A DNA stretch of 32,000 nucleotides from an archaeon GW2011_AR10 (lineage in GTDB: Archaea; Iainarchaeota; Iainarchaeia; Iainarchaeales; GW2011-AR10): contig CP010424.1 of NCBI GenBank assembly GCA_000830275.1, positions 360,001 to 392,000 on the forward strand, given 5' to 3'. Positions 1 through 32,000 of this stretch are shown one piece after another. Positions within the stretch are counted from its first letter, which is position 1. The number at the start of each line of letters is the position of its first letter. The position numbers and the translations under genes are program-made. The notes under the pieces are model-generated. The model worked only from the letters and a program-made list of their open reading frames with translations. It was not told where the DNA came from and made no database searches.

Positions 1-1026
1 GAAATTCCTGCGCGGTTAAAAAAAAGGCCTGTTGGAAACAAGTATGCCATCATTACTGACTCAAACATTAGGAGCTCTTATGGGAAAAAATTCCTTGCTT
101 TGATGAAGAGAAGCGGTTTAAGGTGCTGTCTTCTTTCTTTCCCGGCTGGAGAAAAGCACAAAACTCTTGCAACAGTTGAATCACTTCAAAACCAGATGCT
201 TGAAAACGGCATTGACAGGAAATCAGCGGTCATTGCTTTAGGCGGGGGAGTAGTTGGGGATGCGGCTGGTTTTGCTGCCGGAACTTACATGAGGGGCATT
301 CCGTTCATTCAGGTTCCGACATCACTGCTTGCAATGGTTGACTCAAGCATTGGAGGGAAAGTTGGAGTAAACCTTGCAAAGGGAAAAAACAGTTGTGGAT
401 TGTTTTCGCAGCCTAAGATGGTTTTCTCGGATGTTTCGCTGCTGAAATCACTGCCTAAGCGGGAGCTGCGCAACGGCTTGGCAGAGGCAATAAAACACGC
501 AGTAATCGCTGACAAAAATCACTTTTATTTCATTGAACAGAACAAGGAAAAAATAATTGGAGCAGATGCCACAACTTTGACTGAACTTATTAAGAGAAGC
601 TGCGAGATCAAGGCAGGCATTGTTGAAATTGACGAGCGGGAGCAGAACTTTAGGAAAATTGTAAATTATGGGCACACGGTAGGCCATGCAATTGAAGTCT
701 TAACAAAATTCAGGGAGTTCTCTCATGGCGAGGCCATTGCAATTGGAATGGCTGCAGAGGGAAGGCTGGCAGTGGATTCCAGGTTTCTAACGGAGAGAGA
801 GCTGTACAGGCAGAACAAGCTTCTTGAGGATTTCGGGTTCAATATTGGCCTTCCGAAAATCAGGCCTGAAGTGCTTGTTAAGGAAATGCGGAAAGACAAA
901 AAGGCTGTAAGCGGGAAAATACAGTTTGCTTTGCCTTCAGGGATTGGCAGAATGAAATCCGTTGCCGGCAACTTTGGCTTAAAGCTGAATGAAAAAGATG
1001 TGCTGAAAGTTTTGAGGGCGCTGTAA
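1..1026 (+). CDS. aroB: 3-dehydroquinate synthase, 5' end outside the window
   Basis: Frame 1 is open from base 1 (EIPARLKKRPVGNKYAIITDSN...), so the listed start at 100 is internal. AroB signatures are present: GGGVVGDAAGFAAGTYMRGIPFIQVPTSLLAMVDSSIGGKVGVN and YGHTVGHAIE...SHGEAIAIGM. Confidence 0.9.
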   Translation, partial: EIPARLKKRPVGNKYAIITDSNIRSSYGKKFLALMKRSGLRCCLLSFPAGEKHKTLATVESLQNQMLENGIDRKSAVIALGGGVVGDAAGFAAGTYMRGIPFIQVPTSLLAMVDSSIGGKVGVNLAKGKNSCGLFSQPKMVFSDVSLLKSLPKRELRNGLAEAIKHAVIADKNHFYFIEQNKEKIIGADATTLTELIKRSCEIKAGIVEIDEREQNFRKIVNYGHTVGHAIEVLTKFREFSHGEAIAIGMAAEGRLAVDSRFLTERELYRQNKLLEDFGFNIGLPKIRPEVLVKEMRKDKKAVSGKIQFALPSGIGRMKSVAGNFGLKLNEKDVLKVLRAL

Positions 1027-1027
1027 A

Positions 1028-1720
1028 ATGATATGCATTCCGATAACCGATGAAAGCATGAGGGGGGCTTTGGCAGACATAAGGGAAGCCGGCAAAATAG
1101 CTGATGTACTGGAGCTAAGGCTAGACTATATCAAGGGGCTGAATGAAAAAGCCTTGAAGGAATTAGTTTCTGCATCAGAAAAAAAGGTTATTGCAACTGT
1201 TAGGAGAGAAAATGAAGGCGGAAAGTTTAAGGGCACTGAAAGCAAACGGGTTGAGCTGCTTAAGAAAGCCATTAAAGCCGGTGTCCACTTTGTTGACATT
1301 GAATTCGAAATGAATTCAAAGCAGCGCGCCGCACTGCTAAAGTATGCAAAAACCCAGCACGTCAAGGTTATACTGTCGCACCACGACTTTAAGGGAACGC
1401 CTTTTTTTGAAGAACTACTTGAATTGTTTGAGAAAATGTCGAAAGTCAAAGGGGTTTATGCGTTGAAGATTGCCACTTATGCCAGAACGCATGAGGATAA
1501 TTCCCTTATTTTCAGGCTGCTTAGAGTGGCAAGAAAGAAAAATAGAAGGCTCATTAGTTTCAGTATGGGCGCCCTTGGAAGAGACTCCAGAATTCTTTCA
1601 CTGCCACTTGGGAGTTACCTTACATTCGGCAGCCTTGCATCAGGCAAGGAATCAGCTGAAGGCCAGATTGAAGCAAAGGAACTGAAGAAGATTTACTCTG
1701 GGTTGAAGGTGATGATTTGA
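1028..1720 (+). CDS. aroD: 3-dehydroquinate dehydratase, type I
   Basis: 230 aa with ELRLDY, VILSHHDF, ALKIATYA (Schiff-base Lys region) and SFSMGALGRDSRIL. It starts 1 nt after the aroB stop, with a GAGGG Shine-Dalgarno-like element upstream. Confidence 0.88.
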   Translation: MICIPITDESMRGALADIREAGKIADVLELRLDYIKGLNEKALKELVSASEKKVIATVRRENEGGKFKGTESKRVELLKKAIKAGVHFVDIEFEMNSKQRAALLKYAKTQHVKVILSHHDFKGTPFFEELLELFEKMSKVKGVYALKIATYARTHEDNSLIFRLLRVARKKNRRLISFSMGALGRDSRILSLPLGSYLTFGSLASGKESAEGQIEAKELKKIYSGLKVMI

Positions 1721-2538
1721 TTGACTCAAAAACCAGGCTTTTTTGCCTTATTGGAAATCCTGTTGAGCACTCTCTCAGTCCTGCAATGCACAATGCTGCA
1801 TTCAAGGCAATAGGCATGAATGCGGTTTACCTCGCATTTAGCGTAAGGAATGCAAAGCATGGCTTCAACTCACTGAAAGAATTAGGCTTTTATGGCGGGA
1901 ATGTAACTATGCCATTAAAGCAGAACATTATTGGGCACCTTGACGTGGTTGACCCCACAGCAAAAAAAATTGGCGCAGTAAACACAATTGCACTGAAAAA
2001 TAATAGGTACACTGGCTTTAACACTGATGGCATTGGAGCAAGAAATGCGCTGAAAAAGGTAACGGAACTTGACGGGAAAAACGTGCTACTTTTTGGTGCT
2101 GGTGGAGCCGCCAGAGCAATCAGTTTCTATTTAAAGCAGGAAGGAGCAGAACTCACAATTTTGGACAAGGATTTTCTTAAGGCCAAGAACTTGGCGAGAC
2201 TCGTTGACTCAAAGCACATGAATATTAAGAAAATTTCTGAAGTGGCAGTGGATGTTTTGATAAATGCCACTCCTGTCGGGATGAAGCCATTTCAGAATAA
2301 AATGATTGTTTCAAGGGAGTTCCTGAAAAAAGAAATGGTGGTTTTTGACATAGTATATGAGCCGGTTGAAACAAAGCTGCTGTCAGTTGCAAAATCGGTT
2401 GGCTGCACAACAGTTAACGGCATTGAAATGCTGTTAGAGCAGGGGTTTGCATCGTTTGAGATTTTTACCGGTTATAAGGCTCCCGAGCTAATTATGAGGG
2501 AAGTCGTGTTAAACGCAATAAATTCAAGGGCTGATTGA
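1717..2538 (+). CDS. aroE: shikimate 5-dehydrogenase
   Basis: LIGNPVEHSLSPAMHNAAF near the N-terminus and a GAGGAARA dinucleotide-binding loop. There is a 4-nt ATGA overlap with aroD. Confidence 0.9.
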   Translation: MIDSKTRLFCLIGNPVEHSLSPAMHNAAFKAIGMNAVYLAFSVRNAKHGFNSLKELGFYGGNVTMPLKQNIIGHLDVVDPTAKKIGAVNTIALKNNRYTGFNTDGIGARNALKKVTELDGKNVLLFGAGGAARAISFYLKQEGAELTILDKDFLKAKNLARLVDSKHMNIKKISEVAVDVLINATPVGMKPFQNKMIVSREFLKKEMVVFDIVYEPVETKLLSVAKSVGCTTVNGIEMLLEQGFASFEIFTGYKAPELIMREVVLNAINSRAD

Positions 2539-2539
2539 C

Positions 2540-3613
2540 TTGACTGGGAACTGCTTTGGAAATTTGTTTAAAATAACCACTTTTGGTGAAAGCCATGGAA
2601 GGGCAATTGGCGTTGTAATTGACGGCTGTCCAGCTGGCCTGGAATTGAGCGAAAAAGACATCCAGAAAGAACTTGACCGAAGGAGACCAGGGCAAAACAG
2701 AATTGTATCTCCAAGGAAAGAGGAAGACAAAGCAGAGGTTCTCTCCGGCGTTTTCAAGGGAAAAACAACTGGCACTCCAATTGCCTTGCTTGTGTTCAAT
2801 AGGGATGCTGACTCAAGCAAATATGAAAAAATAAAAAATGTTTTCAGGCCAGGCCACGCAGATTTTACTTATTTTCAGAAATATGGCTTTAGAGACTATC
2901 GGGGCGGCGGCCGGAGTTCCGCAAGAGAAACCGTTGCAAGAGTTGCCGCAGGTGCGGTCGCAAAAAAATTATTGAAAAAGTTTGGCATTGAAGTTCTGGC
3001 TTATACGGTTGAAATTGCCGGGGTTAAATCTAAATCTTTTAATAGAAAAGTGATTGAAAAAAATTTGGTCAGGGCAGCTGATTTGAAAGCAGCAAAGGAA
3101 ATGGAGGAAGCAATTTTTAGTGCGCGTGAGCAAAACGATTCTGTTGGGGGCATAATTGAAGTGAAAGCAACTGGTGTTCCTGCAGGGTTAGGGGAGCCTG
3201 TTTTTGACAGGCTTGATGCAGTAATTTCTTACGCATTGATGAGCCTGCCGGCAGTGAAGGGTGTGGAGATAGGTGCTGGTTTTGAGGCGGCGAGAATGAC
3301 TGGAAGCCAAGACAACGACTTAATGCTTTACAGCAAAAAATCAAAAAAGTTTGAGTTCAAGTCAAACAATGCAGGGGGCATTCTTGGGGGAATTTCAAGC
3401 GGCGGAGAAATTGTAGCCAGAATTGCAATCAAGCCGCCTTCCTCAATTAAAAGAGAGCAAAAGGCATTAACTGTTGAAGGAAAAGAGGTAAAACTTAAGG
3501 TTGAGGGAAGGCATGATCCCTGTGTTGTTCCCCGCGCAGTTCCGATTGTTGAAGCAATGGTGGCCTTGGTTTTGGCTGACTTCTTTCTAATACAAAAAAC
3601 AAGAAAACTCTGA
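2540..3613 (+). CDS. aroC: chorismate synthase
   Basis: [27 protein letters not shown] and [13 protein letters not shown] are present. There is no in-frame ATG before the conserved N-terminus, so the start is probably the TTG at 2540, 1 nt after the aroE stop. Confidence 0.9.
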
Positions 3614-3721
3614 AAGTTAACAAACCCAACAAAGGCCCGTAGCTTTTGTTCCGTTTACGGAATCAGACATCCTGGTTTCATCAATAGGGAAACCGCACAC
3701 TTTCGTGTGCAAAGGGTGTCA

Positions 3722-3731
3722 TTTAAAATAT
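3722..3731 (+). promoter_or_regulatory. TATA-like box (tttaaaatat) about 25 nt upstream of the ATG at 3752
   Basis: This AT-rich octamer-like element is centred about 25-27 nt before the first ATG of the membrane-protein ORF. That spacing fits an archaeal promoter with a leaderless or very short-leader mRNA. Confidence 0.45.
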
Positions 3732-3751
3732 TTTTTCATTACACTATTGTT

Positions 3752-4168
3752 ATGGTTTCAGTTGGAAGAGCAGTGGCTTCAACTGTTGCTGCAGGGCTGG
3801 CATTGCTTATTCTCTCATTTGTTGTGAGCGGGATTTTTGGCTTTATTTTTACTGATTATAATGTTTTAGAGCTTGATGGCATGAGGTCAACTGATGATCC
3901 CCTAATGATATTTTACTTCATTCACCCGTTTTTTGCTGCACTTGTTTATTCAGTTGGGTTCTACCTTATAAAAAGCTCATTCAGCGGCAGTACTGTAATG
4001 AAAGGAATTCGCTTTGGTTTGTTTTTGTTTCTTGTTGTTACTCTTCCAAGCCAGTTTCTTGTCTTCAGTTCAATGGATTATCCTCCGGCATTTTATGTGA
4101 TTAACTTGGCAACCAGCATTATAGCTTTGCCTGTTGCCGGAATAATTATTGCTAAAATAATAAAATAA
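3752..4168 (+). CDS. hypothetical integral membrane protein (about 4 TM helices)
   Basis: The ORF is listed from a GTG at 3707. The first ATG (3752, MVSVGRAV...) sits at the right distance from the TATA-like box. The protein has hydrophobic segments throughout and no motif I recognise. Confidence 0.6.
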   Translation: MVSVGRAVASTVAAGLALLILSFVVSGIFGFIFTDYNVLELDGMRSTDDPLMIFYFIHPFFAALVYSVGFYLIKSSFSGSTVMKGIRFGLFLFLVVTLPSQFLVFSSMDYPPAFYVINLATSIIALPVAGIIIAKIIK

Positions 4169-4196
4169 TTTCATTTAATTTTTTTGGTGTGGTTTA

Positions 4197-4763
4197 ATGG
4201 TTTTGACACCGTCATATTACAAAATGCTTCAAACAGGGGCTATTGCGCCTGATTTTTCACTTAAAAATGTTATTGATGGCTCAACAGTTAATCTTGGTAA
4301 GATTAAGGGAAAAAAAGGCTATTTGATTATTTTCATGTGCAACCACTGCCCTTATGTTAAGCCAAAAATGGGATTCATTAATGAGCTTTCAAAAAAATAT
4401 TCTTCGAAAGGCCTCCAAGTAATAGGCGTGAGTTCCAATGACCCTGCAGAATATTCCGAGGACAGCCCGGAAAACATGAAAAAGGTTGCTAAAGAAAAAG
4501 GTTTCTCGTTCCCTTATTTGTTTGATGAAACACAGGAAATTGCAAAAGCTTACGGTGCAAGCTGCACTCCTGATCCTTTTCTTTTTGATGCACAAAAGAA
4601 ACTTGTATATCACGGCAGAGTTGATGACGCCCACGGCAAGCAGCACTCAGAAGCGCGCACAAACGAACTTGAGGAAGCTGTAAAGGAACTTCTTTTAGCA
4701 GGAAAAGTTACGGTCAAGGAAGAGCCCTCGCTGGGTTGCAGTATCAAATGGAAAAAAGCATAA
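4197..4763 (+). CDS. thioredoxin-fold, peroxiredoxin-like (AhpC/TSA-type) protein with a CxxC motif
   Basis: APDFSLKN...GKKGYLIIFMCNHCPYVKP has the redoxin-type N-terminal layout with a CPYV-type CxxC. GVSSND and CTPDPFLF are also typical of PRX-like thioredoxin-fold proteins. Confidence 0.7.
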   Translation: MVLTPSYYKMLQTGAIAPDFSLKNVIDGSTVNLGKIKGKKGYLIIFMCNHCPYVKPKMGFINELSKKYSSKGLQVIGVSSNDPAEYSEDSPENMKKVAKEKGFSFPYLFDETQEIAKAYGASCTPDPFLFDAQKKLVYHGRVDDAHGKQHSEARTNELEEAVKELLLAGKVTVKEEPSLGCSIKWKKA

Positions 4764-4764
4764 A

Positions 4765-7700
4765 TTATACATAATGTTCCCAGGGCTCTATTTCTAGCTC
4801 GGAAAGGTTTCGCTTCAGAATTGATTCAATGAAGAGTTTTGCCAGTTGAAGGTTAGTGATCAATGGAACTGAGTGGTCAACTGCAAGCCTTCTTAAGTCA
4901 TAGTTTTTGTCCAAGTCAATCTGCTTTAATGGGTTGGGAACAGAGATAACAAGGTCTAGTTTCTTTTGCCCAAGCAAATCCGATACATTGGGCTTCTTGT
5001 TTTCATGCATTTTGTGAACTAGCTCGACTTTTATGCCATTACTCTGATAAAATAACGCTGTGTGTTCAGTGCCGTAAAGCTTGTAGCCTGCTTTGAAAAG
5101 GCCTTTAACCTCCTCTAGCACCTTATACCTGTTCTCATCTCCTGAAAGGGAAATAAGAATATTTTTTTCAGGCAGTTTAAAGCCCGTTGAAAGCAGGGCC
5201 TTAAGGAAAGCGTCTTCAAGGTCCCTTCCAATGCACGCAACCTCTCCGGTTGAAGCCATTTCAACTCCTGATATTGGGTCAGCGCCCCTCAGCCTTGTGA
5301 ACGAAAACTGTGGTGCCTTAACTCCAACCCTGTCCAGCTCTAGGCTTGAAGAATTAACTGCACTTGTTTTCTCCCCCATAATGGCATTGGTTGCAATTTC
5401 AATGAAATCTGTTCCAATTACCTTTGAAACAAACGGAAAACTCCGGCTTGCGCGAAGATTGCACTCAATTACCCTAACATTATTGTCTTTCGCAATGAAT
5501 TGTATGTTGAAGGGCCCCCTAATAGAAAGCGCCACAGCAATTTTTTCTGCTATCTGCTTCATCTGCCTCATTGTTTCAAGGTATGTTCTCTGGGGCGGCA
5601 AAACCATTGTTGCATCCCCTGAGTGAACGCCAGCATTCTCTATGTGCTCGGTCATGGCCCAGCACAGCAGCTTTCCGTTATCAGCAACTGCATCAATTTC
5701 TGTTTCGCGTGCATTCAAGATAAACTTGCTTATCACAACAGGGTAATCCTTTGAAAGCAGCGTTGCTTCAGAAAGGTAATTCTTTAATTGCTCTGCAGTG
5801 AATGCAACGTTCATTGCCTGCCCTGACAGAACATAAGACGGCCTGACCAAAACAGGAAAGCCTGCCTTTTTCGCAAATTTCAGCGCTTCACTTGAAGAGG
5901 TGAGTTCCTTCCACTCCGGCTGGTCAATGCCAAGCTCATCGCAAAGCCTTGAAAACTTATGGCGGTCTTCTGCGCTGTCAATGCTTTTAGCGCTTGTGCC
6001 AAGTATTTTGACTTTTTGCTCTGAAAGCTTAATCGCGAGATTGTTGGGAATCTGGCCGCCGGTTGAAAGTATGACGCCGACAGGATTTTCTTTTTCATAA
6101 ATGTCCAAAACTGTTTCAAGCGATAGCTCATCAAAGTAAAGCTTGTCGCATATGTCATAATCCGTTGAAACGGTTTCAGGGTTATAGTTCACCATTATAG
6201 TGCTATAGCCGAGTCTCTTAAGCTGTTTGACGCATGAAACGCTGCACCAGTCGAACTCGACGCTGCTGCCAATCCTGTAAGCGCCGGAACCCAAAACCAT
6301 AACTTGTTTTACTCCGGTGAACTCTGCATCGTCGTTTAAACCGTCGTAAGTGAGATAAAGATAATTTGTTTTTGCAGGGTACTCTGCTGCAAGCGTATCA
6401 ATCTGCTTAACAAAAGGCCGAATTCCAAAGCCTTTCCTGTACTCCCTCACAGTAAGCTCTGATTTTTCCCCAACAAGCATTGCAATCTGCTTGTCTGAAA
6501 ACCCAAGCTTTTTGGCATTCAGCAGCTGCTCTTTTGTAATCCTGTCCAGCTTTTTCCCTTTCAGTTCATTTGAGGTTCTTACAACATTCTGCAGCTTGAA
6601 AAGAAACCACTTATCTATGTGAGTTAAACCGTGTATTTTTTCAACAGAATCGCCTCTGATAAGCGAGTTCATTACTGCAAAAACCCTTTCATCTGTAGGA
6701 TACTTTAACTCTTGGCTGAGCTTTTGAAAATATATCTTGTTTCCGACCAACCCATACATTCCTATCTGAAGCATTCTCACTGCCTTCTGCATCGCTTCCT
6801 CAAAGCATCTGCCAATAGCCATTACTTCTCCAACGCTCTTCATTTCACTCCCGATTTTTTTTGAAACGTTCCTGAACTTCTTCAAATCCCACCTTGGAAT
6901 TTTTACGACAATGTAGTCAAGGGCAGGCTCAAAGCAGGACTTTGTCACTTTTGTAATAGAGTTTTCAAGGTCAAGCAAGCTGTAACCCAATCCCAATTTT
7001 GCAGCAACGAATGCAAGCGGATACCCTGTTGCCTTTGAAGCAAGAGCTGAACTCCTTGAAAGCCTGGCATTTACTTCAATAATCCTGTAATCTTCAGAAG
7101 CAGGGTTCAAAGCAAACTGTATATTGCATTCTCCCACAATCCTGAGGTGCCTTATGACTTTGATTGAAATTTCCCTCAGCTTGTGGTATTCCCGATTTGA
7201 AAGAGTCTGCGAGGGCGCCACAACAATGCTTTCGCCGGTGTGAATTCCCATCGGGTCAAAGTTCTCCATGTTGCATACCGTAATGCAGTTGTCAAACCCA
7301 TCTCTCACCACCTCATACTCTATTTCCTTCCAGCCCTCCAAGTATTCCTCTACAAGTATTTGCGGGGACAAAGAAAAAACCCTTCCAGTCAAAGCCTTAA
7401 GTTCTTCAATGTTTTTGACAACCCCTGAACCAGCCCCTCCTAAAGAAAACCCTGCCCTCACAATTAAAGGAAACCCGATTTTGCGCGCAGCTTTCAGTGC
7501 TTCCCTCTGTGAAATGCAAGGAATGCTTTTAGGCACTTTCAATCCAATTGAAGTCAGCTCCTTGTTGAAAAGCGCCCTGTCCTCTGTTTTTTCAATGGCG
7601 TCAACCTGCGTTCCCAAAACAGCCACATTATGTTTTTTAAGCACGCCATTTTTTTCAAGCTCGAGGCCAGCATTCAATGCAGTCTGGCCGCCGAAGGAAA

Positions 7701-7962
7701 GAATTATGCCATCGGGTTTCTCTCTCTCAATCACTTTTTCAACAAAAAAAGGCGTAACAGGAAGAAAGTAAATCCTGTCAGCAAAACCTTTGGAGGTTTG
7801 CACTGTAGCAATATTTGGGTTGATTACAACCACTTCAATCCCCTCTTCTTTGAGAGCCTTGATTGCCTGGCTTCCAGAGTAGTCGAATTCTCCGGCCTGG
7901 CCTATTTGAAGCGCGCCGGAACCAAGCAATAAAACCTTTTTTGGTTTTTTTAGAGATTTCAC
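4765..7962 (-). CDS. carB: carbamoyl-phosphate synthase large subunit
   Basis: 1065 aa with a duplicated ATP-grasp architecture (GSGALQIGQAGEFDYSGSQ and GSGAYRIGSSVEFDWCSV). It has a GTG start with a GGAGG element 7 nt upstream (7970-7974) and a GTGA overlap with the carA stop. Confidence 0.95.
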   Translation of the reverse strand: MKSLKKPKKVLLLGSGALQIGQAGEFDYSGSQAIKALKEEGIEVVVINPNIATVQTSKGFADRIYFLPVTPFFVEKVIEREKPDGIILSFGGQTALNAGLELEKNGVLKKHNVAVLGTQVDAIEKTEDRALFNKELTSIGLKVPKSIPCISQREALKAARKIGFPLIVRAGFSLGGAGSGVVKNIEELKALTGRVFSLSPQILVEEYLEGWKEIEYEVVRDGFDNCITVCNMENFDPMGIHTGESIVVAPSQTLSNREYHKLREISIKVIRHLRIVGECNIQFALNPASEDYRIIEVNARLSRSSALASKATGYPLAFVAAKLGLGYSLLDLENSITKVTKSCFEPALDYIVVKIPRWDLKKFRNVSKKIGSEMKSVGEVMAIGRCFEEAMQKAVRMLQIGMYGLVGNKIYFQKLSQELKYPTDERVFAVMNSLIRGDSVEKIHGLTHIDKWFLFKLQNVVRTSNELKGKKLDRITKEQLLNAKKLGFSDKQIAMLVGEKSELTVREYRKGFGIRPFVKQIDTLAAEYPAKTNYLYLTYDGLNDDAEFTGVKQVMVLGSGAYRIGSSVEFDWCSVSCVKQLKRLGYSTIMVNYNPETVSTDYDICDKLYFDELSLETVLDIYEKENPVGVILSTGGQIPNNLAIKLSEQKVKILGTSAKSIDSAEDRHKFSRLCDELGIDQPEWKELTSSSEALKFAKKAGFPVLVRPSYVLSGQAMNVAFTAEQLKNYLSEATLLSKDYPVVISKFILNARETEIDAVADNGKLLCWAMTEHIENAGVHSGDATMVLPPQRTYLETMRQMKQIAEKIAVALSIRGPFNIQFIAKDNNVRVIECNLRASRSFPFVSKVIGTDFIEIATNAIMGEKTSAVNSSSLELDRVGVKAPQFSFTRLRGADPISGVEMASTGEVACIGRDLEDAFLKALLSTGFKLPEKNILISLSGDENRYKVLEEVKGLFKAGYKLYGTEHTALFYQSNGIKVELVHKMHENKKPNVSDLLGQKKLDLVISVPNPLKQIDLDKNYDLRRLAVDHSVPLITNLQLAKLFIESILKRNLSELEIEPWEHYV

Positions 7963-9041
7963 TTCAATTCCTCCAAGAATTCGTCAAACAAAAAACCGCA
8001 ATCTGTTGGGCCTGGGGTTGCTTCAGGATGGAACTGAACTGACATGAACGGCTTGCGCTTATGGCGAATTCCCTCATTGCTCCCGTCATTTGCATTCCTG
8101 AACCATTCCATCCAGCCGGCTGGCAGGCTTTTTGCATCAACCGCATAACCATGGTTTTGGCTTGTGATAAAGCACTGCTTTGTTCCAACAAGCTCTGCCG
8201 GCTGGTTTTGGCTTCGATGACCATATTTCAGCTTATAAGTGTTGGCGCCTGCAGCCAATGCAAGAACCTGGTTTCCAAGGCAGATTCCAAAGGTTGGAAT
8301 TTCTTGCTCCAATGCTTTGGCAGCATTCCTGATTGTTGCCTGCACTGTTTTTGGGTCGCCGGGACCGTTGCTGATCAATAAACCGTCAAAGTCAAATTCT
8401 CCGTCGAATGGATTAAAATCCCAAGGCACCCTGATTACCTGAACCTTTCTTTCAAGCAGGCACCTTACAATGTTGCCTTTTGCCCCGCAGTCAACAAGCA
8501 TTACTTTTTTCCCTTTCTCGCCATAGACAACAGGCGAAGAAACGCTTACCTCCTGCACCAAATTCCTTTTGTTTGGGTCAACAATAGCTAAGTCTTGGCC
8601 ACTGAAGACGATTTTTCCAAGCATTACGCCTTTTTCCCTCAGCTTCTGGGTTAATGCCCTCGTATCAATTCCAGTTAATGCAGGAATGCTTTCAGATTTA
8701 AGCCATTCAGCTAGCGAGGAAACAGAATTCCAATGATTGTGCTGAAAAGAGTAATTGCTTACAATCAGCCCGGAAACCTGGATTTTGTCTGACTCGAAGA
8801 ACTCAAGCAGCTGATTGGTTTTATTTTTTGGAGGAACCCCATAGTTTCCAATTAATGGATAGGAGAGGACCAAAATTTGGCCCCTGTAGCTTGGGTCACT
8901 AAGGCTTTCAGGGTAACCAACCATTCCAGTATTGAAAACCACTTCACCGCTAATGCTTTTCTCAGCACCAAAAGACAAACCTTCAAAAACAGAGCCGTCC
9001 TCAAGAATTAGTTCAGCTTTTTTAGGCAAAAATTTGGGCAT
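7959..9041 (-). CDS. carA: carbamoyl-phosphate synthase small (glutaminase) subunit
   Basis: GVPPKN..., the class I GATase motif FGICLGNQVLALA (catalytic Cys), GHRSQNQP and SVQFHPEA. It lies immediately upstream of carB and is translationally coupled to it. Confidence 0.93.
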   Translation of the reverse strand: MPKFLPKKAELILEDGSVFEGLSFGAEKSISGEVVFNTGMVGYPESLSDPSYRGQILVLSYPLIGNYGVPPKNKTNQLLEFFESDKIQVSGLIVSNYSFQHNHWNSVSSLAEWLKSESIPALTGIDTRALTQKLREKGVMLGKIVFSGQDLAIVDPNKRNLVQEVSVSSPVVYGEKGKKVMLVDCGAKGNIVRCLLERKVQVIRVPWDFNPFDGEFDFDGLLISNGPGDPKTVQATIRNAAKALEQEIPTFGICLGNQVLALAAGANTYKLKYGHRSQNQPAELVGTKQCFITSQNHGYAVDAKSLPAGWMEWFRNANDGSNEGIRHKRKPFMSVQFHPEATPGPTDCGFLFDEFLEELK

Positions 9042-9114
9042 TCTAAAAAAAAATTTATGGAAGGGACAGCTTTTAAAGTTATTCCCGCAGGATAAAAACC
9101 ACGCACAGTATTGT

Positions 9115-10899
9115 TCAGATATTAAAGTGTTGTTTTTCCTCGCTAACTTTTTCCTTCAAGTATTTTTTGTACTCTTCGGTTAAGTTGTTGATGTCAATAG
9201 TGTTCCCTGACTGAAGGTAGTAAGCGATATTTTTCAGGAAAACATTGCTGCCAATGACGTGGTACATAATAACATAGTCAACTCCTGCATTGTAAAGCTC
9301 GGATGCCTCATGAAAGTAATGTGCGGACCCAAAAACCACTATGCCGGGGTTAACGCTTTTAGCGTACTTCACAACTGAAACAGCTGCTTTTGTGTCAGGC
9401 ATTGAAATAATCAAAAGCTTTGCCTGCTGCAGATTTGCCTTGCGCAAAATTTCCCTGTTGTCGGCAGAACCATAAATTGAGTTAATGCCATTCTTGATTG
9501 AGTTGAGTATTACATCATAGTTGTGGTCAATCACAACCAAAGGATACTCGCGGAAAAGCGCCTTCGCAATGTTGAACCCTACAACCCCTGCACCAACAAT
9601 AACAACATGTTCTTTCATGTTCTTTGGAACATTCTCAAGCTGGTTTACTTTTTGGTAGAACCTCCTGTTTTCCTTTAAGTTTTTGGTAAAGCGCGCAGAA
9701 GACCTATTCAGCCTCTCATAAATTGGCTCGCTGTGGTGCATAAGGTAAGGAGTAAGGGCCATTGAAAGCGCAATAACAATTATGACAAGCGAGTGCAAGC
9801 CAGGAGTCCTGTTGAGTATGTCCCTCCCCAAGTCAGCAATTATGAAGGAGAACTCTGAAACCTGCGCCAAAGCAAGGGCGACAAAGACGCTGATTCTCCC
9901 TCCGTAGCCGGAAAAAAGAGTGATTAAATAGAACAGAACCGGTTTGAACACGAACACCACAAACAGCACAAACAGCAGAAGCGTTAATGGGAAATAGGCA
10001 AAGCCCAGGTTTATCTGCATTCCGAGGGTCACAAAAAAGATTGTTGCAAAGAAATCCCGCAGTGCCTTGATCCTGTGGAAGACCTCAAGGTTGTAGGGAA
10101 GGTTTGAAAGCGCCAAGCCGGCAATGAACGCGGCAAGCGGGATTGAAAAATTCAGGGCAAACGCAATAAGAATGAAAACAAAGAGGCTTGTCACGGAAGC
10201 CAAGAACAGCAGCTCGTCTGAACGCACAGAATAACTGAACACTGCAGGGTAGACGTGCCTGTTCAAGAGGTATGCGAACACCAACAGAAAAGCGCCTACT
10301 GCCAGCACTGGCGCAAATACATTGAAGGAAAAAAGCTGCTCCAAGTTAGCGAGAAATGGCAGGGCAATAATCACAAACGCGTCTTGGACAAGAAGAAACC
10401 CTACCAGCAGCCGGCCGTGAAGGGTTGTTATCTGGTGCGAGTCGGAAAGAATTTTCACAACAACCAGTGTGCTGCTGAATGCAAGTATTAGGCCAAGATA
10501 AATTGACTGGGTGAAATCAAACAGGTTGAACATGAATGTTCCAACAAAAACAACAAGAATTGTCAGCAGCACTTGAAGCGTTCCACCAACCACTACAACT
10601 TTGCCCAAATCAGCAAGCTTGGAGAAATCTGATTCAACTCCAACCCCAAAAAGCAGGAAAGCCACTCCAAGCGTTGAAAGAATCAATGCATCTTCTAGGT
10701 CAGTGATGCCCAACGGAATGCCTGCAAATTCCAAGCCCATAGAGCCAAGCCCTATCGGGCCAATTATTATGCCAGCAAGAATGTAGGCTATTAGCGCCGG
10801 CTGCTTTAAGTGCTTTGCCAGAAAGCTCAGCAGAGTTGCGCTTACCACAATCAAGCCAATTTCAAAGAGCAGCGAAAATTCAATCAAGGGCGCAGCCAT
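9115..10899 (-). CDS. CPA2-family monovalent cation:proton antiporter with a C-terminal TrkA-N/RCK domain (Kef-like)
   Basis: The first ~390 aa form about 12 hydrophobic helices typical of Na+/H+-exchanger-family proteins. A Rossmann motif (VVIVGAGVVGFNIAKAL) follows. Confidence 0.8.
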   Translation of the reverse strand: MAAPLIEFSLLFEIGLIVVSATLLSFLAKHLKQPALIAYILAGIIIGPIGLGSMGLEFAGIPLGITDLEDALILSTLGVAFLLFGVGVESDFSKLADLGKVVVVGGTLQVLLTILVVFVGTFMFNLFDFTQSIYLGLILAFSSTLVVVKILSDSHQITTLHGRLLVGFLLVQDAFVIIALPFLANLEQLFSFNVFAPVLAVGAFLLVFAYLLNRHVYPAVFSYSVRSDELLFLASVTSLFVFILIAFALNFSIPLAAFIAGLALSNLPYNLEVFHRIKALRDFFATIFFVTLGMQINLGFAYFPLTLLLFVLFVVFVFKPVLFYLITLFSGYGGRISVFVALALAQVSEFSFIIADLGRDILNRTPGLHSLVIIVIALSMALTPYLMHHSEPIYERLNRSSARFTKNLKENRRFYQKVNQLENVPKNMKEHVVIVGAGVVGFNIAKALFREYPLVVIDHNYDVILNSIKNGINSIYGSADNREILRKANLQQAKLLIISMPDTKAAVSVVKYAKSVNPGIVVFGSAHYFHEASELYNAGVDYVIMYHVIGSNVFLKNIAYYLQSGNTIDINNLTEEYKKYLKEKVSEEKQHFNI

Positions 10900-10920
10900 T
10901 CTAAAAAGAATGGTTTAAGT

Positions 10921-10930
10921 GGTATAAAAT
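10921..10930 (-). promoter_or_regulatory. TATA-like box (attttatacc on the minus strand) for the antiporter gene
   Basis: It is centred about 27 nt upstream of the ATG at 10899, which fits a leaderless transcript. Confidence 0.4.
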
Positions 10931-10956
10931 ACCCACGCCTTTAGGCGTGGGTTTTT
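10931..10956 (-). terminator. GC-rich hairpin (acccacgcc/ggcgtgggt) flanked by T tracts on both strands
   Basis: A perfect 9-10 bp stem sits at 10931-10940 and 10943-10952. On the minus strand it is followed by auuuuau, and on the plus strand by tttt. Confidence 0.5.
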
Positions 10957-10971
10957 CCTCTCCGTCAACGT

Positions 10972-11012
10972 AAAAAATCCGCTAACCGCCGTATAAAGAC
11001 AGCGGATTTTTT
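10972..11012 (-). terminator. hairpin with A6/T6 arms (aaaaaatccgct...agcggatttttt), a bidirectional terminator-like structure
   Basis: 12-nt perfectly complementary arms are separated by 17 nt. The structure lies 28 nt downstream of the stop of the 105-aa gene that ends the cysS transcription unit. Confidence 0.55.
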
Positions 11013-11039
11013 GGGTTGTTAAAATGCTTACTGTAACAC

Positions 11040-11357
11040 TTAAGCCCCGTAAGCAAAAAATAAAACCAGAAAAACAACCATTAGGACAAAAACCATGAGG
11101 GCAATGAAGTAAAGCAGCGTTGAGAACGCTGGAAAAGAAATATCGGCAGGCCCCTTGTCAGGCGTGGTTATCAGCTGCTTTAATATCATTTCAGAGCCAG
11201 CTTTGCCGCTCCGATAATCAAACTGCTTTCTAATCTCTTCAAGCTCTTTTTCACTGCAGGTTCCCTTCAACTCATTAAGGCATTGCTTGAGCGATTTGCC
11301 CTTGTCCAGCTCTGACTTAATGAACTTAATGCCTGCCTCGACTTTTTCCTGCTCCAC
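11040..11357 (-). CDS. hypothetical tail-anchored membrane protein
   Basis: 105 aa, with a charged helical N-terminal part and a single C-terminal hydrophobic helix (LLYFIALMVFVLMVVFLVLFFA). It lies 16 nt downstream of cysS on the same strand. Confidence 0.55.
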   Translation of the reverse strand: MEQEKVEAGIKFIKSELDKGKSLKQCLNELKGTCSEKELEEIRKQFDYRSGKAGSEMILKQLITTPDKGPADISFPAFSTLLYFIALMVFVLMVVFLVLFFAYGA

Positions 11358-11373
11358 GAAAAAGAGACTGTTT

Positions 11374-12768
11374 TCAGGTTTTTATTCTTTTCCATTTGAC
11401 CCCTTTTTGGGTGTCGTCAAGCTGGATGCCTTTTCCAAGCAATTCTGCCCTTAGTTTATCTGCTTCTCCGAATCTTCTTGCTTTCCTGAACTCTTCCCTT
11501 TTCTCGATTAATTCCAGCAGTTCAGGGCCAAGCTCTTCCTTGAAGCGGAACCTTAACACTCCAAGCACTGAGTCAATCTCTTTCAAAAACGAAGCAATTT
11601 TTTCAGCTTCCTTTCTGCTTAAACTGTTTTTTTCCATCAGCGAGTTTACCTCTCTCAAGAACTCAAACACAGAAGCCAAAGCAAGGGGAACATTCAAGTC
11701 ATTGTCCATTGCGTGTTCAAAGCCGGCTCTTGCTTTTTGAAGCAAGTCTTCAAGGTAGCCGCTTGAAACCCCATTCGAGCTTTGGAGCTTTCTGGTGAAC
11801 TCGTCAAATTTTTCAACAACGTTTTCAGCGTCTTCAAGGGACTTCAAGGTGAAGTTCAGCTCAGAGCGGTAATGCGCTGACAGGAAAAGATAGCGAAGCG
11901 CTCTCGGCGAATGCTCCTTCAAATCCCTTAAAGTGAAAAAGTTTCCAAGGCTTTTTGACATCTTTTTGCCGTCAACAATTAGGTGATGCACATGCACCCA
12001 GTACTTTACAAACTTTTTTCCTGAAGCTGCCTCGCTTTGCGCTATCTCGTTTTCGTGGTGGGGAAAAACAAGGTCAATTCCTCCGGAGTGGATGTCAAAG
12101 CTTTCTCCGAGAGAACTCATGCTAATTGAACTGCACTCCAAGTGCCAGCCTGGCCTGCCTTTTCCAAGCCTAGTATCCCAAAAAACTTTGCCGTCTTTCT
12201 CTGTCCACGCTTTCCACAATGCAAAGTCGTTTGCCTGTGTTTTCTCATATTCATCCTGGCTTACTCTTGCGCCAACCTTAAGCTTCTTCAATTTGAGCTT
12301 TGACAGCCTACCGTATTCTGGGAACTTTTTTATGCTGAAATAGATGCTGCCATCGCTGCTCCTATAAGCAATGCCTTTCTTTAAAAGCTTTTCAACAAGC
12401 TTTACCATTTCGTTAATGTTTTTGGTAGCAGGAATTATTTTGTCGGCCTTTCTAATGTTCAATGATTGCAGGCCATTAAAGAACTCTTTGGTGTAGCGGT
12501 CAGTAAATTTATTCAATGGCGTGCTTTCCTGCTGTGAACCCCTTATTGTTTTGTCATCAACATCAGTTAGGTTCATGACGTGCTTTACTTTAAAGCCCTT
12601 GAATTTTAGGTATTTTACCATCATGTCCTGAAAGGTGAAAGTCCGCAGATTACCAATGTGAGCGTAATCGTAAACAGTTGGCCCGCAAGTGTAAATGCCA
12701 ACGCTTTTTCCTTTCAGCGGCCTGAACTCCTCCACTTTCCCTGAAAGGGTATTGTAAAGTTTTAGCAT
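11374..12768 (-). CDS. cysS: cysteine--tRNA ligase
   Basis: MLKLYNTLSGK...GIYTCGPTVYDYAHIGNLR (HIGN motif) and GKKMSKSLGN (KMSKS motif). The listed ORF extends to 12810, but the CysRS consensus N-terminus begins at the internal ATG at 12768. Confidence 0.93.
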   Translation of the reverse strand: MLKLYNTLSGKVEEFRPLKGKSVGIYTCGPTVYDYAHIGNLRTFTFQDMMVKYLKFKGFKVKHVMNLTDVDDKTIRGSQQESTPLNKFTDRYTKEFFNGLQSLNIRKADKIIPATKNINEMVKLVEKLLKKGIAYRSSDGSIYFSIKKFPEYGRLSKLKLKKLKVGARVSQDEYEKTQANDFALWKAWTEKDGKVFWDTRLGKGRPGWHLECSSISMSSLGESFDIHSGGIDLVFPHHENEIAQSEAASGKKFVKYWVHVHHLIVDGKKMSKSLGNFFTLRDLKEHSPRALRYLFLSAHYRSELNFTLKSLEDAENVVEKFDEFTRKLQSSNGVSSGYLEDLLQKARAGFEHAMDNDLNVPLALASVFEFLREVNSLMEKNSLSRKEAEKIASFLKEIDSVLGVLRFRFKEELGPELLELIEKREEFRKARRFGEADKLRAELLGKGIQLDDTQKGVKWKRIKT

Positions 12769-12921
12769 GCGATTCACATACAAATAAATAGGACAAAACA
12801 ATAAAAACATTGTATGGGGCGCCCAGAAAATGATTTTTTCCCAAACCCGGAGAAACGGAAAAGAAAACTGGCTGAGTGGCAGAAGAAGATTGAAGATGAA
12901 GCAAAAAAAGCCAGATAGTAT

Positions 12922-13128
12922 TTAGTCTTCTTCCACGAAAAACTGGTTTAGGTCTTCGTCAAAGTACTTTTCCTTGTCTGTTGCAAGCTTAAATTTTCCG
13001 CCTTTCACCTTGACTATTAGGTCAGCAGAGCACTCAGGGCACTCAACACGATCGTGCTCATCATACTCGTTGTTGTCAAGCTCGAATTCCTCATGGCACT
13101 CAGGGCACTTAACCTTCATTAAAGCCAT
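12922..13128 (-). CDS. small four-Cys zinc-ribbon protein with an acidic C-terminus (LysW-like architecture)
   Basis: 68 aa with two CPEC knuckles 18 residues apart (KCPECHEEFELD...VECPECSADLIV) and a tail ending in DEDLNQFFVEED. A GAGGAG element lies upstream of the ATG. Confidence 0.6.
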   Translation of the reverse strand: MALMKVKCPECHEEFELDNNEYDEHDRVECPECSADLIVKVKGGKFKLATDKEKYFDEDLNQFFVEED

Positions 13129-13174
13129 CGAAACAGCTCCTCTAAATAAAGCCGCCTAAGTAAATATTTTAAAC

Positions 13175-13813
13175 CTATGTGGAGCCCGGAACAAAGAATG
13201 GAAGAGACGGCAAAAACACGTAAACAACTGCAATGACCACTGCCCAGATAACGAAAATAAGAAGGTTCGTGAGAATTGGCGATTTTCCGGCGTTGGCAAT
13301 GAGCTGGTAAACCAAGTAAAGCGCGAACAGGAAAACAATCAGTGTTACAAGGCTAAGCGCAGCAACTCCGGCAACAACAATGGATTCGCTCTGCACCTGC
13401 AGGGAATCCAAGGCAAAAGCAATAGCCAGCGGGTCAGGATTGCTTTGAACCTCAGCAAAGGCAGTGAAAAAGTTTGGAACCAGGAACAACACCAAAACAA
13501 ATGAAACTATTTGAAGGAAAAACCTTGCAAGGAAAATGAAGCTGTAGCCAGTCATTAGGCCAGAAAACCTTCCCTTTGCGCTGCCGCCCTTGAATGAAGC
13601 AAGAAGGAAAAAAATCACTGCAACTGAAACAATCCAGCCTATTAGCTCTGAAGCAATGCTCAAACCGAACCCCGCAAAGTTGACCTCAAACCCGTAAAAA
13701 ATGCTTATTCCCAGCGTGAAAATGAACGGCAACAGGAAGAAACCAAAAGCCAGCAGCAGGTTAGCATTGTCAAGGGAGTTCTTTGCCATTCCCTTCACAA
13801 AGTCAATCGGCAC
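13175..13813 (-). CDS. hypothetical polytopic membrane protein (about 5-6 TM helices)
   Basis: Hydrophobic helices run through the whole protein. The listed start is a GTG at 13813, and an alternative ATG lies at 13789. I recognise no catalytic motif. Confidence 0.55.
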   Translation of the reverse strand: MPIDFVKGMAKNSLDNANLLLAFGFFLLPFIFTLGISIFYGFEVNFAGFGLSIASELIGWIVSVAVIFFLLASFKGGSAKGRFSGLMTGYSFIFLARFFLQIVSFVLVLFLVPNFFTAFAEVQSNPDPLAIAFALDSLQVQSESIVVAGVAALSLVTLIVFLFALYLVYQLIANAGKSPILTNLLIFVIWAVVIAVVYVFLPSLPFFVPGST

Positions 13814-13849
13814 AAAAAACCACCTATAATAAGTAATATTTATCCTATT

Positions 13850-13881
13850 TAAGTTTTGTGGTAGCTAAGTTTTGTTGTAGC
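13850..13881. repeat. tandem 16-bp direct repeat (taagttttgtggtagc / taagttttgttgtagc)
   Basis: Two adjacent copies with one mismatch lie in the 124-bp divergent intergenic region between the starts at 13813 and 13938. Confidence 0.7.
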
Positions 13882-13937
13882 CTGCATAAAAAGCTTTTTA
13901 TAGTACGTAAAACTATTTATTGGAAAGTGATTGATTT

Positions 13938-14609
13938 ATGCCAAAAAGAGGAGTAAGAGTTGGAGACCCAAGCGTTCCAAGAGCCAGCAGTCGCGCTGGA
14001 AGGGCAAGGCTTTCAAGGGATGCTGGAAAAAAACAAAGAGGGGGGGCAGTTTCTCCTTATGAAGATCTTTCTGCAAGATTAAGTGGAAGGAAAATTACTG
14101 CGGTAAGTGTTGCTGAAGCAATAAATAGAATGAGGAGCAATCCTCAAAGGAGTTATTGTGGCGTGAAATTGGATTTGTTTACCGTTTGGATGAAATATGA
14201 TAAAGGCGCGCCAAAAGTGCCTGCTTCTGCTTTATCGTTGGTAGGAATCCTAGACAGCCCTCCTGCTTTTCATAAATTCACCAGGGAAACTTATGAAATA
14301 GTTGAGGGAAAAGGAATTTTTTATCATAGGCCAAGGGGAACAAATAGGTGGTTTAAAAAAGAATTCAAACCAGGGAACGTCATTGATATCCCTCCAGGAA
14401 CAGAACACAAAGTTGTTTCAAAAGACAGAACAAACGGCACACTAGTGAAACTTACATTTAATCCGCCACTCGCACACAGAACATATAAAGGAACAGAATC
14501 AATTTATCGGGATGAGTACATGGTTGAAAAAAAGGAAACAAAAAAAACTATTAAATCTGTTGGCGGGAAAAAATTAAGAAAGAAAGTAGTTCAAAAAAGC
14601 GGATATTGA
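13938..14609 (+). CDS. hypothetical protein with an Arg/Lys-rich N-terminal tail and a cupin-like C-terminal domain
   Basis: GNVIDIPPGTEHKVVS fits cupin motif 2, G(X)5PXG(X)2H(X)3N, except for the last residue. Upstream, GKGIFYHRP is a partial motif 1. The N-terminal ~45 aa are basic and low-complexity. Confidence 0.5.
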   Translation: MPKRGVRVGDPSVPRASSRAGRARLSRDAGKKQRGGAVSPYEDLSARLSGRKITAVSVAEAINRMRSNPQRSYCGVKLDLFTVWMKYDKGAPKVPASALSLVGILDSPPAFHKFTRETYEIVEGKGIFYHRPRGTNRWFKKEFKPGNVIDIPPGTEHKVVSKDRTNGTLVKLTFNPPLAHRTYKGTESIYRDEYMVEKKETKKTIKSVGGKKLRKKVVQKSGY

Positions 14610-14615
14610 ACACTG

Positions 14616-14657
14616 ATTCTTCAAAAGGCCTGATTCGGTATTGAATGAATGATAAAA
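14616..14657 (+). repeat. copy 1 of a 42-nt direct repeat (36/42 identical to 15978-16019)
   Basis: Copy 1 is attcttcaaaaggcctgattcggtattgaatgaatgataaaa and copy 2 is aatcttcaaaaggcctgattttgtattgaataagtgagaaaa. This copy begins 7 nt after the stop of the cupin-like gene. Confidence 0.75.
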
Positions 14658-14753
14658 CTCTATGTATGACATCATATTTCTGGTTTTCAGTCAAAATGGT
14701 TAGCAGATGCCTCATAAGCGAAATTATTTATTCTAACAAGTAATCTTATTATC

Positions 14754-15950
14754 ATGCAATGGTTTCGTGGAAGGAAAACCAAGCGCCACACAACAGCTAG
14801 GAGAACAATTCCTTTACTGGGAGCTTTCCAGAGAAGGGAGAAGCTCGAAAGGAAGAGGGTTTTAGAGGCTTTCTCTGCATACAAAGTGGCACACCCGTCA
14901 ACAAGAATAAAACTGCCGGTTTTCGCTAGAGTTTACAAATTACTGAAAAACAGCAAGCAAGGCGTGACAGCCATAAAAAGACAAAGTAATGTTGCAGGAC
15001 ATACAGTTTACAGAATTGACAAAGTGTCCGGATTAAGGACAAAAGAGCAATGGGAAGAAATCAAGGCACTGGAAAAGGGTAAGGGCCGGAGAATCGAGGA
15101 TTTGTTTGATGGAGCAATTTTCGAGGAGATTAAAAACCTTCTCAAGAATACCAGGCTAAGTTATTCAGAAATAGCCGACAAGGCCGGAACCCACAGGCCC
15201 GTTGTTGCAAAAGTGGCAAACAGATACAATCTTAGGAGTGAAAAGGAAAGAAAAAAAATACAGTATGAGTCAACTGCAAAAAAATTGAGAAATGCCCCTC
15301 AAGAGAAAATAGAGGAGCTACTTTTGAAAAAAGAACGATTTAACGGTAGAACTGACTTTTCTCATTCTCTAAGTGATGTTGCACGGATGCTTGGGTTTAG
15401 CAAGTCCTCAGTGTCAAATGTAGTTTCCAGGTTGCAAGACAAGCGAACTGAAGCTGACAATTACAGGGTTGGAAATCGGAACAAGGCAGCAAGAATATCA
15501 GAAGCAAAATCAAGCCCTACACAAAAAAAAGCAAGGGAACTAATGTCAACAACTCTCATGGGTTCAAATGAAATAGTTACGCAGCTAAGGGAATTTGACT
15601 TGAAAACAATCGGCAGAGTAAAGGGAAACGATATATACGCAAAGTACATTTACGGTGCTAGGCACAGTCTTGGCCTCAGCAGGTTGGCAAGAACCACTAC
15701 AAGAAGGGAAGTTGCCGCCAGAGGTGAGTTTAATTCCATTATTTCAAAGCTGACTGATGAAATGAGGCCAGTGAATCTGCAAAATATTCTTGAAAATAGG
15801 AACGGGCAGCTCACCCCACAAATTGCCAAAGATTTTTTTGTAGAATTCCTATTGAGGAAAAGAAATCTTGACCCATTCCAGATTTCCGCTCAAATAGGCC
15901 TAGAGCAAGATTACATAATTGGAATAAAAAGAAAATTAGCAAAAAAATAG
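14754..15950 (+). CDS. hypothetical protein built from several helix-turn-helix-like repeats, with a basic N-terminus
   Basis: Segments such as LSYSEIADKAGTHRPVVAKVANRYNL, SLSDVARMLGFSKSSVSNVVSRLQ, GVTAIKRQSNVAGHTVYRIDKVSGL and FQISAQIGLEQDYIIGIKRKL recur and look like HTH units. I see no catalytic motif. Confidence 0.5.
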   Translation: MQWFRGRKTKRHTTARRTIPLLGAFQRREKLERKRVLEAFSAYKVAHPSTRIKLPVFARVYKLLKNSKQGVTAIKRQSNVAGHTVYRIDKVSGLRTKEQWEEIKALEKGKGRRIEDLFDGAIFEEIKNLLKNTRLSYSEIADKAGTHRPVVAKVANRYNLRSEKERKKIQYESTAKKLRNAPQEKIEELLLKKERFNGRTDFSHSLSDVARMLGFSKSSVSNVVSRLQDKRTEADNYRVGNRNKAARISEAKSSPTQKKARELMSTTLMGSNEIVTQLREFDLKTIGRVKGNDIYAKYIYGARHSLGLSRLARTTTRREVAARGEFNSIISKLTDEMRPVNLQNILENRNGQLTPQIAKDFFVEFLLRKRNLDPFQISAQIGLEQDYIIGIKRKLAKK

Positions 15951-15977
15951 GAATTACTTCCACACGTCCTCAATGGA

Positions 15978-16019
15978 AATCTTCAAAAGGCCTGATTTTG
16001 TATTGAATAAGTGAGAAAA
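15978..16019 (+). repeat. copy 2 of the 42-nt direct repeat
   Basis: See copy 1. This copy lies 28 nt after the stop of the multi-HTH gene and abuts the tyrS stop codon at 16021. Confidence 0.75.
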
Positions 16020-16020
16020 A

Positions 16021-17016
16021 CTAAGCGCTTTCAAGGTTAATTGAGGCAGGCTGGTCTTTGAATGCAAGCCTCACCGGTGAAAGGATTCTGATTAGTTCTT
16101 CCGCTATGCCTTTCTTTAAGTCCATTGGGTGAAGCTGCCGCGCTACATACTTTTTCTCCAGCTCGCCAATTGAATCAAAGGAAATGCTGCCGCCGAACCT
16201 TTGGGGCCTCTCAATCTCAAACCGCTCCACTCTTGGAAAAATTATCAGCCTAGCAATTTCAATCACTGGGTTGTCTTCAACCCTCGCTTCAGGGCAGTAA
16301 GCATTGTTCAGCTTGCTCCTGATGTCTTCCTCTGAGTCCCTCACCGAAATAAGCGATTCTGAAGCACTTGAACTCATTTTCCCTTCCCCTTGCAGTGAAT
16401 TAATCAGCGGCGTGTGAACAAGCACTGGTTTCTTGTATTTGACTGTTTCAAGGATTTCCCTGCCAAGCATGTGGATTTTTCTCTGCTCAATTCCTGACTG
16501 CGCAACATCAACATTCAAGTGCTTTATGTCAGCGATCTGCATCAGCGGGTAAATAACTTGAGAGATGTGCGCGTGCTCTAAATCCCTTGCAACCTCCTGC
16601 ATTGAGCGCATTCCCCTTTTGATAGTGGTGTTAAGCGAAAGCGTAAGCACGTCATCAATGTAATCACTTGAACGCTGGAACCTGCTTCCCAAAACACACT
16701 CTGTTTTTTTCAGGCCCAGCTTTTTGAAGGCACTCTCCCAGTTTTTTGCAGTTCTGTGAATGAATTCCCAGCTGCCTTTCCTGTTAAGGAAAGCATGCCA
16801 GTCTGCAAGCAAAACCTTCACATTAAAGCCTGCATTTTCCAGGTCAATGAGCTTTGAAACAGTAACCAAGTGGCCTAAATGAATTTCACCGCTTGGTTCA
16901 TAACCACAATAAGCAGTAGGCTTCCTTGATTTTGAGAGAAGCTCTTCAAGCTCTTCCTCTGTTACAATTTCAACCGTGTTGGATTTAACCAGTGCAAGCT
17001 TTTCCTGCAAATCCAT
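16021..17016 (-). CDS. tyrS: tyrosine--tRNA ligase, archaeal type
   Basis: YCGYEPSGEIHLGHLV (HIGH-class motif) and GKMSSSASES (KMSKS-class motif). The consensus N-terminus begins at the internal ATG at 17016 (MDLQEKL...), and the extension to 17091 runs through the promoter region. Confidence 0.9.
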   Translation of the reverse strand: MDLQEKLALVKSNTVEIVTEEELEELLSKSRKPTAYCGYEPSGEIHLGHLVTVSKLIDLENAGFNVKVLLADWHAFLNRKGSWEFIHRTAKNWESAFKKLGLKKTECVLGSRFQRSSDYIDDVLTLSLNTTIKRGMRSMQEVARDLEHAHISQVIYPLMQIADIKHLNVDVAQSGIEQRKIHMLGREILETVKYKKPVLVHTPLINSLQGEGKMSSSASESLISVRDSEEDIRSKLNNAYCPEARVEDNPVIEIARLIIFPRVERFEIERPQRFGGSISFDSIGELEKKYVARQLHPMDLKKGIAEELIRILSPVRLAFKDQPASINLESA

Positions 17017-17049
17017 TTCTCCGCCCCTGAAAGCATTTACAGCAAAATG

Positions 17050-17060
17050 CTTATATATTT
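17050..17060 (-). promoter_or_regulatory. TATA-like box (aaatatataag on the minus strand) upstream of tyrS
   Basis: An AT-rich element lies 33-44 nt upstream of the ATG at 17016, in the divergent tyrS/ribL intergenic region. Confidence 0.4.
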
Positions 17061-17171
17061 GAACAAAAAAATTGCATTTTGCAGCTAGCAAACAGCTTTA
17101 ATTTTTGAGCATTAATTTGGTGTTTGCTATATAACAAGAATTTTAAGATGAAATCATTTATAAATAATCTT

Positions 17172-17594
17172 ATGCGCAAAGTAATGGCTTTCGGTACCTT
17201 TGATTTGCTGCACCCAGGGCACCTGCACTACTTAAACCAAGCCAAAAAGCTCGGAAACCGATTAATTGTAGTTGTTACAACTGACAAAAACGCTGAAAAA
17301 GTGAAGGGAAAACCGCCAATCAATGCCCAGCAGCACCGCTTGGAACTGGTTAATTCGTTAAAGCCGGTTGATGAAGCTATTCTAGGGGAAGAAAACGATT
17401 TTTTCATGGTGGTTGAAGAAAAAAAGCCTGACATAATTGCTTTAGGCTACGACCAAGCTGAACAGCACGAATGGGTCGAAAAAGAGCTCAAAAAGCGCGG
17501 ATTGAAAGTGAAAGTTGTGCGACTTGAGCCATTGGAAGAAGGAAAACACAAGGTCTCAAAAATAAAGGAAAAAATTGCGAAAGAGTTTACCTAA
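17172..17594 (+). CDS. ribL: FAD synthase, cytidylyltransferase-like (RibL type)
   Basis: MRKVMAFGTFDLLHPGHLHYLNQAKKLG..LIVVVTTD is the nucleotidyltransferase (T/H)xGH motif in a ~140-aa protein, as in archaeal RibL. The start is uncertain: ATGs occur at 17148, 17172 and 17184, and the listed TTG at 17124 is unlikely. Confidence 0.75.
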   Translation: MRKVMAFGTFDLLHPGHLHYLNQAKKLGNRLIVVVTTDKNAEKVKGKPPINAQQHRLELVNSLKPVDEAILGEENDFFMVVEEKKPDIIALGYDQAEQHEWVEKELKKRGLKVKVVRLEPLEEGKHKVSKIKEKIAKEFT

Positions 17595-17633
17595 TGGCAC
17601 ATTTATAATAACTTTTTCAGGGATAAGCTCTCT

Positions 17634-18512
17634 TTAAGGCAAAAGCTTGATTTCTTTTGTGCGATTGAAAATGTGCTTCATTATGATTTCTGCAAATTTT
17701 TTGCCGAAAAACTTTGGCATGAGACCGGGAGAAAAGTTTATTTCAAGTATCAGCCACCCTTTACTTGATTTGATGAAGTCAACCGAGCTTATGTCCATTC
17801 CCATAATCTTTGCCGCTTTAAGCGCGATTTCCTTTATTTCATCCGGAATCCTGATTAGAATTGCCCTTGCCCCCCTTGAAACGTTTGCACGCCACTCGCC
17901 TTTTTTGGCAATCCTCTTCACAGGGTAAACGTTGTCGCCAATTACATAGCATCGAATGTCATCGCCTTTGTCAATGAATTCCTGCGTTGCAACAAACTCT
18001 TTGAAAACCTGCATTGTGTCAAGCAAAGGCACTAAATCTTGTTCTTCTTGCACAAGCATCACTCCCCTGCCGCCGAAACCTGAAAGAAGCTTTACAACAA
18101 GCGGGTAACCGACTGTTCTAGAAATTTTTGTTGTAGGCTGCGGTGAAACGCTGAGAGAAGTGGTTGGAACAGGCAGCTTTGACTTGCACAGCGTCTGCAC
18201 AGTGTAATACTTGTGGTTAACTATCTGGAATGCTTCGCTGCTTGTAGGCAAGTAAACCCCTGAGCTCTCCAAAATGTCGAGCACGCATTCGCCGAAAAGA
18301 AAGTCTTCGCTGAAGAGCCTTGCATAGCAGGCATCAAATTTTGTGAGGTCAGTGTTCTTGAAGAACAACTTGTTTTCCCCGCCAACGCACTCAACCCTTA
18401 TGCCATCCAATGGAATGGATAATACAGTTGAAAAGTATTTTTTTGCCTCAGAGATAAGGTGCTTGCTTACTTCTTTTCTGGCCTTGCTGCCTGAAATCAG
18501 CAGGAACTTCAC
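17634..18512 (-). CDS. RimK/LysX-family ATP-grasp ligase (catalytic motifs intact)
   Basis: GYPLVVKLLSGFGGRGVMLV (Lys plus Gly-rich loop), QEFI..DIRCYV, EWRANVSRGA, and SSVDF...LILEINFSPG (Mg-binding D/E/N). There is a 4-nt overlap with the upstream paralogue. Confidence 0.8.
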   Translation of the reverse strand: MKFLLISGSKARKEVSKHLISEAKKYFSTVLSIPLDGIRVECVGGENKLFFKNTDLTKFDACYARLFSEDFLFGECVLDILESSGVYLPTSSEAFQIVNHKYYTVQTLCKSKLPVPTTSLSVSPQPTTKISRTVGYPLVVKLLSGFGGRGVMLVQEEQDLVPLLDTMQVFKEFVATQEFIDKGDDIRCYVIGDNVYPVKRIAKKGEWRANVSRGARAILIRIPDEIKEIALKAAKIMGMDISSVDFIKSSKGWLILEINFSPGLMPKFFGKKFAEIIMKHIFNRTKEIKLLP

Positions 18513-19357
18513 TTGAGCACCTCAAAGTAATGCTCTGCAACGCTGTCATTGAGGTCTTTTCCCATAGCAGTCCCGAACCTGTCAAAGTTTACCTCAGGTG
18601 AAACGCTTAAAACCGTGTCCCCGATTAATTTGACTGTTGCAATGTCAGCCCCAACTGTTTTAGCTGCCTTAATCGCAGTCTCAGTGCTTTTGCTGCTTAA
18701 GCTCACAGGCGTTAGCTTTGAGTGGTGCTCTGCCTTTTCGCGGTCCCACTTCCTTCTAACGCCAAAAACGTTTTTCCCTATGACAACACAGTAGTCTAAA
18801 TCACCTTGAAGGTATTCCTGAACCATAATGGCATCAACTTTTGAGCGGAAGCTCTTGGCAAAAGACTCAAAGCTCCGCTGGTCTTCAATTACTATGCTCT
18901 GCGCTTTTGCTGCCCCAACAAAAGTCTTGAACATAACCGGAAAATTAAAAGACTTAACAGCCTGCTCTAAAAGATTCGCGTTAGCAACAATAAATGTTTT
19001 CTGTGTCTTGATGTTTCTGGAATTAAGGACAACGTTCATGAACGGCTTGTTTGAGGTAACATAATAGGATTCCGGCTTGAGCTGGCAGTAAATGCCCTTA
19101 TTGCTTAACTCGGTTAGAAATGGCTCCACAAACTGCGTGAACTGCTGCCCGACATTCAAAAACACTCCATTGTACTTGGAGAAGTTTATTGTTCCAACCA
19201 AAATTTTTGTCTGGTTCCCTTTGGTGAGAAGACTGACTCTGCCCACATAAATGAACCCAACGTGCTCAAAGCCCCTCTTTTCAAAGGACTTCTTGAGTTC
19301 AGGCAATGCTGCTCCCTTCTTATCCGAAATTATCACTACATCCACGGCAGCCACCAA
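18509..19357 (-). CDS. divergent ATP-grasp-like paralogue with eroded catalytic motifs
   Basis: It is the same length and collinear with its neighbours (FPVMFK, VQEYL, PEVNFD). It lacks the Gly-rich loop (TFVGAAKAQS), the DxR Arg (LDYCVV), the N..GG motif, and the first Mg-binding Asp (ATVKLIG). It starts at TTG or GTG, 5 nt after the upstream stop. Confidence 0.6.
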   Translation of the reverse strand: MVAAVDVVIISDKKGAALPELKKSFEKRGFEHVGFIYVGRVSLLTKGNQTKILVGTINFSKYNGVFLNVGQQFTQFVEPFLTELSNKGIYCQLKPESYYVTSNKPFMNVVLNSRNIKTQKTFIVANANLLEQAVKSFNFPVMFKTFVGAAKAQSIVIEDQRSFESFAKSFRSKVDAIMVQEYLQGDLDYCVVIGKNVFGVRRKWDREKAEHHSKLTPVSLSSKSTETAIKAAKTVGADIATVKLIGDTVLSVSPEVNFDRFGTAMGKDLNDSVAEHYFEVLK

Positions 19358-19362
19358 AAAAG

Positions 19363-20889
19363 CTAATTTTTATTTTCAGTTTCCTTTTGCTCTGGCTTCC
19401 ACACCCTTACAGGCCTATTGGATTTGCCTAAAGCCTTGAATACGTGTTCTGAGAGAAGCTGGTTAATTGCTTCGTTCTGTCTAAGAATCTTTTTAAGGTA
19501 TCTTTCAAAAGACTTGCTGAGCTCCCTGTAAAGAGACACATCAGCGTAAACAAGCCCCTCGCTTATTCGCCAGTAAGCAGATGTTCCTTGCTTGGCGAAC
19601 ACAATATAGCCGCGCTTTTTGTCGATTTCACTCATTGCCTCTTCAAGAAGGTTATAATCAATAAGGTAAACTCCGGCCGTTGACTTGCTTGGGTCCATTA
19701 TTATGAGCTCGCTCCCTTCAACTCCAACGCACAAAACATAATGGCCTTTTGACTTTGAATGCCGGAAGAGCGCAGGCTTATGGAACCATAATAGCACAAG
19801 GGCACCTTCACTGAGCCAGCTCTTCATTTCCTCCTTGAGGTCAGATATTTCATCATATTTTACCAGCACGCCCTTCACATTAGAGTTTGTGACATTCTTT
19901 ACTGCCTCGATTAGTTTCCTTGGCCCTGTTCCTCCAGGGGTTTTTGTTTTTGCAAGCTCGCCGATTTTTTCCTGCGACACGTCGTACTCGAAGAAAGAAA
20001 GCATCATTGCAGCGGAAGCCGGCCCGCAATGCGCTGGAATCTGCGCAACAAAATTGGAGCGCAGCGCTTCAAGCCTTGTTATGTCCTGTTTTGTCCTCTT
20101 AATATAAATTTTTTGTTTTACGAGTTTTGCGTGAGGGTAAAGCAGGTTATAGCCGTTAGGCAGCCTAATGAGAACCCCCTGCGGGGTAAACCCAATAACT
20201 TCCCCGGCTTCATCCCCCAGCATTATGTGCTGCCCGGGCTTAAGAAGGTTTTTCTCAACGTAGGCGCCCATGAAGAAATTTGAGAGCGGGTCCTTGAAAA
20301 TATTGTAAATGAGTGCAACGCTTAAAAGGACGAAACCATAAATTACCGCAACAAGCAGGTTATCAATGAAGGGAACAGTTAAGCCTACAAAGCTGAAGGA
20401 AACACTGAACAATACAAGGAAAAGAAAAATTTTTACAATCGTGAAAGTGTTGTTAATGAATTCAACGGAAATTCCAACTTCATACAGGTACTCTGACAGG
20501 CCAATCCTTAAGAGCGCGCGCTTCAAGATGTCCACAATAAGGTTGATTAAAATGAAGCCCAAAAACAGGAGCAGGAGAATTATTATGATTGCAGGGATCG
20601 AGTTGAGAAGGCTCTGGATTATTATTTTGGCAGAGTTTACTTCAAGGAAATTCAAAGCAATAATAATTGAGAGCACGATTATGAAGAGCTCAAAGAGCCT
20701 GCTGATTGATTTGATTACGCGGTTTGGCTCAATGTTAAAGCGGTTGTTTAAGGCTTCTATTATTGTTGCAGCAAGCTTTGCTATTATGACTCCTGCAATG
20801 AGTGTTGCTGCTGCCAGCACTACCTGTTCAAAAGCAGGGCTTCCAACCGATATAGTGTAATCGTTCAGGTTAATTAGGCCTTCAAACAT
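19363..20889 (-). CDS. fusion of an MscS-like membrane/beta-domain with a papain-like (C39-type) Cys-His domain
   Basis: aa 1-200 contain about 5 TM helices. aa 200-262, LSNFFMG...KPGQHIMLGDEAGEVIGFTPQGVLIRLPNGYNLLYPHAKL, resemble the MscS TM3 and beta-domain. aa 283-400 carry Q283, C288 in QIPAHCGPASAAMML (codon 20026-20028), H383 in KGHYVLCVGV, and D399 in IIMDP, which is the order of a C39-like catalytic set. Confidence 0.65.
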   Translation of the reverse strand: MFEGLINLNDYTISVGSPAFEQVVLAAATLIAGVIIAKLAATIIEALNNRFNIEPNRVIKSISRLFELFIIVLSIIIALNFLEVNSAKIIIQSLLNSIPAIIIILLLLFLGFILINLIVDILKRALLRIGLSEYLYEVGISVEFINNTFTIVKIFLFLVLFSVSFSFVGLTVPFIDNLLVAVIYGFVLLSVALIYNIFKDPLSNFFMGAYVEKNLLKPGQHIMLGDEAGEVIGFTPQGVLIRLPNGYNLLYPHAKLVKQKIYIKRTKQDITRLEALRSNFVAQIPAHCGPASAAMMLSFFEYDVSQEKIGELAKTKTPGGTGPRKLIEAVKNVTNSNVKGVLVKYDEISDLKEEMKSWLSEGALVLLWFHKPALFRHSKSKGHYVLCVGVEGSELIIMDPSKSTAGVYLIDYNLLEEAMSEIDKKRGYIVFAKQGTSAYWRISEGLVYADVSLYRELSKSFERYLKKILRQNEAINQLLSEHVFKALGKSNRPVRVWKPEQKETENKN

Positions 20890-20976
20890 CTTACCTATCT
20901 AAGAAAACACATTTAACCTTTTTATACGTTACTTTATTCAATAAAGTTTCAATAAAAGGCTTCTTGGCGAGGAAAA

Positions 20977-21780
20977 ATGAAACTCCTGATTTTAAGCGTT
21001 GAAGAGCAGCCTGAAATTGAGAGGCTGAAAGAGGAAGCAAAAAAATCAGGGCATGGCGTAGAAGTTAAGAGCCCGGAAAAATCCACTGAAAGGGTTCTGC
21101 CATCGTTCACTCACGTGTTGGTTAGGGCAGTTAAAGGAGCCGGGGAAGCAGCAAAAGAAATTGCAATGAAAGCCCGTTCCCTTGGCTTAAGGGTAGTGGA
21201 TGAAAGGCTGGCAACAGGCAAGGGCTTCAACAAGGCAGCAATATACTCTATTCTCAAAAAAAATGGGTTCAGCGTACCGGAAACCATTGCGTTTGAGGAA
21301 AAAAACTTTCCAGCCATCAGAAAATTCCAGGGAAAAGAAGTGATAATAAAGGACGTTAAGGGAAAAAGAGGGCAGGACGTCTTCAAGGTGAATAAAACCG
21401 AACTAGAAGTATTTTACCAGCGGTTAGACAAATCAAAGAAGTATTTGGCGCAAGAATTTTTAAGAATAGACAAAGAACTCCGCGTGCTGGTTGTGGGCAC
21501 AAAAGTTGTCGGCGGTTTCTCTAAGCAGTCAAGCAACTGGAAAAAAAACATTGCTGCCGGAGCAACCCCGGTTAAAGAGCAACTAAGCGTTGAAATAAAA
21601 AATGCTTCAGTTAAAGCTGCTTCCATAACCAAAACAGAAATAGCCGGAATTGACCTCGCGTTGGTTGGCGGAAAAATTTTTGTGCTGGAAGTGAACAGGG
21701 CACCGGGCTTCATCGGGTTTGAGAAAGCAACAGGAAAAAACGCTGCAAAAGAAATAATACAATATGTTGCGTCAAAATAG
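20977..21780 (+). CDS. RimK-family ATP-grasp ligase (catalytic motifs intact)
   Basis: GKEVIIKDVKGKRGQDVF, AQEFL..ELRVLVVG, NWKKNIAAGA, and GIDLAL...FVLEVNRAPGFIGFEKATGKNAAKEII, a RimK-like C-terminal block. Confidence 0.78.
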   Translation: MKLLILSVEEQPEIERLKEEAKKSGHGVEVKSPEKSTERVLPSFTHVLVRAVKGAGEAAKEIAMKARSLGLRVVDERLATGKGFNKAAIYSILKKNGFSVPETIAFEEKNFPAIRKFQGKEVIIKDVKGKRGQDVFKVNKTELEVFYQRLDKSKKYLAQEFLRIDKELRVLVVGTKVVGGFSKQSSNWKKNIAAGATPVKEQLSVEIKNASVKAASITKTEIAGIDLALVGGKIFVLEVNRAPGFIGFEKATGKNAAKEIIQYVASK

Positions 21781-21791
21781 CATTACAGTGT

Positions 21792-22970
21792 TTACCCGCG
21801 AATAAGCTTCATCAGCACGCGCTTGCTCAGCCTGATTTCCTTTAAGGTTATTGATTCCTGCGCGGAATGGGGGTTGCTTCCTCCAGGCCCAAAGCCAACC
21901 GTTGGAATGCCAAGCCTTGCAATGAACCTTCCGTCAGTGGCACCTAGCTCTCCCGCAAGCTCTGCTTTCCTCCCTATAATGCTCTTAACGCATTCAGCTA
22001 TCTCTTTCACAAACCCATTGTTTTTTGGAACAAAGTAACCATTGCTTCCAGTCATTGAAATAATGCCTTTCAACCCGTGCTTTTTCAAAAGCCTTATTGC
22101 AAAACTTTTGAACCCGCTCATAACGGCCTTGATGTTTTCTTCCGGCAATGCCCGGATGTCAAAACCAATTTCAGCACTGCCAGGAATGGCATTCGTTTTA
22201 TGGCCAACCTTCAAAATAGTGATGTTGAACCTTCCCCAAATTTTCTTCTTAGGCGCAAAACTTGGAGCAGCAACAACTGAAGCTGCTTTCTCTCGCTCTT
22301 TCTCGTATTCCTTCAAGTCGTTTAGGAACGGAACCAATTTATGCACAATATTTGGGTTTCTGAAAGCATACGCTGCATGCCCTGCTGTGCCCTTGAACTC
22401 AATGAAGCCCATTACTATTCCGCTGCAGCCAATGCCAATGTGGCTTAGCTTTGAATCCATTACAAGGCAGCCATGCGCACCAAGTTTTTTTGGATGCCTT
22501 TCTGAAAGAAACTTTATCCCGTACTCAGAGCCAACCTCTTCATCGCATCCTACTACAATTTTAACGTTTTTGCCGCACTCCTTGCCGCGGAGGTCACGCA
22601 ATGCACCCAAACAGACAGCAATAGCTGCCTTGTCATCTGCTGCCCCAAGACCAGACAGTTTTGTTCCTTTCCTTAGAAGTTCGTTTGGTTTCCTTGTCCA
22701 GTCACTGCCTGCAGAAACAACATCAAAGTGAGTTACAACAAGCAAATCCTTTTTCCGCTTGTTGTCAAAGTAAATTAGCACGTTCGGCCTCTGCTTTTTG
22801 TCCTGAGCCTTGGCCGACACGATTTCAGTGCGGAACCCAAGAGCGCGGGCCTCTTTTGCGATGAAGTCGGCGCACGCAGCATAGTTGGCTTTTGTTTCAG
22901 AATCCGTGTTGAACGCAACAAGCTTCCTTAACAGGTTAACCTCATACTCCAAGCTGTCCTTTGGCGGCAT
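21792..22970 (-). CDS. M20-family metallohydrolase (ArgE/DapE/LysK/carboxypeptidase-type deacylase)
   Basis: The M20 metal-ligand motifs occur in the usual order: VVTHFDVV, GLGAADDKAAIA and GCDEEVGSEYG. It converges on the ATP-grasp gene with an 11-nt gap. Confidence 0.8.
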   Translation of the reverse strand: MPPKDSLEYEVNLLRKLVAFNTDSETKANYAACADFIAKEARALGFRTEIVSAKAQDKKQRPNVLIYFDNKRKKDLLVVTHFDVVSAGSDWTRKPNELLRKGTKLSGLGAADDKAAIAVCLGALRDLRGKECGKNVKIVVGCDEEVGSEYGIKFLSERHPKKLGAHGCLVMDSKLSHIGIGCSGIVMGFIEFKGTAGHAAYAFRNPNIVHKLVPFLNDLKEYEKEREKAASVVAAPSFAPKKKIWGRFNITILKVGHKTNAIPGSAEIGFDIRALPEENIKAVMSGFKSFAIRLLKKHGLKGIISMTGSNGYFVPKNNGFVKEIAECVKSIIGRKAELAGELGATDGRFIARLGIPTVGFGPGGSNPHSAQESITLKEIRLSKRVLMKLIRG

Positions 22971-23037
22971 AAAGTGATAATTGCATCGAAGTATTTTAAG
23001 TTAATGCCCGGCAAGGCAATCAAGCATTTTCTTTGAA

Positions 23038-23160
23038 GTTTTCGCAAACCTTTTTTTAAAAGGTTTTGGCACAGCCCCGTTTTCGCAAACCTTTTCCTAA
23101 AAGGTTTTACGAGGCCCGCAAAATCCATGATTTTGCTTGGGTTTTTTTAAAGGTTTTGAT
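23038..23160. promoter_or_regulatory. array of 3-nt-spaced palindromes and 41-bp-period direct repeats
   Basis: gttttcgcaaaccttttNNNaaaaggtttt occurs at 23038-23067 and 23079-23108, each containing aaacctttt-N3-aaaaggttt. gcaaaatc-cat-gattttgc is at 23118-23136. A partial third copy (tttaaaggtttt) is at about 23146-23157. All lie between the divergent M20 and guaB promoters. Confidence 0.6.
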
Positions 23161-23206
23161 AGCGGATTGTTTTGGGTTGTTCAAGAACTGAAGCTGTTTG
23201 CCATAG

Positions 23207-24694
<1,488 letters not shown>

Positions 24695-24752
24695 ATTGCT
24701 GCAAGGCAATCAAATTTTAAAGAATGGCTTTCTATTTATTAGTGGGGGTTTC

Positions 24753-26375
24753 ATGGAGCAGTTTTCAAAGGAAGAGCAGGAAATTTTAAGGCCGTTTTTT
24801 ACGAACCTTGATAAGCCGGTTTTTGTGCTCAAAAACCTTCCAGAGGTTGTGAAAGGCGCCTTGTTTTCTCGCTACAGCCGCTCGGACAAAAGCCTCAGGA
24901 GAGTGCTCTTGGAAGAGTTCATTAAAGACGAAAAAATGGGCTTCAAGGAAATTGTTGGGCACCAGGCTGAAAGCGGCGTAAGCCAAGTTGTGGCAATCCG
25001 AAAAGCAGAGGAATTCTATGACAGGGTTTTGGTTGGGTTTGGAGATGACTCGGTTGCAGAGCTTGGAGGAGCGCACGTTGCAGTTGAAGATGTTAGCAAC
25101 ATTACAAGCGTTATTCTTGAGGATTCTCGCATTGGGTTAAGCCCGCTGGAAAAAAGCACGCGCTACGTGTGGTATGACAAGAAGGTTAATGGAAAATACG
25201 CTTACTATTCCGATGAAAAAATAATGCAGTCAAGGCACGCCGATTTGTTCACTGAAACATGCGACATGCTGTTTGATTCCTATGCTGAACTGGTGGAACC
25301 AACCAAAAAGTACTTGAATGAACAGTTCCCGCAGGAAGAAAATGTGAGTGACAGGGCATACAATTCAACAATCAAGGCAAAAACCTGTGATGTTCTCAGG
25401 GTTTTTTTGCCGGCAGCAACAACCACAAACTTAGGCTTGTTCGGCAACGGCAGGAGCTTTGAATACCTTCTCACAAAAATGTATTCAAATGAATTAACTG
25501 AACCGCAGAATGTTGCTGCTTCAATGCATGCAGAGCTGCAAAAAGTAATTCCCTCTTTTGTGAAAAGGGCAAGGGATCAATTTGGAATGCCGACAATTGA
25601 ATTCATGCACGAAACAAGGAAAGGCATGAGGCAATTGGCGGGAAAAATTTTTGAAGGAACAAAACCACAAAAAGAAAAAGAAGTTACTTTGGTGAGCTTT
25701 GATTCAAAAGCTGAGGAAAAAGTCGTTGCAGCTGCACTTTACCCTTTCACTGACCTTTCTCACAAGCAGGTGCAGGAAAAAGTGCGGAAAATGAATGCTA
25801 CTGAAAGAAAGCAGGTGCTGAAAGAATACCAGTTCAGGCGCCAGAACAGAAGGCATAAGCCTTACCGCGGCTTTGAGCATGCTTACTACGAGTTTGATTT
25901 GCTTGGAAACTATGGCATTTATCGTGACTTGCACAGGCACAGAATGCTTACACAGCAAAGGCAACCACTAACAGTAAAGCACGGGTTTAATATTCCAACA
26001 GAATTCAAGGCACTGGGCGTTGAAGAAAAATACGTTGACGCAATGAAGGAAGTTGCTTCCGCGTTTAACGCAATTGCAAAGGATTTGCCGAAAGAAGCGC
26101 AGTACGTTGTTCCGTTTGGTTACCGCATCAGGTGGAATGTTTGCCTGAATCTTCGCGAATTATACCATTTGGTTGAACTGCGCTCAACAATTCAAGGGCA
26201 TCCGGATTACAGGAGAATTGCCTTCAAAATGTTTGATGAAGTGAGAAAAGTGCAGCCTGCACTTGTTGAGTGGATGAAATTTGTTGTAACAAAGGATATT
26301 GGCTTGGAGCGACTTGAAGCGGAAAAAGAGTACGATAAAAGAATTGAGGAAGTAAAGAAAAAGTATGGCGGCTAA
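24753..26375 (+). CDS. thyX: flavin-dependent thymidylate synthase, double-length (two ThyX-like domains in one chain)
   Basis: The C-terminal half has FEHAYYEFDL...YRDLHRHRMLT (RHR signature) and LNLRELYHLVELRS. The N-terminal half is collinear with ThyX (ALFSRYSRS..., HVAVEDVSN..., SPLEKSTRY, LRVFLPAATTTN). The ATG at 24753 is preceded by GGGGG, and the listed TTG at 24696 is unlikely. Confidence 0.8.
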   Translation: MEQFSKEEQEILRPFFTNLDKPVFVLKNLPEVVKGALFSRYSRSDKSLRRVLLEEFIKDEKMGFKEIVGHQAESGVSQVVAIRKAEEFYDRVLVGFGDDSVAELGGAHVAVEDVSNITSVILEDSRIGLSPLEKSTRYVWYDKKVNGKYAYYSDEKIMQSRHADLFTETCDMLFDSYAELVEPTKKYLNEQFPQEENVSDRAYNSTIKAKTCDVLRVFLPAATTTNLGLFGNGRSFEYLLTKMYSNELTEPQNVAASMHAELQKVIPSFVKRARDQFGMPTIEFMHETRKGMRQLAGKIFEGTKPQKEKEVTLVSFDSKAEEKVVAAALYPFTDLSHKQVQEKVRKMNATERKQVLKEYQFRRQNRRHKPYRGFEHAYYEFDLLGNYGIYRDLHRHRMLTQQRQPLTVKHGFNIPTEFKALGVEEKYVDAMKEVASAFNAIAKDLPKEAQYVVPFGYRIRWNVCLNLRELYHLVELRSTIQGHPDYRRIAFKMFDEVRKVQPALVEWMKFVVTKDIGLERLEAEKEYDKRIEEVKKKYGG

Positions 26376-27060
26376 ATTTATATTTGGGTTAATCGTAATA
26401 CTATTGCTGGCTGGTTGCGCTCAGGAAACCAATTCGAGTGATAATGTGCAGAATATTTCTTTAACAACTGATGACAGCATTAAGATTTCTTCAAGGTTTT
26501 ATCCAGGAAACCAAACAGGAATTGTTTTAGTGCATATGCTTGGCAGAAACAAGGAAACATGGAATGCGTTTGCGGATGAGCTGGCAAATAGCGGCTACAG
26601 CGTGATTTCAATTGATTTGCGAGGCCACGGGGAAAGCGGCGGCAGCGATTATTCTAGTTTCTCAGAAGCGCAGTGGAATTCAGCTGTGAATGACATTAAA
26701 GCAGCGAAAGAGTTCCTGAAAGAAAAAGGGGCAACAAACTTCTACATAATTGGCGGGAGCATCGGCTCCAACCTTGCAATAAAGTATGCTGCAACCGATT
26801 CAGATATTTCAAAAGTTGTTTTGTTGAGCCCCTCCTTTGATTATAGGGGAGTGAAAACAGAGGAAGCAGCAGAGAATTTCAAGGGAGAACTGCTTGTGGT
26901 TTCAAGCAGCGAAGATTTGCAGTCTTTTGGCGCTTCCGAGCAGCTGGCAGAAATTTCGCCGAACGGAGAATTTGTTGGTTTAAGCGGTGCAGGCCACGGC
27001 ACAAACATGCTCGGCAAACAAAATGTTAACATTACAATCCTTGATTTTTTTAGCGAGTGA
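26365..27060 (+). CDS. secreted or lipid-anchored alpha/beta-hydrolase-fold protein
   Basis: A signal peptide with a lipobox-like LLLAGC. GGSIGS is a nucleophile elbow, and later SSSEDL and GAGHGT are candidate Asp and His residues. It overlaps the thyX end by 11 nt. Confidence 0.65.
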   Translation: MAAKFIFGLIVILLLAGCAQETNSSDNVQNISLTTDDSIKISSRFYPGNQTGIVLVHMLGRNKETWNAFADELANSGYSVISIDLRGHGESGGSDYSSFSEAQWNSAVNDIKAAKEFLKEKGATNFYIIGGSIGSNLAIKYAATDSDISKVVLLSPSFDYRGVKTEEAAENFKGELLVVSSSEDLQSFGASEQLAEISPNGEFVGLSGAGHGTNMLGKQNVNITILDFFSE

Positions 27061-27116
27061 AGAAGCGAGTTTAATTTATAACCCATTGTAAAGCAATGAG
27101 TTGGACGTTAGCTCTA

Positions 27117-27136
27117 TTCCCGCGAGCAGGCGGGAA
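27117..27136. other. 7-bp GC-rich hairpin (ttcccgc-gagcag-gcgggaa) abutting the tRNA 3' end
   Basis: A perfect inverted repeat sits directly adjacent to the discriminator base of the tRNA (minus strand) and 57 nt after the hydrolase stop (plus strand). Confidence 0.5.
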
Positions 27137-27259
27137 TGCAGGGGGGAGGATTCGAACCCCCGAAGACACTAAGTCACCAGATTTCTCGAGCCCTTTTGGT
27201 TAATCTTTTTCAAAAAGGCTCCTTGAGTCTGGTCCGTTTGGCCGCTTCGGTACCCCTGC
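27137..27259 (-). tRNA. tRNA-Leu (anticodon CAA) with a 39-nt intron
   Basis: The reverse complement folds by hand. The acceptor is GCAGGGG/CCCCTGC with discriminator A. The D arm is CCG..CGG. The anticodon stem is CCAGA/TCTGG with loop CU-CAA-G[intron]A. There is a long variable arm, and the T arm is GGGGG-TTCGAAT-CCTCC. CCA is not encoded. Confidence 0.85.
27183..27221 (-). other. tRNA intron at the canonical 37/38 position
   Basis: The intron GAGCCUUUUUGAAAAAGAUUAACCAAAAGGGCUCGAGAA interrupts the anticodon loop after G37. Its internal GAGCC(U4)/(A4)GGGCUC pairing is compatible with a helix flanking splice-site bulges. Confidence 0.7.
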
Positions 27260-27408
27260 AGGATACCAACTTCTTATAATTAATGTAATAAAAAGATTTT
27301 CTCAATCCTTATTAAAAGCTTTAAATACTGCCTAAGCAATTAAATAATTTTCAATTTTTTGAATAGTTAACCCAATACGTTTAAAAGCAGGTTTTCTTAA
27401 ATTCTTTA

Positions 27409-28365
27409 ATGGCAAAGAACGCTGGAAAAAGCCCAAATAGCCCTGAGAAATGTGACGTGTTTATTGTTGGACTAGGCTTTGCCGGCCTGTCCGCAGCAAT
27501 TTACAGCGCGCGCTACAACTTCAGGACTATTGCAGCTGGAGAAATCTTTGGCGGACTGATTATTGACACCCACCTGGTGGAAAACTACCCTGGCTTTACT
27601 GCCATCAGCGGCCTTGAGCTAATGGAGCACTTCAAGGAACACGTTAAGTTCTATGAAAACATCGAAGTGGTTGAAGAAAAGGTTGAAAGCATTGAAAAAA
27701 AATGGAAAAAATTTTTTGCAGTGTTGAAGGATGGAAGAACCTTTGAATCAAAAGCAGTCATCATTGCAACCGGCACAAAAAGAAGGCTTCTGAATGTTCC
27801 AGGAGAAAAAGAGCTCTCAAACAAGGGGGTTTCTTACTGCGCAACATGCGATGCGTTTTTGTTCAAGAACAAGGAAGTTGTTGTTGTGGGAAGCGGTGAC
27901 TCTGCCGCAAAAGAAGCCCTGCTGTTAAGCGAGCACGCGAAAAAAGTTACAGTGCTGGTACGCAAGGACAAGCTGAAAGCAGAGCCAATAAACCTTTCAA
28001 GGGTTGAAAAGAAAAAAGACAAAATCAAGGTAAAGTTCAATGCAGAAATTGCCGAAATTATTGGAAAAGGCAAAGTGGAAGCAATTAAGCTGAAGGACGG
28101 CTCAACAATGAAGGTTGACGGCGTATTCATTGAAATAGGCCACCTTCCGCAGACCGAGCTGGCGCAAAAACTGGGCTGCGCGCTGGATGAACACGGAGAA
28201 ATAAAGGTTGACAGGTATGCAAGAACAAACGTGCCAGGGGTTTTCGCTGCAGGAGACTGTGTTGACACTCACTGGAAGCAGGGCATTGTTTCAGCAGCAG
28301 AAGGAGCGCACGCGGCAAACTCTGCCTACAACTTCGTTTCAAACGAAGATATTGAACCAAAATAG
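27409..28365 (+). CDS. trxB: thioredoxin-disulfide reductase
   Basis: A VGLGFAGLSAAIY FAD-binding site, the CATCDAFLF redox-active CxxC, a VVVGSGDSAAKEA second dinucleotide site, and GVFAAGDC. Confidence 0.9.
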   Translation: MAKNAGKSPNSPEKCDVFIVGLGFAGLSAAIYSARYNFRTIAAGEIFGGLIIDTHLVENYPGFTAISGLELMEHFKEHVKFYENIEVVEEKVESIEKKWKKFFAVLKDGRTFESKAVIIATGTKRRLLNVPGEKELSNKGVSYCATCDAFLFKNKEVVVVGSGDSAAKEALLLSEHAKKVTVLVRKDKLKAEPINLSRVEKKKDKIKVKFNAEIAEIIGKGKVEAIKLKDGSTMKVDGVFIEIGHLPQTELAQKLGCALDEHGEIKVDRYARTNVPGVFAAGDCVDTHWKQGIVSAAEGAHAANSAYNFVSNEDIEPK

Positions 28366-28391
28366 TTTTTTGCTTATTTTTTGGTGAAAGA

Positions 28392-29192
28392 ATGCAGGAA
28401 AAGCCCAATCCAGTTGCACTGAGGATGCTGAAGCAGCGCAGCGACATACTTGAAAACCTCAAAGGAATAAAATTCAAAATCGCTGTAATGAGTGGGAAAG
28501 GCGGGACAGGAAAAACAACTGTTGCGGTAAACCTTGCCGCGGTTCTTTCAAGGAAAAACTCGGTTGGATTGCTTGACGCTGACATTGACTGCCCAAACAT
28601 TAACAGCTTTCTTGGAATCAAAGAAAGGTTTTCAGTGAAAGGGGAAAACCGGATTCAGCCAATTGAAAGGTTCGGCCTGAAAGTTGTTTCAATGGCTTCT
28701 CTGCAGGAGGAAGCAGATACAGCAATAATGTGGCGCGGCCCGATGATTTCAACCGGCTTAAACAGTTTCCTGCAGAACACTGACTGGGGGAAACTCGATT
28801 TCCTTGTTATTGACATGCCTCCCGGCACATCGGATGCGGCGCTGAGCATAATGCAGAACGTTGATTTAGCAGGAATTGTTGTTGTTTCAACTCCTCAAGG
28901 AGTTGCGCTGACCGATGCAAGCAAAGCAATTAACATGGCAAAAAAATTTAACGTTAAAGTGCTTGGCTTGGTTGAAAACATGTCTGGAGAAATTTTTGGG
29001 GAAGGAGAAGTTGAATCGCTTGCAAAAAAACTTGGGGAAACCTTTCTTGGCGGAATCGAATTAAGAAAGGAAATACGACAATTAGCCGAAAAGGGGCTTA
29101 TTGCAGTAAACGAAAGCAGGGAAGCAGAAAAAGAGTTTAAAGCAATTGCTCAAATTGTTTTAAAGCAACTGGGGGTGCAAAAAAATGGTTGA
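28392..29192 (+). CDS. mrp: Mrp/NBP35/ApbC-family P-loop ATPase (Fe-S cluster carrier type)
   Basis: [20 protein letters not shown] is a deviant Walker A motif. [25 protein letters not shown] and VENMS are also present. Confidence 0.85.
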
Positions 29193-29640
29193 AGCTGGAG
29201 AAAAAGCGCCTGCTTTTTCGCTGAAAGATGCAGGCGGCAGAACAGTTAAGCTTTCAGATTTCAAAGGAAAAAAATTGGTTTTGTATTTTTACCCAAAAGA
29301 TGACACGCCGGGCTGCACAAAGGAAGCGTGCAGTTTCAGGGATGATTTCTCAAAATACAAAAAAGCAGGAATTGAAATTCTTGGCGTGAGCTTGGATGAT
29401 GAACAATCTCACAAAAAATTTGCAGGAAAGTACGATTTGCCTTTCACTTTGCTTGCTGACACCGGAAAAGAGGTTTCACGAAAATACGGCGTTCTAGGAG
29501 AGAAAAGCTTTTTCGGAAAAAAGCTGTTTGGCGTAAAGCGCACCACTTTTTTAATTGATGAAAGCGGGAAAATCAGGCAAATTTTTAGGGATGTCAAAGT
29601 GGAAGGGCACAGCAAGGAAATACTGGAAAAATTTGGTTAG
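29185..29640 (+). CDS. bcp: thiol peroxidase, Bcp-type peroxiredoxin
   Basis: APAFSLKD...[23 protein letters not shown] contains the peroxidatic and resolving Cys context. There is an 8-nt overlap with mrp. Confidence 0.88.
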
Positions 29641-29664
29641 TTGATGTGATTGACCCCTATAACA

Positions 29665-30111
29665 ATGAAAAGGCCAAGAATAATCCTGAAAAAACCGCCA
29701 AAAAAGAAGTTGCAAAGGCCCACAATGACCGCCAAAGTAAGGCAGCTTTTTCATTTGCCGGGGCACATAAAGGCGCTAAGAAAAACCAGAAGTGGAACAA
29801 GAACTGTCAGCTATGAAGAAAGGGTCAGGAAATGGCGTTGGGGGATATTCAGGCATATGATTAAAACCAAGGCAATTAATTCGGTTTTTGCAACATTTTT
29901 ACAACGCCTCGTTATGGAAAACTTCATTCAAAGAGTGGAACTCAACCAAATACTTAAGAACAGAAGTGAAACACAGCTTCACAGGATAATTTGGGCATTT
30001 CAAAGAGGGGCAATCAACTACACAGAATTCAAATCACTTGCATTAACCCTCCCGAAAGAGAAAGTTGACTCGCAACTTGAAGCCTTGCTCAAAAAATCTG
30101 CTACAAAATAA
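29665..30111 (+). CDS. hypothetical protein with a very basic N-terminus
   Basis: The first ATG gives MKRPRIILKKPPKKKLQRP.... I recognise no motif. It is the last gene of the trxB-mrp-bcp string. Confidence 0.45.
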   Translation: MKRPRIILKKPPKKKLQRPTMTAKVRQLFHLPGHIKALRKTRSGTRTVSYEERVRKWRWGIFRHMIKTKAINSVFATFLQRLVMENFIQRVELNQILKNRSETQLHRIIWAFQRGAINYTEFKSLALTLPKEKVDSQLEALLKKSATK

Positions 30112-30115
30112 AGAA

Positions 30116-30139
30116 GTTTTTGGCAAGCGCCCCAAAAAC
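30116..30139 (+). promoter_or_regulatory. 8-bp-stem inverted repeat (gtttttgg-N8-ccaaaaac), either a terminator or an operator candidate
   Basis: It starts 5 nt after the stop at 30111 and lies 44-67 nt upstream of the ArsR-family ATG at 30183. A T7 run follows at 30151-30157. Confidence 0.4.
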
Positions 30140-30182
30140 AATTTGTGCAGTTTTTTTAATCAGGTTGCCTTATTTTTTTTAC

Positions 30183-30482
30183 ATGCATGACCTGAAAGCT
30201 TTCAGGAAAAACGTTTGGTATCTGGTTGGGGCAACGCGCGGCGGGCCAATGCGAATCAGGATAATCTACGAGCTGATGGATAGGCCTTTGAACGCAAACC
30301 AGTTGACGAAAAAGCTCGGCGTTGACTACAAAACCGTGAGGCACCACCTTGAGGTTCTGAAGAAAAACAACTGGATTACTATGGGGGAAGAAAAGTACGG
30401 TTCCCTGTTTTTCCCTGCCTTCACCGAGGAACAAAAACAGGTTTTTGAGGAGGTTTTCCTTAAAATTGGGAAAAAATTTTAA
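30183..30482 (+). CDS. ArsR-family winged-helix transcriptional regulator
   Basis: RIRIIYELMDRPLNANQLTKKLGVDYKTVRHHLEVLKKNNWI is a typical ArsR/SmtB HTH core. The start is taken at the ATG at 30183, because the listed TTG extension is hydrophobic and implausible. Confidence 0.75.
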   Translation: MHDLKAFRKNVWYLVGATRGGPMRIRIIYELMDRPLNANQLTKKLGVDYKTVRHHLEVLKKNNWITMGEEKYGSLFFPAFTEEQKQVFEEVFLKIGKKF

Positions 30483-30500
30483 TACACGCAATGGAGAGAC

Positions 30501-30788
30501 ATGTATATGGTGGTTGAATTGATTGTTGTTATGGAGGCAGTAAACGTGCTGCTGCTTATTTTCCTGCTAAAGGTTTACGTGCAGAACTATATCCAAATGA
30601 AGTCAGGCTTCAGCCTTGGACTGATACTTTTCTCTCTAATCCTTTTGCTGCAGAACGTTATGGCAGGATACTTCCACTTTGCCATGGTTGACTATTACTC
30701 CGTTGAAGCAATGGGGCAGTCAACAGCTTTGACCATTTTGGAAACCGTTGCGTTGGCTGTTTTGGCATGGGTTACTTGGCGGGAATAA
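30501..30788 (+). CDS. hypothetical small membrane protein (3 TM helices)
   Basis: 95 aa and almost entirely hydrophobic. It lies 18 nt downstream of the ArsR-family gene. Confidence 0.5.
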   Translation: MYMVVELIVVMEAVNVLLLIFLLKVYVQNYIQMKSGFSLGLILFSLILLLQNVMAGYFHFAMVDYYSVEAMGQSTALTILETVALAVLAWVTWRE

Positions 30789-30843
30789 CACTTCAATAAA
30801 AGCATCTGGCTTTAAATACTAGAAAAAGTTTATTCTTATTCGC

Positions 30844-31563
30844 ATGAAAAAAACAGCGTTTTTGATTATTGCCCTGCTTTTGGCAGGCACTGCTTTTTCC
30901 CATGAGACAGCGGAAAACAATGAGGAAGACCTGCCTGAATCTGACGCTGTTCTGGCGTTCATATACAATAACCCTCCAACAAATTATTTGATTGTAGGAT
31001 TTTTCGGCACAATTGCGCTCATAATCCTGTCAATTGTTCTCAAGCCAAAACAGGATGGAACCAAGAAAATCATTTTTGCATTCATTGTGGCATTTATTGG
31101 AATTCCCTCAGCTTACCTCGCTTTCTCAACTGTGTACGAAAACATTGTTTCAGAAACCGGGGGGCCAGTACACTGGCATGCAGACTACGAGATATTGGTT
31201 TGTGGAGAGCCACTTGAGCTGCTTGAGTCAGAGGGCATTGAAAACAAAGTTGGAAGCGCTGAAGTGCACGGACACAACGACTACAGAATACACATTGAGG
31301 GAACGCTTCTGTCAGAGCGCGAGGCCTCCCTTGGCAACTTTTTCAGGCAGATTGGAGGAGAGATGACTGAAACATCTCTTACAGTTCCGCTTAAGGACAA
31401 AACAATTGGGCACTGGGACAATGACATGGAATGCCCTGATGGAAAACAGGGAAAGTGGAAAATGGTTGTAAATGGAACTGAAACAGAATTTAACCCAGAG
31501 TATGTAATAGCCCCTTACTCCACTGTTCCACCCGGCGACTACATTGAAATGGTGTTTGAATGA
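30844..31563 (+). CDS. hypothetical membrane-anchored, exported His-rich protein
   Basis: An N-terminal signal or anchor plus two further TM helices, then a soluble domain with spaced His pairs (VHWHADYEILVCGE...AEVHGHNDYRIHIEG) that suggest a metal site. Confidence 0.5.
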   Translation: MKKTAFLIIALLLAGTAFSHETAENNEEDLPESDAVLAFIYNNPPTNYLIVGFFGTIALIILSIVLKPKQDGTKKIIFAFIVAFIGIPSAYLAFSTVYENIVSETGGPVHWHADYEILVCGEPLELLESEGIENKVGSAEVHGHNDYRIHIEGTLLSEREASLGNFFRQIGGEMTETSLTVPLKDKTIGHWDNDMECPDGKQGKWKMVVNGTETEFNPEYVIAPYSTVPPGDYIEMVFE

Positions 31564-31578
31564 GGAAAAGTGATTTGA

Positions 31579-32000
31579 ATGGCAGTTGAGGCAAGCCTGC
31601 CAACTCTTGGCACAGTGGTAGTTACTGCCCTTATTGACTCAATTAACCCGTGTGCTATCGGCGTGCTAATTCTGCTGATTTCAACAATTATTGCCGGCTC
31701 CCAATCAAAAAAACAAATGGTTAAAATGGGGCTTATTTACATTGCAGCTGTTTATGTTACTTACTTTGCGGCAGGCTTGGGATTGACTCTGTTCCTCACG
31801 CAAATTCCCCTCATCTTTGCTGAATACATTTCAATTGCAGTTGGGCTTGTCATTATTTCTGCCGGGCTGATTGAAATAAAGGACTTTTATTGGTATGGAA
31901 AAGGCATTTCGCTTGCAATTCCTGCAGATAAGGCAAAAAAAATCCATGAGCTGTCAAAAAACCTTACACTACCTGGGCTGATATTTTTAGGGGTGTTCGT
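31579..32000 (+). CDS. CcdA/DsbD-like thiol:disulfide transfer membrane protein, 3' end outside the window
   Basis: This ORF is not in the supplied track because it runs off the end. Hand translation gives MAVEASLPTLGTVVVTALIDSINPCAIGVLILLIS...YFAAGLGLTLF..., with a conserved N-P-C in the first TM helix as in the DsbD/CcdA transmembrane family. Confidence 0.55.
   Translation, partial: MAVEASLPTLGTVVVTALIDSINPCAIGVLILLISTIIAGSQSKKQMVKMGLIYIAAVYVTYFAAGLGLTLFLTQIPLIFAEYISIAVGLVIISAGLIEIKDFYWYGKGISLAIPADKAKKIHELSKNLTLPGLIFLGVF

Follow-up and report, generated by a model that had tools for sequence, protein, structure and literature searches.

The DNA analysed here is a 32,000-nt stretch of the genome of archaeon GW2011_AR10 (GCA_000830275.1, CP010424.1, positions 360,001-392,000), referred to below as the window. 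The features discussed, numbered from its first letter, are as follows.

19363-20889, minus strand: MscS-papain fusion gene (508 aa, ATG start)
20095-20889, minus strand: membrane part of the fusion, aa 1-265 (five long helices and an MscS beta-domain)
19555-20094, minus strand: papain-fold, putatively catalytic domain of the fusion, about aa 266-445 (domain model, Foldseek)
19366-19554, minus strand: C-terminal helical extension of the fusion, aa 446-508 (conserved alignment columns)
18509-19357, minus strand: pseudo-ligase gene (282 aa, TTG start)
17634-18512, minus strand: intact ligase gene (292 aa, GTG start)
20890-20976, no strand: divergent spacer (87 bp, AT-rich)
20977-21780, plus strand: accessory third ligase gene (267 aa, ATG start)
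21792-22970, minus strand: M20 hydrolase gene (392 aa, ATG start)
12922-13128, minus strand: LysW-like zinc-ribbon protein gene (68 aa; Pfam Zn_ribbon_LysW, acidic C-terminus ...FFVEED)

The fusion gene is separated by a 5-nt gap from the 282-aa gene, which overlaps the 292-aa gene by 4 nt, and the 267-aa and 392-aa genes converge with an 11-nt gap. The spacer is presumed to hold the promoters of both the core operon and the third ligase. A preliminary description of the sequence had listed five of these ORFs; re-derivation reproduced its coordinates, start codons, gaps, overlap and spacer exactly, and profile searches agreed with the domains it had named. The LysW-like ORF had been overlooked.

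The MscS-papain fusion protein

The 508-aa protein belongs to a family of 47 clusters, every one from DPANN archaea. Its MscS transmembrane-helix match is weak in the profile search (23.4 bits); the MscS-like character proposed earlier is borne out by PF00924, which is present in many homologues, and by the full-length AF2 model (pLDDT 80.9, pTM only 0.43), which resembles MscS, YnaI, MSL1 and MscK structures (Foldseek E 3e-6 to 1e-4), the individual matches of the membrane part being MscS 6vyk, YnaI 9h95 and MSL1 6vxm. In this model the helices span residues 18-51, 56-81, 85-128, 142-167 and 173-215, followed by strands at 221-263. Since K/R residues concentrate in loops 46-61 and 122-145, the positive-inside rule predicts an outer N-terminus and an inner C-terminus. 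The protein is presumably a tension-gated heptameric channel.

Where canonical MscS has an alpha-beta domain in the cytoplasm, this protein has a papain-fold domain. The papain-like assignment, on which the earlier reading depended, holds in both profile and structure comparison: Pfam detects Peptidase_C39_2 at aa 284-400 (E 1.2e-11), and the domain model (pLDDT 84.5, pTM 0.82) finds its nearest folds in a phytochelatin-synthase-like enzyme and in ComA/PCAT C39 domains. The top Foldseek match is Nostoc Alr0975 (2bu3, E 2.6e-7), including glutathione acyl-enzyme structures, and the ComA peptidase domain 3k8u aligns with a target-normalised TM of 0.81. Weak Pfam Phytochelatin matches turned up as well, and such matches are also precomputed for P0014 and P0016. 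An analogy to BtrH/BtrJ drawn in the preliminary description found no specific support, as the list of 50 Foldseek matches did not include BtrH; the condensation-type papain folds of CcbD and AziU2-U3, which we take to be related to BtrH, matched only at E of about 3e-3.

The residues Q283, C288, H383 and D399 are invariant in an alignment of 43 homologues and the set is retained in 46 of the 47 family members, so the domain is predicted to be active. Exhaustive phmmer searches (E<=1e-10) place it mostly in fusions of ~440-545 aa (about 45 of 57 matches), the remaining matches resembling fragments. Invariant positions also mark the C-terminal extension (W440/R441, Y454, E462, R470 and W497; alignments A1 and A3), whose helices are modelled at low confidence in both the domain and full-length models; speculatively, it is a possible docking site.

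An intact ligase and its eroded paralogue

The 292-aa protein is an intact ATP-grasp of the RimK-family alpha-L-glutamate-ligase type. It matches RimK at E 4e-34 and the rimK_fam model at 165.4 bits (cutoff 143.4), and its best PDB matches are RimK 7qyr (3.8e-36) and 5zct (3.6e-35), against 3e-19 for ArgX. On TIGR00768 (cutoff 143.4) the active ligases reach 144-186 bits, with RimK as their nearest solved structures. Our motif comparison took in 39 AG282-type, 43 AG292-type and 13 AG267-type sequences. All catalytic motifs are kept in the 43 relatives of the 292-aa ligase, while the 39 of the 282-aa type have lost the DIR arginine, the R-x-N..GG loop, the Mg-binding Asp (now Lys) and E-x-N, so that the intact and eroded states described from single sequences extend to the whole families. 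With a weak RimK match (E 2.9e-11; rimK_fam 53 bits) and a separate clade (148/200), the 282-aa protein is an ancient RimK paralogue and, by its sequence, a true pseudo-ligase.

In profile scores no ligase of the set reached the LysX, MptN, CofF or S6-RimK model cutoffs, and in the tree every ligase group joined LysX/ArgX in 0/200. None of these enzymes thus belongs to the LysX/ArgX, CofF or MptN families, in line with the preliminary reading. Glutamate is assumed to be the ligated amino acid from family membership only, because no equivalog cutoff was reached.

Conservation across DPANN archaea

The order channel, pseudo-ligase, ligase, with the 282-aa gene in the middle and all on one strand, is identical in 38 of 45 species-level loci from five DPANN lineages, which include Iainarchaeia, Micrarchaeota, Aenigmatarchaeota and Nanohaloarchaea. 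In 42/42 informative species-level loci, about 1.5 kb or less separates the channel gene from a RimK-family ligase, a link beyond chance. The preliminary description had treated five genes as one cluster; co-localisation in related genomes holds for the core, but the third ligase and the M20 gene are lineage-specific. The conserved unit is therefore a three-gene core, inherited together across DPANN. No prior description of this gene set was found in the literature.

C39 domains on PCAT/ComA exporters classically process double-glycine leaders, and their strong fold match to the papain domain could suggest maturation and export of a graspetide/RiPP-like peptide or a surface polymer, in which the ATP-grasps would modify a precursor peptide and the C39 domain would cut off its leader during passage through the membrane protein. 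Paired ATP-grasp ligases, as found in microviridin-type clusters (for context, PMC8939145), would fit as well. We nevertheless consider this very improbable: only one of the paired ATP-grasps is still catalytically intact, the graspetide maturase model scores 34 bits (cutoff 350), the membrane part has the make-up of an MscS-type channel and not of an ABC exporter, in no lineage is a small ORF or precursor conserved beside the core, and the reduced genomes carry the module amid housekeeping genes.

K+ transporters of the TrkAH and Kef-like types are found repeatedly close to the core, but as evidence for an osmotic link this neighbourhood is weak, given how small and syntenic DPANN genomes are.

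The accessory ligase and the hydrolase slot

Only in Iainarchaeia do a third ligase and an M20 hydrolase lie next to the core. The 267-aa protein (RimK E 6e-23; rimK_fam 128 bits, below the 143.4 cutoff) retains K, QEF, R, N, D and E-x-N with an altered substrate loop in 13 sequences, and its clade is supported by 181/200. From these motifs it is probably a second active ligase, an orphan RimK-family branch confined to Iainarchaeia, and it adjoins the core in 13/24 Iainarchaeia-type loci in two arrangements. The 392-aa protein carries Pfam Peptidase_M20 and M20_dimer and readable metal motifs (H-x-D, D, E-E, H), with TIGR01910 at 191.5 (cutoff 217.6) and PDB matches to DapE (1e-16), ArgE (1e-13) and carboxypeptidase G2 (8e-13). 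This predicted accessory metallohydrolase, DapE/ArgE/CPG2-like, adjoins the core in 6/24 such loci in three different arrangements. In 15/24 Iainarchaeia-type loci the same slot is occupied by M20, M29 or formylglutamate amidohydrolase, and in L003 by AstE/AspA; in L051, where the papain domain has lost Q, C and H, a MATCAP-like acidic-tail carboxypeptidase homologue adjoins. The slot is thus interchangeable among these five hydrolase types.

Cofactor tail glutamylation of the CofF/MptN kind, with salvage hydrolases and an incidental channel link, would account for secondary MptN/CofF matches (124/66 bits for the 292-aa and 103/65 bits for the 267-aa ligase) and for the JGI label CofF on one distant relative of the latter. 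These scores, however, lie far under the cutoffs of 350 (MptN) and 300 (CofF), the 267-aa clade joins the CofF-labelled protein in 0/200, and F420/methanopterin biosynthesis genes were not found in the annotated window; with the channel-ligase linkage universal among informative loci, we regard this explanation as scarcely credible.

The LysW-like protein as a candidate carrier

The 68-aa protein scores 27.3 bits on Zn_ribbon_LysW (gathering threshold 27) and 24.9 bits on TIGR01206 (cutoff 53.2), and matches PDB LysW 5k2m_E at E 0.0027. Its gene lies 4.5 kb from the core with housekeeping genes between. Orthologues with acidic tails (...DESDYE and ...DTDDDE) occur 5.8-9.2 kb from the core only in L006, L007, L012, L021 and L027; the loci of Aenigmatarchaeota, Nanohaloarchaea and Woesearchaeota do not have the gene, which shows no core link outside Iainarchaeia. 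It is a candidate acceptor only.

An amino-group carrier pathway, in which one or more of the ligases load an amino acid onto the LysW-like C-terminus as LysX/ArgX do and the M20 enzyme releases the product like LysK, would draw together this acidic tail and the RimK-family ligases and M20 deacylase of the window; besides the window, 5 loci have both the 267-aa ligase and M20. It is unlikely, since LysZ, LysY and LysJ-type kinase, reductase and aminotransferase genes are missing from the fully annotated window, as already noted in the preliminary description, and were not seen among the recurrent families of the 45 loci or in the annotated loci L001-L003 and L050-L052. Moreover, the LysX model gives 91-144 bits (cutoff 275.6), no ligase groups with LysX/ArgX, housekeeping genes cut the LysW-like gene off from a core that three lineages have without it, and most loci have the core without M20.

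Relation to RimK/RimB and proposed mechanism

RimB, a retropepsin that trims poly-Glu, is an experimentally known partner of RimK (PMC11957791). RimB-like retropepsins adjoin core-type ligases in five variant loci, alongside the MscS-C39 channel in L041, L043 and L047 and in its place in L050 and L052, of which L050 shares a syntenic neighbourhood with the window. L051, with its eroded papain domain and neighbouring acidic-tail carboxypeptidase homologue, counts towards the same tie. Since three loci have both, the papain domain does not merely stand in for RimB. Whereas the module had been described as matching no known pathway, it maps by analogy onto RimK and its partner peptidase: a similar ligase would add glutamates, as in bacteria, with the trimming peptidase mounted on a membrane channel. 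The pairing of ATP-grasp and papain-fold membrane protein also recalls the Pseudomonas rlo operon, which controls hypo-osmotic tolerance and combines a RimK-like ATP-grasp, a 7-TM protein with a papain-fold domain and a poly-Glu-cleaving peptidase (PMC11957051).

Counting against this reading, the enzyme whose structure comes nearest to the papain domain acts on gamma-glutamyl-cysteine rather than alpha-poly-Glu. A glutathione- or phytochelatin-like gamma-glutamyl thiol-peptide cycle, built by a GCS2-like ligase and the ATP-grasp ligases, remodelled or degraded by the papain domain at the membrane and finished by M20 as a dipeptidase, would suit the Alr0975 and Phytochelatin matches, secondary GSH-S_ATP matches of the ligases, Kef-type transporters nearby, and a weakly scoring GCS2-like protein (22 bits) that phmmer places close to the core in six Iainarchaeia-type loci and Nanohaloarchaeal L031, with L036 added by BLAST clustering. 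It is nonetheless quite unlikely: the GCS2-like gene is missing from most loci, RimK scores 165 bits against 41 for glutathione synthase (GshB cutoff 272), ComA/PCAT domains match the papain domain about as well as Alr0975, and the RimB-like partners indicate alpha-poly-Glu chemistry.

We tentatively propose, at somewhat less than an even chance, that the module is a DPANN-specific, membrane-anchored RimK/RimB-type system that adds and trims glutamates. The earlier build-and-trim idea thus survives in part: the recurrent, interchangeable hydrolase neighbours fit it, but its gene unit, relation to RimB, LysW component and BtrH comparison required correction. In the proposed cycle, the 292-aa ligase would use ATP to form alpha-linked glutamyl chains, held or regulated by its dead 282-aa paralogue, and the chains would be either unattached, as oligo- or poly-glutamate, or joined as a tail to a protein or carrier. 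A point against it is that archaea are without bacterial S6, the only protein so far known as a proven RimK target. Papain domains on the cytoplasmic side of the channel, presumably a heptamer, would cleave the chains or transfer them via an acyl-enzyme, accessory exopeptidases or deacylases (M20 in the window) would complete their breakdown, and in Iainarchaeia the 267-aa ligase would contribute a second ligation step.

Glutamate ranks among the major anionic osmolytes and balances K+ as its counter-ion. More speculatively, a peptidase carried by a presumably tension-gated channel may tie the turnover of the glutamyl pool to tension in the membrane, and the module is possibly coupled to osmotic state. 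The gene set represents a conserved, apparently undescribed module of tiny symbiotic DPANN archaea, which, if the tension coupling is true, could buffer osmotic change for them or act as a release valve.

Organization of the gene cluster

The five genes of the cluster lie where the preliminary description had placed them. Coordinates re-derived from the window agree, and so do the intervals obtained from them: a 5-nt gap and then a 4-nt overlap within the three-gene operon, an 87-bp spacer to the divergent 267-aa ligase gene, and an 11-nt gap between the latter and the convergent M20 gene.

Genes of the cluster (window coordinates)
19363-20889, minus strand, channel-papain protein of 508 aa, ATG start
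18509-19357, minus strand, putative pseudo-ligase of 282 aa, TTG start
17634-18512, minus strand, RimK-family ligase of 292 aa, GTG start
20977-21780, plus strand, third ATP-grasp ligase of 267 aa, ATG start
21792-22970, minus strand, M20-family hydrolase of 392 aa, ATG start

Searches against Pfam and NCBIfam upheld the domain assignments of all five proteins. The NCBI labels for genes of the module are just "C39 family peptidase" and "RimK family alpha-L-glutamate ligase", and the top database hits carry the name Candidatus Diapherotrites or Iainarchaeum (DPANN lineage). The remainder of the window is archaeal housekeeping, including four shikimate-pathway enzymes, CarAB, a Kef-like antiporter, CysRS, TyrRS, a RibL-like cytidylyltransferase, IMPDH and ThyX; no tRNA or Rfam feature was found in it. 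No component gave a meaningful match to the PADLOC models of known defence systems.

Three observations concern the surrounding genes. The shikimate set (DHQ synthase, DHQ dehydratase, shikimate dehydrogenase and chorismate synthase) and CarAB, at 100-3613 (plus strand) and 4765-9041 (minus strand), represent a biosynthetic capacity above the DPANN norm. The ThyX-type thymidylate synthase (24696-26375, plus strand) is unusually long at 559 aa and contains two Thy1 stretches, which suggests a tandem or extended ThyX. Finally, a 398-aa basic protein (14754-15950, plus strand) has several weak helix-turn-helix matches and a weak likeness to the N-terminal part of IS630 transposase.

Conservation of a three-gene core across DPANN lineages

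Using one genome per species, we retrieved 45 loci carrying the channel-papain gene, spanning Iainarchaeia/Diapherotrites, Micrarchaeota, Aenigmatarchaeota, Nanohaloarchaea (including a complete Nanosalina genome) and Woesearchaeota. Compared loci are referred to as L001 to L052.

Arrangement at the 45 loci
38 loci: channel, pseudo-ligase and ligase genes on the same strand, usually overlapping
3 loci: cut by a contig end, uninformative
3 loci: a single RimK ligase, pseudo-ligase missing
1 locus (L046): same ligase pair, inverted

A RimK-family ligase accompanies the channel gene in all 42 informative loci, down to 33-37% protein identity, so that the two constitute a conserved unit. The five-gene cluster originally proposed is thus narrowed to its three-gene core, the third ligase and the M20 hydrolase being accessories of the 24 Iainarchaeia-type loci. 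There, the 267-aa ligase adjoins the core in 13, either upstream and divergent (the arrangement of the window) or as an addition to the operon, and the M20 gene adjoins it in six, in three different arrangements.

Several local variations were recorded. At L046 (= L002; 8353-11214, minus strand) the ligase pair is on the strand opposite to the channel gene; an ORF of 119 aa and an Asp/Glu racemase gene come next, which hints at the involvement of D-amino acids in some lineages. The active ligase is split into two ORFs at L007 (12376-13257) and the pseudo-ligase is truncated to 141 aa at L008 (7109-7534), which would reflect misassembly of these metagenome-assembled genomes or degeneration of the module in them. 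At L013 (14085-14333, plus strand; = L001 14130-14378), L016, L017, L020 and L024, the 267-type ligase added to the operon is directly followed by a zinc-ribbon protein of 82-89 aa with CPSC...CINC and a basic tail; at L001 its start codon overlaps the stop codon of the ligase. In Aenigmatarchaeota and Nanohaloarchaea, a P-loop protein of ~344 aa converges on the core; it recurs in 15 loci (e.g. L028-L030, L032-L035 and L037-L039) and has no significant Pfam match (MobB, 20.8 bits, sub-threshold) and no PDB sequence match. This protein is in an operon with a 324-aa YheCD/ATPgrasp_ST-like third ATP-grasp at L029 (11827-13820, minus strand), the other Aenigmatarchaeota loci having an unannotated interval of equal size, and at L003 it comes after an AstE/AspA-family gene.

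An MscS-type channel carrying a papain-fold domain

The C39/papain assignment of the 508-aa protein holds at the level of both sequence and fold. Pfam places Peptidase_C39_2 at aa 284-400 (E 1.2e-11), with scores above threshold for PF13529 (45.8 bits, threshold 24) and PF03412 (31.5 bits, threshold 22). The residues Gln283, Cys288, His383 and Asp399 are invariant across 43 aligned family members, and the set is retained in 46 of 47 genomic copies of the gene. An AlphaFold2 model of aa 262-508 (pLDDT 84.5, pTM 0.82) matched 2bu3, 3k8u, 6mpz and PCAT1 in Foldseek with E between 3e-7 and 1e-4 and probability 1.0. Its closest fold is Nostoc Alr0975 in its gamma-glutamyl-cysteine acyl-enzyme form (E 2.6e-7), followed by the C39 peptidase domains of ComA and PCAT1 (target-normalised TM up to 0.81), then by CdiA papain toxins and a pseudomurein endoisopeptidase.

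The full-length model (pLDDT 80.9) comprises five long helices and a beta-domain, which align with MscS, YnaI, MSL1, MSL10 and MscK (Foldseek probability 1.0), and the sequence KPGQHIMLGDEAGEVIGF...LIRLPNGYNLLYPH is a typical MscS beta-domain signature. PF00924 is precomputed in many homologues, the protein of the window reaching PF05552 alone (23.4 bits). The alpha-beta vestibule domain of MscS (PF21082) is missing, and the papain domain stands there instead, from about aa 266. Taken together, the fold, the beta-domain signature and the PF00924 homologues identify the 508-aa protein, as modelled, as an MscS-type channel whose vestibule is replaced by an intact cysteine-peptidase domain with a conserved helical tail. 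Canonical MscS channels are oriented with the N terminus out and the C terminus in; because the Lys and Arg residues of the 508-aa protein cluster in alternate loops, the papain domain is predicted to be cytoplasmic. MscS-family channels with extra C-terminal modules include the cyclic-nucleotide-gated bCNG and the Corynebacterium glutamate exporter MscCG. These share with the present protein an MscS core with a functional domain added at the cytoplasmic end, and MscCG ties the family to glutamate efflux. We know of no described member in which an enzyme replaces the alpha-beta vestibule domain, or which has a genetic tie to peptide ligases.

We scanned 1.84 billion representative proteins exhaustively with phmmer and obtained only 88 relatives of the papain domain, 57 of them at E<=1e-10. 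About 45 of these 57 are ~440-545 aa long and carry the domain in their C-terminal half, while the other ~12 are shorter and look like fragments; the domain is therefore mostly confined to the MscS fusion. Separately, L003 encodes, 2.6 kb upstream of the fusion and between TrkH and S6e, a stand-alone paralogue of the MscS part (~292 aa, no papain domain; 7351-8241, minus strand).

An intact RimK-family ligase paired with a dead paralogue

All three ATP-grasp proteins match the RimK domain (E 4e-34 for the 292-aa, 6e-23 for the 267-aa and 2.9e-11 for the 282-aa protein). We aligned 43, 13 and 39 members of the respective groups with E. coli RimK and compared their motifs. The 292-aa group keeps the ATP-binding Lys, the QE hinge, the DIR Arg, the R-x-N..GG loop, the Mg-binding Asp and E-x-N; the 267-aa group retains the ATP and Mg residues with a different substrate loop. 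In the 282-aa group, the Arg, the loop and E-x-N are lost family-wide and a Lys occupies the position of the Mg-binding Asp. The suspicion that the 282-aa protein is a pseudo-ligase is thus borne out throughout its 39-member family, and we predict from the sequences that it is an ancient pseudo-enzyme.

The cutoff of the RimK-family model TIGR00768 (143.4 bits) is exceeded by the 292-aa protein (165.4 bits) and by its orthologues and variants (144-186 bits), and missed by the 267-aa (128.2 bits) and 282-aa (53.4 bits) proteins. The 292-aa ligase is also nearest to solved RimK structures (3.8e-36, versus 3e-19 for ArgX), and its predicted activity is that of a RimK-family alpha-L-glutamate ligase. 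More specific assignments are not reached. The S6-RimK equivalog NF007764 (331 bits) is missed by the 292-aa protein (135 bits) and the variants (110-150 bits); to our knowledge, archaea have no bacterial S6. The LysX/ArgX equivalog TIGR02144 (275.6 bits) is missed by the 292-aa (126.8 bits), 267-aa (90.6 bits) and 282-aa (33 bits) proteins, and the graspetide maturase model TIGR04187 gave 34 bits against a cutoff of 350. Glutamylation of a cofactor, as performed by CofF and MptN, fails as an explanation on the curated cutoffs (300 and 350 bits), the 292-aa protein scoring 66 and 124 bits and the 267-aa protein 65 and 103 bits.

In a neighbour-joining tree with 200 bootstraps, for which RimK, ArgX and LysX references were recovered from PDB alignments, separate clades were formed by the 267-aa group (181/200), the 282-aa group (148/200) and the LysX/ArgX references (146/200), and no ligase of the window joined LysX/ArgX or a CofF-labelled protein (0/200). 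The tree resolves the ligase groups and not the deep branching, and we therefore propose neither an origin of the dead paralogue from the live one nor a sister relationship of these two to bacterial RimK.

Accessory hydrolases and RimB-like variants

The 392-aa protein matches Peptidase_M20 (80.2 bits) and M20_dimer (56.7 bits), scores 191.5 bits with the ArgE/DapE model TIGR01910 (cutoff 217.6), and has DapE, ArgE and CPG2 as approximately equal PDB matches. Across loci, its slot is filled by mutually unrelated enzymes: M20, an M29 aminopeptidase, a formylglutamate-amidohydrolase-family protein encoded directly after the ligase, an AstE/AspA-family protein (L003) or a MATCAP-family metallopeptidase (L051). 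An M20, M29 or formylglutamate amidohydrolase gene lies within ~5 kb in 15 of the 24 Iainarchaeia-type loci. This linkage, which persists despite variable gene order and non-homologous replacement of the hydrolase, supports the idea of the preliminary description that the genes form a system that builds and trims.

In bacteria, the experimentally established partner of RimK is RimB, which trims poly-glutamate tails and stimulates the synthesis of free poly-alpha-glutamate (PMC11957791). No RimB-family (PF05618) retropepsin was found in the window or in loci of the main form, and RimB-like genes adjoin the same ligases in five variant loci. Three of these (L041 and L043 of Woesearchaeota, L047 of Micrarchaeota) have no pseudo-ligase and carry the retropepsin and RimK beside the channel-papain gene. 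The other two, L050 and L052, which contain distant relatives of the 292-aa ligase, combine the pseudo-ligase/ligase pair and a RimB-like gene, with no channel-papain gene within 6 kb; L050 shares the TyrRS/RibL/IMPDH neighbourhood of the window, and at L052 a RimB-like gene precedes the pseudo-ligase and then the ligase, a canonical MscS gene lying 2.6 kb away. In a further variant, L051, the channel-papain protein has lost the Gln, Cys and His and the MATCAP-like peptidase adjoins it. RimK is accordingly the constant element of these variants, paired with two of three others: channel-papain, pseudo-ligase and RimB-like protein. By analogy, this constancy and the RimB-like partners would anchor the DPANN module in RimK-type chemistry. 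The notion that RimB-like and MscS-C39 proteins are mutually exclusive, equivalent partners is weakened by the three loci that carry both: the papain domain does not simply stand in for RimB.

Candidate acceptors and the LysW pathway

One further gene, absent from the preliminary description, encodes a LysW-like zinc ribbon between CysRS and a membrane protein:

12922-13128, minus strand, LysW-like zinc ribbon of 68 aa, two CPEC motifs, tail ...FFVEED

LysW is its best Pfam/TIGRFAM match (Pfam 27.3 bits, threshold 27), it falls short of the TIGR01206 and NF041070 cutoffs, and among PDB matches over a single stretch the best is LysW 5k2m_E (E 0.0027). In five Iainarchaeia loci, orthologues with long acidic tails are encoded at a distance of 5.8-9.2 kb from the core, with housekeeping genes in between, and the gene is missing from the loci of other lineages. 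We regard this protein as a candidate acceptor, mainly for the sub-module of the 267-aa ligase and the M20 hydrolase, and as a lead.

RimK-family ligases, an M20 hydrolase and an acidic-tail LysW-like ribbon thus share one 10-kb region of the window, as would be expected of the LysW/LysX/ArgX/LysK carrier-protein pathway. A full pathway of this kind is nevertheless unlikely: LysZ, LysY and LysJ are found neither in the annotated window nor among the recurrent gene families of the loci, the ligases fall outside the LysX/ArgX clade, the carrier-like gene is unlinked to the core, and the core occurs without an M20 or LysW-like gene.

Outside Iainarchaeia, no conserved small ORF or precursor and no acidic-tail zinc ribbon was found near the core. 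In nine Nanohaloarchaeal loci, same-strand genes for S6e (tail ...EELLEEE) and eIF2-gamma precede the core. As acceptors, S6e and Rpb7 (...EEEEE) of Nanohaloarchaea were set aside, since the whole proteome of these halophiles is acidic and such tails are non-specific; the S6e tail is only a lead.

Comparison with known systems

The closest parallel in kind is RimK-RimB(-RimA) of Pseudomonas and E. coli RimK (PMC11957791, PMC7343187), in which a RimK-family ligase is likewise coupled genetically to a dedicated peptidase. That peptidase is a soluble retropepsin, whereas here, in the main form, the peptidase is the papain-fold domain of an MscS-type fusion; in addition, the present module has an obligatory dead RimK paralogue, its hosts are archaea without bacterial S6, and its ligase misses the S6-RimK cutoff (135 versus 331 bits).

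RloABC of Pseudomonas aeruginosa (PMC11957051, PMC12239564) has the same layout of a RimK-like ATP-grasp, a papain-fold membrane protein and a peptidase. Its papain-fold domain is transglutaminase-like and resides on a polytopic protein, its peptidase cleaves poly-glutamate, and its hypo-osmotic tolerance phenotype fits the MscS-type partner described here. However, RloB has seven transmembrane segments and an inactive, periplasm-facing transglutaminase domain, whereas the protein studied here is MscS-like, with the papain catalytic set intact and predicted to be cytoplasmic; the RloA peptidase is secreted, and the rlo operon has no pseudo-ligase. The homology recognised here between the two systems is that of the RimK-family ATP-grasp ligase (RloC is 24% identical to RimK, PMC11957051).

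PCAT/ComA exporters also combine a membrane transport protein with a cytoplasmic C39 domain, with the same Q/C/H/D set and a strong fold match (3k8u, target-normalised TM 0.81; 6mpz; PCAT1). In those systems the membrane part is an ABC exporter, while here it is an MscS-type channel with a larger, C-terminal C39 domain and a conserved extra tail. A RiPP or exporter maturation system, which this resemblance might suggest, would lack both its precursor gene and its ABC moiety: no leader-peptide substrate gene, conserved precursor or other conserved small ORF was found near the core.

The best structural neighbour of the papain domain, the primitive phytochelatin synthase Alr0975 of Nostoc (~180-190 aligned columns), forms a gamma-glutamyl-cysteinyl acyl-enzyme, so that the domain could conceivably act as a transferase and not just as a hydrolase. 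Identity is ~19%, Alr0975 has no membrane fusion, and the Pfam Phytochelatin model gives the 508-aa protein 15.5 bits against a cutoff of 24.9. This phytochelatin-synthase-like fold, together with GCS2-like neighbours at eight loci, suggests a gamma-glutamyl thiol-peptide cycle, although the ligases are much closer to RimK than to GshB. These neighbours, weak-GCS2 (carboxylate-amine ligase) proteins of ~441 aa, are encoded near the core in six Iainarchaeia-type loci (e.g. L007, 6592-7920) and, directly after the ligase, in Nanohaloarchaeal L031 (from about 8567) and L036 (the latter assigned via BLAST clustering only); the 442-aa representative has no PDB sequence match.

Proposed mechanism and significance

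The comparison of loci shows that an intact RimK-family ligase, its dead paralogue and an MscS-type channel with a papain domain on the predicted cytoplasmic side are inherited as a unit. In our proposal, the ligase would build alpha-glutamyl chains, free or on an acceptor, and the dead paralogue would scaffold or regulate it. The papain domains may cleave these chains or transfer them via an acyl-enzyme, with accessory exopeptidases or deacylases finishing the breakdown, and the 267-aa ligase could contribute a second step in Iainarchaeia. More speculatively, a peptidase mounted on a tension-gated channel might link the glutamate/poly-glutamate pool to the osmotic state. The indications are circumstantial: the Pseudomonas rlo operon is needed for hypo-osmotic tolerance (PMC11957051), poly-Glu synthesis alters cellular osmolality according to the RimB study (PMC11957791), and TrkAH and Kef-like K+ transporters recur near the core. 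In its most explicit form, which we consider rather unlikely, a heptameric channel with seven papain sites and the RimK pair would act as an osmolyte buffer, ATP-driven polymerization of Glu removing osmotically active solute and tension-controlled cleavage at the channel mouth regenerating, and perhaps releasing, Glu. If true, this would be the first mechanosensitive channel to double as an enzyme, and the first physiological role in archaea for RimK-type poly-alpha-glutamate synthesis.

A full-text literature search yielded no account of the module or of an MscS-peptidase fusion, and an earlier in silico mention may exist. In kind, the module is a RimK ligase with a dedicated peptidase; what is unusual is the enzyme-bearing mechanosensitive channel and the obligatory pseudo-ligase. 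An intact cysteine peptidase where the MscS vestibule domain would be appears to be a new architecture, and suggests that membrane tension is coupled directly to peptide turnover. What we propose for its substrate and physiological role is putative. Conserved and well defined, the module lends itself to in vitro tests: the set of three proteins is fixed, the ligase, the dead paralogue and the isolated papain domain should express readily, the full-length channel has five transmembrane segments, and the accessory hydrolases are defined. RimK-family ligases are widespread and their role beyond the modification of bacterial S6 is an open question, for which the module offers a concrete context. 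Its range extends from Iainarchaeia of groundwater to Nanohaloarchaea of hypersaline settings. Few multi-gene units are, like this one, common to distant DPANN lineages with very reduced genomes, and this sharing makes it likely that the module is important for their physiology.

Follow-up and report, generated by a model that had tools for sequence, protein, structure and literature searches.

A conserved DPANN-archaeal fusion of an MscS-type membrane module to a papain-like cysteine domain, encoded beside RimK-type ligases

MscS channels are textbook osmotic safety valves, and the known domains added to them are sensor or ligand-binding domains (the periplasmic domain of MscK, the cNMP-binding domain of bCNG, EF-hands). 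TcMscS of Trypanosoma cruzi consists of TM2-TM3 and the beta-domain only and is nevertheless a heptameric mechanosensitive channel, in which the axial pore is the entire permeation path (PMC12334622). In Pseudomonas aeruginosa, the rlo operon encodes a RimK-like ATP-grasp protein, a 7TM protein that bears a transglutaminase domain of papain fold, and a retropepsin that cleaves poly-Glu; it controls tolerance to hypo-osmotic stress, and its authors raise a possible role in glutamate/polyglutamate homeostasis (PMC11957051). RloA is described as a poly-Glu-binding, strongly basic protein (PMC11957051).

The locus analysed here resembles the RloABC and RimABK systems of Pseudomonas in that it combines a RimK-like ATP-grasp with a polytopic membrane protein bearing a papain-superfamily domain and with Glu-specific peptidases, and the hypo-osmotic phenotype of rlo concerns the same stress that MscS channels answer. 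However, RloB is a 7TM protein and not an MscS, and its transglutaminase domain is inactive and periplasmic, whereas the papain-like domain of the protein described here is catalytically intact by its residues and cytoplasmic; moreover, the cleaving enzyme of rlo is a separate, secreted retropepsin. On this comparison RloABC is the nearest analogue, a functional one: the membrane parts are not homologous and the fusion is not a member of that system.

The fusion gene and its carriers

The window (the whole stretch of 32,000 nucleotides that was analysed) contains an open reading frame that an earlier note had read as an MscS-like channel core fused to a papain-like domain. The coordinates given in that note were exact but the strand needed correcting: the plus-strand reading of 19363-20889 is riddled with stops and was rejected, and the gene lies on the minus strand (Table 1). 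The strings quoted from the protein (LSNFFMG...KPGQHIML..., QIPAHCGPASAAMML, KGHYVLCVGV and IIMDP) were all found in the translation, in which the numbering of Q283, C288, H383 and D399 is correct. Both halves were recovered by Pfam, by comparison of a family profile with the PDB, and by AlphaFold models searched with Foldseek; as the MscS beta-domain and the clan-CA fold were each found by profile and structure searches, the call of a fusion stands. The family profile was needed for the PDB search because the single sequence of the window protein gave noise only (a lectin, E 1.2).

Table 1. Features of the fusion gene and of its neighbours (positions in the window)
Feature	Position	Strand	Remarks
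Fusion gene, complete ORF	19363..20889	-	508 aa, ATG start, TAG stop; MscS-type membrane module and papain-like Cys-His-Asp domain
Five TM helices, aa 1-198	20296..20889	-	approximately 22-45, 64-84, 98-125, 147-167, 177-198
TM3b and MscS beta-domain, aa 199-257	20119..20295	-	KDPLSNFF; G219, G229, P252 invariant
Basic linker, aa 258-282	20044..20118	-	conserved helix K264, R265, K267, D269, E274
Papain-like core, aa 283-435	19585..20043	-	Peptidase_C39_2 / C39 / PCS-like
Gln283 codon	20041..20043	-	predicted oxyanion-hole residue, invariant
Cys288 codon	20026..20028	-	predicted catalytic nucleophile, invariant
His383 codon	19741..19743	-	predicted catalytic base, invariant
Asp399 codon	19693..19695	-	third triad residue, invariant
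C-terminal extension, aa 436-508	19366..19584	-	W440, R441, L446, Y454, E462, R470, W497 invariant
graspA	18509..19357	-	divergent RimK-like ATP-grasp; starts 5-8 nt past the fusion stop
graspB	17634..18512	-	canonical RimK-family alpha-L-glutamate ligase; GTG start overlaps the graspA stop
graspC	20977..21780	+	third RimK-family ATP-grasp, catalytic motifs retained
M20 (ArgE/DapE-type) deacylase/peptidase	21792..22970	-	recurrent accessory gene of the locus

An assembly chimera of two genes was rejected, as the same architecture recurs in 28 independent species-representative genomes; sequence clustering likewise gave 47 clusters with it at 90% identity and about 50 at 50% identity. The genomes that bear a lineage label are almost all DPANN, and the carrier lineages are Iainarchaeota, Micrarchaeota, Nanohaloarchaeota, Woesearchaeota and Aenigmatarchaeota. 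These DPANN carriers are tiny symbiotic archaea. Databases label the fusion solely 'C39 family peptidase' or 'small-conductance mechanosensitive channel'. The earlier note knew of no described function for this architecture, and none was found in the literature searched (MscS with C39, RimK, ATP-grasp, DPANN), nor did that literature yield a description of an MscS relative bearing an enzyme domain. In conclusion, the fusion is a real, conserved protein of DPANN archaea.

The MscS-type module

Hydropathy gives five N-terminal TM segments, as anticipated. TM1-TM2 of the fusion align to residues 26-98 of E. coli MscS, residues 90-132 match PF05552, and the last TM helix corresponds to the pore helix TM3a. 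The distribution of K and R residues fits an N-out / C-in topology, which supports the earlier proposal that the Cys-His domain is cytoplasmic. In Pfam searches the window protein matched MS_channel_1st_1 (PF05552) with 23.4 bits for a cut-off of 22, and had no match of its own to the MscS beta-domain model PF00924 at E <= 0.1; among the 31 aligned family members, 26 matched PF00924 and 16 matched PF05552. The family profile aligned to E. coli MscS (2VV5) with E 1.9e-10 in two collinear stretches, TM1-TM2 and TM3 plus beta-domain, profile positions 179-258 being aligned to MscS 95-175. The full-length AF2 monomer model (pLDDT 80, pTM 0.46, relative domain orientation unreliable) retrieved MscS structures in Foldseek (6VYK at 3e-6, also 7ONJ, 2VV5, YnaI, MSL1 and MscK); the low TM-scores of these matches result from the unreliable domain-to-domain geometry of the monomer model.

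The MscS hallmarks N204 (aligned to MscS N117), G219, G229, P252 and N253 are invariant or almost so in the conservation alignment (31 homologues, 32-65% identity). The TM3/beta-domain pattern recognized in the earlier note is borne out by profile and by fold, except for the IPN motif, which is degenerate in the window protein (YPH); across the family P252 is invariant and N253 nearly invariant. Compared with E. coli MscS (2VV5, 6RLD), the fusion shares TM1-TM2, TM3 and the beta-domain, has an additional TM pair (hence five TM helices) and bulky TM3a residues, and carries a 250-aa catalytic domain after the beta-domain. In TM3a, V, V and F stand opposite G101, G104 and G108 of E. coli MscS, and F opposite L109, which in MscS makes up the hydrophobic gate together with L105; the kink is retained, as K-D-P in place of Q-G. 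Since the Gly/Ala helix packing of E. coli MscS is missing from TM3a, the pore may be narrow, different or non-conducting.

The cytoplasmic alpha/beta domain and the C-terminal beta-barrel (the portal cage) are absent, and the linker and papain-like domain come directly after the beta-domain. The idea that the usual alpha/beta domain had been replaced is probably wrong, since the closest relatives without the fusion are short MscS proteins ending at the beta-domain, and the TM3b motif FKD..NF is common to these free-standing proteins and the fusion. The peptidase was therefore probably added onto a cage-less MscS, and the alpha/beta domain was probably never present. The channel part of TcMscS (9BGQ) likewise stops after the beta-domain, and neither protein has the alpha/beta domain, side portals or C-terminal barrel; TcMscS and the nearest short relatives indicate that the portal cage is not obligatory for the MscS family. 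The N-terminal 257 aa of the fusion are thus an MscS-family module of the short, cage-less PF05552-type subgroup.

The papain-like domain, linker and extension

The window protein matched Peptidase_C39_2 (PF13529) with 45.8 bits (cut-off 24, E 1.2e-11) and Peptidase_C39 (PF03412) with 31.5 bits (cut-off 22), and these models were matched by 31/31 and 30/31 family members respectively. The Phytochelatin model (PF05023) stayed below threshold with the window protein (15.5 versus 24.9 bits) and was matched at E <= 0.01 by nine of the 31 members, with a best value of 1.2e-5. The earlier note had pointed to the Q-C-H-D residue order of clan-CA/C39-like enzymes and had singled out C288 and H383 for a check of conservation: both residues, as well as Q283 and D399, are invariant in the 31 homologues.

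In the comparison of the family profile with the PDB, Alr0975 was matched with E 3e-5 over profile positions 261-431, and ComA with E 0.28. Foldseek matches of the full-length AF2 model included PeiR, Alr0975, PCAT1, ComA and LahT. With an AF2 model of the domain only (pTM 0.80), the top Foldseek matches were acyl-enzyme structures of Alr0975 (1.7e-7, TMq 0.53), and PeiR superposed with an rmsd of 2.7 Å over 159 columns. Alr0975 (NsPCS; 2BTW, 2BU3) and the pseudomurein endoisopeptidase PeiR (8Z4H) have the same papain-like fold and the same Gln-Cys-His-Asp order as the fusion domain, with just 17-19% sequence identity to it; the PDB entry titles of Alr0975 refer to an acyl-enzyme intermediate formed with glutathione, which is a gamma-glutamyl peptide. 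The Gln-to-Cys spacing is x4 in the fusion; it is x5 in papain and PCS. Unlike Alr0975 and PeiR, the fusion domain is tethered to the membrane and is followed by a conserved extension of its own. It stands closer to Peptidase_C39_2 and to primitive phytochelatin synthase than to the bacteriocin-processing C39 peptidases, and we filed it as clan CA / Peptidase_C39_2-like rather than canonical C39 because it is C-terminal to an MscS module and because neither an ABC gene nor a conserved small ORF was found in the 28 loci.

The tail of the protein had been described as about 100 aa, helical and charged. Of this stretch, residues 410-435 still belong to the papain-like fold. The extension that follows (436-508) is basic (net charge about +5) and contains a helix (459-473) together with a short strand (494-497); its first 65 aa (436-500) are conserved, low complexity being limited to the last 10 aa or so. 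The linker has a median net charge of +4 across the family and the peptidase core one of about +1, that is about neutral, so that the protein is basic only in the linker and the extension. The C-terminal 250 aa thus comprise a papain-like domain on the cytoplasmic side, in which the Gln/Cys/His/Asp set is intact, and after it the conserved basic extension.

The operon and its possible function

The two genes downstream of the fusion follow it tightly (a 5-nt gap, then a 4-nt GTGA overlap between graspA and graspB), in support of the co-transcription with ATP-grasp genes proposed earlier. graspC is divergent from the fusion gene, with which it shares an AT-rich intergenic region of 87 bp. A RimK-type gene is adjacent to the fusion in 28/28 genome loci, and in 23 of them the order fusion, graspA, graspB is kept, co-directional and with tight or overlapping junctions. 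graspA orthologues have lost the D/E/N Mg ligands and the R-x-N motif, and graspA is therefore probably a pseudo-ligase partner. graspB is closest to bacterial RimK (7qyr, 3.8e-36), far ahead of LysX/ArgX; a LysX/ArgX amino-carrier pathway was rejected, as the match of graspB to RimK surpasses that to LysX by about 17-20 orders of magnitude and LysW is absent. From gene order and motifs, the fusion heads a conserved operon made of the fusion, the degenerate ATP-grasp graspA and a predicted active RimK-type ligase, graspB. At one locus (L034) the peptidase domain also occurs as a stand-alone copy at the head of a separate graspA-graspB pair, which identifies the peptidase as the partner of the ligases and shows that it can work unfused to the channel.

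Variable extras at the loci are a second RimK, a GCS2 ligase, M20, M29, N-formylglutamate-amidohydrolase-type, AstE/AspA-type and RimB-like genes, and the positions of these accessory glutamate-amide enzymes are shuffled among loci. All ORFs of at least 60 aa lying within 6 kb of the fusion in the 28 loci were clustered: no conserved precursor, LysW-like or PCP-like gene was found in that interval, and the recurrent small ORF 'families' were antisense shadows of conserved genes. No ABC exporter gene was found in the 28 loci. A role in anti-phage defence was rejected, since PADLOC gave no match for the fusion, graspA or graspB; graspC had a single marginal match to a Type II methyltransferase model (E 5.7e-4).

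The constant adjacency to glutamate-ligating genes suggests that membrane tension and the turnover of glutamyl peptides are connected in a way not described before. We tentatively favour, at somewhat less than an even chance, a tension-sensing channel module that holds a glutamyl-peptide peptidase or transpeptidase for osmotic glutamate homeostasis, the substrate being deduced from the gene neighbourhood alone. If it assembles like the solved MscS channels, the membrane module would be a heptamer, with seven peptidase domains directly beneath the point where the axial pore opens to the cytoplasm. The Cys domain would form an acyl-enzyme with glutamyl peptides supplied by the RimK-type ligases (candidates are oligo-Glu, poly-Glu and a small peptide that contains Glu), and this acyl-enzyme would then be hydrolysed or transferred, with graspA as a non-catalytic adaptor. 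The system would set how much glutamate is free and osmotically active and how much is condensed into glutamyl peptide, while the MscS module would sense tension, vent glutamate or small solutes on down-shock, and/or gate the enzyme. The near-neutral peptidase core, which is not strongly basic as RloA is described to be, may speak against this reading, as do the bulky TM3a residues and the unfused peptidase copy of L034. In a stronger version, which we consider unlikely, the heptameric tension sensor would directly control the ring of seven Cys domains at the pore exit, so that tension toggles between glutamate storage, as RimK-made oligo/poly-glutamate, and its release as free osmolyte or by venting. 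If true, this mechano-enzyme would serve DPANN cells, which are metabolically poor, as an 'osmotic capacitor', and would be the first mechanosensitive channel joined in one polypeptide to a catalytic activity.

The Cys domain could instead be a transpeptidase or amide synthase like phytochelatin synthase, BtrH or CtaG, moving to an amine the acyl or peptidyl unit that the ATP-grasp/GCS2 ligases produce; the product, a gamma- or alpha-glutamyl oligomer or polymer, may pass outwards through the MscS pore to become a polymer of the cell surface. We regard this as improbable, although the best structural and PDB-profile matches are to the primitive phytochelatin synthase Alr0975, its acyl-enzyme forms among them, and the Pfam Phytochelatin matches in the family, the recurrence of GCS2-type (gamma-glutamyl-type) ligases at the locus in two phyla and an Asp/Glu racemase gene next to a RimK gene (L003) point the same way. 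The amide-forming papain-like enzymes CtaG, CcbD and AziU2-U3 were also among the Foldseek matches, those of CtaG and CcbD being weak (E about 3e-3, rmsd > 12 Å). CtaG and BtrH act alongside ATP-grasp enzymes (PMC7183216), but CtaG/BtrH-type transfer requires a carrier protein (PCP), and the operon has no conserved small ORF or PCP near it. Furthermore, the many co-located hydrolases favour turnover over one-way biosynthesis, and an MscS pore has no energy source with which to export a polymer. It is decidedly unlikely that the MscS module is a non-conducting scaffold, a membrane anchor and heptamerization platform that gathers peptidase and ligases: the bulky TM3a residues at the Gly/Ala packing positions, the degenerate IPN and missing individual PF00924 match of the window protein and the existence of a stand-alone peptidase paralogue would fit, whereas the (nearly) invariant hallmark residues, the presence of FKD..NF also in free-standing short MscS proteins, and the fact that an anchor needs far less than five TM helices and a beta-domain argue for a channel.

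Less probable still is a protein deglutamylase, in which RimK-type ligases would tail a protein with Glu, as RimK does with S6, and the membrane Cys peptidase would trim the tails, so that the state of the membrane tunes a regulatory modification. To our knowledge archaea lack bS6, the protein substrate of bacterial RimK; the 6 kb around the fusion in the 28 loci hold no conserved gene for a candidate substrate, and the accessory FGase, AstE/AspA, M20 ArgE/DapE and GCS2 proteins are small-molecule amide enzymes. On the other side, graspB is nearest to genuine RimK, many family members bear E/K-rich C-terminal tails of their own, RimB trims the Glu tails of RpsF in Pseudomonas and binds RimK (PMC11957051), and a RimB-like gene is found in one context, 3' of RimK on the P0047 contig. 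Finally, we consider very improbable a PCAT-like exporter whose C39 domain would cut the double-glycine leader off an ATP-grasp-modified ribosomal peptide that leaves through the MscS pore. The Pfam Peptidase_C39 match is above cut-off, the compact core superposes well on the peptidase domains of ComA, LahT and PCAT1 (TMt 0.67-0.79), and C39-ABC exporters are the family most frequent at graspetide ATP-grasp loci (PMC8939145). Like these PCAT/AMS exporters, the fusion has a Cys peptidase attached to the cytoplasmic side of a membrane transport protein, but its peptidase is C-terminal to a passive MscS channel, whereas their C39 domain is N-terminal to an ABC pump; its partner enzymes are ligases of RimK type and not graspetide type, and the profile favours Alr0975 over ComA. 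The RiPP/PCAT model was rejected because no GG-leader or other precursor gene occurs among the clustered ORFs of the 28 loci, and the junctions in the operon are too tight to hold one.

The link to glutamyl-peptide turnover that we favour is tractable for study, through the soluble domain (aa 262-508) and point mutants of C288 and H383. The label 'C39 family peptidase', which implies bacteriocin processing, would be corrected. If this reading holds, the locus would be an archaeal counterpart, of cleaner architecture, to the still unexplained hypo-osmotic-stress system RloABC of Pseudomonas, and a role would be assigned to RimK-type ligases in archaea. That the fusion and its glutamate-ligase operon are conserved together across five lineages of DPANN archaea points to membrane tension being linked directly to the metabolism of peptides, probably glutamyl peptides.

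The MscS module and the papain-like domain

The 508-aa ORF of the fusion (ATG start, TAG stop) has the coordinates given in the earlier note, but it lies on the minus strand, the plus-strand translation being full of stops. Each sequence string quoted there was found in the translation, and the residue numbers Q283, C288, H383 and D399 are right. Three Pfam matches exceed their curated cut-offs: Peptidase_C39_2 on aa 284-400 (45.8 bits, cut-off 24), Peptidase_C39 (31.5 bits, cut-off 22) and MS_channel_1st_1 (PF05552) on aa 90-132 (23.4 bits, cut-off 22). The MscS beta-domain model PF00924 was not reached by this protein alone, nor was the Pfam phytochelatin-synthase threshold, and a PDB search with the single sequence gave no meaningful match. 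Against PDB, the family profile matched E. coli MscS (2VV5, E 1.9e-10) over two collinear stretches, TM1-TM2 and TM3 plus the beta-domain to MscS residue 175. Positions 261-431 of the profile matched Alr0975, a primitive phytochelatin synthase (3e-5); weak scores only were obtained by ComA and PeiR.

The full-length AlphaFold model (pLDDT 80.3) was matched by Foldseek to MscS structures (6VYK at 3e-6, 7ONJ, YnaI, MSL1, MscK) and to papain-like proteins (PeiR, Alr0975, PCAT1, ComA, LahT, a CdiA-CT toxin). When aa 262-508 were modelled alone (pTM 0.80), the top matches were Alr0975 acyl-enzyme structures (1.7e-7, TMq 0.53, about 205-215 columns), followed by PeiR (rmsd 2.7 A, 159 columns), papain-like toxins with a B. 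anthracis 'C39-like' protein, and then the compact ComA, LahT and PCAT1 domains (TMt 0.72-0.78). The proposed MscS-like core and clan-CA fold are thus both recovered; by sequence and predicted fold, the protein is a cage-less member of the MscS family and a member of clan CA/Peptidase_C39_2. A canonical bacteriocin-processing C39 peptidase was ruled out, there being neither ABC partner nor GG-leader substrate at its loci.

Five TM helices are predicted from hydropathy, with K/R residues distributed as expected for an N-out/C-in topology. The MscS beta-domain is always cytoplasmic, which is consistent with this topology, and the Cys domain therefore lies in the cytoplasm, as had been anticipated. 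The idea that the peptidase replaced the MscS alpha/beta domain had to be abandoned: the nearest non-fusion relatives (P0108, P0111 and P0127, 176-277 aa), which have the TM3b motif FKD..NF in common with the fusion, end a few residues past the beta-domain IPN motif, so that the peptidase was probably joined to a naturally cage-less MscS, with no domain displaced. TcMscS consists of TM2-TM3 and the beta-domain only and nevertheless forms a heptamer that works as a mechanosensitive channel, its axial pore being the whole permeation path (PMC12334622); heptameric MscS entries of 171-174 aa are also present in PDB. By analogy with TcMscS, a cage-less core can function as a channel. In one relative's locus (L004), the fusion gene is accompanied, 1.8 kb upstream, by a separate ORF of 292-296 aa that has weak similarity to the fusion protein (E 2.6e-6); this ORF probably encodes a short, free-standing paralogue of the MscS type.

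Conservation and distribution

A word-indexed search with the fusion gave 47 clusters (90% identity), almost all of them of full length; relatives are named 'C39 family peptidase' or 'small-conductance mechanosensitive channel' in databases. When 1.84 billion representatives were searched exhaustively with a profile, about 50 clusters of full-length proteins were found at the 50% identity level; 63 proteins had E < 1e-30, and ordinary MscS proteins came next. The 31 aligned sequences are 32-65% identical to the window protein, and all of them keep Q283, C288, H383 and D399, together with G219, G229 and P252 of the beta-domain and W440, R441, L446, Y454, E462, R470 and W497 of the C-terminal extension; N204 and N253 are nearly invariant. 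Scanned member by member, Peptidase_C39_2 was found in 31/31, C39 in 30/31, PF00924 in 26/31, PF05552 in 16/31 and Phytochelatin in 9/31. What had been called a charged tail belongs in part to the fold (strand 427-433) and in part is an extension that is basic and conserved. We regard this architecture and its conservation as nearly certain.

With one genome scanned per GTDB species, 28 fusion loci were found, all in archaeal MAGs or SAGs, labelled Iainarchaeota/Diapherotrites, Micrarchaeota, Nanohaloarchaea, Woesearchaeota, Aenigmatarchaeota or, for several, only 'archaeon'. The label 'uncultured Methanosarcinales' of one contig (CAZPUM010000005.1, loci L003/L032) may be a binning or label problem; there a 282-aa ORF without Pfam match precedes the RimK gene, which is in convergent orientation and near an Asp/Glu racemase gene.

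The RimK-type ligase operon

A RimK-type ATP-grasp gene adjoins the fusion in 28/28 loci, and the order fusion, graspA, graspB is co-directional with tight junctions in 23 of them. In the window, 5-8 nt separate fusion and graspA, and graspA and graspB overlap by GTGA. GraspB scores above the TIGR00768 cut-off; its E-values are 4e-36 to 4e-35 with RimK of Pseudomonas and E. coli and 1e-14 to 3e-19 with LysX/ArgX. Judged on these matches, it is a canonical RimK. The sequence of graspA is very divergent: 21/21 aligned orthologues (orthologues lie in loci L006-L033) are without the Mg-binding D/E/N residues and without the R-x-N motif, both of which are kept in graspB and graspC. Its position is conserved despite this loss, and graspA is probably a non-catalytic partner, a pseudo-enzyme adaptor. 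The operon therefore combines one predicted active and one degenerate RimK-type ligase, amid glutamate-amide enzymes.

In one lineage (L034, L035), the full-length fusion adjoins a stand-alone peptidase-domain copy (236 aa, Q...C...H...D motif context kept), about 840 nt downstream, past a convergent graspC-like gene. This copy heads its own graspA-graspB pair, which indicates that the peptidase, not the channel, is the obligate partner of the ligases. No conserved small ORF was found near the operon in the 28 loci. The 87-bp AT-rich region between the fusion gene and graspC holds TTTATA-like and AATAAA elements, plausibly a pair of divergent archaeal promoters.

Accessory genes vary in place and identity, and all encode glutamate or amide enzymes. 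In Nanohaloarchaea the GCS2 gene is directly downstream of graspB and co-directional. A Kef-type gene (Na_H_Exchanger+TrkA_N), equivalent to one in the window, starts 4 nt past graspB of the stand-alone-peptidase pair in L034; in L004 the fusion has TrkH/TrkA genes nearby. Such Kef/Trk genes may point to a neighbourhood for osmoregulation by K+ and glutamate, or may reflect synteny alone. PADLOC gave no match for fusion, graspA or graspB, and a marginal methyltransferase match only for graspC.

Also in the window, a ThyX (Thy1) ORF of 559 aa is about double the usual length and has two Thy1-matching stretches (best aa 332-521); its L002 counterpart has 539 aa. A tandem duplication or an N-terminal extension of ThyX may explain this length. 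Two divergent ORFs had no Pfam match at E <= 1e-4.

Features of the window and of relatives' loci (L handles)
Feature	Position	Strand	Remark
Fusion	window 19363-20889	-	508 aa
graspA	window 18509-19357	-	RimK-like
graspB	window 17634-18512	-	RimK-like
graspC	window 20977-21780	+	third RimK-family gene, accessory
Intergenic region	window 20890-20976
Kef-type cation/H+ exchanger	window 9115-10899	-	TrkA_N (K+ efflux-type) domain; adjoins CysRS
ThyX ORF	window 24696-26375	+	559 aa
Divergent ORF	window 13175-13813	-	212 aa
Divergent ORF	window 13938-14609	+	223 aa
M20 ArgE/DapE-type gene	window		accessory
Fusion beside stand-alone peptidase	L034 2401-7122; L035 900-5621
Short MscS-like ORF	L004 5351-6241	-	adjoins TrkH/TrkA
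GCS2-type carboxylate-amine ligase	L027 8567-9559; L028 9098-10168	+	glutamate-cysteine-ligase-like; 8 loci, two phyla (also L008, L009, L013, L016, L021, L023); none in window
N-formylglutamate-amidohydrolase-type gene	four distinct loci		directly 3' of graspB
Asp/Glu racemase	L003/L032		accessory, close to RimK gene
M29; AstE/AspA-type; RimB-like retropepsin	relatives' loci		accessory

Possible function

The ligases would make glutamyl peptides on which the Cys domain would act, by hydrolysis or by a PCS-like transfer, via an acyl-enzyme. Its place of action would be the cytoplasmic exit of an MscS heptamer that senses tension; the pore of this heptamer, by analogy with TcMscS, would open straight onto a ring of peptidase domains. 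This proposal is supported by analogy with the P. aeruginosa rlo operon, which encodes a RimK-like ATP-grasp protein, a 7TM protein whose papain-superfamily domain is an inactive transglutaminase, and a secreted retropepsin that cuts runs of at least eight Glu residues; it controls hypo-osmotic stress tolerance, and its authors raised glutamate/polyglutamate homeostasis as a possible role (PMC11957051). In the related rim system, RimK-made Glu tails are trimmed by RimB (PMC11957051). The relation of RloABC to the fusion system is one of analogy and not of homology.

Rival readings were also considered. The Cys domain might form amides, like PCS, BtrH or CtaG (PMC7183216), but no carrier protein is encoded near the operon; similarly, a PCAT-like leader-peptide exporter (PMC8939145) would lack a precursor gene there. 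The fusion might instead be a protein deglutamylase. Finally, the MscS module might be a non-conducting scaffold: in the profile alignment to 2VV5, TM3a is without the Gly/Ala packing pattern of E. coli MscS, so that conductance is not assured. A glutamyl-peptide enzyme tied to a tension-sensing MscS is the function that we propose, tentatively and at somewhat less than even odds.

No paper on an MscS-peptidase architecture was found in the literature searched. What is new here is an MscS-family channel with an attached enzyme, central to a conserved DPANN operon whose role in glutamyl-peptide metabolism is possible rather than probable; through it, glutamate/oligo-glutamate balance would be tied to the osmotic state.
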